Source: Seison nebaliae (taxonomy: Eukaryota). From it: a stretch of DNA of 64,000 nucleotides. Shown here one piece after another: positions 1-64,000 of the stretch (positions are counted from its first letter, which is position 1; each line of letters starts with the position of its first letter). The position numbers and the translations under genes were made by a program. The DNA is taken from assembly GCA_023231475.1 (NCBI GenBank), contig JALJEE010003034.1:1-64000 (forward strand), written 5' to 3'. The notes beneath the pieces are model-generated. The model worked only from the letters and a program-made list of their open reading frames with translations. It searched no databases and was not told the origin of the DNA.

Positions 1-31
1 ATATGAACAATATTGGAAGGAAGAAATACAC

Positions 32-217
32 TTGACAATCTTAAAAAAAGTTTCGTACGCAATTGGCAGCATATCCTGCACAAGTTTATGCTGCGAACAA
101 TTTTTTTCATCAGCAGGTAATATTTTTACTGATAAAAGAACTAATCTTACTGATGAGAATCTAGCAATGTTGTCGTTTTTGCACAACAACGCAAATTTCA
201 TTTTGAGATATTGTTAA
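32..217 (+). mobile_element. hAT transposase C-terminal dimerisation-domain remnant
   Basis: CEQFFSSAGNIFTDKRTNLTDENLAMLSFLHNN matches the hAT/ZBED motif sERxFSxaGxixtxxRxxLxxenlxxLxFL; truncated at the window edge. Confidence 0.8.
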
Positions 218-519
218 AGATTTTTTTTATATTATTTTTCATTAAATATATTCTTTATATTATTTTATTTTTTTTTTGTTTAAATAAATTTTGTTCAGTT
301 TTTACATTGTCCGTTTAAAAATTTTAAATTACTTAATTTTCCACTTTTCTGCCCTACGGCAGATTGTCCTATTTTTAACAAGTGAGACAACATCTCGACC
401 ATTCTGTTTGTCGCTTACTATTCGTTCTGTTTTTTGCCAAAATAGAACGAATAGTGTATGTATACGAGGCAAAAACGAGAGTCTGGATTTTTTTCTCTTC
501 CTCTATAAAATCGTTTTAG

Positions 520-790
520 AGCTCTTCGTTTTTGTTACCAAATGGACATCACTACTCCTGGCACAGAGGTATCTGAAAGTAGTTGACTCTGTTCGCAGTT
601 CAACTCTTCCAGTTCAACGTATACACAATGTGAGAGCTTCTCGTCGCCTCTCCAATTTTTCTGCCGTTATTACTCGTTAAATTATCCTCTTTCAATGGAA
701 GACGCTTTATCGGTGACATCTAATTTTGATTTGATCGATCACGTTCCTGAAGCACTCAAGCATTTTATTGTAACGGGCAGGAACCTAATC
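520..790 (+). pseudogene. Degenerate hAT transposase core fragment
   Basis: FVTKWTSLLLAQRYL resembles TRWNStxxMLxRxL; after a frameshift FDLIDHVPEALKHF resembles WxxixxlxxxLxPF. Confidence 0.45.
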
Positions 791-824
791 TTAAATAACT
801 CCTTCAAGGAGTTATCTTTTTTTC

Positions 825-1468
825 TTTTTAATTTACCCCGCTTGGATTTGCTATAAATATAAAAAAAAAAAAAAAAAAAAAAATAATTGTTTCAAATGGT
901 TTTTCTCAAATAAATATTTCTGTCCGAAAAAGCATTTATCGGGTTGAGATCTGTCCGAACAGATATTTACGAAATTGAGAACTGCCCGTAAAAGCGAGTG
1001 GAATCGATTCAAATTATTAATAGAGCTCATTCATTTTACTATCATATCATCGTAATAAGAATCATATGAACTGCAGATTTTTTTCAAAATTTATAAAGAA
1101 ATCGAGTTTGATCCTTCATTCAATCAAGAATCACTTGCACAGTCCTAATAATTAATATTATAAGTACAATAATAAACATGAAAAATATAGATTAAAGTCA
1201 TTCAGATTAAATAGAGATAAGTGGCAATAGTTAATAAAAATGATGTATATCATCCAAAAACAAGAAGTTATGAAATCTTTTGAATATTACTTTGTATTGT
1301 GTACTTAAATTGTGTTAGTATTATTATTTTAACCGATATAATATTTTAACTTTATAAATTTTAAATGTTTTTTTAAAGTCATGATTACATTGATTTTTTA
1401 CAAAAATGATAATTTTTTTTTTTTTTTTATTTATTATAAAATCAAATCCCCTCGGGGTAAATTAAAAT
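825..1468. repeat. Two inverted copies of a poly(A)-tailed ~55-nt element (non-LTR retroelement 3' ends)
   Basis: 825-883 ttaatttaccccgcttggatttg..(A)23 versus the reverse complement of 1413-1468 ttaatttaccccgaggggatttg..(A)16. Confidence 0.55.
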
Positions 1469-1733
1469 ATATTATAAAAAATTTTTAAATATAATATGGA
1501 TTGTGTAAACTTTTAAGCAAAAGAGAATAACAAATAACCCTAACAATTTTTTTAAAGGCATACAATGTGTGATTTCTTAATGAATGAAATGTTCTTACCA
1601 AAAACATATTGTTTTGTATTTTGTATGTGCAATGATGGATATAGTAGAAATCAAAGTGGAAAATATTTATTTTAATTTTCCATTCGAATTTACTTCGAAA
1701 AAAAAGTTGAATTAGTTAGTGAATTTAATAACA

Positions 1734-2337
1734 ATGAGCGACGATTCGTCGTCTTATCATGAAGAATTGAAATCGGGTTTCTCGTTAAACTTATCCAATC
1801 GTCATAATTATTATTAATTTTATACTATTATGTTAAGATTATGATAAAATAGATTTGGAAATTGCAGATTTTGCTCAAGAAGAAGAAAGGTTGAGGAAAG
1901 AATCGGCAAATTGTTTAAATGAAAATACAAAAAAAAAATTTTGCAATTTTCTTTTATTTTAGTGAAGAAAACATTGACCAAATCTAAAAAGTACATTGGT
2001 GAAATTTTAGGTTTGTTTAAGTGTTTTAATTATTATCATAACTCTTCCTCCAATTTTAGTTCAATGTCAACAAGATAATTTCCAAAGTACCTCAGAAACA
2101 AATTCAATTTCAAACTTAACGTTTTTTTAAATTCATTTGTCGTTTTTTCTAAATTGTTTTTTCGATAGATTAACAACTGATCAGTTTGATGATTTTTCGT
2201 TCAAAAACAAAATAGATTATCTGTTTAAATTTTTACAATTAACTTTCATTATTTTTTCTTATTTAACCAGAAACAATTTAAGAATAGAATTACAAAAACG
2301 AGTTGAGTTTAAGAAAACAATCTACAAAGTTATTTAA
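1734..2337 (+). CDS. Small 6-exon hypothetical coiled-coil protein (~115 aa)
   Basis: MSDDSSSYHEELKSDLEIADFAQEEERLRKESANLKKTLTKSKK...RIELQKRVEFKKTIYKVI is obtained by removing five phase-compatible GTT..AG introns. Confidence 0.55.
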
Positions 2338-2685
2338 CATATTTCCCATAAGAAAAAATTGAAAGAAGATTTCATTTTTTGAAGCTGTTGGAGAAAGATG
2401 ATGATTATGAACGATTAAATGATGACAAAAACGATTAAAATTAAAAATATTTCGATGAGAAAGAATAATTGAAATGAACGAATTGATTTGAAAAGAAACT
2501 TGGATTGAAAGTGTCAATGAAATGGATTTGAATGAGAAAAAAACTGAAGGAATATATTTTGCTAATTTCAAACTTTTTCGTAATGGAGTATAGAAAGAAT
2601 TAAATGAAAAATTATAAAAAAAGAAATTCATTTATGATTCAAAAAGAGCAGTCCATATTAAATATTAAAGTTCATCACATTCTTA

Positions 2686-3291
2686 TTAATTAATTGGTTT
2701 AATTGAGTTATTTTTTGATTTATTCATTTCTTTACAAATATTATTCAATTCATTATTTAATTGGAACAAGCGGTGACACATCAATTTTGCTACTTTAGCA
2801 CGGTTTGTTTCATATTCACGTTCCTCTTGTAATTGAAGTAGTGATTGTAATGGTAATTCATTATTATTTATGATATTGTTGTTATTAACATTATGATGCT
2901 TCAATTCTTCATTCTGATTAATGTTATCATCTACGTCAATATCGTTATGCATGTCATTTGTGGACAATTGGACACTCTCATGCAATTGGTCATTCCTTTC
3001 GATAATGTGACGTTTTAATTTATTAAGAATAATGCTCTCATCATCATTATTGGAATGGTGGATGGTAAAAGATTTATGTAATAAATCATTTGAGGGAAAT
3101 GATCGCTTACCTATTAGTTTTAATGGAGATGAATGAAAAATAAACCAAGAAAATAATGGAAGAATATAAAGGAAATTTAATGGAAATTTAAGATAACCCC
3201 AATAAGTTGAATGACTGAATTGTGAGAGAATTGGAGAAATGACAACAATCATCATCATCACCGAAGTGATGACTGTTTGGAGGACTAACAT
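2686..3291 (-). CDS. AKH/GnRH-superfamily neuropeptide precursor (predicted pQFSHSTYW-amide)
   Basis: 23-aa signal-like N-terminus; removing the in-frame 87-nt intron 3197-3111 (GTTATC..AATAG) gives S|QFSHSTYW-GKR; two Cys near the C-terminus. Confidence 0.75.
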   Translation of the reverse strand: MLVLQTVITSVMMMIVVISPILSQFSHSTYWGYLKFPLNFLYILPLFSWFIFHSSPLKLIGKRSFPSNDLLHKSFTIHHSNNDDESIILNKLKRHIIERNDQLHESVQLSTNDMHNDIDVDDNINQNEELKHHNVNNNNIINNNELPLQSLLQLQEEREYETNRAKVAKLMCHRLFQLNNELNNICKEMNKSKNNSIKPIN

Positions 3292-3951
3292 CGAAATAAG
3301 ATTTAAAGGAGTGTTTGATTGATTGAGAATGAAATTAGATTGGGAGGAGAACTGAGATTTTTATTTGATAAATGACGAACGTGAATAAATCTAAATAATA
3401 ATGAAAAAGAAATTTTAATAGAATAATGAGAATTGAACGTACTCGTCGTCTGGTGTGGAAAAGAAGGAGAAAAATGAATAATATGTTTATTTCGTTGAAA
3501 CATTGGAGAAAGCGACTCCTAATTCAAATGAGTGTGAGGTGAAGTTGAAGAAAATAACGGGAAAAAACATTAATTATTTTCTGAAGAAAAGATACGATGG
3601 AAAAAGGAATAAGAAGGTGGAAATTTAGGTAAGTGAGAATTACCTTTGATATGATGATAACATACGATACGTATCGACAAATCATTGGACATAGAACAGA
3701 AGAATTTTGATGTTTCACACAGAGCTAATAATTATCAATGCTTTCGCAAACTAGATTTATTGACGAATTATTTTATATTATTGATAATCGAATGGTGTAT
3801 GCATGAAATGAGGAGAATATATAAAAACGATAAAAATAATATAAGAAAAATTGGGGAAATTTTCCAGAAGTGCAAAATTTGGAAGGAAGTTTTATCGAAT
3901 AAAAATTATCACTTTTTTCCCCCGAATTTTTAATTAGCTTTTCCCTTTTAA

Positions 3952-4844
3952 TTAATCGGACTCGGAATCGATGTCTGAATCGGAATCAAAATTTCCGAAT
4001 TTATTATTCTTCCGAATTTCATGCCGTTTCAATTGGAAATGGCGTCTTGGATCTTCTGTTAGTTCACTGTTCTCTATCGCATTCATTTCTTTCAATTTCC
4101 ATTCCAAATCTACTTCCCGTAATTCGACCTTATGTGAATTCGTTTCTCCCAACATCTGCCCTCCAATTAACTGTTTCTTCAATTCTCCATTCTTGTAATG
4201 AAATATTGCAGGAAGATTAGTAGGCGGAAAATTTGGTACACATGTTGACGCAATACTCCTAATAAATTTTGTTTCTTGGAATTTGGGTGCCAGTAAGTCA
4301 AAATATTTGTTAATCGCTTCACAAATCGGAATTCTTCCAACAAAAAATTAAGGAACATATAATTGAAATGGAATGAAAGACCAACCCATTTTCATACAAA
4401 TGAAGAACAACATTAACATCATCACCAGCATCATTCACTTGAGATTTGTAGTCTGATGCTGTAATTTGAATACAACGACCAAATCTCTTCCGTCTGTTAC
4501 TCTCCACCAATTCTTTCATTCTTTGTTGTCTAATTATTTCATCTATAAACTTTTAATCCAATTTAGGAGAATGTGTGAACTTGTACTTCAGAAATATTTC
4601 ATCGTCAATATCATCTTCATTCTCGTTTAATTCATCTAATTTCATCTCTTCCGGTTTCTTATCTAATTGAAGGGTCAAAATAACAGTTTGGGATTAAGGA
4701 CAAAATAGTTCTCCAACCATCCTTCGTATATTTCTTTACAGTTTCATCGATTATAGCTATGACATCTTCTTCTGTAATTCCTTTTTCTTTCTCTGGAATA
4801 ATTCCAAAACGACGCAGTTGATCATTCCATTCTGTATCTTCCAT
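3952..4844 (-). CDS. PDCL3: Phosducin-like protein 3 (VIAF/PhLP2A)
   Basis: EDTEWNDQLRRFGIIPEKE, FGRCIQITASDYKSQV..VVLHLY, C-terminal DSDSDIDSESD; several short introns. Confidence 0.85.
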
Positions 4845-5532
4845 TTCTTCCAATTAGCTTATCAAACTAAATGCGTTTAATTCCTTACTCATCATCTCTT
4901 TTTTGGTTTTAGATACTACGTATGATGAATAAAATTTTCCTTTAATTCTTCAGTAGTTCTACATTGATATAAACAATTTTTAAGCTTCAACCATCTGACC
5001 AAAAAAATGCACAGATTATAAAAATTTATTTAGAATAACGTTTTTTAATTATATGATTAATAATTATAATCTTCTGAAACCGAAGTTATTTTTATAAAAA
5101 GTTATAAGCATAAACTTATAGTATTTAGGTTCTAAATACTTAAATCTTTACTTATATATATAACCTAAATTTTAGGTATTAAATAATAATAATAAACGTT
5201 AGAAATTAGATGATATCACGTTTTCTTTTTAAGGTTAATAAATTCTTAACATAGTATTCATACTTTAATAGAATAGTTCCTTATTTCGTTTATAAGAAAT
5301 CCAAATTAAATAAATATAATAATATAATGAAAATTGTGGTCAGGAGAAGGGAAAGATGGAGGAATGAAAAGTAATTGGTATAACTGCTTGGTTTGTCAGA
5401 TGAATATGAATGAGGAATATAACTATGAGAGATATGTACATTGAAAATTTTGCAACATAATTCCAAATGATAAAATGAATTAGTTTAGTTCTGTATCGAT
5501 ATCACCGGATTTATTAAAAATCATTATATTCG

Positions 5533-8306
5533 TCAATATTCATTTGGTATATCTAATATTTTTCGAAGAGCTTCTTGCAATTGTATATCTCCGATTTTCC
5601 TGGCAGTTCCTAATTAACGAATTGATAAGAATGATCGATAATTAAACAAACTTGCCGTATGAGAATTGGCTTTTTCAAATAAAGAATCACCAAAACAATC
5701 ATAAGTTTCACCTACCAATTTAGTAAAATTGGCTAACGTTTCGCCTTTCATCACTGAAGCAATCTGGCTCAAATTATTGAAAATTACAGGAAAAACATGT
5801 AATTCGATCGCTAAAATTTCGGAATAAATTTTCATTATTTGCCCATGAACAAAAAGAAACAACAAAATGAAAACCTTTTTGCTTCGATAGTTTTTGTCTC
5901 GCCAAATTATGAACTATATTTGCCAAATTTCCAAATAACTCAGGTAGTTTCCTTTTGTTATTTTGTTGCGATATGGTGCTCAATGGCTGTATTAATTGAG
6001 AGTTATCTATTTGGAATTATCAATTTAAAAGAAAGATTGATATAGAATAACCGATATATTTTACCATTGTACGAAGTATTTCAGATGCTTTTCGCTGATG
6101 ACTTTTTTGCTGAGAGGCAAGATTATTACAAATCTATTTAATGAAACAATTCACTTTATATTGTTGAAATGAATGAAAATTAAACAGCAGGAATGGCATT
6201 TGATAGAATTGGAGTCATCTCGTCTGCTAAAACTGGTACTAGTTGGTGCATAGATTCTAATGCAGAAAGACATACTTTAGAATTGGAATCATTTAAACAA
6301 CATGTAAATTTATCGAAAATCTATAGATGAAATTTATGAATTCAAATCATATGTAATTTATAATTAAACTTGTATTAAGGCATTATTTTCTCGATATCTA
6401 TCATCGGTTTCGCAACCTATTTGGAATTTCTCAATAGCACTTTGTCTCTCTCGGAAATTAGAACTTGCCATCTCATCGCATAATGTTCGTACTTTTTCAT
6501 TATATTCCTCTTTGCTAAAACGAGGACCATCATTCTTTCTTCTTATTGATGAACGCATATGAGACTTATTTAATATCTTTCTATCATAATCATGTTCGAG
6601 TCTCGAAGAGTCTTTTGATCTCAACATTTCTATTGATTCATTAACACTTGGTGTCCTCTCCACCGTATGATTATTGAGATGCTGATTAAAGTTAATCGAA
6701 GCATTTAATCCTGGCAACGATTTTGCACTATTGGTAGATCCCAGACTACCAATTCCTTCGTCACTTAACGTCGCAGTAGATATAGCTCTTGTATAACCGT
6801 TGCCTCTTGCACTATTCACCACTGATGATAAACCAGATGATGGTAATTTCCTTAAAGAAGGTGACTGCGTCAAATTTCTAATGGGCTTCGCTGAATCAGT
6901 AGGAAATACACCAGGTCCTTTCGATTTAATTGTTTGTACTTTACTTTGAATATATTTTTGAGTATTCGCCGGAAGGAATCGGTTAAAGGCACGATCAAAT
7001 TCATCCGGTGATAATGACTTAATTAATAAATCATAAATTGAACGACCATAATATCGAATTTCGGCAGAAGCATCACTCATAAATGTAGCGCCTATTCCAA
7101 ATAAACGTTCACCCAAATCCTTGGTTGAACTGGGACCAGCACTGTTACTGGAATTGTGCACAAGTTTACTTATGTTAATTCTATTGGAACATATGGCGAA
7201 TATATATTGAGCTGTGACACATCTCACTGCTGTGTTCTTGTGACTTCCACCATGCGTTATTAGACATGCAAGAAAACGATTCGCATTTATATTCTCCGAT
7301 AAACTATCCAAAGTTTGTAAAACATCGTTCCTAATAAATTCAATACTTTCCCCACTCTTATGGAGCAGAGTAGCAATAACTAAATCGATATCGGACTCCA
7401 ATTGTCTCTTCAAAAAACCAGACATATAACCAATGGTGCTAATAGCATATCGTGCCACTTGAGATCTTAAATTTTTTACCTTTATAATTTTTATAGTCAA
7501 ATAATTTTTTTTTTTTAAAAAAAAGTTCATTTAACTTCTTTTGTTAAAGCAACCATTATTGGATGGATTTGTCCTTGTAATGTATTAGAATGATGTGTCG
7601 CTAAACGGCGAAATATTGTCATAGAAAGATTTTTCTTTTCCCTAATTAAAAGAATGGTCGATAAACACAAAGTCTTAGAAATTGTCAAACCAATCTTCCA
7701 ATTTAATGAAATCGAGTGCATCATGCAACATTGCGTCGGGGTTGTTATATGGTTTCATAGAATTATCTTGGGAAGATGGTCTAGTTGTTGGAATATGTTT
7801 CTTATGGTTATTAATGGTCACAGAATTTTGCCTCTTCAATTTTGAATTCGAGCTAAAAAATTTTTCAAATGACATTATTTGATAAGTTTGAAAACGGTGT
7901 ATAACCCTAATTCCACATTTGACACAATGGAGATACTTGAAGATGTGGCATGTAAATTATGTTTTATATTTGATGATGTAGGTGGCAAATTCATGATAGG
8001 AGTCTGTCGTTTTCTTGCTGAAGAAGAATTGGATGATGGTAATGATCGAAGATTTGGTAATATCGTCGGAGATGGTTTCAGTTTTTGATCATAACTTCTG
8101 TCCATACTATAAAATTGATCTTGTTTCTTCATCGGTCGTATCGGACGGTCATCGTAATTTGAAGATTCATGAGTTGGTTTCCCATCCGAAACCTTTTCCT
8201 TTTGATGTATTTGCTTGACGGATGGTACGGATTGTGTTTGCACTGGCTCCACATTGATGCGTCGTGGAGTGACGACAGGAGCAGCACTACTCGCTCCAGT
8301 TCCCAT
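5533..8306 (-). CDS. TOGARAM: TOG-array axonemal protein, crescerin/FAM179 family (two TOG domains)
   Basis: VKNLRSQVARYAI, FIRNDV, GGSHKNTAVR, DASAEIRYYGR, IFDKFTCCLNDSNSKVCLSALE; N-terminus MGTGASS. Confidence 0.8.
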
Positions 8307-9549
8307 GGTTAACAGGTCATTTGAAATATCTTAATGAGAATGGAGTAAAATTCATGAGATTCGATATGAAGTTGAATATTAATGAAATTAAGAAAGAATA
8401 GTTTTGTTTTTTTTTAAGTATTTATTAGGATTATTTATCGTATTAAAGAATTTCAAACTAAAAAATTGGAAGGAAACTATTTATGAGAAGAATCAACAAG
8501 AAATTTATAGTTTTTCCTTTGTACATTCAAATTATAAATGTTCTCCTGCTAATAATTAATTGGAGACTGATATTACATAATATTATTATATGGAATTGTA
8601 TATATATAAATATATGTATCGACAAGTTTATATATCACTTTCTTAATAAGCGAACTTATAGATGACGATAATAATTTATGAGATGTAACACTTTCAATTA
8701 TTACGACATGCAACTTTACCAGAAAAACAAGTTATTTCTCCAACTATAAATTCTTTCTCTACATCTCCAATGGAAAGGGAGTTGGCAGGTATAATAACAA
8801 TGTCTTACATATCACTGACGAATGGTCATTTCAATGTTGCGTCGATACTTTTGTATTTCTTGGTCGAATTGCTCGCTCGTTAGTTACAAGGTTCCATTTC
8901 CAATTCGATTGCTCGACCGTGTTAAAAGCAATGTATGGGAAATGTACATGTAGACGTGTATCATGGAAAGACTCATTAATGTTCTACGTTTCTCAAAACC
9001 AACTTTCTATTTTTGTTAATTTCATACGAAAAAAATTTTCCAGAGAGATAAAGTTTCCAATGAAATTAACGAAAAAAGTTTACGAAATATATTTCTCTTC
9101 TAATCATTCGATTTATTAGTTATGAGAGGAATCATTTTCCTCAATTCATTAGTTGCCACTTATGGTTCAGTTGGGAAAGGAGAAATATTGAGTAGATGAA
9201 ATGTTACCAATTCCACTTTTTTTTCGAAAAAAAAGTCACGAAATACGGAAACAACGGAATGACTTTAAGTCATATAAATGCAGCGAATATATTTTCCTGC
9301 TCATATTTTAAAAGAGGTCATGGCAATGTTTCAAACAACAAACTTTTCAACATCTTCTAAAAATTGGAAAGAAGAATATTATTCGGATTCTCTTCTCACA
9401 TGTTCTCTACGCTCATATAGACAGTATTGGGAAAACAAATTAAATTTTGATTACTTGGAGGAGGGAATTTTGGAAGACGAATAATTTTTGATAAAATTTT
9501 CTTATATGTCAATGACTATATTTCCATTGAACAAGGAACATGAAGAATG

Positions 9550-12078
9550 AAAGAATGACGATCGACTGATAAGAACATTTATAGAGAAATAAAATCTCAT
9601 GATAGAAAGTTCATTCGTCAAATATAACCTGTTAAGTCCAAATTATTTTTACTTTCACTTCTCGACTGAATTTTTTGGACTGTTTTCAATTTCAAGTTTT
9701 TCGTCAATGAAGCACTCAACATAATATTGCCAGGGGAAGGTTTCTAAAAGAAAGGAAAAAATAGAATCGATTTTTAACCAAAATGCTAATAGGAAATATT
9801 AATCGAATTATTCCTCATTTAATTATTAATGAAGTTTTATTAAATGTTAAACGATCAATTGACTATAAATGTGAGTTGTCTAGAGTTAAAAGTATCGAAG
9901 AATAACTTTAATCTCGTCATTGTGACTGGATGTTATTGTTAACGAAGATGTTGAATCAAGTTCTTCATCATCTTCATTCAAAGTTGAGGAATAGGTCGAA
10001 GAGTAGGATGAAGAATCCTTGTCGGTGGAAGCGGATGTAGCAGAGGAAGTGGTTGACGATATTGTTCTTGACTCACTTGTCGAATCGTCGTCGTTTGAAC
10101 TTTCATTTCGTTGAATTAGACGATTATTCTTCGAAGATGATTGCAACTTTTTATCTTCGCTATTCAGCTTCGGTAAACGAACGCTTTTATTAGAAAAATT
10201 TTGTTTTCTGTTTGAATAAGAAGAAAAGGATTTATGAAAAAATGAGGAAGAATTTAACTTGACATTTGGCAATCTGTCTCCACGTCTTTCATAGGAATCT
10301 CTATAACAGAATAATTTCATTTCATAAAAACGGAATGATAAACTTTCGATTTTCATTATTTAATTTCTTTCCCAATTGGTTGTTCTGTTGTTGATGCACG
10401 ACGAATTCGTTCTCCTTGTTTCCTGCTACCGGGGTTTTGCGTTTCGTTCGATTGATCGGTGGTTGACTGGCATTGTAAGATGTAAGGGAAAATTTAGTTT
10501 GGGAGAAACGTCGAGATGCCTTCATTGAAGAATCGTTTATGTCACGAAAAGCTTTATCAGTTTGATGAACAAGATTTTGTTGTTTCTCCTTCCACAATGA
10601 TGGTTGTACTTGATATAATGATAAATCGTTGTTCTTCTGGTAATTATGTTGGTTGTGTGAAATGTTCGATTGATGTATATTATGTCGATTCGATTCCTTT
10701 AAATCAGCATTATTATTATTTAACATTTTCTTGTTACGATATGGGTTGAAATCATCACCAATTTCATCGTCATCGTCGTAGTCTATAAAATCATCAGCAA
10801 CAACATTAATCGTTTTATATTCATTATCATCGTCAACGTCATCAATAAAATTACCATTAGAAATTGTGGAATTATAAGAATGATTTACGTAGAATGATTT
10901 GTCAATATGATTCGTCTTATGATTGTGCTTCTTGTTGTACTTAATGTGATGTAATTGATTATTCTCATTATTGTTCTCAAATGCGCCGTCGATATGCGGC
11001 TTTTCATTTCCCATTATGTTTTGCGGTTCCTCATTATGTTGATGTTGCTTCATTTGTTGTCTCTTATTATTGTACGCATCGTAATGTCGTTCATATTCAT
11101 CGTTGTGATAATGTTCTTCGTGAAGCTGTTCAGGTTGATGATGAAAATTTGATTTCATATCGGTCGTTACATCAGAATTTCTTCGTGAATTATCACCAAC
11201 TCTCTCATGCAATTGTTCCCGACGAACGTTCATGAATTGAGATGTTGTTGGCTCGGTCGATTCTATCCATTTCCTTCCACTGGATTTAATTTTCTTTAGT
11301 GAAGGATTTCGTTTTAGCGAAGCAGCTCTTTTGAAATACAAAAGGTTTTCACCGTTTGTTTTGAAGGATTCCTCACCTTGGTTTCTGAAAGGAGTGGAAA
11401 GGATTAATGAAAATTATGAATACGAATCAAAGGAAAAACAACAAAAATTAAGTGAATGGAAATAATTTCCATCTTATAGATGTTGGTGGAATAAGGAAAT
11501 AAGTGAAAATCGATTTTGTTCACCTTGAAACGAGTCACAGGGACTGCTCCCACTCCTACCACATTACCAGTCTGCCTTAATAAGAACTTTTCTATCGATT
11601 TAATACGAAAAATGCAGGAAATACATCGAAATTGAATGAAAAAAAAAGAAATTGATAACATTTTCCGATTCAATTGTCATAATTATTATAACAAATATCA
11701 TCAGCTTACATGATTAATATCATGGGAGGACCAATTGGTTTTTATTGAATGGACATAAAATAAAAATAAAATTTGACATTTTAATTATATTAATTGAACT
11801 GATATAATTCGATAATTGAAAGAAGACGAAAGAAGAGAAAGGAAGAAGAGGCGAAAGAAGGAAAATTTTGAAGAAATTATTAACTTTGATACTGTTGCAG
11901 AAATGTTGCCATTCCTTTCGAATAATCTTGATGCTTTTTTTCTTGTAGCCGAAGCACGCGCTTGTCCACTGTTTTGTCGAATATTTGCATTTTCTTCACG
12001 ATTCAATGACGTCGTTGATGGTGAGGTAGGAGATTCATAAATATTCTTTCTGATTAGACATTCGGTAGATTCGTTCAT
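9550..12078 (-). CDS. Uncharacterised multi-exon low-complexity (N/H/S/D-rich) protein; ends approximate
   Basis: ORFs 11785-12078, 10322-11341 and 9886-10356 are joinable by short GTT..AG introns (e.g. NRK|DSY junction); no recognisable domain. Confidence 0.5.
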
Positions 12079-13603
12079 CCAGATGAATATAACGTTAATT
12101 TAACACTATGATCATGAGAGTACTATCAGGAAAGAAGAATGGAAGTAGGAATCTTTAAGGTTTTCTTAAGTCACAAAAGTGATTGTGTGAATGATAGAAA
12201 AAAATAGAACAAAAAACATTCCTATGGAAGATGACTGCCAACACTCATTGAATTATTTCCTCGGTGGTCGTGAAGGTCAGAAGGAAAAGAAGATTATTCC
12301 ACTTTTTGTCATGGCAACTAACGATGGATGATCTAATAATGGTGATAAAACATATGAAAGGACTAAAGATATTTTAAGATGAATTAAGGATGAACTGTTC
12401 AATTATTATTCATGATTCATTTACATACAAAACATATCATAAATCATCATTACATCATTTCACATCGTATACCCATGAGACATGTCCCACAATTATTACT
12501 CACAATTCTCGTCCATTCATAATTACTCATCTTTCTTCAGTTCGAATCATCCTCTCATTAATAAGTAGCTAATACGGAGTGTGAATAAAGGACAAATCAA
12601 TTTGACTTGAAAAAAAAATAAAAACATTCCTTCAGCACCATTAAGATATGGTGATGGGATATTGAGCCATTTCTCATTTTGGACTGCTAGCCAATGCCAA
12701 ATAAATTATGTAGTTATGACAACAAAAGGAAGAAATACAAAACGAACAGAGTCAAAAAGAAAAATTTTTGAAGAAAGACAACAGTCAAATCGACCACGAT
12801 GACGAAAATTTTTAAGGAAAATAATAGAAGATGTCGTTGAAAACTTTCGATACTACAGTTAGAACTAGGGAGGAAAACATTTCCCAGAAAAGTCTTCTTC
12901 CTCTCTCTATTCGCCAATTCCATATATATTTCGATTCCTCATTCCGTATAAAACTTTTTTTAAATATAAGTTGATTGACATAATGGAACGAAATACATAA
13001 TTTCATTCAATGGAAGGGAAGGAGTACTAAACCAACTGTTCCACTGTCCCGTTAAAACACAATTTCCCCCAAATATAAAAGTGAGTTGTTATCGAAATAT
13101 TCAACAACAAAAGAAAGAAGAATAAACTGAAAAAATAAAATTTTTCTGCATTCGACAAATTAACCGGAAGCAGTCATTCATGTAAATCTCCATAGAAACA
13201 TTTTTGACTACATCCGTGGTCCAGGTGTTCCATTCAATAGAATACAATCCTTTCTTTGTTTTCCAAACTTAATATCAATGTTATAGACTTAATGAACGGA
13301 GAATAATAAAAATGACTTTAAAAAAATGAAAATTTTCGGAAAGAATTTCTTTAAAAAAATTGTGAACCGTTAAAACCGTTCTGGAATACACTTGTAGTCA
13401 ATTAACGATAATTTTCTACAAAAATTTCTAATTTCCTTATTTTTTATTTATCAAAGTTGAAGGATTTATTCTCGTACGTTGAACAATAACAAAAAATTAT
13501 TCGCAATCATAACTATTAACTTAACGCAATCGGAATTAATTTGTTGATTTCAAAAAATATAGTAAAACACAAAAAATTTTATTAAAAAACAATTGACAGT
13601 AAA

Positions 13604-14008
13604 TTAATTATCGTTTTTAAGTTTCTCTTTTAATTGTATTGCATCAACTGACTCAGCTATAAAAGTCTCTTTCAGAATTATGTTGTCTTCACATCCAATC
13701 GGATTTTTATTATAATTCTTCAAATTCATCAATTCCATCGCCTTCTCATATTGCTGTTTCGTGAGAGATTCAGCTGATTTGTTCGCCACTTGATTGAAAT
13801 AAACTTCAACATCATCTTTCGTTATGAATGTATCAAATTCCAAATCGTTCTCGCGTGAACTCTCCAAATTCTCGAAATAAGAAATAATGTAATCGATAGG
13901 CTTCTCCGGCTGGTCATACAGTAATCGAGAAGTCAAGTTGTCGAACAATTGTAAAATACAATTCTTCTCCAAATAACTTTTAGCAATCGATTCCGTTGAT
14001 GATGACAT
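13604..14008 (-). CDS. EFCAB10: RIIa-like dimerisation domain plus EF-hand protein (EFCAB10-like)
   Basis: AKSYLEKNCILQLFDNLTSRLLYDQPEKPIDYII, then LTKQQYEKAMELM; intronless, 134 aa. Confidence 0.7.
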   Translation of the reverse strand: MSSSTESIAKSYLEKNCILQLFDNLTSRLLYDQPEKPIDYIISYFENLESSRENDLEFDTFITKDDVEVYFNQVANKSAESLTKQQYEKAMELMNLKNYNKNPIGCEDNIILKETFIAESVDAIQLKEKLKNDN

Positions 14009-14078
14009 GTTTAAAGTGAATTACTTAACGCTCCAACTAATCCAATTGATACAAAAACTTCACTCAATATGAATTGTT

Positions 14079-14090
14079 GTATCTAGCAAC
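14079..14090. promoter_or_regulatory. RFX X-box-like element
   Basis: GTATCTAGCAAC lies 70 nt upstream of the EFCAB10-like ATG. Confidence 0.5.
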
Positions 14091-15323
14091 TCTCAACGTT
14101 AACCATATCAACCGATGATTTTACCGTTATTCTATACAGGTAATTATTTCACTATTTTTTAAATTATTTTTTTTTTAATTTTTAGCTCGAAAGATTTTAT
14201 GGCAAATTTCCCCTGTAGCTCAATGAAAGATCGACGATTCAATATTCTTGTATTCCAACAGATATTCAACGTAGGAACTTGCTGGCATGAAAGAGCTATT
14301 ACATTAACTAAATTTTTATTCCAATATTTAGTTAACATACTATTTCTATCTAAATATTAAGTATTAAATCTAATGCTCTCCGGATATAAAGTGTTGAATG
14401 CACAATAAGTTTGATAGAGTTAACTAATATCATAATCAAAAATTATAATATTCATCGAAAATAGAAGTTATTTAAGTTAATTGAATTTTTTTTGGAGAAA
14501 GTTCCGGAATAAATTTTACAAAGTTTTTTATTTGAACTTTAAATATATAAAACGAGATAATGATAGAAATATATATAATTGAAACGAGATTAAATATTGA
14601 AGAGACAGTTGAACGTATTCAATGATGCTTGACAGTTAATATATTGATTGAAGTCGATCATTGGTATTATTTAATTCAAATACAATTTATTATTATTCTT
14701 AACAAATGAACGAATCGGTTACTATAAATAAGTATTGTTAATGTAGTTAAACATTAAATTTCCATTTACCATATACATATGTATATAAAAAATTATAAAT
14801 AAAAGTGAAGTATAAACAAAGGAGGAGTGAAGAGGCATATAAGTTGCAAATATTACATAGTAAAATGCATAAATCGAATGCTTCACATTTGAAAAGCAAC
14901 AATTATTCAGATGGCTTGAGTGGTATGAGAATGAGATGAGTTGAAAGGAATTATCATATTATGCATCTTTGACGCGTATCATGAAATGTTTCCTTGACCT
15001 GTTTCTTCAAAATTTGCATAAACATTCTCAAAAGAACCACGTAGCTATCTTTTCATTTTATCCACTTTTTCTACTTGTTTTAAAAACAAGTATAAAGTTC
15101 AATTTAAGTCTACGTTATAGTGTATGTGTTGAAGTCATAAGTATTTTTTGTCGAAGCTTACTCATATGCCATACAAGTTCTATGATAGATTCGATGTTGA
15201 TGACTATATTATGTAGAGAAATATGGTCGTCAACTCATATATAATTTAGAACTTCGATTATATTCTCCTATTTCATTCATTTAGAACAATAATTCATTTT
15301 TTATAGAAAGTATAGGGACAAAC

Positions 15324-16807
15324 ATGTTGTCAAAATTATTACGAAACACTTCTCTCTCACAATTTGCTTTACGTCGTACGTATGTGAACACGCAGGCAGA
15401 ACATAAAGGTCAAGTCATTGAGGATGTGGCAAAAGCTCAGACGTATGAGAAAGTTCTTTCTTTTACTTCCTAGAACGTCCTCTAATTATTCTAATATCAT
15501 TCTTTAGCAACATAAGGAACAATTGAAGAGAAATCAAACTGTTTCCGATTTCAGTGAATTAGTAAGAGATTTTTTGAATCCCAAAGACTTTTTCAACTCT
15601 TTGACTTCTCATGGAATCAACTTCTATACTGGTGTACCGGATTCTCTATTAAAAGGTTTGCATTAATTATTATTATTTGAATTGATGAAACTTTTATTTT
15701 TTGAAAAGATTTCTGTGCTTTTGTGACTGATAATGCTAAATCTCACATAATTGCGGTAAATGAAGGAGCCTCGATTGGATTAGGTATTGGCCATTATTTG
15801 AGTAGTGGAACTCCCGCATTAGTTTATATGCAGAACAGTGGATTGGGAAATGCTATTAATCCATTACTATCATTGGCATCACCTGATGTCTATTCAGTAC
15901 CATTATTATTATTGGTTGGATGGAGAGGAGAACCAGGTAAACGAGACGAACCACAACACAAACAACAAGGACAAGTAACTCCTGGATTATTGGCATCAAT
16001 GCATATTCCTTTTACTATTCTACCCGATTATAAAGAAGGTGCCGATCAAGCCATCGCTACAGCTTTCTCTCATATGAAATCGACAAATGGACCATATTGC
16101 TTCCTAGTCAAACGACAAACATTTTCACCTTATATTCTGAAAAATTCGAATAATGGAAAAAAGTTTAAATTCATTTTCCAATTAATTTCCTTCACAAACA
16201 AACATTTTCTAGATATGATATGACTCGAGAATCAGCACTTCAATCGATTATTGATTATTTAGGTAGACGAGATATTGTTGTTTGTACGACAGGTATGTTA
16301 TCGAGAGAATTATTCGAATATCGTCAACAACGTGATGAAGGACATGAGAAAGATTTTTTAACTGTCGGTGGAATGGGACATGCTTCAATGATCGCTTTAG
16401 GAATCGCTCGAGATAAACCAACTCGAAAGATCGTTTGTTTAGATGGAGATGGAGCATGTTTGATGCATATGGGAACACTGGCAACTATCGGAACGTCGAA
16501 AGCGAAAAATTTCAATCATATCATCATCAACAATGGAACTCATGATAGTGTGGGTGGTCAACCAACGGATGCCGGATTATCATCTGTTAATTTGAGCAAT
16601 GTCGCCAAATCGGTTGGTTATCGAAATGTTGTAAAAGTTTCAACAAAAGAAGAATTAATTGAAGCCACGAAGAAATTGAAGAGTTTAGAAGGACCGAATT
16701 TAATCGAAGTTCAAGTTTTAGGTGGACATCGAAAGAATTTGACAAGACCAAATCGTACTCCTGCTCAAAATAAACGTGATTTCATGCATTATGTAGCATT
16801 ATCATAA
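15324..16807 (+). CDS. aepY: Phosphonopyruvate decarboxylase (TPP-dependent), 4 exons
   Basis: FYTGVPDSLLKDF, VYMQNSGLGNAINPL, GWRGEPGKRDEPQH, DFLTVGGMGHAS, TPP motif DGDGACLMHMG..NNGTHDSVGGQ. Confidence 0.92.
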
Positions 16808-17182
16808 ATTAATATTTATTCTTTTGAAAAAAGAAGGAAAATTGAGAAAAAAAAATGAATCTCATTTATTCTCCAGAACTTAAGTAAATTAACTTTAAAG
16901 AACCGCACGTGATTTTCATTGATATTAATTTTTTGTTATTTACTTTCGTTCATTAACTCTCCTTTAATACTCATTTTCAATTGAGTTCATCTTCATTAAT
17001 CCGTAGAAAGATGATGCATGAAATATAATCATATTTTTTTTCATTCCATTTGCACTCCATCTACTCCATTGCTACTCTTTCCATCGAACAACTAAAAAAA
17101 TCTATCCATTCTCAGATTTGTCCATCTATCTTGCCGTCCATTTTTTATTGAATCATATTCGACAATTATTCATTGTCATTCA

Positions 17183-18924
17183 ATGGAATTTAATAAAATA
17201 TTTATGAAATTTTTCCTCTTTTCACTCTTCTATCTCACCGTTCATTCGAGTGAAGATATCGATTATAAAACTTATCTGCAAAAGTATGTGGATAAATATG
17301 ATCCGATGTTTGGATGGAAACATTTTGAAACAATCAAATTGGAAGATTATGATATTCATGTCATCAATATGACGTCACTTCAATGGATCGATGGTTTAAT
17401 TGAAATATTCTCGTTTAATCTCAATTTTCATTAGCTAGTTATAGTAATCGACATATCTGGTGGCATTTCGTCAACATTTTCGTTCCTCACAAACTTACGA
17501 GAAAAGAACATGTCTTCTACTTCCTCGACACGTATAAAAACACAGCAAAGTTCTTTAATCTTCATAAAAATTGAGAAAACTAAAATTTTTAAATTGAAAT
17601 AGAACTGTTGATCCTGCTAGTGATTTCGTAGCGTTAGTTGGCATGTTTGCCGTTGGATTAGAATGTATAGCTGTTGAAATCCAACAAATTCCGAATCAAC
17701 CAATAAAATATTCAGCTGATCCAAGTGGAAAATCGAGAGATGAAGACGACAATATTGGATGGGCATGGGCAGCTTTCCTTAACGATACGAAGACACCTGA
17801 AAAACTTATACATTTACCAGCTGTTAAAGCAGCCGTTCGTGGTATGGATACTACACAAAATTATTTAGAACAAACTTTTGGTTACAAACCGAATAAATTT
17901 TTCGTTGCTGGAGCATCAAAACGAGGATGGATGACTTGGTTAACGGCGGCAGTCGATGACCGAGTTTTCGCATTCTCCCCTATCGTTTTCGATCTATTAA
18001 ATATTACACATTCATTACATCATCATTATATGTCGATGAATGGAGGATGGACATTTGCTTTCGAACCGTATTGGTCTTGTAATATCATCAGTAATTTAGA
18101 TGATGAACGACAAGTTCGCATGGAGCAAATGGCCGACCCATTAAGTTCCATTTCGTTTCACTTCTTATTCTTTTTCTATCATTTAGGTTATCTGGATAAA
18201 TATGTCAATAAACCAAAATTCCTAATTACAACTGGGGGAGACGAATTCTTCATATTAGATGATCTTAAATTCTTCTGGAACTCTTTACCCGGAGACAAAT
18301 ATTTACGGTAATTATTAATTATTTTCATTTTTCATTTGAATCCTTTTCATTTTATTAGACGCATCCCAAATGCTGAACATACTTGTGTTGGTCATATCAT
18401 TAGTCTCTACTTCTCCCTAAGAACTTTCTTCCTCTCACTAGTCGAAGTTAAATTGCAATTTCGCGTTTTCGATTATATTTTTCTAGGAATTTCCCTTACC
18501 ACATCTTGATTGGAATGTGACGTATACGAGCAACGAAGCAACTATTGTGGCATGGATGGATCGAACACCTAATCAAGTGTCGATATATCATGCTCATACA
18601 TTAAACGATGGAAGGTTTCTAAATTATCCATTAATTTACTAATCGAAATAAATTATCAGACGAGATTTCCGTTTATTAGAATTGGGAAAGAAGGTCCATC
18701 CAGTAATTTGGTTGGAGAAACATGTTGAAATAAATAAACAAAATTTATATAAAGCAACATTGCCAATGCCACAAAAAGGATATGAAGCATTCTACTTTCA
18801 ATTCACTTTTGATTCACCTGATCCATCGGCTGATATCGAACTAACAACTCAAGCAGCTATCTTACCGAATTATTATCCACATGAAGATTGTCATGCTCTT
18901 GGATGTCAAGGACATTTAGTTTGA
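17183..18924 (+). CDS. Secreted PqaA/AprA-like alpha/beta-hydrolase family protein, 7 exons
   Basis: Signal peptide; NMTSLQW, WWH, QIPNQP, GASKRGWMTW, GDEFF, PNAEH motifs of the PhoPQ-activated pathogenicity-related family. Confidence 0.85.
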
Positions 18925-18975
18925 AAACAAACATTATTTTCTCTCTAAAACAAATTCTCTTCCTTTACATAAATA

Positions 18976-21159
18976 TTATAGAGAATCAATTTTTTTCAAT
19001 GACTTTCTTCTATTCGCTTTCGATTTATCATCTCCTTGCCAACTTTTTCTTCCATCGTTTCGTTTCAATGATTCGATGTATTTCCGTTGGGTTATCCTCA
19101 AGTATTGTAAATTTGATGTGGTCGTTCTCAATGTGAAATCGGGAATGAATAAACGATTCTTCTTTACCGAATTCTCTGAAGTTCGTTCGGTTTTTAAGTT
19201 GAAGATTTCTTCGCCAAAATATTGGAAAGGAGTTGCTAGAAATTTCAAATTATTCTTTCCAATTTCCACTTCAGCATGTCCTGCCAACAATAAGATGAAA
19301 TGACTGGCAATCTCTCCCTCCTTATATAATAATCGATGACCTGATTTAGGATAAGACGGAACAACTGCAGATTTGTTGATTCCTTTTTTACTTGTTGATG
19401 ATGCAACATGATGAACTTGATATACAAATTCAACAAATGAATTCTGAACAAGTAGAAATAGTTCAGGGTATGAGAATATCGTTTCAGAGAATGCTGGAAG
19501 TGTTTTATGTAGGAATAATGTACTGGCATGAGCTAAAGATCCCGGACACATCGGTTTATTTATATCATTCTCTTTGATGAATTGATTGAGTTTGAAAAGA
19601 TTTCTTCTCCTTTTCCAAATATGATCAGTCGCACTAACTTCGTCAGTGAATTTAGGGAGGTCAAATTCGTCAGCAATTTCTAAGTGAAATATAGTCTCAA
19701 TAATATCCTCCAACGTTATCATACCAACGACGATTTGTTGTTCGTTAATATTCTCCGTAACGAATGCCATATGATATCGTCCTGTACGGAAATCGTCTAA
19801 CATCTTATCTAATGTTTTATCTTTATCCGAAAAATTCATTTCATGTTGATAGAAATCCACATAATTCTCAATTGTCAAATTATCTTCCGGATCAATCAAC
19901 GCCAAATCTTTTACATTCAATAAAGCTACAACATTCTGCTTGAAATTTTTGTAGATTGGAATACGTGTATATCCCGAAATAATGATATCTGTGATTGTTG
20001 GGAAATTGAGGATTTGATTCCATTCGATCATATAAATATCTTGAATCCGACGCATCAATTTACCAATCGGAGTTTTCGTCAATAATAAAGCGCCTTCCAT
20101 TATATTATATTCCGTTTGCAGAATATCACCAATTCCGCGATCCTTATTATGAATGAGAATTGCTCGCAATTTATCACGAGAATAATCCGATCGAATTTCT
20201 TTCCCTAAAATCAGATCTAAAATTTTCGATATCGGAAATGAAACCGGAGACGTTATAATTAAGAATCCGTAAGTGAAAAATATCGTTTTCGCTCCAATCA
20301 TCAATCCGTGTCGAGAGCATATTGCTTGTGGAATAATTTCGCCGAATATAACAATGAAACTTGTTGAAATAATTACAGCTAATAAACCATCAGATAAATC
20401 GTCTAATAATATTGTGAGAACATTGTTGACGAGAACATTCCCAATTAGAATAGCGCAAAGAAGAAAATTGCCTCGTTTGCGCAAAGGTAAAATTTTCTTC
20501 GCATTTGCCATCTCACTAGGTGTTCCATATTCTGTTAAAATTTCCAATTCAGTTGGATCCAATGATAATAAACCCAAATTCAAACCGGAAAATAAACCGG
20601 ACAAGAATAATAAAACTATCAAAACTATAATTTGGGCTGGCAGAGGCATAAGATGTTTGTCCTTCTCATAAATTTCAATTTGTACCGCCTTTGCTGAACC
20701 TTGGTGAATCCAGAGATAATTGCTACTGTTAAATCGATCGGCATATTCTATACAGACATAATATCGCCCCGGTTCAGCCAAAATTAATGATGTGTAATGA
20801 AATCCATCTTCATCCTCATGCACAACATGCATCGGTTGCGATGCCGACGGTAAATCGCAGAAAGATCCTTTTGATAATTTTTTTGTGGTAAAATAAATAC
20901 CTGTTAATAAAGATAAATCCAATTGCATTCTCGCCGACTGGTCATCGGCAATCGTTTCCTCATAAACTAGTAAATAAATACTAATTATATGATCTTCGGG
21001 AAATTGCCAAACTCCTTCATCGAACCGAATATTGTTTGGCGGATTAACCTTCCCGTTATACGGATACATGTAACGTAACATTTCCAAGTTCTTCCCATTG
21101 GTCCGACATAATAGGAAGAAATTGAAGAAAATTACTAAAATAAAATTATGTACATTCAT
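18976..21159 (-). CDS. CNNM: CNNM/ACDP metal (Mg2+) transporter, intronless
   Basis: DUF21 (LSGLFSGLNLGLLSLD, LIGNVLVNN, FGEIIPQAICSRHGL), CBS pair (GYTRIPIY, ITLEDIIE) and CNBH domain. Confidence 0.93.
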   Translation of the reverse strand: MNVHNFILVIFFNFFLLCRTNGKNLEMLRYMYPYNGKVNPPNNIRFDEGVWQFPEDHIISIYLLVYEETIADDQSARMQLDLSLLTGIYFTTKKLSKGSFCDLPSASQPMHVVHEDEDGFHYTSLILAEPGRYYVCIEYADRFNSSNYLWIHQGSAKAVQIEIYEKDKHLMPLPAQIIVLIVLLFLSGLFSGLNLGLLSLDPTELEILTEYGTPSEMANAKKILPLRKRGNFLLCAILIGNVLVNNVLTILLDDLSDGLLAVIISTSFIVIFGEIIPQAICSRHGLMIGAKTIFFTYGFLIITSPVSFPISKILDLILGKEIRSDYSRDKLRAILIHNKDRGIGDILQTEYNIMEGALLLTKTPIGKLMRRIQDIYMIEWNQILNFPTITDIIISGYTRIPIYKNFKQNVVALLNVKDLALIDPEDNLTIENYVDFYQHEMNFSDKDKTLDKMLDDFRTGRYHMAFVTENINEQQIVVGMITLEDIIETIFHLEIADEFDLPKFTDEVSATDHIWKRRRNLFKLNQFIKENDINKPMCPGSLAHASTLFLHKTLPAFSETIFSYPELFLLVQNSFVEFVYQVHHVASSTSKKGINKSAVVPSYPKSGHRLLYKEGEIASHFILLLAGHAEVEIGKNNLKFLATPFQYFGEEIFNLKTERTSENSVKKNRLFIPDFTLRTTTSNLQYLRITQRKYIESLKRNDGRKSWQGDDKSKANRRKSLKKIDSL

Positions 21160-21417
21160 CAACTTTTTGCGCTTACTTTATTTAATTTGCATTTACACTG
21201 ATAACACCAAATTTACTTAACAATTTTTTCAAAATTCATTCTCTTCTTCTTTTATTGAGGTTATTATGGAAGATCATTTATTTTTTATCCATCATTCTCG
21301 CCAATTATCGAAACATATCAATAGTATTCGGATTAATTAGATTAACATAGAAATATTCTTATCTGATTTAATATTTATTCTATTATTTCTTTCTGATATG
21401 TTATTCTTATAATTAAT

Positions 21418-21500
21418 TACCCTGTTGGCATTTGAATGTCTTGAGAACGTTTTTTTGATGTATATAAACGTTCTCAAGACATTCAAATGCTTACAGGGTA
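21418..21500. repeat. Near-perfect 83-nt hairpin
   Basis: Perfect 25-bp arms 21428-21452 and 21466-21490, plus an 8-bp basal stem TACCCTGT/ACAGGGTA; 13-nt loop. Confidence 0.9.
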
Positions 21501-21809
21501 TATTTATGTAATATATTTGGAATGTGTTGGAAGTCACACCTTACTATTGTTAGATTAGCCATATAAATTTCGTATTATAAAGGATTAAAAACCATACTTC
21601 ATATGTGTTGTAGGTATATGTAATCTAATATTTTGTGTTAAATATATGACGATATAGTAAATGAATATTCTGTTAAACAATAATTTAATAGATTAATTAT
21701 CGATTTTTTTACTATTGATGTTATTATTGATTATTAGTTACGTTCAACAAATTTATAAAAAATCTCATAAAATGTATATACCAAACTCCAATATTTTTTT
21801 TTATACAAG

Positions 21810-21873
21810 ATTCAACATAACACAATATGATGATGAAAAAGAGAAAGAGAAGAAAGTTCCATCAGATCAGATG
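21810..21873 (+). repeat. 64-nt duplicate of Smad linker sequence 23419-23482
   Basis: Identical except 2 nt (FNITQYDDEKEKE[K/T]KVPSDQM). Confidence 0.9.
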
Positions 21874-22711
21874 TATAATTGTAGAAGATGTACATGTTTA
21901 GGATTCGAAAAAATGATATGTAGATATTAGTAATAATTCTTCCATCAATTTATCGAGCTCGGAATCTTTTTTCAAAGTAGGACAAGTTAAAGTTTAGAAT
22001 TTTCCGAGGGTTTCATTTCAACATCTCATTATTTAGAAATAATTTTTTAAAAATTTAGAAAGCAAATATTTGCAGAATTGGCGGCTGCCATACACTCTGA
22101 ACTCTATTACCTCATCAATATTGTAGACCTTGTAATTATTCTTTGACAACTAATGAATGACGCTTATTGTTCGGTGGGTTGCGGACGAAGGAAAAGTAAA
22201 ACATATAAATATGTTCATATGACGATTGCTATGGAAGGATTAAGAAGAAATATTTTAGAAGAATTTTATTTTTATCGTAAAAATAAAAAGATTTTTACAT
22301 TTTTTCGTCTGTATAAGTTTATTTTAAATGCTTTAACATAATACATTATGGTTAGTAGTAATGGTAGTCGATATCATTTTATTGAGATAGGTCGGAAGGG
22401 AAAATAAACATGAAGGAAATGAATAAAAGAAGGGAAGGAATGAATTATTGAATCTTGTGCTCAAATATGAGAAGAAGATCGGTTTAAAATGTTTAGCGTT
22501 CCTGCTAAATAAATTTTGGTGTCTGTTGAAATGATTCTTTTTTCAATAGTATATTTTCGTTCTTTATTCTTGAATGAATATTTTTATGTTTGTATTTCGA
22601 TTGTTATTGCTCGTACAAATCTCTCTCGTATACTTTTTACAAATAATTAAGGCGACTACATATTTTTTGTTTGTTTAAGATCGAATTTCTTCCAATAAGT
22701 TGGTTGAATTG

Positions 22712-25011
22712 ATGCAGAAACGTTTCTCGCTACCATTCAACGATTCATTATTAGTCAATCGAACCTCTTCGAAGTTAATGAATAGGAAGAATGTCAAGGC
22801 ATTTCTCAGTTTCCGCAAAACGTTGAATCGTTCGAATGAAAGTGATTATGCAACTCGCCAATTCGACGAAGCGGCTATCAAATCATTAATTAGGAAACTT
22901 TCCATCGAGTCCAACAATGATCTATTGACTGCTCTTCAAAAGAAGAGTATGTATACGAAGTGTGTCTGTATAAAAAGGTTAATTTCCTCACCATTTAGTT
23001 TTGTTTCTGATTTCGTATTTGCATAAAAACAAATAAATGATTTCTTCAGAAATATTGCCATTCCTCCTTTTGTTTATTTATTCTAATTGTCTTTCCGTAT
23101 AATCAACAAATTGTTGTGTATTCAGGACACAAGATGGTCGATTGCAAATTTGTACAAAGAAGACATGGCCACATTTATTGTACTCGAGAATATTTCGATG
23201 GCCGGACATGGGCAAACGTGAACAATTGTTAACAGAACCTACATGTCGATATTCGTTCAATTGTACCGCTGAGAAATTGCTCTGTATCAATCCATATCAT
23301 TATCAAAGAAAAACAGATTTATTCAGTTGGAATTTCTATTTGAATTATTCATTAAATTATCTCATTCTTTCTTAGAAGTGAGAATTGCTCTAACTAATTC
23401 AACTGATAGGAATCACTTATTCAACATAACACAATATGATGATGAAAAAGAGAAAGAGACAAAAGTTCCATCAGATCAGATGGAAATGTCAAAACATTTA
23501 AAAGAGATCACTTCCTCCAAATTTGACAATACTCATCTCTTTCAAAATGACAATGACAGTTTGATGAGAACACGCAACTCTCCCACCATCTTACCACCAA
23601 CAATCAGATTGGCAGATGTCAACATCTCCAACACTGACCATAATATGACGACAGATAATAGTTCGAATGAGAGATCGTTATCCAACAATCAACAATCAAC
23701 AACAACCACTGTTCCCGGTACAATGATGGAGACGTTCATGGATGATATTGATCAATCTGTTTTAGCCGAATTCAATATGATAAAACCAACGACAAATTTA
23801 TTCACGTCAAAAATAAAAAATATTTTTATTAAAGAAAAAAAAGTTTCCAGTTCCAGTTGGGACGACGAAGGAGAAGTATCGAATGACGTTGAATTTTCCT
23901 TACTATCGTCTTATGATACTCCATCAATTGGCGTAAATACGAATGATCCAAAATCTGGATGTATAAACAATGAAGATGTGACGATGGATGATATAATGAA
24001 AGAATCAGTTGACACGCCATCAACCATCTATAACGATGATAATGAGACAATGACATTAACGCCCAACAGTTTAGTGACATCACCTCAAGAATATTTCGAC
24101 GAACAGTTGACTGATCAAGCGATTGATCAAGTGTTTTATGATGGCAATCTATTCAGCAATGAGGAATATGCGAAATGGTTACAAGTTATCTGGTATGAAG
24201 AGGACGACAATCCATATCATTCGATTAATGCCGGTGCTCAATCTATTCACATTTGTTATGATCAAGTATCTCCGTCGTCAACGATCGACGAACAAATTAT
24301 TAATATTCAAAATTTACAAAAAAAAACAATACATCAATCATCTTTTGGCTCATCTGTTCGATCATCAGGTAAAATGAATAATCTCCAAATCAATACGAAC
24401 AGTTTATCTGTCCAAAAGAAATTCGGTTTCTCATTTTCTCATTAAATTCTCATTCGAATAATCTTTGTTGTCTAAATGAAAAATTAGGAGCTGGTATCCG
24501 ATTGTCTAAAGTTCATCAAGACATAATGGTGGAAGTGTTAAGTGATTATCCGGTTTTCATTCAAAGTGTAACAATGAACATATTCTATGACTTACAACCT
24601 TCCACCGTCTGTAAAGTAGAGAAAGGTTTTCCTTCATTTAACAGTTGATACGAGAAAGAAGAATTAATGTTATTAACTTGTCATTATAGGCGCTCAACAT
24701 AAATTGTTCGACATGGAAACATTCCGACGACTAGTACTTACTTGTCATAATTTGAATGATCTTTATGTTCTTCTCAAATTACTTTCTATTCGCGTTTCTC
24801 CCGTCAAAGGATGGGGAAGAGATTATCCGTTAAAAACCTTAATAAATTCTTTCATAAAATTATTATTTTCTCATTTATTTCTGACAGACGTCCAAGAATT
24901 CTTCAATGTCCATTCTGGTTCCAATTAACGATACAGGGCCCATTAAAATGGTATGATGGATTAATGAGAGAAATGCGTCCGATGGGCTCATCCATTCATT
25001 CGGAAACATAG
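22712..25011 (+). CDS. Divergent Smad (MH1 + long linker + MH2)
   Basis: KRTQDGRLQICTKKTWPHLLYSRIFRWPD, CINPYHY; MH2 SIRVSPVKGWGRDY..CPFWFQL..GPLKWYD; ends IHSET. Confidence 0.88.
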
Positions 25012-25422
25012 AGACCATTCGTAAATTATTAAAATGATTCCTTCAACTTTTGCATAGATACTTCACAAAACATTTTTGATAAGTTTAATTCTATTTTTAT
25101 GTACATTATTCTCTCCTTCACTTTGAGTATATCTCTAATAATTTTCTATATCTAATGTCTTATTCTTTTCGATACAGTTGTTTCCACACATTTTATACAT
25201 TCTTCTCCTTCCATACTTTTCTTCAAATTCTTCACGACTAATTTGTGACGGCAACAAAAATCTTATTCATTTTATTTACATTTCTCAAAGTTTATCTGAT
25301 GCCACAATCCGTTCCTCTGAATTTCGTTTTATTTTTGATAAATAAGAAAGTCAATAAATATTCTTTAAGAAATCTGCTTTGAATGAAGAAAGAGTTGAAT
25401 ATAAATGAGGCAAATATCAATT

Positions 25423-26293
25423 TCAACAACTTAAAATTCGTTTAACTGAAAAATCAGTGAAATTCTTTCGAACGACCAAATGAGAATTCGATGAATCGTG
25501 ATTACTTCGATTTAATGTTTGTAATAAGGTAAAATAATTGATTGACGTAGTTGGATCTTGTGTTGATGTGTTGTTGGAAATATGTCGATTCTTCTCCGAA
25601 TATGTTAATTGATGAACATTTTCATAATATTGTCTTAATAGAATGTCAATTGGTTGTTCATATTGTTGGAAGTGTTTTTCTTCCGATGCCAATAAAATTT
25701 CATCCTCCAACTCATTTTTTTCTTGAACATTATTCATCTTAAATCTTTTCATTTCATTTCCATGCCCATTCCTTTTGTCATCAAGTTTGAATCGTTTCTT
25801 TCTTCTTAAAAAACTTCCATTGTCAAACATTTCTCCACATCTATTGATTTGGAAAGAAAGAATATTATCAATTTATATATAAAAAAATATTCTATTTTTT
25901 TTTTCAATATTTATTTTTTCTTTTTTCGAAAAATCGTGAATCAAAAGAAAGTTTTCTTATGAGAACAAACAAAAACATTTAGCACTACATTTCTTTTTCA
26001 AAAGACGAATTATCTAACTTTGGATGTAAAGTCCATAAACTTCCCTTTCCTGGTTGATTTGGTTTTCGTTGGACTTTACGAAAGCAATCATTGAACGAAA
26101 GGTTGTGACGCAACGAATTTTGCCATTTTTGTTTGTTATTCCGGTAATAAGGGAACCGTTCCATTATATACGAGTAAATTTCATTCAGTGACAACATTTT
26201 ACTTTTGCTCTCCTGTATGGCCATGGCGGTAAGTGCAATATAAGAATAGGCTGGTTTTTCTGCACCATAACTACTTTTGCTAGGTCTGGGCAT
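25423..26293 (-). CDS. FoxB: Forkhead box B transcription factor, 2 exons (intron 26018-25841)
   Basis: [59 protein letters not shown]-terminal eh1 motif FSVKRIL. Confidence 0.93.
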
Positions 26294-29200
26294 TAACAAA
26301 GAAGAAAAGGATCTGAAGACTAAAAGAATTTGAGTAAATAATACAAATAATCCTCGTGAAATAAGGAGGAGGATGTTGAAATGAAAGACCGAATGATTCA
26401 TCGAGATCTTCCAAAGTGAATTGAGCAAACTTCATAAGAAATGTAAAATCGATTTACGATAAATTAATTAGAATTTCTTCGAAATATTTTACGATAATTA
26501 TACTCACGTCACAGAGTAGATGATTGGTTTACTTTAAATTAAGTTGTCACCTCACATCTCACTTTTTGAAAAATGTAGAAGAATCTTAGCAAGTTCAATA
26601 AGAAATGTTATTAAATGATAATGATGATGTTCTAATTATGTTGACTAATAGCAATTAAACACCGATGAAAACATTGCCGACATTGATATCATTCGTTAAC
26701 GATAATGATGGCGATATTCATGAAGTAGGAACGACAATGCTATATTAATTACTTTTCTTCTTTTTGAAATTTACATTCTACTCCACTTGGAGAAGAAGCA
26801 AGAAGGAAAATGTTTTAAGGAAATTGCAAAAAGTTTATTTCGTGAAACCATAAAAGATCGTTGATTATCTTTCTATTTACAACAAAATTCTTTTTAACCA
26901 TTTAACGGTTTTCGCTTCCTAAGTCATTTTATCAATTTATCGATCGATCGAACGAAAAAAACATTTAGAGAAAATGATTATAAAGTTATAATATCATATC
27001 ATGTCTAAATTACCAACAACTTTGTCAATAAGAAGGAAAGACAAAATTATTTTCTCATTAATCCTTATCATTTTATCCATAATTGTTTTTCTAATCATAC
27101 CATTGAATGACAATTTATCGATGAAAATTAATGAATAAAAGAAGTAAAATTTATATGAATAAAAATTTCGTCAAATCGATCATTCTCCATTCTTGCCATA
27201 GTTATGATAAGAAAGTAGTTTATATTCTCATCATTTATTCGTCTTATAAATTTTATTATCATTAATAATTCAAAATAGCATTTATTTCATTCTATCGATG
27301 TTATTCTCCGATGAAGAATTTTTTATTTATTTACATTTAACGAAATGAATATCGAAAGATTTTATCGAATATTAATTCGTAATTTAGTTGAAGAGAATCT
27401 ATTACATTTCATGGTTAGGTATCGAGTCAATTTAAATGAAGAAGTATCTTTTTGATATTTTCCAGAGATGATTCGTATCGTTTGAAAGTAAATTAAAAGG
27501 ATTCGTTTCATGAAATACGAATCTCAATTCTAGTAGGGAACATAATTAAACGTGAGAAAAGAAGAAATTTTCCACCAATCGGTAGTTGAAAGTAATTGTC
27601 AAATGATTGAACGTTTTTATGATTTCTCAACTTCACCATCATGTTGGTAAATGAACAAAAATGTAATAAATTTATTTATATTAATAAAACGATTTAATTG
27701 TATCAATTACTTAACGTTCTTTCTATAAATTTTGTTTGACAAACGAGAATTAGCAATGGATAGTTATCATTTATCAACAACAACTAGATATGTACGGGAC
27801 ATCTAACTAACATACTACTTATGTTAAATAATAACCCAAACATCTTTCAAATATGTTAATGTGTCCATAAAGCGCATTGTAGCGAAGTTGATCGAAATAT
27901 ATCGAAATATGGAAAAGAAGTAAAAGTGTTGGTTCTCAATCTGCTGTCACTAACCAAACCATTTATTGAATGTAATTAGATCTGTTTTTCTTTGATTAAT
28001 TCAAATATTTTCTCAATTCTCCTCTGGTGGACGGATAGAGTGGTTAAATGTTTTCTTTAGCTTCTTTCATGAAAAGTTATTGTTTCCGAAAAATAATGTT
28101 TCGTCGTATTTTCTGATTGGCTGCAATGGACAATTTTCAACAAAATCATTCATCAACACGAAACTTGAAAGAAATGACTCTATTGACATTTGAATATTAC
28201 TCTTCGATGTTTATACATCCCTTCGTCGCTTCCTTTCTTCAGAAATAACTACCGTTTTCTACGTATTTGTTCCACCACACCAATAGTCCAATCTTGTCAC
28301 TAACAAATTCAAATTAAGTCAAATAATAAAGCTAAATAGAGGTAGATTGTATAAATCTAAACGTCAGTTTAAAAAGAAAGGTGAATATTCTTTTATAGTT
28401 TGTACCAAATTCGTTCTTATTAATTCGGACTAGAATTTGATGATTATTGAAACTTGGAAGATTATATGATCAAATTTTCAATCGATTTCTGAATCTAGGA
28501 ATTTTCTTCCCAAGAATTTAATCCCCTCTTATAAAAAATGAAACATAGGACTTTTCCCCTTCTTTTTCACTATTTTAAGCAAATGAAAGAGATTAACTAT
28601 ATAACGGAGAATTTTATTTGTTTTTTTTCAAAAAAGTTGATACCTGAAATTAAATGTTCATAATTTAAAGATATCCTCTTGATTTAATAAAATGTAAGAC
28701 AGGAACTAACAATTAAGTAATTGACCTATTGTTCAATCAATAAATATCGGCAATTAATAGAATTCACTTTTACAGTTAAGGCTATAGTTGGTTAGTGATA
28801 TATCTTCCAGAATTTTCAATAAATTTGAATGATTATAAGATTTTTGCAGTTAGTGCGTTTGGCATTTTCAACTTTTTTTTTAAAACTTCATTTTCTATCA
28901 GAAATATTAAAGTTACCATGTTAAATTTAATAGATTTAGAAAGAGCGCGAAATGCTCTACAACATAGTTTTTTCCATAAATTTATTCATAATTTAGAGTT
29001 TTTTAGTTAAACAAATTTAAAAAAATCGATTATTCATAAGACCCTAAGTTTGTACCCAAATACGTGCGATTCGACAACGATCAACAACTTTTTTTTTGAC
29101 ATACGATATTTTAAACATGTGGTTAACCAAAATAAATAATTTTCATCAATTTAATTGTTATCACGACGGAAAGATACTTGTTCCAAGTTTTACTCTCCTA

Positions 29201-29319
29201 AATTAGAAAAAACATTAATTTGTCGGAGAAAAAGTCTATTTATAAAAAAAATTTACAGTTGATGTTAGGTGTTATATTTCAAAATTCGAAAGAAAGGAAA
29301 GGAGTAAAACTGTCGGAAT

Positions 29320-30317
29320 TTTTCGAATGAAGAAGCAAAACTATCAAAAAATTTCAAAAAAATGAATAGAACATTCCTAATTTTTCGAAAAAGGGGGAAG
29401 AATTATCCATAAATCCGAAAAAAAAAGAAATAGAACTGTCCGAATTTTTCGAAAATGGAGTAGATCTGTCCGTTTTTCTTTTACCAGGGAGCAGAATTCA
29501 TAAAGAAGTAGAACTGTCCCCCAATCTCTATTTCCGTTTCCTTATAATTGTCCGAATGGAAAGCGAAAAATCGTTCGTTTCTAAAGAAAAATCATAAGGA
29601 GTACAACTATAAGGAACGACGTACAATTCGAAGATTAGACAATTCGGAGACCGAAAATTCGGAGACTACAAAATCGTTACAGGAAACTCGTTACAACTAA
29701 TAATTCAAAATCTTCGTCTCCCAAAACTAATATTTCCTAAAAATAGCCTCCGAATTGTCGGTCTCCGAATTTTCTAGTCTCCGAATTGTCGGTCTACGAA
29801 TTGCCGTTCTCCGAATTGTCTGTATGGCAACCATAAGTTTAAAACAAAATTGACTAACGAATGGATTTTTAAGGTACTGTGACGGTTACCTGGCAGTCTA
29901 CTCCTTTTGGTTTTTCCTTCAAAAAAGGACAGTTCTACGGTTTTAATTCGGACAGTTCTACTCCTTGTGTTTTATCAAAAAGGACAGTTCTACTCCTTTT
30001 CGAAGAATTTCGGACACTTCTACTCCTTTTTTCTGTAATATAGGACATCTTTTTTGGCAATATAGGACACTTCTACTCCTTTTAACAACGTTACGGACAT
30101 TTCTACTCCTAATTAATTTTTTTTTCGACAGTTCTACTCCTTTTTTGAAAAAGATTTTTTTATAAAACTGAATTTTATAAATTGGATTAGTTATAAATGA
30201 AATTTTTATTCATTAAAGTAGGAAATTAAAAAGAAAAATATTTGATTGAAGTTAAACAACGTAAATAGTAGTAGAATAAAGTAGAAGTGTCCGTAACGTT
30301 GTTAAAAGGAGTAGAAC
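29320..30317. mobile_element. Compound of non-autonomous DNA-transposon (MITE/foldback-like) subterminal repeat arrays
   Basis: Degenerate ~30-nt units with core GGACAGTTCTACTCC (reverse orientation 29320-29525, forward 29890-30140, reverse again 30281-30317); nested TCTCCGAATTGTC palindromic array 29637-29821. Confidence 0.7.
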
Positions 30318-31160
30318 TCGATCACCAAAAATGTTATCTATCGATGTCGATGTGACATAATTTTGCCAATATTTGACTACATCGTACTCACTATTCGAAT
30401 TCTGGAATTCTTGGAATCCAGGTATTGACGTCGAATTTGCACGTGTACACTCTAAAGATCTAACGATAAGTGGAAAGCCGGTGTGCCAACGTAGATCAAT
30501 ATTCTTTACAAGCAACGCTATGGAATCGGTGACAGACATGAGGAAGATATACAGGAATAACTATATCAATTTATTTATATTATTTTATTCATATTCTATT
30601 TTTAGTTTATTAAATAAGTGATTTTGAGAAATAAAATAGAAGAAATTAAACTTACAATTGTTAGTGACATGTTGTAAGAAATCTCTCTACATTACCAAAT
30701 TCGTCTATACTACAGAAGTTTTATTTATCATTTTGCATTCATTGATCATGCTCACAGCCTTAATAATAACGAATAAGAACTTCTCCATGAGAAATGTTTC
30801 GATTCTACCTTCGTTTATTCGTCAACAGTTTCGTATCCCTGTGCAACTGGAAGAGTTTACTTACGAAAGTTATTCTATTTGCACTTCGTTTTTTATAATT
30901 AATATTGTTGTTTTATCGTAAGCTCTCCTTTTGTATATGCGCGTGGATTAGAATAATATAATAAATAGAATAGAAAGATGATATAGTCTCATGAAGATTG
31001 TGTAGAAATGCAGACTATAAGAATTTTCTTTACTCTTTATTACGTAAGTTAATTTGCGTTTATTAATAAGCGTCAATCTTCTTTGTATTTGTATTTTGCT
31101 TGTCGTAATTGGTTCTCATAAATTGTTTCAAGTTAACAGAACAATTCTAAATGGGACAAA

Positions 31161-32051
31161 ATGGTCAAACTATTACCAATGGAATACAACGTAACTGTAG
31201 AAAAATTTTTGTTAAAGTTCCAAAATTATAATGATATCTACAATGATGAACCTTTCTCTTCCGAGAATTTGATTAAGCAAATGGAGGAAGAGATTGAGAA
31301 GAACAGTCAAGTACAATCTAATGCTTGTCTACAAATTATTCAAAAATTTACAATTCCTATGGTTCTAGTTTTAAATGATGAATGGCCGAGAAATAATCAT
31401 TTCATTTTTCTTGGTCGATTCCTCTCAATTCATCGTTCAAAATATGATTCATCAGATGAACAACCTAAAACGCTGCCTCACAATTTTTCCATATCATTCG
31501 CATTACTAAATGATGATGAAGAAGTGATAGGGACTTGTATCGTTACTCGATTAAACTATCGGAATAAAGAGGATTTTCTTAAACTTAATGGTATTATGCT
31601 CGATCGGAGAAAAGCCAATTCGATTTCGAAGACCGGTAGCAAACCAATAGGATATCGCTGGAATTATCTAGAAGAAGATCGTAATGGATATCATGAATCG
31701 ATCGATAATGGCATAGAAATGTTTCTTTTGGAATCATTCATCATCAAACGAAGTGAAAGAGGTAAAGGATATGGAAAACAAATGTTAAATCGATTGGAAA
31801 CATTTTTAAAAAGTTACTTGAAAATGATGAAATGTAAATACATTTGCATCTATTTGACAACGTTAGATCAAATGAAATTTTATGAGAACTCCAATTACCA
31901 ATTGAGTAAAACGAAGTTTATTGTTGTAAAAAGTTCAACATCATTGAAGTTGCGTAACAATCCTTATCTCAACTCACTTCAGAATCAAGAAATGACATTT
32001 CAACCGAATACAGGCAATGATTTAGCATTTTTCAAATTATTGAAATTTTGA
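31161..32051 (+). CDS. NAA80: GNAT N-acetyltransferase, NAA80/NAT6-like
   Basis: LNDEWPR, LESFIIKRSERGKGYGK (acetyl-CoA motif), IYLTTLDQMKFYE; intronless. Confidence 0.7.
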   Translation: MVKLLPMEYNVTVEKFLLKFQNYNDIYNDEPFSSENLIKQMEEEIEKNSQVQSNACLQIIQKFTIPMVLVLNDEWPRNNHFIFLGRFLSIHRSKYDSSDEQPKTLPHNFSISFALLNDDEEVIGTCIVTRLNYRNKEDFLKLNGIMLDRRKANSISKTGSKPIGYRWNYLEEDRNGYHESIDNGIEMFLLESFIIKRSERGKGYGKQMLNRLETFLKSYLKMMKCKYICIYLTTLDQMKFYENSNYQLSKTKFIVVKSSTSLKLRNNPYLNSLQNQEMTFQPNTGNDLAFFKLLKF

Positions 32052-32579
32052 AATTCATATTTTTGAAAATTGTATTTTTCAATTTATTTCTAATGAGAAT
32101 TTCTACTGATAATTTTATTATATTTCATAGAATTTCACCTCTAACTTCTTATATTTAATTTCAATTTATGAGAATGATTTTTACACCATTATTCTGATAT
32201 ACATCCTTAAATGGTTTTCTAAAATAAATTTATGACTAATCTTCTTTGAGCTGGTCGATTTACATTTGAATGAAAGAAATATCACAGGTAAAGAACATAC
32301 GAAAAGTGGCTGTTCACAAATCGGCAAACAGTGTATTGTTGTGATGTAAACTTAAAGTTTCATCAAGTTTTATGATCGATCAACACCTCTGACTGTCTAT
32401 ATAATTTTAAATGAAATAAATTTGTCCTTTATGACGTAGATAATGAAATTATAAAAGTTAAAACTCTTCGACTACTTAATAAATTGGATAAAATAAAAAT
32501 TTTAAAGATTTCAATAATAACAAATTGGTGACTAATAAATTATTCGAATAAATTCGATAATAATAATCTTTCAGTAAAA

Positions 32580-35500
32580 ATGCCAGCTGCTGCGGTTCGA
32601 TTTTGGATTTATTTCAGAAATTTTTGAAGAATTAATTTTCAGGGCGAATATGTATGGTTGGAACCGAAGACGAAGGGAGAATTTGACGTTCCAATCGGTG
32701 CAAAAATACTTAGCGTGAAAGGAGGACAGATACGTCTGAAAGATGATAACGGGAAAGAACTTACTCTACCTGGAAACACCAAACTGAGACCGATGCATGT
32801 CACATCGGTTGATGGACTGGATGATATGATAAATTTAGGAGATCTACATGAAGAAGGAATTCTCCATAATTTACATATGAGATATGAAAATAATAAGATT
32901 TATGTTAGTAGTCTTCAATTGAAAGATCTTCTTATCTTTTCGTAATTAATTTCTATATTTCATAACAATTTCAATTTATAGACATATACTGGAAGTATTT
33001 TAGTTGCAGTGAATCCTTATAAAGACTTACCGATTTACTCGACTGATTTGATGAGGTCTTATCAGAATCGTGCATTTTCTGATATGCCACCACATGTATT
33101 TGCTATTGGAGATAATGCATATCAAGCAATGATGAGAAACCAAGTTAATCAATGTATAATTATTAGTGGGGAATCAGGTGCAGGTAAAACAGAAAGTACC
33201 AAATTTATTTTGAAGTTCTTAGCAACAGTGAGTGGAAGACATTCGTCAATTGAGAAACAAATTCTTGATGCCAATCCTATTATGGAAGCTTTCGGTAATG
33301 CGAAAACAATTCGAAATGACAATTCATCAAGATTCGGGAAATATATCGATATCCATTTCAATTTCAGTGGTGCAATCGAAGGTGCTAAAATAGATCAATA
33401 TCTTTTAGAAAAATCGAGAATCGTTCAACAAACGAAAGACGAAAGAAATTATCACATTTTCTATTGTATGTTGGCTGGCATGAGTGATTCGGAGAAGAAG
33501 AAATTGGGATTGACTAATCCTAAGAGTTACAAATATTTATCTGGTGGCAGTTTCGATTGTCATGGACGAAATGATAAGATTGATTATGAGGAGATTTTGG
33601 ATGCGTGCAAAACGTTGATGTTTTCTAAAACTGAAATTTTCGAGTTGATGAAAATTCTCGCTGGTTTACTTCATTTGGGAAATATTATTTATTCGAAGAA
33701 AATGGATGATAATTTGGAAGGCGCGACCATAACTGACAAATTATCATTAAATTCAGTGGCGACTATCTTCGATGTAAAGGTTGACGATTTATCTCAATCG
33801 TTGACACACAAAACAATTTTCACTGGAACTGATTCAGTCACTTCTCCACTACGTGTCGATCAAGCAATGGATGTACGAGATGCATTTGTCAAAGGAATAT
33901 ATGGAAAGATGTTTATTTGGATTATTGACAAGATTAATGAAGCGATTTATCGACCAACAAATCCTGATGATACGCGAGGTATCGGTGTTCTCGATATTTT
34001 TGGATTTGAGAATTTTGGAAAGAATTCATTCGAACAGATGTGCATCAATTATGCCAATGAGAATCTTCAACAATTTTTTGTTCGACATATTTTCAAATTA
34101 GAACAAACGATGTACGACAATGAAGGAATTTCTTGGAAAAACATCAAATTTACAGATAATCAACATATTTTAGATTTGATCGCGGAAAAACCATTAAATA
34201 TCATTGCTCTAGTTGATGAAGAAACCAAATTTCCTAAAGGAACCGATCTCACCATGTTAGAGAAATTACATTCAAATCACCAAAGAAATCCAGATTATTT
34301 GTTACCCAAATCTTCGGGAGACAAATCGTTCGGTATAAGACATTTCGCAGGAGATGTCTTCTATCATTCTGATGGTTAATTCATTTACTTTAGATTTTTC
34401 TATTTTAATTGAATTTAATTAATTTAAATAGGATTTCTTGATAAGAATCGAGATACATTCTCTCAAGATCTCCTATGGTTGTTACAATCGACCAAATCAT
34501 CATTTTTGAGAAAATTGTTTAGCAATGATTTAGACACAGTTAGACAAGATTTATAATAATGAATTAAATAATTATAATTTCTCCTCACTCTCCTCCTATA
34601 GTTGATTAACGATCCAACGGTTTCATTTACATTTCCTATGGGTGATTTAATCAATTAATTTTATGGAATTATTTAGGGAACAGAAACGAAAAGAAGAACG
34701 CCAACACTTGGTGCCCAATTCAAAAAATCTTTAGATGTTCTTATGACGAATTTATCAAAATGTCAACCATTTTTTGTTCGATGCGTAAAACCGAATGAAG
34801 TGAAGAAACCGATTGTTAATATTTCGAATTTTAATGGAAAAACAGAATTTTTAAAATAACTTCAAAGATTTTCGACAGAGAATTAGCCGTACGACAATTG
34901 AGATATTCGGGTATGATGGAAACTATTCGTGTACGTCGAGCTGGTTATCCTATCCGTCATACGTTTGCAGAATTTGTTGATCGATATCGGTTAATTTTTG
35001 AGTAACTCAAAAACTGATTATAATAATTGATTCGATCGTAGTATGTGTTGCGATGGAATTAATCCGAGTTTCAAAGAACGTGATTGTAAATCTGCATCCA
35101 AAAAGATATGTGTGAAAGTCCTAAAAAATGGAGATTATCAATTGGGAAAGACGAAAGTCTTTCTAAAAGTTTTTTTATTTTTCAATCGAAATGTTTTTAA
35201 TAATTCCCATTAGGATTCCCAAGATAGTTTAATGGAGAAAGCGAGAGAAGAAGCTATTGCACAAAAAATTGAAATTCTTCAACTTTTCATTAAAGCGTGG
35301 GCGATGAGAAAGATATTTCTCAAGTTAAATGGCGGTATGGAAATAATTCAAAATCACTGGAGAATGTATAAGATTAAAAGACAATTTGATAATGTGCAAA
35401 ATGGTTTTATGAAAGTCCAATCTATTTTCCATTCTAGAAATACAGCTCGAAGATACTTTACTTTGTTAATGAATCTGATTAAAATTCAAAGTCAATGTCG

Positions 35501-38500
35501 TGGATATTTAGCTCGTAGTAATGCCAGATTATCTTATCGAAGTTTATTAGAGTTACAAGCGGCAATCAAAGGACATTTAGTGCGAAAATATTATGGAAAA
35601 GAATTGAAACATTTAAAAAAATTAGAGGAATTAGAGTATAAGAAAGAAAACGATTTTGAGTTGAACAGATCGTCGATGGAGGAAAGCGAAGCATTAAGCA
35701 AAGCCGAAAAGTCTTTTTATAAAGGTGTCAAAGTTATCGATAAAGATCTGGAAGAATGGCAAATGGAAAATAAGAAAAAAACAGAGAAAGTTCAATTGTT
35801 GTTAGAATTGTTAAGCAGGAAACAAGATGGAGATAAAACGGTCAATAAAGAATTAAGTGAAATTTTTGGATTTTTGCAAAACACTCAAAATGACGACGAA
35901 GACAACGATGAGGAGGAAGAAGAAGAAATTGAAGAAATTGAAGAAATTAAACAATTCACTGCCGATGTTTCTGATCATTTATTTAAGAAGTTTGCCAAAA
36001 CCCATTTTGGAAAAGACGTAACATCGTCATACGAAAGAAGAATGATAAATAACTCACTTCTCAATTTGCAAGCGATGTGTGACAAAATTGGCGCTTTGGC
36101 CACTTGGATTAACATTTTAAGGTTCATGGGTGACATTTCTGATGTGGCAGAAGACACTCAGAAACTTAATGATGATCCGGCACCAATTATTACTCGAATT
36201 TATAGTACAATAGGAAGGAAGTTGAATGAAAAACATTTGATCGAAGCACAAAAATATATGGGGAAAATATCAACAGAGAAACCGAATAGACGTGCCACCA
36301 AACAAATAAATGCAACCGCTCAAGGTGATAATAAGAAAGTTCGTCAAGGAAATCCATTCATTCAAGAACGTGTAATGACGAATTTGGAGAAAGTTCATTT
36401 TATCACTTCGATGGGTATTTTGAGACCGGAATTGAGAGATGAGATCTATTGTCAAATTTGTAAACAATTAACTAAAAATCCTGATAAACGATCATTCGCT
36501 CGGGGTTGGGTGTTATTGACCATGTGTATATGTTGTTTCATTCCAACTGATCGATTTATTCTTTATTTGAGAAAATTCATAATGGACGGTCCTGTTGGAT
36601 ATCGGTCATTCTGTGAAGATCTTCTCAAACGAACATTCAAAAATGGTACAAGAGATCAACCATCGTCATATATTGAATTACATGCCGTTTGTACCAAAGA
36701 ACCAATTATTCTTCCAATTCAATTTGTAAATGGTCATTCAAAAACTTTGTACGCTGATTCTGCAAGTTCCGCTAAAGAAATATGTACTGCTCTGTGTGAT
36801 AAAATAGGATTAGTTGATCGCTTTGGTTTTGCACTTTACATCAGCATGGATGGAAGCAAATATTCCATTGGTAATGGTTGCAATCATGTCATGGATATAA
36901 TCTCGAAAGCGGAACAAGCCACCAAAGAAAAGGGTTCAGGTGAAGCTACAGCGGCGTGGAATATTTTATTTAGAAAAGAGATATTCAAACCATGGCATAG
37001 TGCATCGGACGATCCAATTTCAACGAATTTAATTTATGAACAAGTTTTCATTTGAATTAAAAATTAAAAAATTATTTTAAAAAAGATCGTTCGTGGTGTT
37101 AAATATGGAGAATACTCGTTTGATAGTGACCAAGAATTCGCTAAGATGGCCGCACAACAACTTTACATTGACATTGGAAGTGGTTACTAAAATTCTGATT
37201 ATTAAAATAGAATAAAATTTTAATTTACATTTTCATTTCATAATTTAGAGTTTGATTCGAAGAGATTATTAGAAATCTTACCAGAATTAATACCAAATAA
37301 AGCCAGTAAAACTTCCGTGAGAGACTTGAGTAAGTGGAAAACATTAATCACGGATGAATTCAAAAAAGGAGATTTTGTTTTAAACGATGTTGGCATTGAT
37401 CGAACAAAAGAAGATATTGTTAACTTTGCCAAATTTAAATGGCCATTATTATTCTCCAGATTTGAGGATGCACATCAGTTAAATTTAAATATCTCTTCGA
37501 TCAATTCAACCCTTTAATTCTTCAACAGAATTTCCGGCCCTAAACTATTAAAAAAACAAGTGAAACTTGCAATAAATTGGACGGGAATTTATTTCATTGA
37601 CGATCGAGAACAGGTGCTTAAAGAGATTCCTTACGCAGAAATAACTGGAATCTCATCTTCCGAGTTTGATGCCTTTTCATAATTTAAAAAATTTGATATT
37701 TCTTTTATATAGATCGACAAGGTTCAATTACAATTTCATATTTCATGTATTGTGAATGAAGGAAATTTTTATTATTATTAGAATTAATCGAATCTTTACA
37801 CAAAACTTGAGCATCTTTACCGTTTCTGGTGATCAATATGTCTTCGAAATTTATTATGCAAATGAATTACGAGAATTAATTGTGATGTTTCTCGAAGGAT
37901 TGCGTGAAAGATCCAGATATCTCATAGCAATTAAAGATTCTGATTCTTCAGATGGTTTTCAATTTCCTTCGCAATTCTCCAAATATAAATGTCGTTTTAG
38001 TTGAAGATATTCCTAATCCTCCTAAAGATCTTTTAAATTTCCGTAGGGGAGATCTTATTATAATGCAAATAGATAACGATGGTGAATTGAAATTGAAAAA
38101 AAATTCATGGACCAAAGGAGAACACGAGAGAACTAAAGAAACCGGTTTGAAATATATTTGATGATATTCCTCACTTTTTCCATTTAGGCAATTTTCATAG
38201 TTCCGCTTTCTATCGCGTTCCAACAATGATGAAACCGGCACCTGAAATCTTAAAACAATTTGCAATACAATCCATGTCTCAAACGGACACTAAAAATGGG
38301 AAACGAAATAATGATTATGAAATTAATGAAGAGGATTTACGAGAGCCATATACATTAGAAAATTTCAGTTATGAATATTTCAGGTTAATAGTTTTATTGT
38401 AAATGTGGAATTGATTCAATAAATTTATTGGTTTTGGACCATAGACCACCAGTGAAAACGACATCATTTGGTAGGAGACATGTTGAGAAATTGTCGATGC

Positions 38501-40107
38501 ATCAAAGAGATCCATTAAGGAATTCGTTGTTGAAGAAAATAAACGCGAAACAATCGTTAAATGATAAAGGAATTGATATATTTGAATCAATTCTTCAATA
38601 TTGTGGTGATATATCGACGAAGGCTGAAAGGAAATCGGTTGAATTGACTGACGAAATATTTAGTGTACCATTAGAAAATGAATTGATAAGAGATGAGATG
38701 TATTGTCAAATGATGAAGCAATTGACTAATAACAAAAGTATTACAAGTGAAGAACGAGCTTGGGAGTTGTTATATTTGGCAACAGGAATGATGTTACCAT
38801 CAACTTTAGTAGAGAAGGAGTTGGCGACATTCCTTAAATCGAGACCAAAAGAGAAAATTGCAAATGAATGTTTCCAACGGTTGTTAAATGTAAAACGGTC
38901 TCCCTTTAAATTGTCATTAGAAGAATCATGAAAAACTGTTTTTAGATTAGGTAACAGAAAGTTCCCACCTCATCTTACAGAAGTCGAAGCAATTCAGGAT
39001 GGAAGTTACATAATGTATCACAAAGTCTTCTTCCCTAATGACAAAGATGAAGAGTTTGATGTAACGAGTACGACTCGAGCGAAAGATATTTCATCACAAT
39101 TAGTTGACAAATTGAATCTAGCATCAACTGAAGGATTCTCGTTATTCATCAAGGTGAAAGATAAAGTCATAAGCATCCCAAGAAATGACTATTTTTTTGA
39201 TTTCGTTCGACATCTAACCGATTTCATGAAAGGTAATTCGAACGAAAAGATCGCTTATATGATATTTTTCATGAAGAAACTTTGGATTAATGTGTCACCG
39301 GATGAAGATACGGTTGCCGATAGAAACTTTTACTTTTATCAGGTTCTCCTCATAATAATCTAATAGTTATTAAATATAAAATGAACAAAAGGAACGACCA
39401 AAATATTTGAAAGGACATCATAATGCGACGGAAGAAGATGTCATTAAACTTGGAGTATTATTATATAGAATCAATTCGAAAGAAGAAGAATTTTTTGGTG
39501 ATACAATCGAAGATAAGAAAGATGATTTCATTCCAAAAAATTACCAACGTCAAAAGAAAATTGGGCAATGGATAAAGTTAATCGAACAGAAATATGAATC
39601 TCTTCAAAACATGTCAAAGTCAGAAGCAAAATCAGAATTCGTTCGAGTTCTATCGACAATGTCAACGTTCGGTTGTGCATTTTTTGATGCAAAAGTTATT
39701 TTTTATTAATTTATTTAATTATGGAAATATTGTATCATTGTTAAGATAAGAGGACAATCATATGGATTACCTTCTATTATCCTTCTTGGAATTAATAGTT
39801 CTGGTCTGATGATAATGGATGCGAAAGATAATGTTATTCTTCATTTATAAATTATTCTAAATATTCGTCTTTTTCAGAGTTTATTAGCGGAATATCCGTT
39901 TACCAAAATTCTCAGTTGGAAATCGTCCAGTAGCAAATTTGTTCTGTCAGTAAAAGAATCAAGAGAAGAAAGGAAATTAACTCTTGAAACACGATTGGTA
40001 AATATTTTTAATTGACGTGTCATTAATGTTATTACATTTTCTAGGGTTATCGAATTGATGATTTATTGACTTCCTATGTCAGTAAACTGATGAATACCCA
40101 GAAATAG
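32580..40107 (+). CDS. MYO7: Unconventional myosin VII (motor-IQ-MyTH4-FERM-SH3-MyTH4-FERM), ~22 exons
   Basis: [25 protein letters not shown] repeats, two [16 protein letters not shown] MyTH4 domains, FERM ending [12 protein letters not shown]. Confidence 0.93.
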
Positions 40108-40570
40108 TAAAGTTATCGGACATTTCATTGAAAAGAAAAAAACATTATAAATTTAATTAGAAATAAATTTTTGATTTCATACAGATCATTTATTATATTG
40201 TAAACTTCTCCTAAAGTCTTAGTGTGGGCGTCCACAAATCATTTTTTTAATAACTTATGTCATCTAAACTTAATTCTTTAGATTTTATAGCTACTTAATT
40301 GGTTGCGTTATTATCGAATGTATCTAACGTACAAATAAAATTTGATGAATTATTATTTATAGATCAAAATATTTGCGATTTATATAATTGGTAAGCATAT
40401 TATGACATTCCATTTTGATTATGTCAGAGATGTCATACAAACTATATATATATATATATATATATTATAGATTACGTAAATGATCGGATCCAATGATATA
40501 TTAATACATCGAACTACAATTTCCATATCAAATAATTTATAAAACAACCCAATCAACAACTAAAATACCA

Positions 40571-40714
40571 ATGGGATCATCGAGTTCAAAGCCTCAACCA
40601 TATCCACCTGCTTATCCACCTCCAAGGCCTATGCAACCCAATCCATATATGAATGGATGCCGATCTCCATACGGACATGGAGGTGGTTATTATGGAGGAA
40701 TGGGTTATTATTAA
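40571..40714 (+). CDS. 47-aa Pro/Tyr/Gly-rich micropeptide with N-myristoylation motif
   Basis: MGSSSSKPQPYPPAYPPPRPMQPNPYMNGCRSPYGHGGGYYGGMGYY*; GC-rich island; TATAAAA ~30 nt upstream; AATAAA ~55 nt downstream. Confidence 0.7.
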   Translation: MGSSSSKPQPYPPAYPPPRPMQPNPYMNGCRSPYGHGGGYYGGMGYY

Positions 40715-41176
40715 TCCAGTACCAACATCCAACCACATAAATTACTTTTAAATTGAGAACTTTCAATAATAAACTCCTATATTATACAAATGATTCTTTA
40801 ACAAATATTTCTCTATTCTGATTTCCATTTTTTTGATCATAATAATAAAAACTTTAACTTTAATTCCAAATTGTATTCTTTCAAATTTTTTATTCATAAT
40901 AATAGTTTATTATTTATACGGAATAGTTTACTAAAGACTAATCGTTACATCCTACAGAAATATCTACAAAGATCTTTGGAACTAATATAACCATTGATAA
41001 TATTCAAACTATGAAGATTTTTCAGGAGACCATAATTATTGAATATGATTATCATAATAGATATAATTTAATCATAAAATTTTCGTGTAATATATCGGTA
41101 TTAGATGGATGAAATTTAGCTCAAATAATGGATTTAATTCGAATGTAAATTACCGGCCGATAATTCAGTAACCGAA

Positions 41177-41658
41177 ATGAGCAAAAAAGAGGTTAAATTT
41201 TAAATTTATCTAGGAAATTAAGCTCGATTCCTAATGTCTAAAGATCTTAGAATGTTATCGGAAGTTGATGCGCGTAAAATACAATGTGTTCAAGAATGAT
41301 GTTAAATCTCAAAAAAGTTAATCTGAAACCTAAATTTTCTTTTCTGAAATTGTTTTTCTTCTACAAATCAGTTTTACAAAAGAAAATTCAAGAGGAAATA
41401 AAAAACCAGCAAAAGGGAGACGATGTAGAATTGTTAATAAAGAAATGGAATAATGTGGCAGAGATTATGAATAAATCCGTCATACAATTGGAAACTTTAG
41501 ACAATGGGAAATACAGTTATTTCTTTCAATTTCGCATTAACTAGACTGGGCGAGTTAATTTATTTACAAATGTAGAAGCACATATTCGACCGGAACAATT
41601 GAACAATAACGCTCCTTTCCGAAACGAGGACGGTTCGTGTATGGACAAGGAGAAGTGA
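41177..41658 (+). CDS. LYRM7: LYR-motif complex III assembly factor (LYRM7/MZM1-like), 4 exons
   Basis: Spliced MSKKEILECYRKLMRVKYNVFKNDVKSQKILQKKIQEEIKN..VAEIMNKSVIQ..HIRPEQLNNNAPF matches the LYRM7 pattern (VFKND, SVIQ). Confidence 0.75.
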
Positions 41659-42583
41659 ATGACAAGGCCAATTTGGAATGATTCATATCATATTTAAGAT
41701 TTGATTTTTACTTTAAATAAATCGCATATAAGGTAATTTAATTAACTTCCCCGTGTGTTGTATGAATGTTAAATTAAGTTTGACAAACAATAAAATTTCT
41801 GTTAAAAAGTTTGATTTAAGTTTGGGTAAAAATCTCTTTAAAAGATTTCAGTTTCGATTGTAAATTATTCATCAAGAGAAGAATTTCATCAGAATTCGAT
41901 GAATCTTGATGTGTTCGATCAAAAGTTGTCTTTAATGGAGAACAGAGTGGAAGAGGATACAACGAATGAAATGAAAGTATTTGGGAAAAGATGAGTCTTA
42001 AATTGATTGATAAGAACCATATTGAAATTGTGTTGACACCGGTTGTTGACAATTGGTTTATATTTGATAGTTTTCGTCAATTCGTTCTGTTTTCTTTGGT
42101 AACAAGTTATTGGTAAGAATAAGAGAGAACGAGCAAATATTATTATCTTATGTGAATGTTTAATAATTATGAGTTTCGTTTTTGATGACGACGATCATCA
42201 TGATGATTTAAGTTATTGTTTGACGTTGAGAGAGGATGATATTAAATAATTTAGAAAGATAAACTGTTAGAGAGAAAGAGAAGAAAGAGGAAAAGGAAAG
42301 GGAGGGGAAGGAATTATATGAAACAATGAGAAGTTTTGGAATACCATTCACTCAACATCGTATCTAGATTCTTCTTCATTAAATTCTTATGATTGATAAT
42401 TTAAACTCTATCGCATTAGAGAGATAAGCGAATGAGATCAATTCTCACATCGTTAAAATACTCACCGATTAATATACGACTTAATAGAGTTCTTAATGCA
42501 ATTCAAAGAATTCGAGCAACATATTCACATGAAAAGGAGAGAGAGAAGGATCGACGAAACAATAGAATTGAATTTCCATCATT

Positions 42584-45500
42584 TCATTCAGTCTTTTTCT
42601 CATTTTCTATCAAGTGAAATTTGAATAGCTGCTTCAAATTGCCTTCACTCACTAATCTTGCTATATCAATATTGGGACGGGAATCTGTCATCGGCGTCGT
42701 CGTTGCTTTGTCACTAGGTGACGGTTTGGGCGTCAACGGTGACATGGACGGTCGAACGATACTCTCATGATCAATAGAGTTTCCCTTCAATGCTTCTCCT
42801 TCAACTGAACTGGTTAGATGGTGCTCGTTCTTAACATTATTCTCCTTGTCCATCGAGCTCATTGATCCTTCATTCTTCTTTATGTCCGCGTCCGATTCCA
42901 TCACAACAGATACGGAACTGCATGAAATGAAACTCTTAACCAAATTTTTACTTTTATCTAAGCTTAGATGGTCGTCGTATAATTTCCTTGTTTTATTTTC
43001 TTTGCAGTTTGGATATAATCCACTTCTCGTCAAGTTAGTTCGCTTCTCTAATCCTGCACGATTCTCCAATGAAGAAGGTTCATAGATCTTAACTCGAGGA
43101 TCATCAGAATTATTAAGATCTGATGGATATTTCACTACTGGAGATGCTTCTTTCAATTTTGGACAATTATAATTTCTCGAATTGATATCAGATCGTTTCC
43201 TATTTATATTATCCTTCAAAATAAACGACAGACGTTTATAGAAACATAATAATTTGTAAATCGACTAACTTCATCTTTGAATCGCAAATCGACATCACCT
43301 GTAAAATTTGATTTCGTCTCTGGAATATCTTGAATAAAAAGGAGATTAATTCGATAAGAATCGAGAAGAATATGATAACACTAACTTGCCATCAAATGTT
43401 TCTTGTCTGTTAATTTTGATCGATCAACAATTGGAGTTGGAAGTAATCCTCCTTTTCGACTATCAATCATTTTCATTCTATTCTCATAACATTCAGGTAT
43501 TGTATCAATTAATGGTTGAAGATGTGCCTTCAACACATTCCCCACTTCATTGTCACATGCACGAGGTAATTGTTTAGTTGCTGAGAGAACAACATTGTTC
43601 GGTATTGAGGTAATTTTTGGGAAATTGACATTAGTGAAACAATTATTTTCTGTTGATGGAAAAGGAAATTTTATTGTTGTTGATGTTGTTGTTGCTGTTG
43701 TTGTTGTTAGTATTGGTATAATATCTTCTTTTTTAGCTATTGAAATTTTATAAGTATTTTTAATTCCATTCGCTTGTGAAAATAGTGGACGGTTTGGATT
43801 GGATTTACTATATCTCGATTCATATTCTTCTTCTTTCAATTGAATTGTGAAAATATTATTCATTTTATCTTGATTCTTCAAATCCTCACTCTCCATCTCT
43901 TTACGACACTTGAAAAAAAAAAGATAAAAATTGTATTAGAGAAAAACATATTGGGAAGACTTAAATCTAACTAATTCCATAGCATTCTGTAAATATTTTG
44001 GGATATCTTTGTGAGAGAATCGACAAACCGATCCAGAACGACATCCAATTCGAGACAAATGATAAAATTTACAAGGGAAGTCTCCATGTAAGAATGGACA
44101 AGCATCGCCCTTGTTGCATTGGTTCGTCAAATAGAATTTACAAACTGTTAAACTTTTCTTCTGTTCATTCTCCATATTCACATCACCATCGTCATCCGGT
44201 CCTTTAGATGAGATGTCATGAGAGAAGGTACAGGCATCTCCTTTCGTACATTTCCCACTAAAGAAATATCGACACTTCACTCGATTCTCTTCACGCTTCT
44301 TCTTCATTTCTATATATAACTGACTTTTCATTTGTTGTTTCAATTGTTTTGCCGATATCAAACTTGCCTTTTGACGGACACCATATACATCCTGAAAAAG
44401 ATATGATAGAAGAAAATGATAATCGAATGGAAACTTGTTGATTATTATCATGTGGATGAATTTGTTTATTCGCCTTCTTATTCTATAAAAGGAGAATGAA
44501 CAAAAGAAATTAATAAAATTTGATGGAAGAAGAATAAAAACGATTATAAGTTCCTCATTATTAGTTAAGTCTTCTTCATCATTCTCTTCCAAGTTAATGA
44601 ATGAATAATCATTTCTATTGACGTCATCATCTTCTCGTGCTAGTAAGGAATCTTTTGATTCGATCGAATCTAACAACGCGTCAAATGTTATCATTTGTTC
44701 ATTATCTATCGCTTCCTGTTTACGTCGTCTAATGAATTCATATTTCAATCGTCTCTGCTTCGTCAATGGCATCAAACCATCCATCCCTATCCTCCTTTCC
44801 TTATTCTGTGATTTTTTTTTATGTAATCTCTCTGATTTAACACTTCTGTGCGAATATCTAATACCTAAAGTGACATCCTGTTTCTTAATTAGAATTTTGT
44901 TCTATGAATATTGTTATTGTTCTGAAAAATTTTGAAATATTCTTTTTCGATTTCAATTTAATAAACAATTCCTTTACACATTCAATATAAATTAGAATTC
45001 TAATATTTTCTACTTTTAAACAATTTCACTCCCATCGAAAAAATATTATATTATAATATCCCAAATGATTTTACATTCTTTAATCAATTCATATAACTAA
45101 ACTATTCATGAAAAATACTATTGTACCTCCTTTAACAAAATTTTTCTATTTTCAAATTGATTCTATTCCATCTCCTATGTATCACGAGATCGAAATCATC
45201 ATTTTAATAATCGAAATCTTTTTTTTTAATATGAATTGAAGAAACTGTTAACCTGTGTCTTCGGATTTGGTAATGGCCGTTTCCGCAAATGCTTATAAGG
45301 TTTGGATGATGGATCTATGATAGAAGAACGAATAAATTTACATTAATTACTACCAATTATGATAAAGATGAAACCAATATTATTGTTATTAATCGTTTTA
45401 TGTCGATGTTTATTATTCAATTTACTTTTCTCCTCTTTCTTCTTCTGAAAAGTATTGTTGTTAGTCGTCGTAATAGTCGTCTTCGATACATTGGCACCGT

Positions 45501-45712
45501 AAGATAACACATTCTCATTGCAATGCACCACCGCATACTGACCATTTGATTGCCATTGTTGTTGTTTTGATGGAATTCCATTCGATCCTTTCCTCATATT
45601 TTCCTCAATAATATCTTCTTCCTCATTTATCTCTCCATCTTTAAAAGAAAAATATTCGAAAAAAAAAAGTTGAGAAATAGAGACCTTCTATGAGTTTATC
45701 TTCTGCCTCCAT
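42584..45712 (-). CDS. Triple CCCH zinc-finger protein (ZC3H4/6/8 family)
   Basis: CRYFFSGKCTKGDACTFSH, CKFYLTNQCNKGDACPFLH, FPCKFYH..CRSGSVCRFSH; N-terminal EDGEI motif; DPR motifs; 3' end uncertain. Confidence 0.8.
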
Positions 45713-47020
45713 CTCTGATACCTTCAACTTATAATTTATTTCTATTAAGTTCGATTTAATTATTTAGTTAAATTTCCACTAAATGCTTGTTGTTCGTTCG
45801 TCCAACGGAAGATTATATGACAAACGAACGACGAAAGGAAGACGTATGTTATTTGTACGTTTAATTATTAATTAAAATTGATCGAAAAAATCAATTAACT
45901 ACACAATTAATATTCGCAGTTTAAGATGGAATCTAGCGGTAAGAAAATAGAAGAAATGAATGAAAATAATAAAGAATTATAATGAATAAAAGATATCTAA
46001 TAAAATTATTACTTCCAATCGAACGAACTACCGAAAATATAACAGTAGTCGTAGTAGTAGAGACTTGTCACAAAAGAACGTTCTCGTTTTGGCTTTGGAA
46101 AAATAAAAATGAAAATATGAAAAATTCTTAATTCTGCTCTCGATTAAAATAGAAAACGAACACTCTTTCCATTTCACATACAACTTATCCAATAAATCAT
46201 TTCTTATCTTATAAATTTTCCGTTTTCTTTTTTTTATTTCATCTCTAGTCAGTGCCTTTTATACGAGATGGGTTGGATTCGATCGATCCTTTAAGATTCA
46301 ACACATTCGACTACATTGGTAATGAGTAGAAGAATATGTATCTTTAAACGTGATGAATTATTTTTTTAATTAATAATGACATGAAAAAATATTATTTGAT
46401 TATTCGAATTCAATAAAATCTAATGAAATAAAATTTTCTTCTCAAATTCACCTCTCTTCTCTAAGAAATGAGAGGAACATTTTGTGATATAGAATATATA
46501 TGGAATCTTTTAATTCCTCTTAATCATTAAATGAGTAATATATGTTAATTTAATCTCCATCTAAACAAATTCAATCTTTCAGTTATCTTTGTTTTAATTT
46601 GGAATAATGGTGGAATAAATAATTTGTTGGATTTTCCACAGAACCAATTCAATTTCTTTTCTATTATTTAGATGAATGATATTTCTTGATGATATGAATG
46701 TGTAAAGAAGGACTTCTAATGAATCTTGCAATTTCCCTTTAAATAATTTTAACTATTCTCGTATAACATGGATAAACAATACTGTTAAATCAACAAATAA
46801 GTATCTCAGCATGTCCAGGAATGTCGTGGAGAAATTTTTCATAATTACCATGTTCAAATTTTAAGCTTCGGAGAGCATAAAAATGCTTTTTAAATTAAAT
46901 ATCAGATATTTAATGTTTATTATAGTATTGCTCCAAAACGTGTTTTTTGAATGTTAGGCATCGTTATTTCAAATTTAAAATACTCATTATTTTTTCAAAA
47001 ATAAATTCACATGTCCACTC

Positions 47021-48142
47021 ATGTCTCTTATTTATAATAATGATAATAAAGATTTTATTTTGTCGGCATTAAAAATAAATGAAAGAATTGGAAGAACGAA
47101 CGCTTTTGAACATCGTGATATCAAATTTAAATTTTATGAAACTGAATCAATTAAAGATTTCGAGAATGATGTGAATGACGGAGATATCGAAAGAATACAC
47201 AATTGGTATGTTCGTGGAACGACGGTGGAAGTCAATATTGGAGATACTGTTGTCATTGGACAAGTGAGTGCTCGTATTCAAAGTCCTTATGAATCGCGCA
47301 ACAATGAAGGAATAGTTAATATTAACTTCGAAATTCTTCAAAATGCCTTTGGTAATGTCGATGTCTCTCATCAAGCAAATAGATCATTATCCGTTGAAAT
47401 GTCGAGATTGCTCGAAAGGAATATTTTGAGATCATCAATGATTGATGTTGAATCATTATGTATCCGTTCCAATGAACAGGTGTGGAAGATTGACATTAAT
47501 CTGCTATTATATCGTTATGCAGGAAATATTATCGATACGGCAAACTTGTGTTGTTTGGCCTTACTGAAAACATTTCGACGACCAGAAATCGAAGTGAAGG
47601 AAGATGTGAATAATGGATATGCCAATATCACATTAATGAAAGACTGTGATATGATTCCATTATCTATTCTTCATTTACCCATTTTCTGCACTTTCAATTT
47701 CTTCAATGACGCCCAACAATATGTTGTGGATGCGAATGAAATGGAGGAAGTGTTCTCGTCAAGTCGTATGATGATTTCTATCAACGAACATTTGGAGATT
47801 TGTTGTATGAGAATTCAGGGAGAAGGAAACATCTCACAAGAGAAATTGAATCATTGTATAAGAATCGCCATAAAGCATTGTAAATGTCTTCGGAAACGAC
47901 TTCTTGACAATGTCGATGAATTTATGAAGAAGAATTTACCCGACCAGAAAGTTAAACGATTTAAAGTGAGCAAATTCAATGTAGAAAAAGAAAAGGATTT
48001 TGAATCGTTTATTGAAAATGAGAAGAAGTTAATCGAAGAAACGGAAAAGAAAATGAAAGAAGAATCTCACGACAAAACTATGACGAATGATGATGATGAT
48101 GATGATGAAGGTGAAATATTACTGAAAACTTTAACTTTATAA
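47021..48142 (+). CDS. EXOSC9: Exosome core subunit RRP45
   Basis: RNase PH fold: SRLLERNILRSSMIDVESLCI..VWKIDIN..GNIIDTA..ALLKTFRRPE, PLSILHLPI. Confidence 0.9.
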   Translation: MSLIYNNDNKDFILSALKINERIGRTNAFEHRDIKFKFYETESIKDFENDVNDGDIERIHNWYVRGTTVEVNIGDTVVIGQVSARIQSPYESRNNEGIVNINFEILQNAFGNVDVSHQANRSLSVEMSRLLERNILRSSMIDVESLCIRSNEQVWKIDINLLLYRYAGNIIDTANLCCLALLKTFRRPEIEVKEDVNNGYANITLMKDCDMIPLSILHLPIFCTFNFFNDAQQYVVDANEMEEVFSSSRMMISINEHLEICCMRIQGEGNISQEKLNHCIRIAIKHCKCLRKRLLDNVDEFMKKNLPDQKVKRFKVSKFNVEKEKDFESFIENEKKLIEETEKKMKEESHDKTMTNDDDDDDEGEILLKTLTL

Positions 48143-48180
48143 AATTATTATTCTTAATCGAATTTTTAAGAGAGACATTG

Positions 48181-49617
48181 TCATGTATTCAACTCAAAAG
48201 TTTGTACTCTTCGTCCACGAAAAAATGATCTTGTAAATTTCCTGAATAATCTCCTGATTTCGGGGAAGGTGAAGATGTCGAGAATGAAGATATAAGAGAA
48301 ATAGGAACTCGCTGACAATTTGAGAAATGGGAGAATATAATGATGGAATATTTCTAATTTGACGATTGAAAGTTTAATGTAAATTAAAAATTCCATATAG
48401 AGATAATAAGGGAAAGTGAGGAAGATGAAGATGATGTTCCTAACTAGTAAATATTTGGAAATATTTACATGAATATTTTGAAATTTCTTCAAGAATTTTG
48501 ACGATTTCCGATTGTTTTTCGTTTGGCGGATGTCGACGATGAGAATGAGGATGGAAATGATAGCGAGAATGATGGGAATGAGATAGAAAAGATAGAATTC
48601 AACTGACGATAAATAATTTTTCATAAGAAATTTAAAATGTGAATTATTCGTGAGTATGTGACGAGTTAGAGAGGATTGATTGGAATAAATACAAAAGTTT
48701 TGTGGTAATTCAAAGGGGAGATAATGAATTGTGGTGATTGATGAGAGGAAGAGAATGACAATGAAAGGAGTATAGAAAGGATGACGAGAGAAAATATAGA
48801 TGAACCATCGACAAAATGAAGATTTCCCATAAAAGAATTTATGGGATTTGATTGATCGATGGAAATGTTTCCGTTTCTTTTTGATGTAAATATAAATTCG
48901 TTTGATATTCATAAACATCTCACAAAAAATGATTAGACGAATATTAAAAAATAAATGAAATGTTCTCAAATTGCATAAGATGTCCGTATAAAAATATTTG
49001 TCTATAATATGATAATCTGTCAAATCATCTTTCCAATTCATGCAAAGTGAAATCATTTCCGGTAAATGAAGATGGATAATAATGAAGATTGATGACAAAT
49101 AACGAATAGTCATCATATAATAAATGAATAGATTGAATGAATAGCGACTGGTGAAAATTCGGAAGTCATTTCTTAATAAATTATCGAAAACATTCGTTGT
49201 CTTTCTATCATAATCGATGGATGTTATGAAATTATTTTGAGTGAAATCTTCTTTTTTTTCATCACTCCATCGAATAGAGATTCGTTGATGAGAAATATCA
49301 TCTTCCAAAGTTTTCGTGCTAATCAATTCGATATCTGACGAACGTTGACATTTTAACACTTTCTTCTGATATCTTTTGATTTTATTCGAAATGTTCATAT
49401 ATCGTTCGTGGTATTCATTAATAATTTCTGACCGTTTCTTTTGAATTAGATGAATATAGAGGAAGAAGAAGAGTAGATTAAATGTCAATCCAAAAATGAA
49501 ATTGATGAAAGCAATATATAATTCCACAAGATCAATATAATGATATTGACGATGCCATTCGTCAGATGTATGTTGATGGAATTGACATTCGTCACTAATA
49601 TTTTCTAAGAAGGACAT
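48181..49617 (-). CDS. Divergent rhodopsin-like 7TM GPCR, intronless
   Basis: Seven hydrophobic segments; TM1 FGLTFN, Cys at top of TM3 (ILCNL) and in ECL2 (NFCI), YLIP in TM5, FLTFPY in TM6, helix 8 EIRRLF. Confidence 0.7.
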   Translation of the reverse strand: MSFLENISDECQFHQHTSDEWHRQYHYIDLVELYIAFINFIFGLTFNLLFFFLYIHLIQKKRSEIINEYHERYMNISNKIKRYQKKVLKCQRSSDIELISTKTLEDDISHQRISIRWSDEKKEDFTQNNFITSIDYDRKTTNVFDNLLRNDFRIFTSRYSFNLFIYYMMTIRYLSSIFIIIHLHLPEMISLCMNWKDDLTDYHIIDKYFYTDILCNLRTFHLFFNIRLIIFCEMFMNIKRIYIYIKKKRKHFHRSIKSHKFFYGKSSFCRWFIYIFSRHPFYTPFIVILFLSSITTIHYLPFELPQNFCIYSNQSSLTRHILTNNSHFKFLMKNYLSSVEFYLFYLIPIILAIISILILIVDIRQTKNNRKSSKFLKKFQNIHVNISKYLLVRNIIFIFLTFPYYLYMEFLIYIKLSIVKLEIFHHYILPFLKLSASSYFSYIFILDIFTFPEIRRLFRKFTRSFFRGRRVQTFELNT

Positions 49618-49775
49618 GATGATGAGTTTATTGAAAAAAAAAATATTTCATCGAGATGAAAGATATTTGTTGAAAGAGGAATATTAATCATTAGGTGAAA
49701 TTTCACATCTTTCCAAAATCGAATAAAACGTGCTCAACTCATCCACAATTCATTAAAGGAGTGGTAGAAGAACAG

Positions 49776-50707
49776 TTATTTTGTATCAACCAACAGAATT
49801 TTCTTTTGACTTTTCATCAATTCTTCATTCACCTTCTTCACATACTCAGTCATTTCATCTTTTATCTATTCAACATGAAATGGCAATGAATACATCAATC
49901 AATTCAAGAATCAAATTTAACGAGATTATTCAAAGCAAAAATTAAATCTTTCGACTCTTCTTTCTCCTTTCGACGTATTTGCTTATGAAATGAATTATGT
50001 TGTGTTCGCAAATCGACAATTGCCTTGTCCGCCAGATTTTTCGCATTTCCACTCAATCGCAATCTGTGTTCGCGTGTCAATCTATCATCATGACCAATTA
50101 TTGAGAATTAGCAATCGATTAAAAATGCGAACCGTTGAACAGGAATAAATATACTTGTCTTATCTTGTTGAGGATGGACGGATAACGATGAATTTTCAAT
50201 TGATCGTACTACTTCTGGAATATACTTCAACAAAGAAAATCATAAATTAATTAAACGATCCAAAAATGAACTTGAGGAAAAGAATTCATATCAACTACAA
50301 TAGTTTTCTCATCAAATTTATTGATCGATGAAAAATTTCCTAATTTCTCCAGTTTATTACCAATTTTCACATTAAAATTTTCGAGAACATCTTCAATGAT
50401 TGATACGTGTAATTAGTAAAAAGTGAAAATATAACTGGTATCCAATCGAAGCGGTAATTTCTTGTCTAAATCCATCTTCAATCGATTCACAACGTCCGTC
50501 ATATTCCTCTTGAATTTATCGAAATCGATTACGGAGTTCAATTCATCATTAGATAATGTTATTTTCTTTATATTCTTCTGACGCTTCTCTCAAATCGAAC
50601 AAAGAGGGAAATTAAATCATTACGAAAATGAATGAAAACTTGCTAAATAATTAGATGTGGACAAAGGTTGGACCGGTACGACAAAAAAACTTGTCGCTTG
50701 TCGACAT
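49776..50707 (-). CDS. MRRF: Mitochondrial ribosome recycling factor (absent from ORF track; N-terminus uncertain)
   Basis: Spliced exons give NMTDVVNRLKMDL..VVDMNSFPQ|YIPEVVRSIENSSLSVHPQQDKTSIFIPVQR|LTREHRLRLSGNAK. Confidence 0.8.
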
Positions 50708-52284
50708 AATTGTCCTAATAAAATTTTCTTTAAATTTTGCATTTCTATCTGATAATTTTAAGAATATGTTTTACAAAATTGTTATGTTTCCGTTTGTTCA
50801 TATAAAAAATTAAAATCTCTCTGATCAAGAATCAAGAGAACCACTAACTCAAATTCGGCAAAGTAGTTGATAAGGCTTTCGAATTAACTGTGTGGAATGG
50901 AAATCGACATAAAGAACATGTCGAATTAATTCACGAGGTTCAACAATCAATCTTAAAACTACAAATGCTTAACAAGTAATTTTACGACTCGAACTATTCT
51001 TAAAAAGTTTAAAAAATTATTGAATATTGATATATCAATCATTTTGTCTCATTTCCGAACTTCTTCCTGTTTATACCTAATTTTTAGTAATCAATTAAAA
51101 TTATTATTAGTTAAAATTGTTTAAACTTGATAATAACAAATTGTTATTAACAATCATTAAAAATGTTTTTGTAAAATATATCAAGTACTCCAAACGCTTT
51201 ATTGTAATCATGTTTAGTTTGAAAATTTGTATATTACAGTATGGTAGATTAATAATGATAATAATTGATGATATTCTTCAACTTCACAATTTTAATTCAT
51301 TGGATTACAGAATCTTATTCTTTATCTCCTTCCTTCTTTATTATTATTTTTAATTTATCTAATAAGAGTGAAGTTAAGTTGTTGGAAATTTAGTATTATG
51401 GACATAAGAATAAACATTCGATTTATTTTGTAATTAAGAAGTTTCCCTGGGAACTGGAATTAAATAGGTACAATTTATACGATAACATGAAACTTCTATG
51501 GTTGAAAGTTACTGTATTTTGTAAAGAAAGAGAAAACTTCTTCAACCTTCAAATGTGGCAGCAGAATGAATGCAATAAAGAACAGGAATTGCATTTTTAT
51601 TCAGTTTTTTTATTCAGACAGCTATTCTTTTAAAAGAGGAAAATGTGATATTTCCCTCAATTTCTTATGAATAATCATTTTGTGAAACTTATCAGTTACT
51701 TTCTATTTCGATTGGAATTTGTAATGATCGAAATAAATGATGATTCGCTGTGAACAGCAGAACATCTTCAGTTTTACATGTTCTTTTTTTTCTTTATGAA
51801 GAGAATGAAATAGCTGAAGATGATTTCTTTATTTCCTAAAAAAATAAAAAAATTTAATAAATATAAATTGCATTTAATGGATTAAATTGATTTTATTAAT
51901 ATGTATTAACACATTATACTTATAGATAATAATATTTGAAATGATTTCAAATATTGATTAAATAATCGTATTTAAACAGTCAAATTTCTATGTGATCTTT
52001 GAACTGTTTTAAAAAAAATATGTAGAATAAGTGATGATAATAAGAATTAAACATGAGATATTTTTCGTATTATTTTTCTTTTTTTTGTTTGTTTTCTTTT
52101 TCTTTTATTTTCTCATTTACTTAAAGTCTCGTTGAATTTATCTATTTCATTTTTTGTTTCAACATTTCTAGTATTGTTTTAAAATAATTTCATTCTCATT
52201 TGGACATTCTTCGTTGTTTTGTATAAACTAATTGGAAGCGGATAAATTTAGTAAGTTCAATTTCACTCCAACTATCACATCAAA

Positions 52285-53391
52285 ATGAGTTCCCAAGAAC
52301 TTTCAAAATTGTTAAAGACAGTCAGCAAAAATGTTGAACAATCACCATCAAAAGTTCATTTGAATTTCTCAATTAATTAAAATGGATTTTATTGAAATTT
52401 AGATTTCGGTTATTGGTACCGGTTCGGTTGGTATGGCTTGTGCATTCGCCATTGCTTGTCGAGAGATCAGCACAGAAATAGCATTAGTCGATATTCGAGA
52501 TGATGTTGTCAAAGGAGAATTGTACGACATGCAACATGGAAGTGTGTTTATTGGAAGTCCGAAAATGGTTGCCGGTTCTGATTATTCGATTACAAAAGGA
52601 TCGAAAATTTGTGTCATTACGGGTGGATTGAGACAAATGGAAGGAGAGACTCGACTCCAATTGGTAGCAAAGAATACGGAATTATTCAAAAAGATTGTTC
52701 CCGATTTGTTGAAATATTCTCCAAATGCACTCATTTTCATCATTTCCAATCCGTGTGATATTCTCGCTTATGTCTCGTGGAAGATGACAGGAATTCCCAT
52801 CAATCGAGTTTTCAGTTCCGGAACGAATTTAGACTCTGCGAGATTCCGTTTCTTTATCGCTGAGAAGTTGGGTACAGTGGCGAATAATGTGGAAGGATTA
52901 ATTCTAGGAGAACATGGAGATAATTCAGTTGCTTGTTGGTCATCAGTCACTGTTGGAAATGCTCATTTATTGTCGATCGATTCAAAAGCTGGATCATCCG
53001 ATTTGTTGAAGAATGTCCACAAAGAAACAATTGATGCAGCTTATGAAGTCATCAAATTGAAAAGTTTTATTTTTCTTTTGAATATTTTAAGAAAATAAAA
53101 TAAAATTATTCAGAATACACATCATGGGCAATCGGATTATCTTGTGCTGATATTTGTGAATGTATCATCAAAGATCGACGTCAAGTTCGACCAATGGGAA
53201 CGAATGTGAAAGGTATGTATGGAATAAAGGATGATGTGTTTATGAGTGTTCCATGTGTCATTGGAGCGAATGGTGTCACTCAAATTATCAATCAACCATT
53301 GACACAAGAAGAGATTAGTGGACTACAGAAATGCTCAAAAGTTCTTCTCGAAATTCAGAAAGGATTGGACATTCCCAACATGAAGAAATAA
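52285..53391 (+). CDS. LDH: L-lactate dehydrogenase, 3 exons
   Basis: GTGSVG, DMQHGS, GLRQMEGETRLQL, SNPCD, SGTNLDSARFR, LGEHGD, YTSWAIGLS. Confidence 0.93.
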
Positions 53392-53969
53392 ATATCTGAT
53401 AGTAGAAAATTAGAAATTGAGAAAATTTAGAATTTTAGTTCAGAGAAATTCTTCTAGTTCTTTTTTCTCTTCATTTCAAATAAGTATTCTAGTTCATTTT
53501 TTTAAATCAGAATCATTGACGTTTCTTTATTAGAGAGTTTAACAAATGAACAATCTCATTTACAAATGCAACTTTCAGTAGAATGATCTTTCATGCTTTA
53601 TTCCTCTATTTTATGGCATCAAACCATTCCTCCTCTCCAACTTCCTTATTTCTCCTTCATCTTCCTTTACCCATCTTTCTAGTTTCAATCTCAAATTAAT
53701 TTAATTTTTTTTCATTCTATTTCAACATTCAATTCAATATTCTTTAGAAGAATAAATTGTTTTCTTTCCATTCTCATCTCACTCTCATTTGAAAGATCAT
53801 TTGTTTATTATATAATAATTCATCACAAAAATTTCACATGAAAATATATTCGAGAACCAAAAAAAAAAATAATGGAATTTAGGCAAACAAAAAAAAAGAG
53901 AAATTAAATATGTTAGAGAAATAACAAATTAGACAAAGGACTAAAATGAGAATTATTATTTCATCTACA

Positions 53970-54731
53970 CTAAATGACGGATGGTGTTAAGAGGTTCCTC
54001 AATTCCGAATCTTTCATACAACCCTCAAAGAATTCTTGTTCAGAAAGGAAACCATCAGCTGTCTTGTCCATTTCACCAAATATTTCATCAACTCGTTCTT
54101 CTGGTTTTGTTGCTCCCTTCATTTCACTTTCTCCCATCAATTCATAAATAGCCTGTAAAAGTAATTTTAATGTGGACAATTCGAATTGAATGGAACTTTA
54201 ATAATAATCGCCAATTCCTTCTTATCGACTTTTCCATTCGAATCGATATCATACATTTTGAATGCCCATTTTAATTTCATTTCAATCTCATTCCCACATG
54301 TGATCGATATGGCGATAAGGAATTCACTAAAATCTAAAATTAATCGAATATTTCAAATAAAATTTCAGATTAAAATTAATAATGGATAAAATATTTAAAT
54401 TAAAATGTTTTAATTTGAAGTCAAACCTATTTTATTCGACTCATCTGTATCGAATGTACGAAAGACATGTTCGGTGAATTTTTCGACTTTGCCATGAGGA
54501 TAGAATTGTTTGTAAACTTCGTAGAATTTCTTCTTTGTCAATTTGCCACTCGGACAATCAGCCTTTAAAGATGGAATAAGTGGATTGGAAGAGAAATGAA
54601 ATAAAAAGATTAACGAGAAAACCACGATGCCAATTCAACACTTCCGATCGATTGAATCCAGTTGCTTGTTCCAGTAGTGTAATTTCTGCTTCACTTAACG
54701 GTGAACTGCCTTTCGAATGCTTCTGTCCCAT
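53970..54731 (-). CDS. Neuronal calcium sensor (NCS/neurocalcin family), 4 exons
   Basis: MGQKHSK myristoylation motif, [47 protein letters not shown]. Confidence 0.92.
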
Positions 54732-56649
54732 TTCGAGAAATGAATTCTTATTGTGGAAAATGAAATGAAGAACTTCTATTTAAAAAATGAAGTTTTATAC
54801 AAGGTTTTATTTTTCTGTTGACATATGAAAACAATAGATGTGCCTGGACATTTCACATAGTCGAGGTGACAGATGTAGCGAACACATTGTGTAAGTTAAT
54901 CAATTCTACTCGGAAGTTTCTTGATATTAAAAAGAATATTAGTTGAATGCGGAATCGAATAAGAATCATCTCGATCAGGAAATCAATAAGAAAGAGGACG
55001 AATGGAAATAAATAGGAAATGGTATTGACGGACAGAAGGACAGCTTCCTAAATTTATATTATCACTTTTTATTCACTTTAAATAATTATTGTTTATTCAA
55101 TTCCTCTGTTAAACAATTTTCTTTATCATCTTTTCGTTCGGGAATAACCGAACAACAAAAATTTCAATAGTCGCATATAATTGAATGTGCATAGTTCGAG
55201 CACTTTAATAAATTTATGTCCATTTGTCCATTCAATCAATCAGTGTTTTCCTTCACGAATCACAACAAAACACTTATAAAAGAAAATTCATGAAAGAAAA
55301 ACTGACAATGATTTTGAAGCGTCATTGATGATTGATCGTTTGAGACGAGGAGAACAAACGAAAATAAACGATCAAACTCATTTGATAAAATATTTTCAAA
55401 ATTTTAATAAATTTCTTCGTTTTTTATTGAAAGGAGATGAATAATTAATTCTTATTAAAAGTAATGCACGAAATATAATGTTTCCTTTCAATTATGGAAT
55501 GGATAAGAGAAAATGGAAAAGAGAGTTATAAAGGAGAATTCCCGATCGAATATGTGGCAGAATGTAGCATGAAATTAAACACAGATTCATGCTAATGAAA
55601 ATGCATGAATAATGAAGGATAACTTCACAAATAATATGTGATCGGAAGATAGTTAGAATGGATATTGTTCCGATTTTCCTTCTGATTACTTTCTATTCCT
55701 CATACGATTTCCATAACAATACTGTCAATGATATATACATGTTCTCTATAAAAAGAGGAAGGAAAAGTCGAGAAATAATTGGGAGAATTAAATAGGTTTC
55801 ATTTGAAGAAATCGATTTGAGACAAGTCAAAAAAAAGACATGTGAAAGAGAAGTAAAAAAAAGAAAATTAAATTAAATTATTAGAATGATAATTTCATCG
55901 GATAATAGAATAAAGGAAAAGAGGGACGAAAACTCTGAAATTATTCTACGATTGTTCTATACACATATGCGTTCTCCCAACGTTTATTGTTAGTAAGGAA
56001 ATCGAATGAACAAAGGCATAAATCACCACATGAGTAATATGAGAGGACGTAGCGTGAGAGAAGTTCATATTTAAAGAATTTATGATTTATGTTCTTTCTC
56101 TATTAGATTGTTGTGTGAATTCAAGGTTAATGAAAATATATGATTCACTTATCATCAAATATTATCAATATAGATGAGGAAGAATTCTGATGAATTAATA
56201 TTAGATAATAATAAATTACCGATTACTAAGAAACATTCTATTCCATCAATTATTTCTTCTTCTTTTGGGAGGTACTTTCTCTCCATTTTACTCCTTCGAC
56301 TTATTCTACTTCTGAAGATTAATCGTTATTTAATCGTCGAGTTTGTGAAGTAGCCATGGGAAAATTCAAACATTTTCCCCCTCTCACCGAAATACAAACA
56401 GTATATGTCGTATATTATGTGTGTCGTGCAACAGACTGTAATTAATCATCAAAATGTTATTGTTGTGTAGAAGGATAATCAGTTTATGTGGTTGATTAAC
56501 GGCAATGAGAAGAAGAAATAGAAGAGAAATAGTTTTAATAAATTTTACAATTGATAAAGAAATGTGATTGGAAATAAGATGAAAGTGGATGAATAATATT
56601 CTAAATATAAGTTTAATATTTCACTATTTAAAAAAAATAAAAAATCTCA

Positions 56650-56946
56650 ATGTGGAATATCATATTAACAAGGGTTATATCTCGGTATATTCCTATCATA
56701 TCTCTGCCGGTTGCTGTCGTGCTCGGAACAACTGGATATTTCGTGGAGAAGATGATACGCGGTGGAGAATCGGGCTATGAGCAAGCACCCGTATATGAGG
56801 AGAGTATTATTGATGTGAGAGAGAAGCGTCTCTTACAGACGGAAGATAAGGATGCATGGAAATTTGAAGCAAGCGAGACAATATTTAATAAAAATAGAAC
56901 GAAAGATGCAATGCCAACATCCAGCAACCGGAAGAGAGATGAATAA
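56650..56946 (+). CDS. SMIM12: Small integral membrane protein 12-like
   Basis: MW..RYIPIISLPVAVVLGTTGYFVE..IRG..SIIDVREKRLL..IFNKNR. Confidence 0.75.
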   Translation: MWNIILTRVISRYIPIISLPVAVVLGTTGYFVEKMIRGGESGYEQAPVYEESIIDVREKRLLQTEDKDAWKFEASETIFNKNRTKDAMPTSSNRKRDE

Positions 56947-57000
56947 ATTGATTAATTTACTTTTTTCATTTTCACACTGTTTCTTTTGTTATTTGAATAA

Positions 57001-58545
57001 TTAAAGGAATTCCCGATATATATCCATTGGATGTTTCATCAATTCATTATCAGTTGTCGCGGGTGATTCGAGTAATTTCTTTATCGCTTCGTTCGCATGA
57101 TTAAAATTACAATCCATTAAATAACGTTGTTCAACTGTATGACATTTCATTGAACAAGCGATAGCTAACGAACCGATCACTTGTCTCAAATAGACATATC
57201 GATCTGGATCACTATGAAGACGAACAACAGCCAAAAAATTGTTGAGTTGTTTACTCTTATCCGATGATTTGGTGGACGTGGTTGAGGTGGAGCCGGTCGA
57301 ACAATCGGATGTTGTACTATAAGAAGTTGTTGTCGATTTCTCTTTATCTTCACTTTCCTCGTTCTGCTGTTGTTCGTGGAGAATATTGTTATAATTTTTA
57401 TTGTCATAATATTTCGTCGTTGTCAAACAGAGTTTGATGACATTCGAATACATTTCAAATATATAATCGTCACAACTATTAGCGGCGTCAGTAGCCAAAT
57501 AAATTCGACTGACAATATCGAAAAGAAAACATTTTTCGACTTTACACGAATCTGCTAAAATCTTGAGAACTTCAGCTAAATTTCGCATTTGGGGTGTGAT
57601 TCTCTGAATCGTTTTACTAAATGCTTCAAACACTGAATAATCATAGATTGATGTCAAATGGAAATTCGTATAAATTTGACGAATGTTCCGCAATGCGAGT
57701 TGTCGATAGACTTCATTGGAAATGAATTGGAAGACTGTCTCTCTCTCCGCCATTGACAATCCGTCGACTTTATGAACTAAGATCTCGAATCGAATATTCG
57801 TATTCAATTCGTATCCTCTCGAAATACAAGTGACTAAAGCATCAAGTGATCTTTGTAGGATTGATTTCTGTAATTTTGCATCGATCACATAAATGAGAGC
57901 GTTACACAAACTGATCTTTTCTAAAATTTCATCGGTTAATTCGATTTGTCCCGGAATCTCCGTTACTGTCAATTGAATAAAACTCAAATTCTCATAATAA
58001 TTATTCTCAACTTCGACGGTTGGTGGAAGATGTGTGGTGTTCACTGGTGATTCCTGATAAAAGACGACTCGTTTTATCGACGTCTTTCCACTTTTCTTCA
58101 ATCCCATCAATAGAACTGATGGTCGTAATGCTTTCATATTTAATGTAGTGGCTGAATCCACTTTCTCCTTTTCTTTCATTTCTCCTTCATCTTCCTTCTC
58201 TTTATCATCATCATCACCTTCTTCTTCTTCTTCTTCATCTGTCGTTGTCTTATTATTTTCAAGAATTTCAATATCGTCCGTACTATTTCCATCATCCTCA
58301 TCGATATGATGATCGTCTTTCGACAAATAAGGAAGATCTTTCGAATCAACATCTACATGCAATCCACCATCACCTTCATCTACTTCTTCTTCATAGATTG
58401 GAAGAAGACGAACCATCGTCTCATCCTCATCCAAATGTTGTTGAACATCATCATCTTCCTCATTCAATGAATCGTCGACATAATCATCAATTCGAATAAC
58501 ACAATCATTCGACCGATAATTCTCATTATTTACTTTTAATTTCAT
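57001..58545 (-). CDS. RRAGC: Rag C/D GTPase with long acidic N-terminal extension, intronless
   Basis: VLLMGLKKSGKTSIKRVVF, PGQ, ALIYVIDA, VHKVDGL, FHLTSIYDYSVFEAFSK, FLFDIVSRIYLATD. Confidence 0.88.
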   Translation of the reverse strand: MKLKVNNENYRSNDCVIRIDDYVDDSLNEEDDDVQQHLDEDETMVRLLPIYEEEVDEGDGGLHVDVDSKDLPYLSKDDHHIDEDDGNSTDDIEILENNKTTTDEEEEEEGDDDDKEKEDEGEMKEKEKVDSATTLNMKALRPSVLLMGLKKSGKTSIKRVVFYQESPVNTTHLPPTVEVENNYYENLSFIQLTVTEIPGQIELTDEILEKISLCNALIYVIDAKLQKSILQRSLDALVTCISRGYELNTNIRFEILVHKVDGLSMAERETVFQFISNEVYRQLALRNIRQIYTNFHLTSIYDYSVFEAFSKTIQRITPQMRNLAEVLKILADSCKVEKCFLFDIVSRIYLATDAANSCDDYIFEMYSNVIKLCLTTTKYYDNKNYNNILHEQQQNEESEDKEKSTTTSYSTTSDCSTGSTSTTSTKSSDKSKQLNNFLAVVRLHSDPDRYVYLRQVIGSLAIACSMKCHTVEQRYLMDCNFNHANEAIKKLLESPATTDNELMKHPMDIYREFL

Positions 58546-59203
58546 GGTTAATAAATTTTTTTCTTTCCTTTTTTTTTGCAAATCGAAGTGATAAGACAAT
58601 TCGTAATTCTATCTCATATTTGCTTTCTCAATAATCAGCACTTGACATTAAAGAATAAATAACATCCACAATGTTTCTATGTTGACGATCCTTGTCCGAA
58701 TTTTCATTTCTTTTCTCATGAATGAATTTTATTCTGCTTTTTATTCGATCGTATGAACTACCACGTTCATTTCTTGCTTAAAAATTTCAAGCTTATTCCT
58801 CTCGTTTTTCTTCACTTCCCCTAGTTTTCTACTCTTTTTTTTTTGTAAGTTAATCATTTGTGAAATTTATTGCTATCAAACACTTACCATTATTCGTTCC
58901 ATTTCTGTTTTATCACACAATTTTTGTGTTTCATAAACTTAATAAAATTTATTATTTTTCTTTTATAATTCTTTATCCCAATGCCAAATGTGACATCGTC
59001 AAATTAAAATTTAATTAAGAAGTTTAATTGATATTAAATGAGAAGTAATTAACTTACTTTCATCATGAATCACATTAGTTTGTTGAGTTTTTGTCGATTG
59101 GATTTAGGATGGAAAAATAATGAGAATATGATTTTAAACGTATAAGAAATAATGTCTCATTCAGTGAAGTAGAAAGGAAAGCTTATTAGAAAATTTGAAA
59201 AGA

Positions 59204-60709
59204 ATGTTCGGTGTGATACGCACATTGGCATCATCTCAGTTAGTTGCGCAATTGCAACGATGCATGGGCGTAGGCGTAGTATTGGAGGGAAAAAATTCCG
59301 TAAAATTTTTTTATTCTTATCTCTTTTATATCATCATGAAATTGGCCGCTTGCACTGGTGGCGAAACATTCAATTGTGTTTTTATGCCAGTTGTCTACTG
59401 GTTCTGGCAAAGTGATGTGGCACGTCGAATGTGTCTGATATGGGGCTCTCTCATGTACATTGGACAAGCGATGAAAGATATATTGAAAATACCTCGACCA
59501 CAAACGCCAATCGTGCATCATCTGGAAAAGGCGTTAAACTTTTGCAATTTATTTTTGTTTATTCTTTTGTGTAGTTATGTGACGGAATATGGTATGCCGT
59601 CCACACATGCCATCGTAGCAATTTGTATCCCATATACACTCTACTACTACTCCTTACAAATAATGGAAGTTTTTTTTTTTGAATTTCACACATGATACTT
59701 AATATTTAGTAGTTGAATGAATTCATCTTTTGTGGAATTTTGATATTCTGGTCTGTATCAACTTGTATTTCTCGTGTATATCTGGGAATGCATTCCGTTC
59801 TCGTTAATTAAATTTCTTTTCTTCGTTCATTAAATTATTATTAAATATTTATTATATGAAAAAAAGGATGTGATAATAGGTAGTCTATTGGCATGGAGTG
59901 GAACTTATATGTTGATCGATAGTAAATTAATTAATTTCATTGAAGACGAATTGATAATGAATAAATGCTTATCCATGTCATTGGTTACATTGACGACGTG
60001 CATTTTCTTGTGTCTTATTTATCCTCAATTGAATGAGAAGAATTATGAGCAATTCATCGAATTGAAAGAAGATGATATAGAAATCAATTCAGAAACAATT
60101 ACAATTGATATGAATAAGAAATGTTGTGACACTAAATCGAAAAGAATTTGGAATAGTGCTCGTAGTGATGCATTTCTCATAATATCTGTCATCTGCGGCA
60201 TTATTGTAGGTTGTCAATTTTTTTATATCTTCAACAACAAAACTGACTTTATTCAATTTAATAAAAATCTCAATAACACCAACAACATCATCATCAATAA
60301 CACCAACAACATCATCATCAATAACAAAAACAACGGAGACAATCAAATACATTTATTCTTCATTAAATTAATTATTGGATGTCTAATATTGTTCATCGCT
60401 CGTGAAGGAAGTAAGATATTGTTTCTACGTCTCCCTTATACCATCTACTCGACGACATCTCTCCACAGAACGTTATTTTGTGGTACAGATAAGATTGTGG
60501 ATCAATTAAGAAAATATAACAATATCTCGCAACAAATCACATCAATTCCTATGACTATCATTCCGTTGACGATTGAGAATTACAAGAAACAATTCTTCCC
60601 TGAATTATTCTATAAATTTTCTACCTATTTTCTTGTCTCATTTGTCGTTGTATATATTTGCCCTCAAATATTTACTTATATCGAAACGATTTCTCTCAAT
60701 CTCAGCTGA
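59204..60709 (+). CDS. SGPP: Sphingosine-1-phosphate phosphatase (PAP2 family); start uncertain
   Basis: GQAMKDILKIPRP, EYGMPSTHA, ISRVYLGMHSVLDV, SARSD, multiple TM segments. Confidence 0.88.
60271..60326 (+). repeat. 24-nt in-frame tandem duplication (NNTNNIII)x2 in SGPP
   Basis: caataacaccaacaacatcatcat is repeated exactly. Confidence 0.85.
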
Positions 60710-61923
60710 CAGGACTTACTACCCATCGTTTCATATGAGAACTAAAAATCTTTTCCACTTTGTTCAAATTTACTATTTCCTTATAATATCAGGAGAAAGT
60801 TATCTTTTCTTCCGATCTGTTTTACAATCATTTAAACTAATTAATCCATAGTTTATTGAATCAATGTTATTTTTATTATGATTTTCCATATAAATAAAAA
60901 TTCCATCAATTAAATGTAATTTATTACCAGTTTAATTTATCGAGTAAGATTATAATAATCTCAACAGAAACGATTTGAAATAAGGGAATTAATTAGAAGT
61001 GGAATGAAGAAATGAAGAAACTAATTAAAATCTTATCAAAATTTGACAAATTTGAAGAATGAATTCCGACATTTATTCTCCTATGCAGAATAACAGAAGA
61101 TTCATTTTCTTCTTTCACCTACAAGTAATGTCCATCTGTCTATATCTGAACATATTAATATAATATGGAGAATTATGTATCGTTCTCATTTGTATTCATC
61201 GAATTTTTATTGGAATGTCACTGGTAATTCGAGAAATGTTTTCTTTCAATTCATTTCTCAATTTTATCGAATGAAAATTCTCTTTTATGATAATAATAAT
61301 AATAATCATTGTTGTTGTTGTTGTTCTCGTTCGATAGGAAAAAATTATTTTGTTAGGAAAGTAGAATGAAGATAAGAGAAATAATAATATGATCATTTAT
61401 TAAATCGTTTCATTTTAATGTCTGTTGGAATGATTATTTGGATTTTTGAAATTGGATGAATTTTAGTTTTCATCGTTCGCTATTAGTTTTGATAAGAAAT
61501 CGTCAAGAAATTTCAATGTTGATAACCTTCTACGAAAGTTCCATAAAAATAATTCATATAAGTAAATAATAATAAGAAATCATAAGAAATTAATTGACGT
61601 TAAAATATATCCATCTCTATTATGATGAAATAATTTATTTTATGCTTTATGTAAACATTTTAGAATGGGAAATTTTGAAGGAAATACTAAATCTTTTTCC
61701 ACGTAAATTTCCTTATCAGAACATTTTTACTTTATTATCGAAAATTTCTTCAAATTTTCTTTCTACTTTAAAATTTCTTTTTTTCTGGTAAAAGTTCCAA
61801 GTCTGAATTTGAAGATAATTTGTTAGAAATCATGCAAGGTCGTTTCAGTACCCTGAAAGGTTTCAAGTTACCACATTTTTTGATATCGATCGTTTATGAG
61901 ATTCCAATTTTTTAAGGAGAGCT

Positions 61924-63246
61924 ATGCGGAAAAGTGTGTTGAATGACGATATAGAGATCGATGGAAAACGATCTGTTTCTAGAAAAGAGTTCTTAGTTAT
62001 GGAACAAGATAAATTACAGGAAGCTGCAAGAAAAGGTGATATTGTAAAATTGAATAAGATTATGGAAAGAGAATGCAACACACCTGGTGAATTACAGCGA
62101 ACTCCAGTTCACTGGGCGGCATTATATGGTCGTTTAGCAGCTCTCCAACTTTTAATTTCGAGAGGGTTTCAATAAACCTCATTTATATTAGAATGTTCAT
62201 AATTTTCTATTCTATTCTAGAGGTGAACCGGAAAGAGTTGATATTCATGGAAATTCTGCCTTACATTTAGCCGTGATTGGCAATCATATTGATTGCATTC
62301 ATTACTTGATTAAATTCAATATAAATATGTGGTTGATTAATAACAAATCAAAAACTGCTCTAGCTTTAGCATCCGAACAACAATCAACGGATGTTATTCT
62401 GATGTTATTTAGTGTTTAAATTACTCCGTTTGCACAGGTCATTCACATTTTGGATGATGCAATGATGGAGAAACAACGACTTTATCCTAAACATTCAAGA
62501 AAAGATCGAGAGAAAGCAGTAGAACGTCACAAGAGACGAATGGTGGCCTTACAAAAATTTGAAAAGAAATATCAGAAAAGTATTTCCCAAAGGAGTACGA
62601 TTAGTCGAAATACATTTCCGGACAATATACAGCAAAGTCCTCAACCTATTGAACGCCCCCCCGAAAGAAGTTACCGAAAAATTGTAATTATCCTAAATTT
62701 TTTGCTCACTCAAAAATAAAAATTTTTTAGTGTTCCATAGTCGGATAATTGTTGCACCAGGAAACGATGGTCAATTACGAGGTCAAATGAAGTATGATAA
62801 TTCAATTTCAATGAAATCTGTTTCATTACTTTTATCCTCAGAATAATTTTCAAATTATTTAGAATCGACCGATGGTAATCCGAACGACATCACATGAGAA
62901 AAAAGAATTATATTCCCCATCAACAACTGATTATAAAGAAAACGATTCTATTTTAAGTTCGGCGGAAGAAACTGAAGAAGATGATGGAGAAGACGAGAAT
63001 GATGATAACGATGAATCTTCAATCGATGATCGTTTTCGTCCTCGACAAACAATTACAAGCATAGTCACTAAAGATCAGCCACAAATAATTAATAATCGTC
63101 AATCTGTCGAATATATTCGTCAACAAGAGAGGATATCCAATAATCATATTGGAATAAATTATCCGCAAAATATTATCAACAATCCACCGCCAATAACATA
63201 TGTCGATGATCTTCAAGATAAAGAATCGATTTCAACTTATTTCTAA
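61924..63246 (+). CDS. SANS/ANKS4B-like ankyrin-repeat scaffold lacking a SAM domain
   Basis: QEAARKGD..TPVHWAALYGRLAALQLLISRGGEPERVDIHGNSALHLA..MWLINN..PKHSRKDREKA matches the USH1G N-terminus; ends STYF. Confidence 0.72.
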
Positions 63247-63361
63247 TAAACAAATTCCCCCCACTATAACTACTTTAATTTATATAACAAATTTTCCATT
63301 TCAAATTTATTGATTTCTCTTAAAATATAATATCAATTTTTTGTTATATGTTCATATTTAT

Positions 63362-63892
63362 CTATTGAATGGCACAAGTTTCTTTCGGATGAGATTTCTT
63401 TCCTGGACCAACGAAAAAACCTTTTCTTCCTTTACCCCACGAATCGTGAATGATATCACCAAATCCATCTCTGACCTTATTGAAGAACATTTCACTCATA
63501 CCTGCTGCAATTTGTCTTCCGAAAGGATTATCTGCCAAACCTGGCATAAATTGCACCATAACGCCCGAAAGTAGACGGGCAGCAGGAGCAGCAAATTTAC
63601 TTTTCTCTTCTTCATCTCGATCACTTAATAAATTAGAGAAAGAGGAAATCAGTCCAGTTAAATCAAATGAATTATTATTATGGACTGTCTGAAGTGACAT
63701 ATCTTCATTTTCACCGTAAGTGGTATTGGCAAAACCTCCATAATTGTTATATCCCCATTGGGAATATTCTTGACCACCTTCATATGGATCTCCATAATTG
63801 TTACCTTGATTCAGACGTGGGACGGATTGAGTTAAAATTGAATCAAGTGCCTTCGACACTGTGGAATTATTGGATATATGTTTTTGTGCCAT
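63362..63892 (-). CDS. Hypothetical 176-aa protein with G/Y/N-rich N-terminal half
   Basis: Clean ATG-stop ORF with raised GC; no family recognised. Confidence 0.6.
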   Translation of the reverse strand: MAQKHISNNSTVSKALDSILTQSVPRLNQGNNYGDPYEGGQEYSQWGYNNYGGFANTTYGENEDMSLQTVHNNNSFDLTGLISSFSNLLSDRDEEEKSKFAAPAARLLSGVMVQFMPGLADNPFGRQIAAGMSEMFFNKVRDGFGDIIHDSWGKGRKGFFVGPGKKSHPKETCAIQ

Positions 63893-64000
63893 TGAATTGA
63901 AGAGATCTAAGATGTAAATTACGTAAATAAAATGAAATTGAGAGCATTAAAAGAATAACTTATTACTTGAAATCCTCCGTTCGAATTCATATATTGACCA

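What the first reader, a model, noticed from the sequence alone, without database searches (positions are those of the whole stretch)
2686..3291. AKH/GnRH-type neuropeptide pQFSHSTYW-amide hidden by an in-frame intron
The 201-aa ORF reads through an 87-nt stop-free intron. Splicing it joins W-G to KR directly after a 23-aa signal peptide, giving pGlu-FSHSTYW-NH2. An N-terminal Gln, Ser5, Trp8, amidation and a Cys-containing associated peptide fit the AKH/GnRH precursor layout. His at position 4, normally aromatic F/Y, is unusual. Automated annotation would likely miss the peptide, and intron retention would give an unprocessable isoform.
Basis: partly seen in the sequence, partly recalled or inferred. 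Interest (0 to 1): 0.72.

Follow-up and report, generated by a model that had tools for sequence, protein, structure and literature searches.

The report
Unannotated rotifer AKH/GnRH-like hormone gene
A small gene in the marine rotifer Seison nebaliae likely has one short intron and is predicted to make an eight-residue hormone of the AKH/GnRH superfamily, a known kind of signal, but with histidine where its relatives have an aromatic residue that their receptors need.

Summary
The window is Seison nebaliae DNA. The 201-aa ORF (3291-2686, minus) contains an 87-nt GT-AG stretch (3197-3111). It is the best of 39 possible introns under a splice model trained on 20 introns of this window. Removing it gives a 172-aa precursor: predicted 23-aa signal peptide, QFSHSTYW, Gly-Lys-Arg, and a two-cysteine tail. 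This is the only such precursor in the window; 0 of 637 simulated windows gave one. The peptide shares 5 of 8 positions with oyster AKH, and Gln-to-Cys spacing in the tail follows AKH/GnRH rather than corazonin. It fails the 'true AKH' Phe/Tyr4 hallmark. Its cysteine spacing and intron position are also atypical. No RNA, homologue or receptor could be shown. A stop-free intron is within chance (9-24%), and retention keeps the Gly-Lys-Arg site, so a retained form would not be unprocessable. AKH-like precursors are already reported in another rotifer (Brachionus). Verdict: a likely real, apparently unannotated, divergent variant of a known hormone superfamily.

The parts
3198..3291 (-). coding exon 1 (94 nt): signal peptide, mature peptide, first base of the Gly32 codon
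3223..3291 (-). predicted signal peptide, residues 1-23
   Evidence: hydropathy and (-3,-1) rule; no SignalP run
3199..3222 (-). predicted mature peptide Gln24-Trp31 (pGlu-FSHSTYW-amide)
   Evidence: hallmarks from PMC5024129
3111..3197 (-). predicted 87-nt phase-1 GT-AG intron with a GTT donor, splitting the amidation Gly codon
   Evidence: rank 1 of 39 GT-AG pairs in the ORF; 22% GC, 52% T; composition above 0 of 302 myosin exon windows and 0 of 476 membrane-protein windows
2686..3110 (-). coding exon 2: rest of Gly32, Lys-Arg (3108-3103), Asn/Asp/His-rich associated peptide, second Lys-Arg (3015-3010), stop
2734..2778 (-). C-terminal amphipathic segment with Cys143 and Cys157 and an RLFQ-x8-C motif resembling the AKH-precursor tail
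   Evidence: compared by eye with precursors
3391..3438 (-). possible 48-nt 5'-UTR intron (GTT donor, TTTAG acceptor)
   Evidence: pattern only; unverified

Best explanation
This is likely a two-exon neuropeptide precursor gene of the GnRH/AKH superfamily, most likely on the AKH/GnRH branch, in the rotifer Seison nebaliae. Shown in the sequence: the ORF, the GT-AG stretch and the Gly-Lys-Arg that its removal creates. Predicted: the intron is spliced out and signal peptidase cuts after Ser23. Inferred from how this family is processed: a prohormone convertase cuts at Lys33-Arg34, Gly32 donates the amide and Gln24 cyclises, releasing pGlu-Phe-Ser-His-Ser-Thr-Tyr-Trp-amide. That peptide would act on a GnRH/AKH-type GPCR, probably in metabolic or reproductive control. 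His4 would need a receptor pocket adapted to it.
For: Intron ranks 1 of 39; its donor scores 5.9 (true donors 1.8-7.9, leave-one-out) and its acceptor 4.0 (true -2.9 to 7.9); GTT donors are the norm here, 18 of 20 myosin introns. Composition is more intron-like than every exon control, including 35 hydrophobic membrane-coding windows. It is the sole precursor hit in the window, against 0 of 637 nulls. It meets 5 of the 6 AKH hallmarks of PMC5024129: length 8, Gln1, aromatic residue 2, Trp8, Trp-amide. It shares 5 of 8 positions with oyster and tardigrade AKH. The tail has hydrophobic-Q-x8-C, as in 13 of 17 AKH-type precursors shown, whereas 8 of 8 corazonin precursors shown have x9 (counted by eye). 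The narrow motif occurs once in 10,722 ORF residues of the window and in 0.01% of shuffles; the broad form occurs in 2.8%.
Against: No transcript evidence. No homologue (Pfam finds nothing even on exon 1 alone). His4 breaks the FS/FT/YS hallmark, and Phe4 is reported essential for insect AKH receptors (PMC5855764). At 87 nt the intron is longer than all 20 myosin introns (42-78 nt). The precursor (172 aa) is longer than those shown, the Cys spacing differs, and the Glu and Arg/Lys usually found between Gln and Cys are missing. The conserved phase-0 intron of AKH genes is not evident, since exon 2 is one open frame. The patterns were fixed after the candidate was known, and the locus was picked from many windows; 0 of 637 only bounds the rate at about 3 in 637 per window.
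Confidence: 0.7

Rival explanations
1. The gene is a real neuropeptide precursor, but its peptide is corazonin-type or a lineage-specific pGlu...Trp-amide unrelated to AKH.
For: His4 is shared with molluscan/annelid corazonins such as pQNYHFSNGW.... The hallmark at 4-5 is not met, the Cys spacing is non-canonical and no profile matches. AKH, ACP and corazonin are hard to separate by sequence (bioRxiv 2024.07.20.604414).
Against: Gln-to-Ser spacing (3 residues) and Trp8 match AKH, not corazonin (4 residues, Trp9). The tail has x8, not x9. Ser3, Ser5 and Thr6 match oyster AKH.
Confidence: 0.17
2. The 87 nt are coding: a single-exon 201-aa secreted or membrane-anchored protein, or a precursor of a 37-residue hydrophobic amidated peptide.
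For: The stretch is stop-free and in frame, while 12 of 12 myosin introns of length 3n contain stops. It translates to a moderately hydrophobic segment (best 19-residue hydropathy 1.49). It is longer than the training introns.
Against: Stop-free by chance 9-24%, and the annotated training set is biased towards introns with stops (inference). Composition exceeds all 778 coding control windows. The splice sites are the best pair in the ORF and happen to restore an AKH-like Trp8-Gly-Lys-Arg.
Confidence: 0.08
3. Not a gene: a chance ORF in AT-rich, Asn-rich DNA between a phosducin-like gene and a hAT transposon fragment.
For: No homologue, no RNA, and not in public protein sets.
Against: 201 open codons in 27% GC DNA, together with a signal peptide, intron, cleavage sites and Cys motif; 0 of 637 nulls.
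Confidence: 0.05

Closest known systems
Oyster (Crassostrea gigas) AKH pQVSFSTNWGS-amide and tardigrade AKH (PMC5024129; text part 1, passages and supplement passages)
   Same: [quoted passage not shown]
   Different: His4 instead of Phe4; 8 residues rather than 10; longer Asn-rich associated peptide; 13 residues between the Cys; phase-1 intron inside the Gly codon instead of the shared phase-0 intron.
Insect AKH octapeptides, e.g. Drosophila pQLTFSPDW-amide and locust AKH-3 pQLNFTPWW-amide (PMC5592718, passages)
   Same: Length 8, pGlu1, hydrophobic residue 2, Ser/Thr5, Trp8-amide; aromatic residue 7 as in locust AKH-3; tail RLFQ against RLIQ in locust AKH-1.
   Different: No Phe4 and no Pro6; no known fat-body function; receptor untested.
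Rotifer (Brachionus) AKH-like precursors (bioRxiv 2024.07.20.604414, text parts 1-2 of 3; PMC10730642, passages)
   Same: Same phylum and superfamily; they show that AKH-like precursors are already reported in Rotifera.
   Different: Their sequences are in figures and supplements that I could not see, so whether His4 is shared is unknown. Those studies covered monogononts and bdelloids, not Seison. The Brachionus APGW/AKH gene is described as intronless and multi-peptide.
Lophotrochozoan corazonins ('invertebrate GnRH')
   Same: Same precursor layout; His at position 4; Ser-x-x-Trp.
   Different: One residue longer before Ser (Trp9), 11-12 residues long, tail x9.

Membership tests
GnRH/AKH/ACP/corazonin superfamily precursor | single peptide immediately after a signal peptide | tested here: met
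   hydrophobic core and cleavage rule place Gln24 first; heuristic, no SignalP
GnRH/AKH/ACP/corazonin superfamily precursor | N-terminal Gln, C-terminal Gly plus dibasic site | tested here: met
   Gln24; Gly32-Lys33-Arg34 after predicted splicing
GnRH/AKH/ACP/corazonin superfamily precursor | associated peptide with two Cys on a conserved helical motif | tested here: inconclusive
   two Cys and RLFQ-x8-C present; spacing 13 against 22-24, inner conserved residues absent
GnRH/AKH/ACP/corazonin superfamily precursor | activates a GnRH-type GPCR | not testable with these tools
   no genome held; needs a receptor assay
true AKH (Li et al. 2016) | 8-10 residues, pGlu1, aliphatic/aromatic residue 2, Trp8, W/WG/WGX-amide | tested here: met
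   QFSHSTYW plus Gly
true AKH (Li et al. 2016) | FS, FT or YS at positions 4-5 | tested here: not met
   His-Ser; so not filed as a true AKH
true AKH (Li et al. 2016) | shared phase-0 intron in the coding region (present in most, not all, AKH genes) | tested here: not met
   only supported intron is phase 1 in the Gly codon; candidate pairs inside exon 2 score lower and are less intron-like in composition
ACP | 10-11 residues, QxTFSRxW | tested here: not met
   8 residues, no Phe4, no Arg6
corazonin (incl. lophotrochozoan) | 11-12 residues, Ser6, Trp9 | tested here: not met
   Ser5, Trp8, 8 residues; tail x8 not x9
vertebrate-type GnRH | decapeptide pQ-H-W-S...P-G-amide | tested here: not met

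The most novel reading that the evidence does not exclude
Seison has an AKH-type hormone that replaced the receptor-critical Phe4 by His, with a co-evolved receptor. It also gained an in-frame intron inside the amidation glycine codon, so regulated intron retention could switch the product between the octapeptide and a 37-residue hydrophobic amidated peptide.
Probability: 0.1. Interest if true: 0.65.

Novelty: new variant of a known kind. Interest (0 to 1): 0.36.

Why it matters
It would add the GnRH/AKH system to Seisonidea, which one paper cited in PMC10125929 places as sister to the parasitic acanthocephalans (title seen). My searches found no neuropeptide report for Seison. A natural His4 ligand would be a direct test of the rule that position 4 must be aromatic. 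It also shows how such genes are missed: neither form is in the protein collections searched. The system is not new to rotifers.

Tried and rejected
No whole genome is held, so there was no receptor or paralogue search. No RNA holder was listed. The contigs laid (3 of 4 runs covered the locus) looked like DNA and showed no joint at the intron; this is no evidence either way. A comparison with a possible second Seison strain was not obtained (one search gave no result), so conservation is untested.

Homology searches of the unspliced ORF or its parts found nothing: Pfam, word-based search limited to 110-352 aa, phmmer on 1.84 billion representatives, ESM Atlas whole protein. The spliced protein itself was not used as a query. 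The Atlas hit of residues 148-201 to Hormone_2 clusters (0.79) is below the usable level and was rejected.

The textbook-looking GTAAGC at 3110 was considered as a donor and rejected: it scores 1.3 under this genome's GTT-type model. Luqin/RYamide (peptide after signal, two C-terminal Cys about 10 apart; recalled, not from a call) was rejected because the peptide lacks Arg before the final aromatic residue. Multi-copy Wamides were rejected because there is a single copy.

Peptide motifs were not found in the paper library or as a neuropeptide in the PMC8557429 supplement. Rfam: 0 hits in the window. Earlier scan notes: nothing for this sequence or genome; one unrelated note from another genome, not used. 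No fold or complex prediction was run, as no alignment exists.

Full report
Source. The window is a compact, AT-rich animal genome (27-34% GC). A myosin VIIa exon at 32982-34379 is 100% identical to a public Seison nebaliae protein (P0123), and removing 20 GT-AG introns from the window reproduces residues 6-2138 of that protein exactly. Seison is a seisonid rotifer. No whole genome was held.

Observation. The ORF 3291-2686 on the minus strand is 201 aa. Bases 3197-3111 are 87 nt, start GT, end AG, are phase 1 and have no stop. Removing them yields 172 aa in which Trp31-Gly32 is followed by Lys33-Arg34; moving the donor one base either way destroys the frame. The Gly codon is split by the intron.

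Is it an intron? The donor GTTATC looks weak by textbook standards but is the rule in this genome: 18 of 20 myosin donors have T at +3 (background 42%, binomial P about 1e-5), and the three donors of the neighbouring phosducin-like gene also begin GTT in my frame-keeping models. With a splice model trained on the 20 myosin introns, 3197-3111 ranks first of 39 GT-AG pairs of 40-121 nt inside the ORF. Its donor is reached by 10 of 272 exonic GT sites and its acceptor by 29 of 383 exonic AG sites. Its trimer composition (0.57; true introns 0.41 in-sample) is reached by 0 of 302 myosin exon windows and 0 of 476 windows from three membrane-protein ORFs, 35 of them hydrophobic. Against this: it is longer than all 20 training introns (42-78 nt), the training set is one predicted gene model, and 12 of 12 training introns of length 3n contain stops. 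A stop-free frame is still expected in 9% (Markov model of true introns) to 24% (shuffles of the candidate) of cases, so it needs no special explanation. No RNA holder was listed, and the contigs laid behaved like DNA, so splicing is predicted, not seen.

Is the precursor more than chance? I scanned both strands for ATG, a hydrophobic core, a (-3,-1) cleavage site, Gln and an amidation/dibasic site, allowing one 40-110 nt intron. Both the strict pattern (AKH hallmarks without positions 4-5) and the loose pattern hit only this locus. In 637 simulated windows the strict pattern never hit and the loose one hit 0.10 times per window. The patterns were written knowing the candidate, and the locus was selected from many windows, so this bounds rather than measures the chance.

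Anatomy and mechanism. Residues 7-21 are hydrophobic; the first permitted cleavage is after Ser23, the only other after Ser28. The N-region has no basic residue. From established prohormone processing (inferred, not shown): convertase cleavage at Lys33-Arg34, trimming, amidation from Gly32 and cyclisation of Gln24 give pGlu-FSHSTYW-amide. The 138-aa remainder is Asn-rich, has a second Lys-Arg at 64-65 and ends in an amphipathic segment with Cys143 and Cys157. If the intron were retained, Gly-Lys-Arg would persist at 61-63 and release a 37-residue hydrophobic peptide: the octapeptide would be lost, but the isoform is not unprocessable.

Comparison with known families. PMC5024129 (text part 1 of 6, passages, supplement passages) defines true AKHs by six hallmarks; five are met, and FS/FT/YS at 4-5 is not. 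The peptide is identical to oyster and tardigrade AKH at positions 1, 3, 5, 6 and 8. PMC5855764 (passages) calls Phe4 and Trp8 the most conserved residues for receptor activation, so His4 is a real deviation. Corazonins have His4 but are one residue longer before Ser and Trp (PMC5592718, passages). In the tail, counted by eye, 13 of the 17 AKH-type precursors displayed have hydrophobic-[QKE]-x8-Cys, and 8 of 8 corazonin precursors displayed from the PMC8557429 supplement have x9. Seison has RLFQ-x8-C, close to locust RLIQ-x8-C. The narrow motif occurs once in 10,722 ORF residues of the window and in 0.01% of exon-2 shuffles; the broad one occurs three times and in 2.8%. But the inner Glu and Arg/Lys are missing and only 13 residues separate the two Cys (22-24 in Bombyx AKH1 and Aplysia AKH). 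The shared intron of AKH and corazonin genes is phase 0 (PMC10321317, passages), whereas this one is phase 1; other intron positions vary among insect AKH genes. It therefore works like an AKH/GnRH-type precursor, but is not filed as a true AKH.

Homologues and annotation. Nothing was found in Pfam, the word-based search (128 candidates, 0 significant, 110-352 aa only), phmmer over 1.84 billion representatives (0 at E 0.001) or the ESM Atlas. The unspliced protein is not in the collection, whereas the Seison myosin is. A deposited spliced model sharing 140 identical residues should have scored, so the gene appears unannotated (inference). All queries were the unspliced ORF or its parts.

What is in print. 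PMC5024129 found no AKH in rotifers, but bioRxiv 2024.07.20.604414 (text parts 1-2 of 3) reports AKH-like precursors in Brachionus and cites earlier reports, one of which I read in passages (PMC10730642) and one of which I did not see (Hauser and Grimmelikhuijzen 2014). Their sequences are in figures and supplements I could not see, which bears on whether His4 is unique. Passages of the Seison genome paper (PMC8351084) contain no mention of neuropeptides or hormones. Searches for the peptide motif (0 papers), Seison plus neuropeptide (3 listings, none on this by title or abstract start), rotifer plus GnRH plus adipokinetic, Brachionus plus AKH and acanthocephala plus GnRH showed no report of this gene; most subscription papers are outside the library. 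Also read as passages, without bearing on the verdict: 10.1101/265579, 10.1101/2020.03.01.971697, PMC3969558, PMC5818035, PMC10125929, and section 13 of PMC8557429.

Verdict. Probability that it is a spliced neuropeptide precursor about 0.87; that it belongs on the AKH/GnRH branch about 0.7 (judgement). It is a divergent variant of a well-known superfamily that is already reported in rotifers. Interest 0.36.

Noticed in passing
window 32904-40044 (+), 4717-4334 (-): Seison introns here mostly start GTT rather than the usual GTA/GTG (usual consensus recalled): 18 of 20 myosin donors (P about 1e-5 against background) and 3 of 3 modelled phosducin-like donors. This may point to altered 5' splice-site recognition. 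A search for Seison plus splice site gave 2 papers, and their passages do not mention it.
   Followed up: partly
window 37713-37721 (+): A 9-nt microexon in the myosin VIIa model between two short introns; an 18-nt exon lies at 34602-34619.
   Followed up: partly
window 15705-16807 (+): Thiamine-pyrophosphate enzyme that by eye resembles phosphonopyruvate decarboxylase (name recalled), suggesting phosphonate synthesis in this rotifer.
   Followed up: no
window 17598-18311 (+): PhoPQ-activated pathogenicity-related (PF10142) family gene, E 1.9e-58, a family with mostly bacterial annotation; origin not examined.
   Followed up: no
window 48181-49647 (-): Intronless 488-codon, highly hydrophobic ORF with no Pfam hit at E 0.001; possibly a divergent multi-pass receptor.
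   Followed up: no
window 2-214 (+): hAT transposase C-terminal fragment about 2.5 kb downstream of the peptide gene.
   Followed up: no
window 3952-4844 (-) and 5600-8330 (-): Upstream neighbours: a four-exon phosducin-like gene (name recalled from its sequence; frame-keeping models) and a CLASP_N-domain gene.
   Followed up: partly

Follow-up and report, generated by a model that had tools for sequence, protein, structure and literature searches.

Introns of animals usually begin with GTA or GTG, and the consensus donor of the major class is GTRAG. In Entamoeba, an intron-poor amoeba with an AT-rich genome and a fixed branch point, Roy and Bowser describe GUUUGU at the start of 88-90% of introns, together with a U1 arm reading AACAAAC and an unchanged U6 (bioRxiv 10.1101/2022.06.08.495308, in the portions of the text available). 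According to the accessible part of a study of Saccharomycotina, a lineage-wide switch from +4A to +4U is linked to METTL16 and SNRNP27K, the sequences of U1 and U6 being unchanged (PMC10581693). The accessible text on the tunicate Fritillaria borealis reports that 95% of introns do not follow the GT-AG rule, with the major spliceosome and the U1 arm kept and the m6A pattern changed (PMC13326754). So far, coevolution of donors and snRNAs is documented for intron-poor protists, in which only a small number of sites need to change. What we describe here, in the rotifer Seison nebaliae, is an intron-rich animal with a real and strong change of its 5' splice signal that is specific to its lineage and apparently unreported.

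The window, the whole 64-kb stretch of DNA that was analysed, was identified as S. nebaliae (Rotifera) by a myosin exon at 32982-34373, which matches NCBI protein SNEBB_000798 (2138 aa) with 100% identity. Seison is an epizoic marine rotifer with a compact genome of ~44-46 Mb and 32% GC, from which ~35% of metazoan BUSCO genes are missing, as given in the accessible part of the genome report (PMC8351084). The introns considered here were predicted from protein alignment and reading frame within this one window, over which runs X1 and X2 are DNA-like and free of intron-like joints, and to which runs X6 and X7 contributed no sequence. The set of 70 donors comprises the 21 introns of the myosin gene and 49 ab initio introns, 4 of which are doubtful. 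Extrapolated from these 64 kb, the pattern described below would extend across the genome.

The gene for SNEBB_000798 occupies 32580..40107 on the plus strand in 22 exons separated by 21 introns, a structure based on exon identity, exact spliced mapping and Pfam, and its domains (Myosin_VII_N, motor, IQ and two MyTH4-FERM units) are those of a myosin VII. In the exact spliced mapping, which allowed other intron ends at a penalty, all 21 introns were GT-AG and 42-78 nt long; the removal of each is required, because every one contains an in-frame stop or breaks the frame. The donors carry T at +3 in 19 cases, C in one and A in one, and +5G in five of the 21, exactly the counts given in a preliminary description of this DNA. 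Donor placement was scored by comparing every frame-keeping GT-AG or GC-AG alternative at a distance of up to 45 nt with 15 homologs (14 from outside Seison and a Seison paralog), and the annotated donor ranked first in 20 of the 21 introns. Intron 1 (32595..32642, plus strand; donor GTTCGA) is the exception, ranking fifth behind GC donors only; it has no GT alternative other than GTT, and the homologs do not pin its donor.

Spliced mapping and homolog scoring both place intron 2 (32904..32981; GTTAGT), intron 17 (38898..38945), whose GTCTCC is the C-bearing exception to the pattern, and intron 21 (39998..40044), whose GTAAAT is the A-bearing one. All the other myosin introns begin with GTT, namely introns 3-8 (34375..35213; donors at 34375, 34539, 34620, 34815, 34990 and 35169), 9-16 (37044..38444; donors at 37044, 37183, 37478, 37664, 37722, 37955, 38145 and 38384) and 18-20 (39343..39877; donors at 39343, 39695 and 39833). 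In-frame GTA sites within intron 7 (GTAACT, 12 nt inside) and intron 16 (GTAAAT, 15 nt inside) had lower homolog scores than the respective GTT sites. Six motor-region introns, all with GTT, were placed by a spliced aligner that had no term for +3 and worked from a profile built on 11 non-Seison myosins; five of the six donors of introns 3-8 were recovered with this profile.

Outside the myosin gene, introns were predicted with a gene finder in which GT was the sole donor rule and +3 was scored as intron background (T 0.46), with training partly on the myosin gene. GTT began 75 of its 98 introns there, and 57 of 72 in models of at least 600 nt. From 15 listed gene models, 49 non-myosin introns remained once intron length was limited to 38-70 nt and an exon of 45 nt or more was required on either side, and their +3 is T45, C3 and A1; where no in-frame GT alternative lay within 24 nt, 28 of 32 filtered introns were GTT. 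The doubtful introns kept among the 49 are those at 23806, 19003, 26389 and 53726, and three of these four are GTC.

On the minus strand, GTT begins the first three introns of a phosducin-like gene (3955..4844; 3/3), eight of eight in a CLASP_N/TOG-domain gene (5533..8306), the five filtered introns of a CCCH zinc-finger gene (42584..44981; 5/5), five of five in a ribosome-recycling-factor-like gene (49866..50742), all three of an EF-hand (NCS-like) gene (53970..54731; donors at 54614, 54426 and 54196) and a 178-nt intron of a Forkhead (FoxB-like) gene (25841..26018; GTTAGA at 26018). Plus-strand genes in which every counted donor is GTT encode a TPP enzyme (aepY-like; 15324..16807; 3/3), lactate dehydrogenase (LDH; 52285..53391; 2/2), a PAP2-family protein (59204..60709; 3/3 filtered introns) and an ankyrin-repeat protein (61924..63246; 4/4), and likewise a product that we take to be LYRM7-like (41177..41658; 3/3, at 41192, 41317 and 41516), a gene on which Pfam gave no match. 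The SMAD (MH1/MH2) gene (22712..25011, plus strand) has GTT at 22978, 23326, 24426, 24644 and 24829, and its predicted GTC intron at 23806 lies within an open frame and is doubtful. In the PhoPQ_related (PqaA-like) gene (17204..18924, plus strand) five of six introns are GTT and one, at 18308, is GTA; the six include a 42-nt, in-frame intron at 18145.

Junctions with GTT donors that were checked by hand in the FoxB, NCS, SMAD and PqaA genes restore protein motifs that are presumably conserved, and in three ab initio errors examined in the same way a GTT donor had been replaced or missed. The counts put forward earlier for the aepY, LDH, PqaA-like, NCS, FoxB and LYRM7-like genes were each recovered. 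Of the earlier total, 37 GTT donors in 40 introns, 39 introns could be checked and 36 of these are GTT; an AKH gene with one intron was looked for in the window and not found.

Combined, the 70 donors read T64, C4, A2 and G0 at +3. T follows GT at 41.6% of the 5457 GT sites in the window and accounts for 45.9% of the bases inside introns, and the probability of the observed GTT share arising by chance is P = 2.6e-5 for 19/21, P = 1.3e-11 for 45/49 and P = 1.2e-6 for 28/32. These predicted introns confirm that the GTT preference in the window is real and strong. A is depleted at +3 (2/70 against a background of 35%; P = 4e-11); purines, the GTRAG feature at this position, are likewise found in 2 of the 70 (P = 7e-15). 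The deficit of C relative to T (4 to 64) exceeds what composition would give (P = 0.002). Because of this distribution, A at +3 is avoided, which goes beyond a mere lack of preference for it.

Little else distinguishes these donors. Information beyond GT amounts to 0.75 bits at +3 and to 0.23 bits or less at any other position, and positions +4 to +8 lie near background: +4 (A30, T25, C10, G5) has no U preference, +5 has G15, above its 8% background (P = 4e-4), and +6 has T30 and G0. On the exon side, -1 is G27 and A29, and -2 is A in 34 of 70. The acceptors are pyrimidine-leaning, of the form YAG (T43, C11, A15 and G1 at -3), and T-rich at -8 to -5; no branch-point motif in the introns rose above shuffles. 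Minor (U12-type) introns have the donor consensus RTATCCTT, which matches 0 of the 70. These predicted introns are ordinary short GT-AG ones in which GUU is the sole strong 5' mark, and each would probably be defined across its own span through its length, its AT content and its 3' site.

The preliminary description spoke of a shifted 5' splice code. A change of the preferred +3 base is borne out, but a change of register is not. Shifted-register 5' splice sites were reportedly described by Roca and Krainer in 2009; like the Seison donors they begin with GTT, and canonical U1 pairing one base out of register (the GUU-A-A-G-U type, a shift of +1) would give such starts. That type needs +6G, which is present in 0 of 64 GTT donors, below background (P = 0.003), and +3T is not associated with the absence of -1G (P = 0.2). 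Because +6 lacks G and no link to -1 is seen, the +1 register shift is refuted for the window, and we consider it extremely improbable as an explanation.

A second way to dispense with altered recognition would be that no special recogniser exists and GTT arises from the AT-richness of short introns, from drift or from bias in annotation, a view that the 42% of window GT sites followed by T and the use of GTT in 8 of 43 bdelloid donors might seem to favor. The bdelloid donors came from a metagenome scan that produced 80 myosin loci, with the motor region aligned for 21 resembling myosin VII. Six of the loci formed a clade adjoining the two Seison myosins (support 87/78, not firm), and one of the six shares 93-96% identity with proteins of Rotaria and Adineta, which identifies bdelloids. 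Their 43 introns have A34, T8 and G1 at +3 (79% GTA), and the interiors (A 0.35, T 0.46) and lengths (mostly 45-80 nt) match those of Seison. Compared with 64/70 GTT in Seison, this gives a Fisher P = 2e-15, to be read with the fact that the 43 introns occupy only 9 positions, so that they are not independent, and that the 8 GTT donors are confined to 2 of the 9. The short introns of the two groups are alike in length, composition and a weak +5G (16/43 in bdelloids), whereas -2A is strong in bdelloids (37/43) and present in 34/70 in Seison. A clade of three further loci (L102, L134 and L136; best hits 77%) contributed seven donors with A5, G1 and T1 at +3, and ten other animal loci contributed 28 with A24, C2, G2 and T0; left out of these control counts were L104, with no intron, and L152, with one GTG intron and a long branch. 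At the position of Seison myosin intron 2, where Seison has GTT, the donor is GTA or GTG in ten of ten other loci.

Because the matched bdelloid introns carry A at +3 in 34 of 43 cases, AT-richness and intron size are not the cause, in agreement with the earlier argument that AT-richness alone would be inadequate. GTT is recovered by two methods that take no account of +3, and the three hand-checked ab initio errors had hidden GTT donors, which further argues against drift, composition or annotation bias. The bdelloid control and the depletion of +3A, far below background in Seison, largely refute this explanation, which we hold to be highly improbable; artefact and register shift taken together are still very unlikely. 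The pattern supports the need for a recogniser that disfavors A at +3, and to this extent the earlier claim of a re-coded spliceosome stands, the preference being real and not a product of AT-richness or short introns. The switch to +3T probably followed the split between Seison and the bdelloids.

With regard to the systems described above, as represented in the accessible parts of their reports, Seison resembles Entamoeba in having U at +3 near fixation (64/70), GT-AG introns and an AT-rich genome. Unlike the strict GUUUGU(U), it has fixed +3 alone (+4 T25, +5 G15 and +6 T30 of 70), and unlike Entamoeba it is an intron-rich animal with a loose donor and no branch-point motif above shuffles. 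We do not class it with the Entamoeba-type donor/U1 system, because the strict motif is absent and the likeness in U1 is only proposed. As in Saccharomycotina, one donor position appears to have changed lineage-wide, but there it is +4, which faces U6, and here it is +3, with +4 mixed. The +4U type, associated with loss of METTL16 or SNRNP27K, was rejected for Seison on its near-background +4 (A30, T25 of 70). Like F. borealis, Seison is an animal whose 5' splice signal has been transformed and whose introns would be removed by the major spliceosome, but it keeps GT-AG and changes +3.

On these sequences, the splicing machinery of Seison has likely been re-tuned to another intron start signal. 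In the standard pairing geometry, position 6 of U1, usually a pseudouridine, faces intron +3, and we suggest, with confidence somewhat short of even, that the GTT donors are due to a U1 snRNA with A at this position. If the base-pairing partner of +3 were A, U would pair best, C would be tolerated and purines would be excluded; an A partner fits better than a G partner because the order at +3 is U, then C, then purines. This model would further have the A partner belong to U1, the GTT pattern hold genome-wide, and the A6 U1 arise on the Seison line after its split from bdelloids. With the canonical U1 arm, taken from the invertebrate U1 gene L096, the mean duplex energy of the Seison donors is -2.2 kcal/mol; the bdelloid donors average -4.9 and the 28 other animal donors -6.9. 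The A6 arm brings Seison to -3.0 kcal/mol, in a comparison that is partly circular, and that even this arm pairs weakly counts against a change in U1. Among published cases, as far as the accessible texts go, the altered U1 and unchanged U6 of Entamoeba offer a precedent for such a change (bioRxiv 10.1101/2022.06.08.495308), and the donor shifts of Saccharomycotina (PMC10581693) and Fritillaria (PMC13326754), with U1 unchanged, speak against it. For the broader proposition, that the Seison 5' splice code has been rewritten at the RNA level over thousands of introns by a base change in U1 or U6 that reads GUU and rejects GUA, we would put the chances at about even.

The very weak pairing of Seison donors with either U1 arm, canonical or A6, also suits a reading in which the site is chosen by U6, pairing with U1 having been relaxed, bypassed or lost; the G of ACAGA would form a G-U pair with +3U or would have changed to A. 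In the accessible part of the Entamoeba study, ACAGA covers intron positions 2-6 with its G opposite +3, and the loss of the U1 snRNP in Cyanidioschyzon merolae is cited (bioRxiv 10.1101/2022.06.08.495308); a change in the U6 box of the same alga is noted in the yeast study (PMC10581693, accessible part). An unchanged G, however, should take C as well as U, and C is depleted at +3; the donors have little complementarity to U6 (+4A in 30/70, +5G in 15/70, +6U in 30/70), and other animals combine the same U6 G with +3A. We regard selection by U6 as unlikely, and its extreme form, in which U1 pairing is bypassed altogether in Seison, as decidedly improbable.

Instead of a base change in either RNA, the snRNA sequences may be unchanged, and +3U may have become acceptable through an altered protein (candidates are U1-C, Luc7, SNRNP27K, Prp8 and factors that bind U) or an altered snRNA modification. 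Donor change in yeasts without snRNA sequence change, connected with METTL16 and SNRNP27K (PMC10581693), the changed m6A pattern and strictly kept U1 arm of Fritillaria (PMC13326754) and the ~35% of metazoan BUSCO genes missing in Seison (PMC8351084), all from the accessible parts of these reports, are in keeping with such a cause. So is a U1 contig from the runs, of Seison or contaminant origin, which is conventional where its letters are shown. On the other hand, the known protein and m6A effects in the accessible yeast account hit +4, not +3 (PMC10581693). The canonical arm, moreover, pairs best with +3A, and a strong override would be needed to leave A at 2/70. We consider altered proteins or modifications a possible but rather tentative explanation, not far behind a changed U1.

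Were the snRNA arm itself re-coded, Seison would be, as far as we have searched, the first animal found with a changed snRNA recognition arm. With 21 introns in one myosin gene, Seison is intron-rich, and nearly all donors would have passed from A to U at +3, implying that large numbers of introns are no bar to the rewriting of a splice code. The bdelloid relatives, which have retained A but show some tolerance of GTT already, provide a close comparison for finding the cause, and GTT donors are relevant to gene prediction in seisonids. A 2023 Hydrobiologia paper, reportedly on syndermatan genome annotation, could contain a donor logo. The literature searched on Seison, syndermatan and rotifer introns and splicing yielded no account of Seison donors; a search for GTT donors in metazoans gave no match, and one for atypical donors and coevolution returned the Entamoeba paper only. 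The accessible portions of PMC8351084 (with supplement 1), PMC10125929, PMC12690905, PMC13161344, PMC10639083 and PMC10599564 make no mention of Seison donors.

An Rfam scan of the 64-kb window detected no snRNA at the gathering threshold or at E<=1. A search with a U1 motif gave no match among viral contigs but 94 matching stretches among prokaryote assemblies. Of these, 19 were scanned and 9 proved to be genuine U1 genes, carried by contaminating contigs; five assemblies with such contigs had no U6 over the cut-off. Comparison of runs X1, X2, X4 and X6 with L096 identified one U1 contig each in X1, X2 and X4. This contig covers the first 58 U1 bases and 9 upstream and differs from L096 at 12 of 67 positions, of which position 25 alone is itemised. 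Its depth is 5.4 and 16, against ~15 and 27 on the window, and its upstream 30-mer is 57% GC, values that may fit a host or contaminant, or Seison at half depth. In weighing the explanations above we count the contig on neither side, and we attach no meaning to the absence of further contigs. The second stem-loop of the contig is conventional-looking, and, though uncertain in origin, the contig could be Seison's.

The public model of the window's myosin VII gene includes two plus-strand microexons, one of 18 nt (34602-34619) and one of 9 nt (37713-37721), that may be optional. The longer was skipped by the profile built from other animals' myosins, and the donors flanking the microexons are all GTT, whether or not the microexons are included. 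In one motor exon of 1393 nt (window 32982-34374, plus strand), seven intron positions of the bdelloid loci, between profile columns 196 and 429, are missing, and Seison also has no intron at column 45 of the myosin profile; these motor-region introns were either lost in Seison or gained in bdelloids. The protein encoded by this gene (P0002) and its Seison paralog (P0004), both myosin VII, group together in the tree, where the branch leading to the window's copy is much longer than that of the paralog (0.8 versus 0.17).

AAG is a common acceptor throughout the window, used by 15 of the 70 introns, and no branch-point motif rose above shuffles in this set. Low-depth contigs from sequencing runs X1 and X2 match window positions 30500-50400 with exons approximately 85% identical, representing a second lineage or a close relative, and their donors could serve as a comparison for those of the window. 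Short repeats at 29300-30320, dispersed and inverted and without coding signal, resemble a small nonautonomous element.

An intron-containing gene on the plus strand at 15324-16807 encodes a TPP enzyme (Pfam TPP_enzyme_N/C), presumably of the phosphonopyruvate decarboxylase type, a hint of phosphonate synthesis in a rotifer. Eukaryotic U1 snRNA genes, some arranged in tandem arrays, were observed on contaminating contigs of several prokaryote assemblies (stretches L007, L011, L018, L030, L034, L062, and L076).
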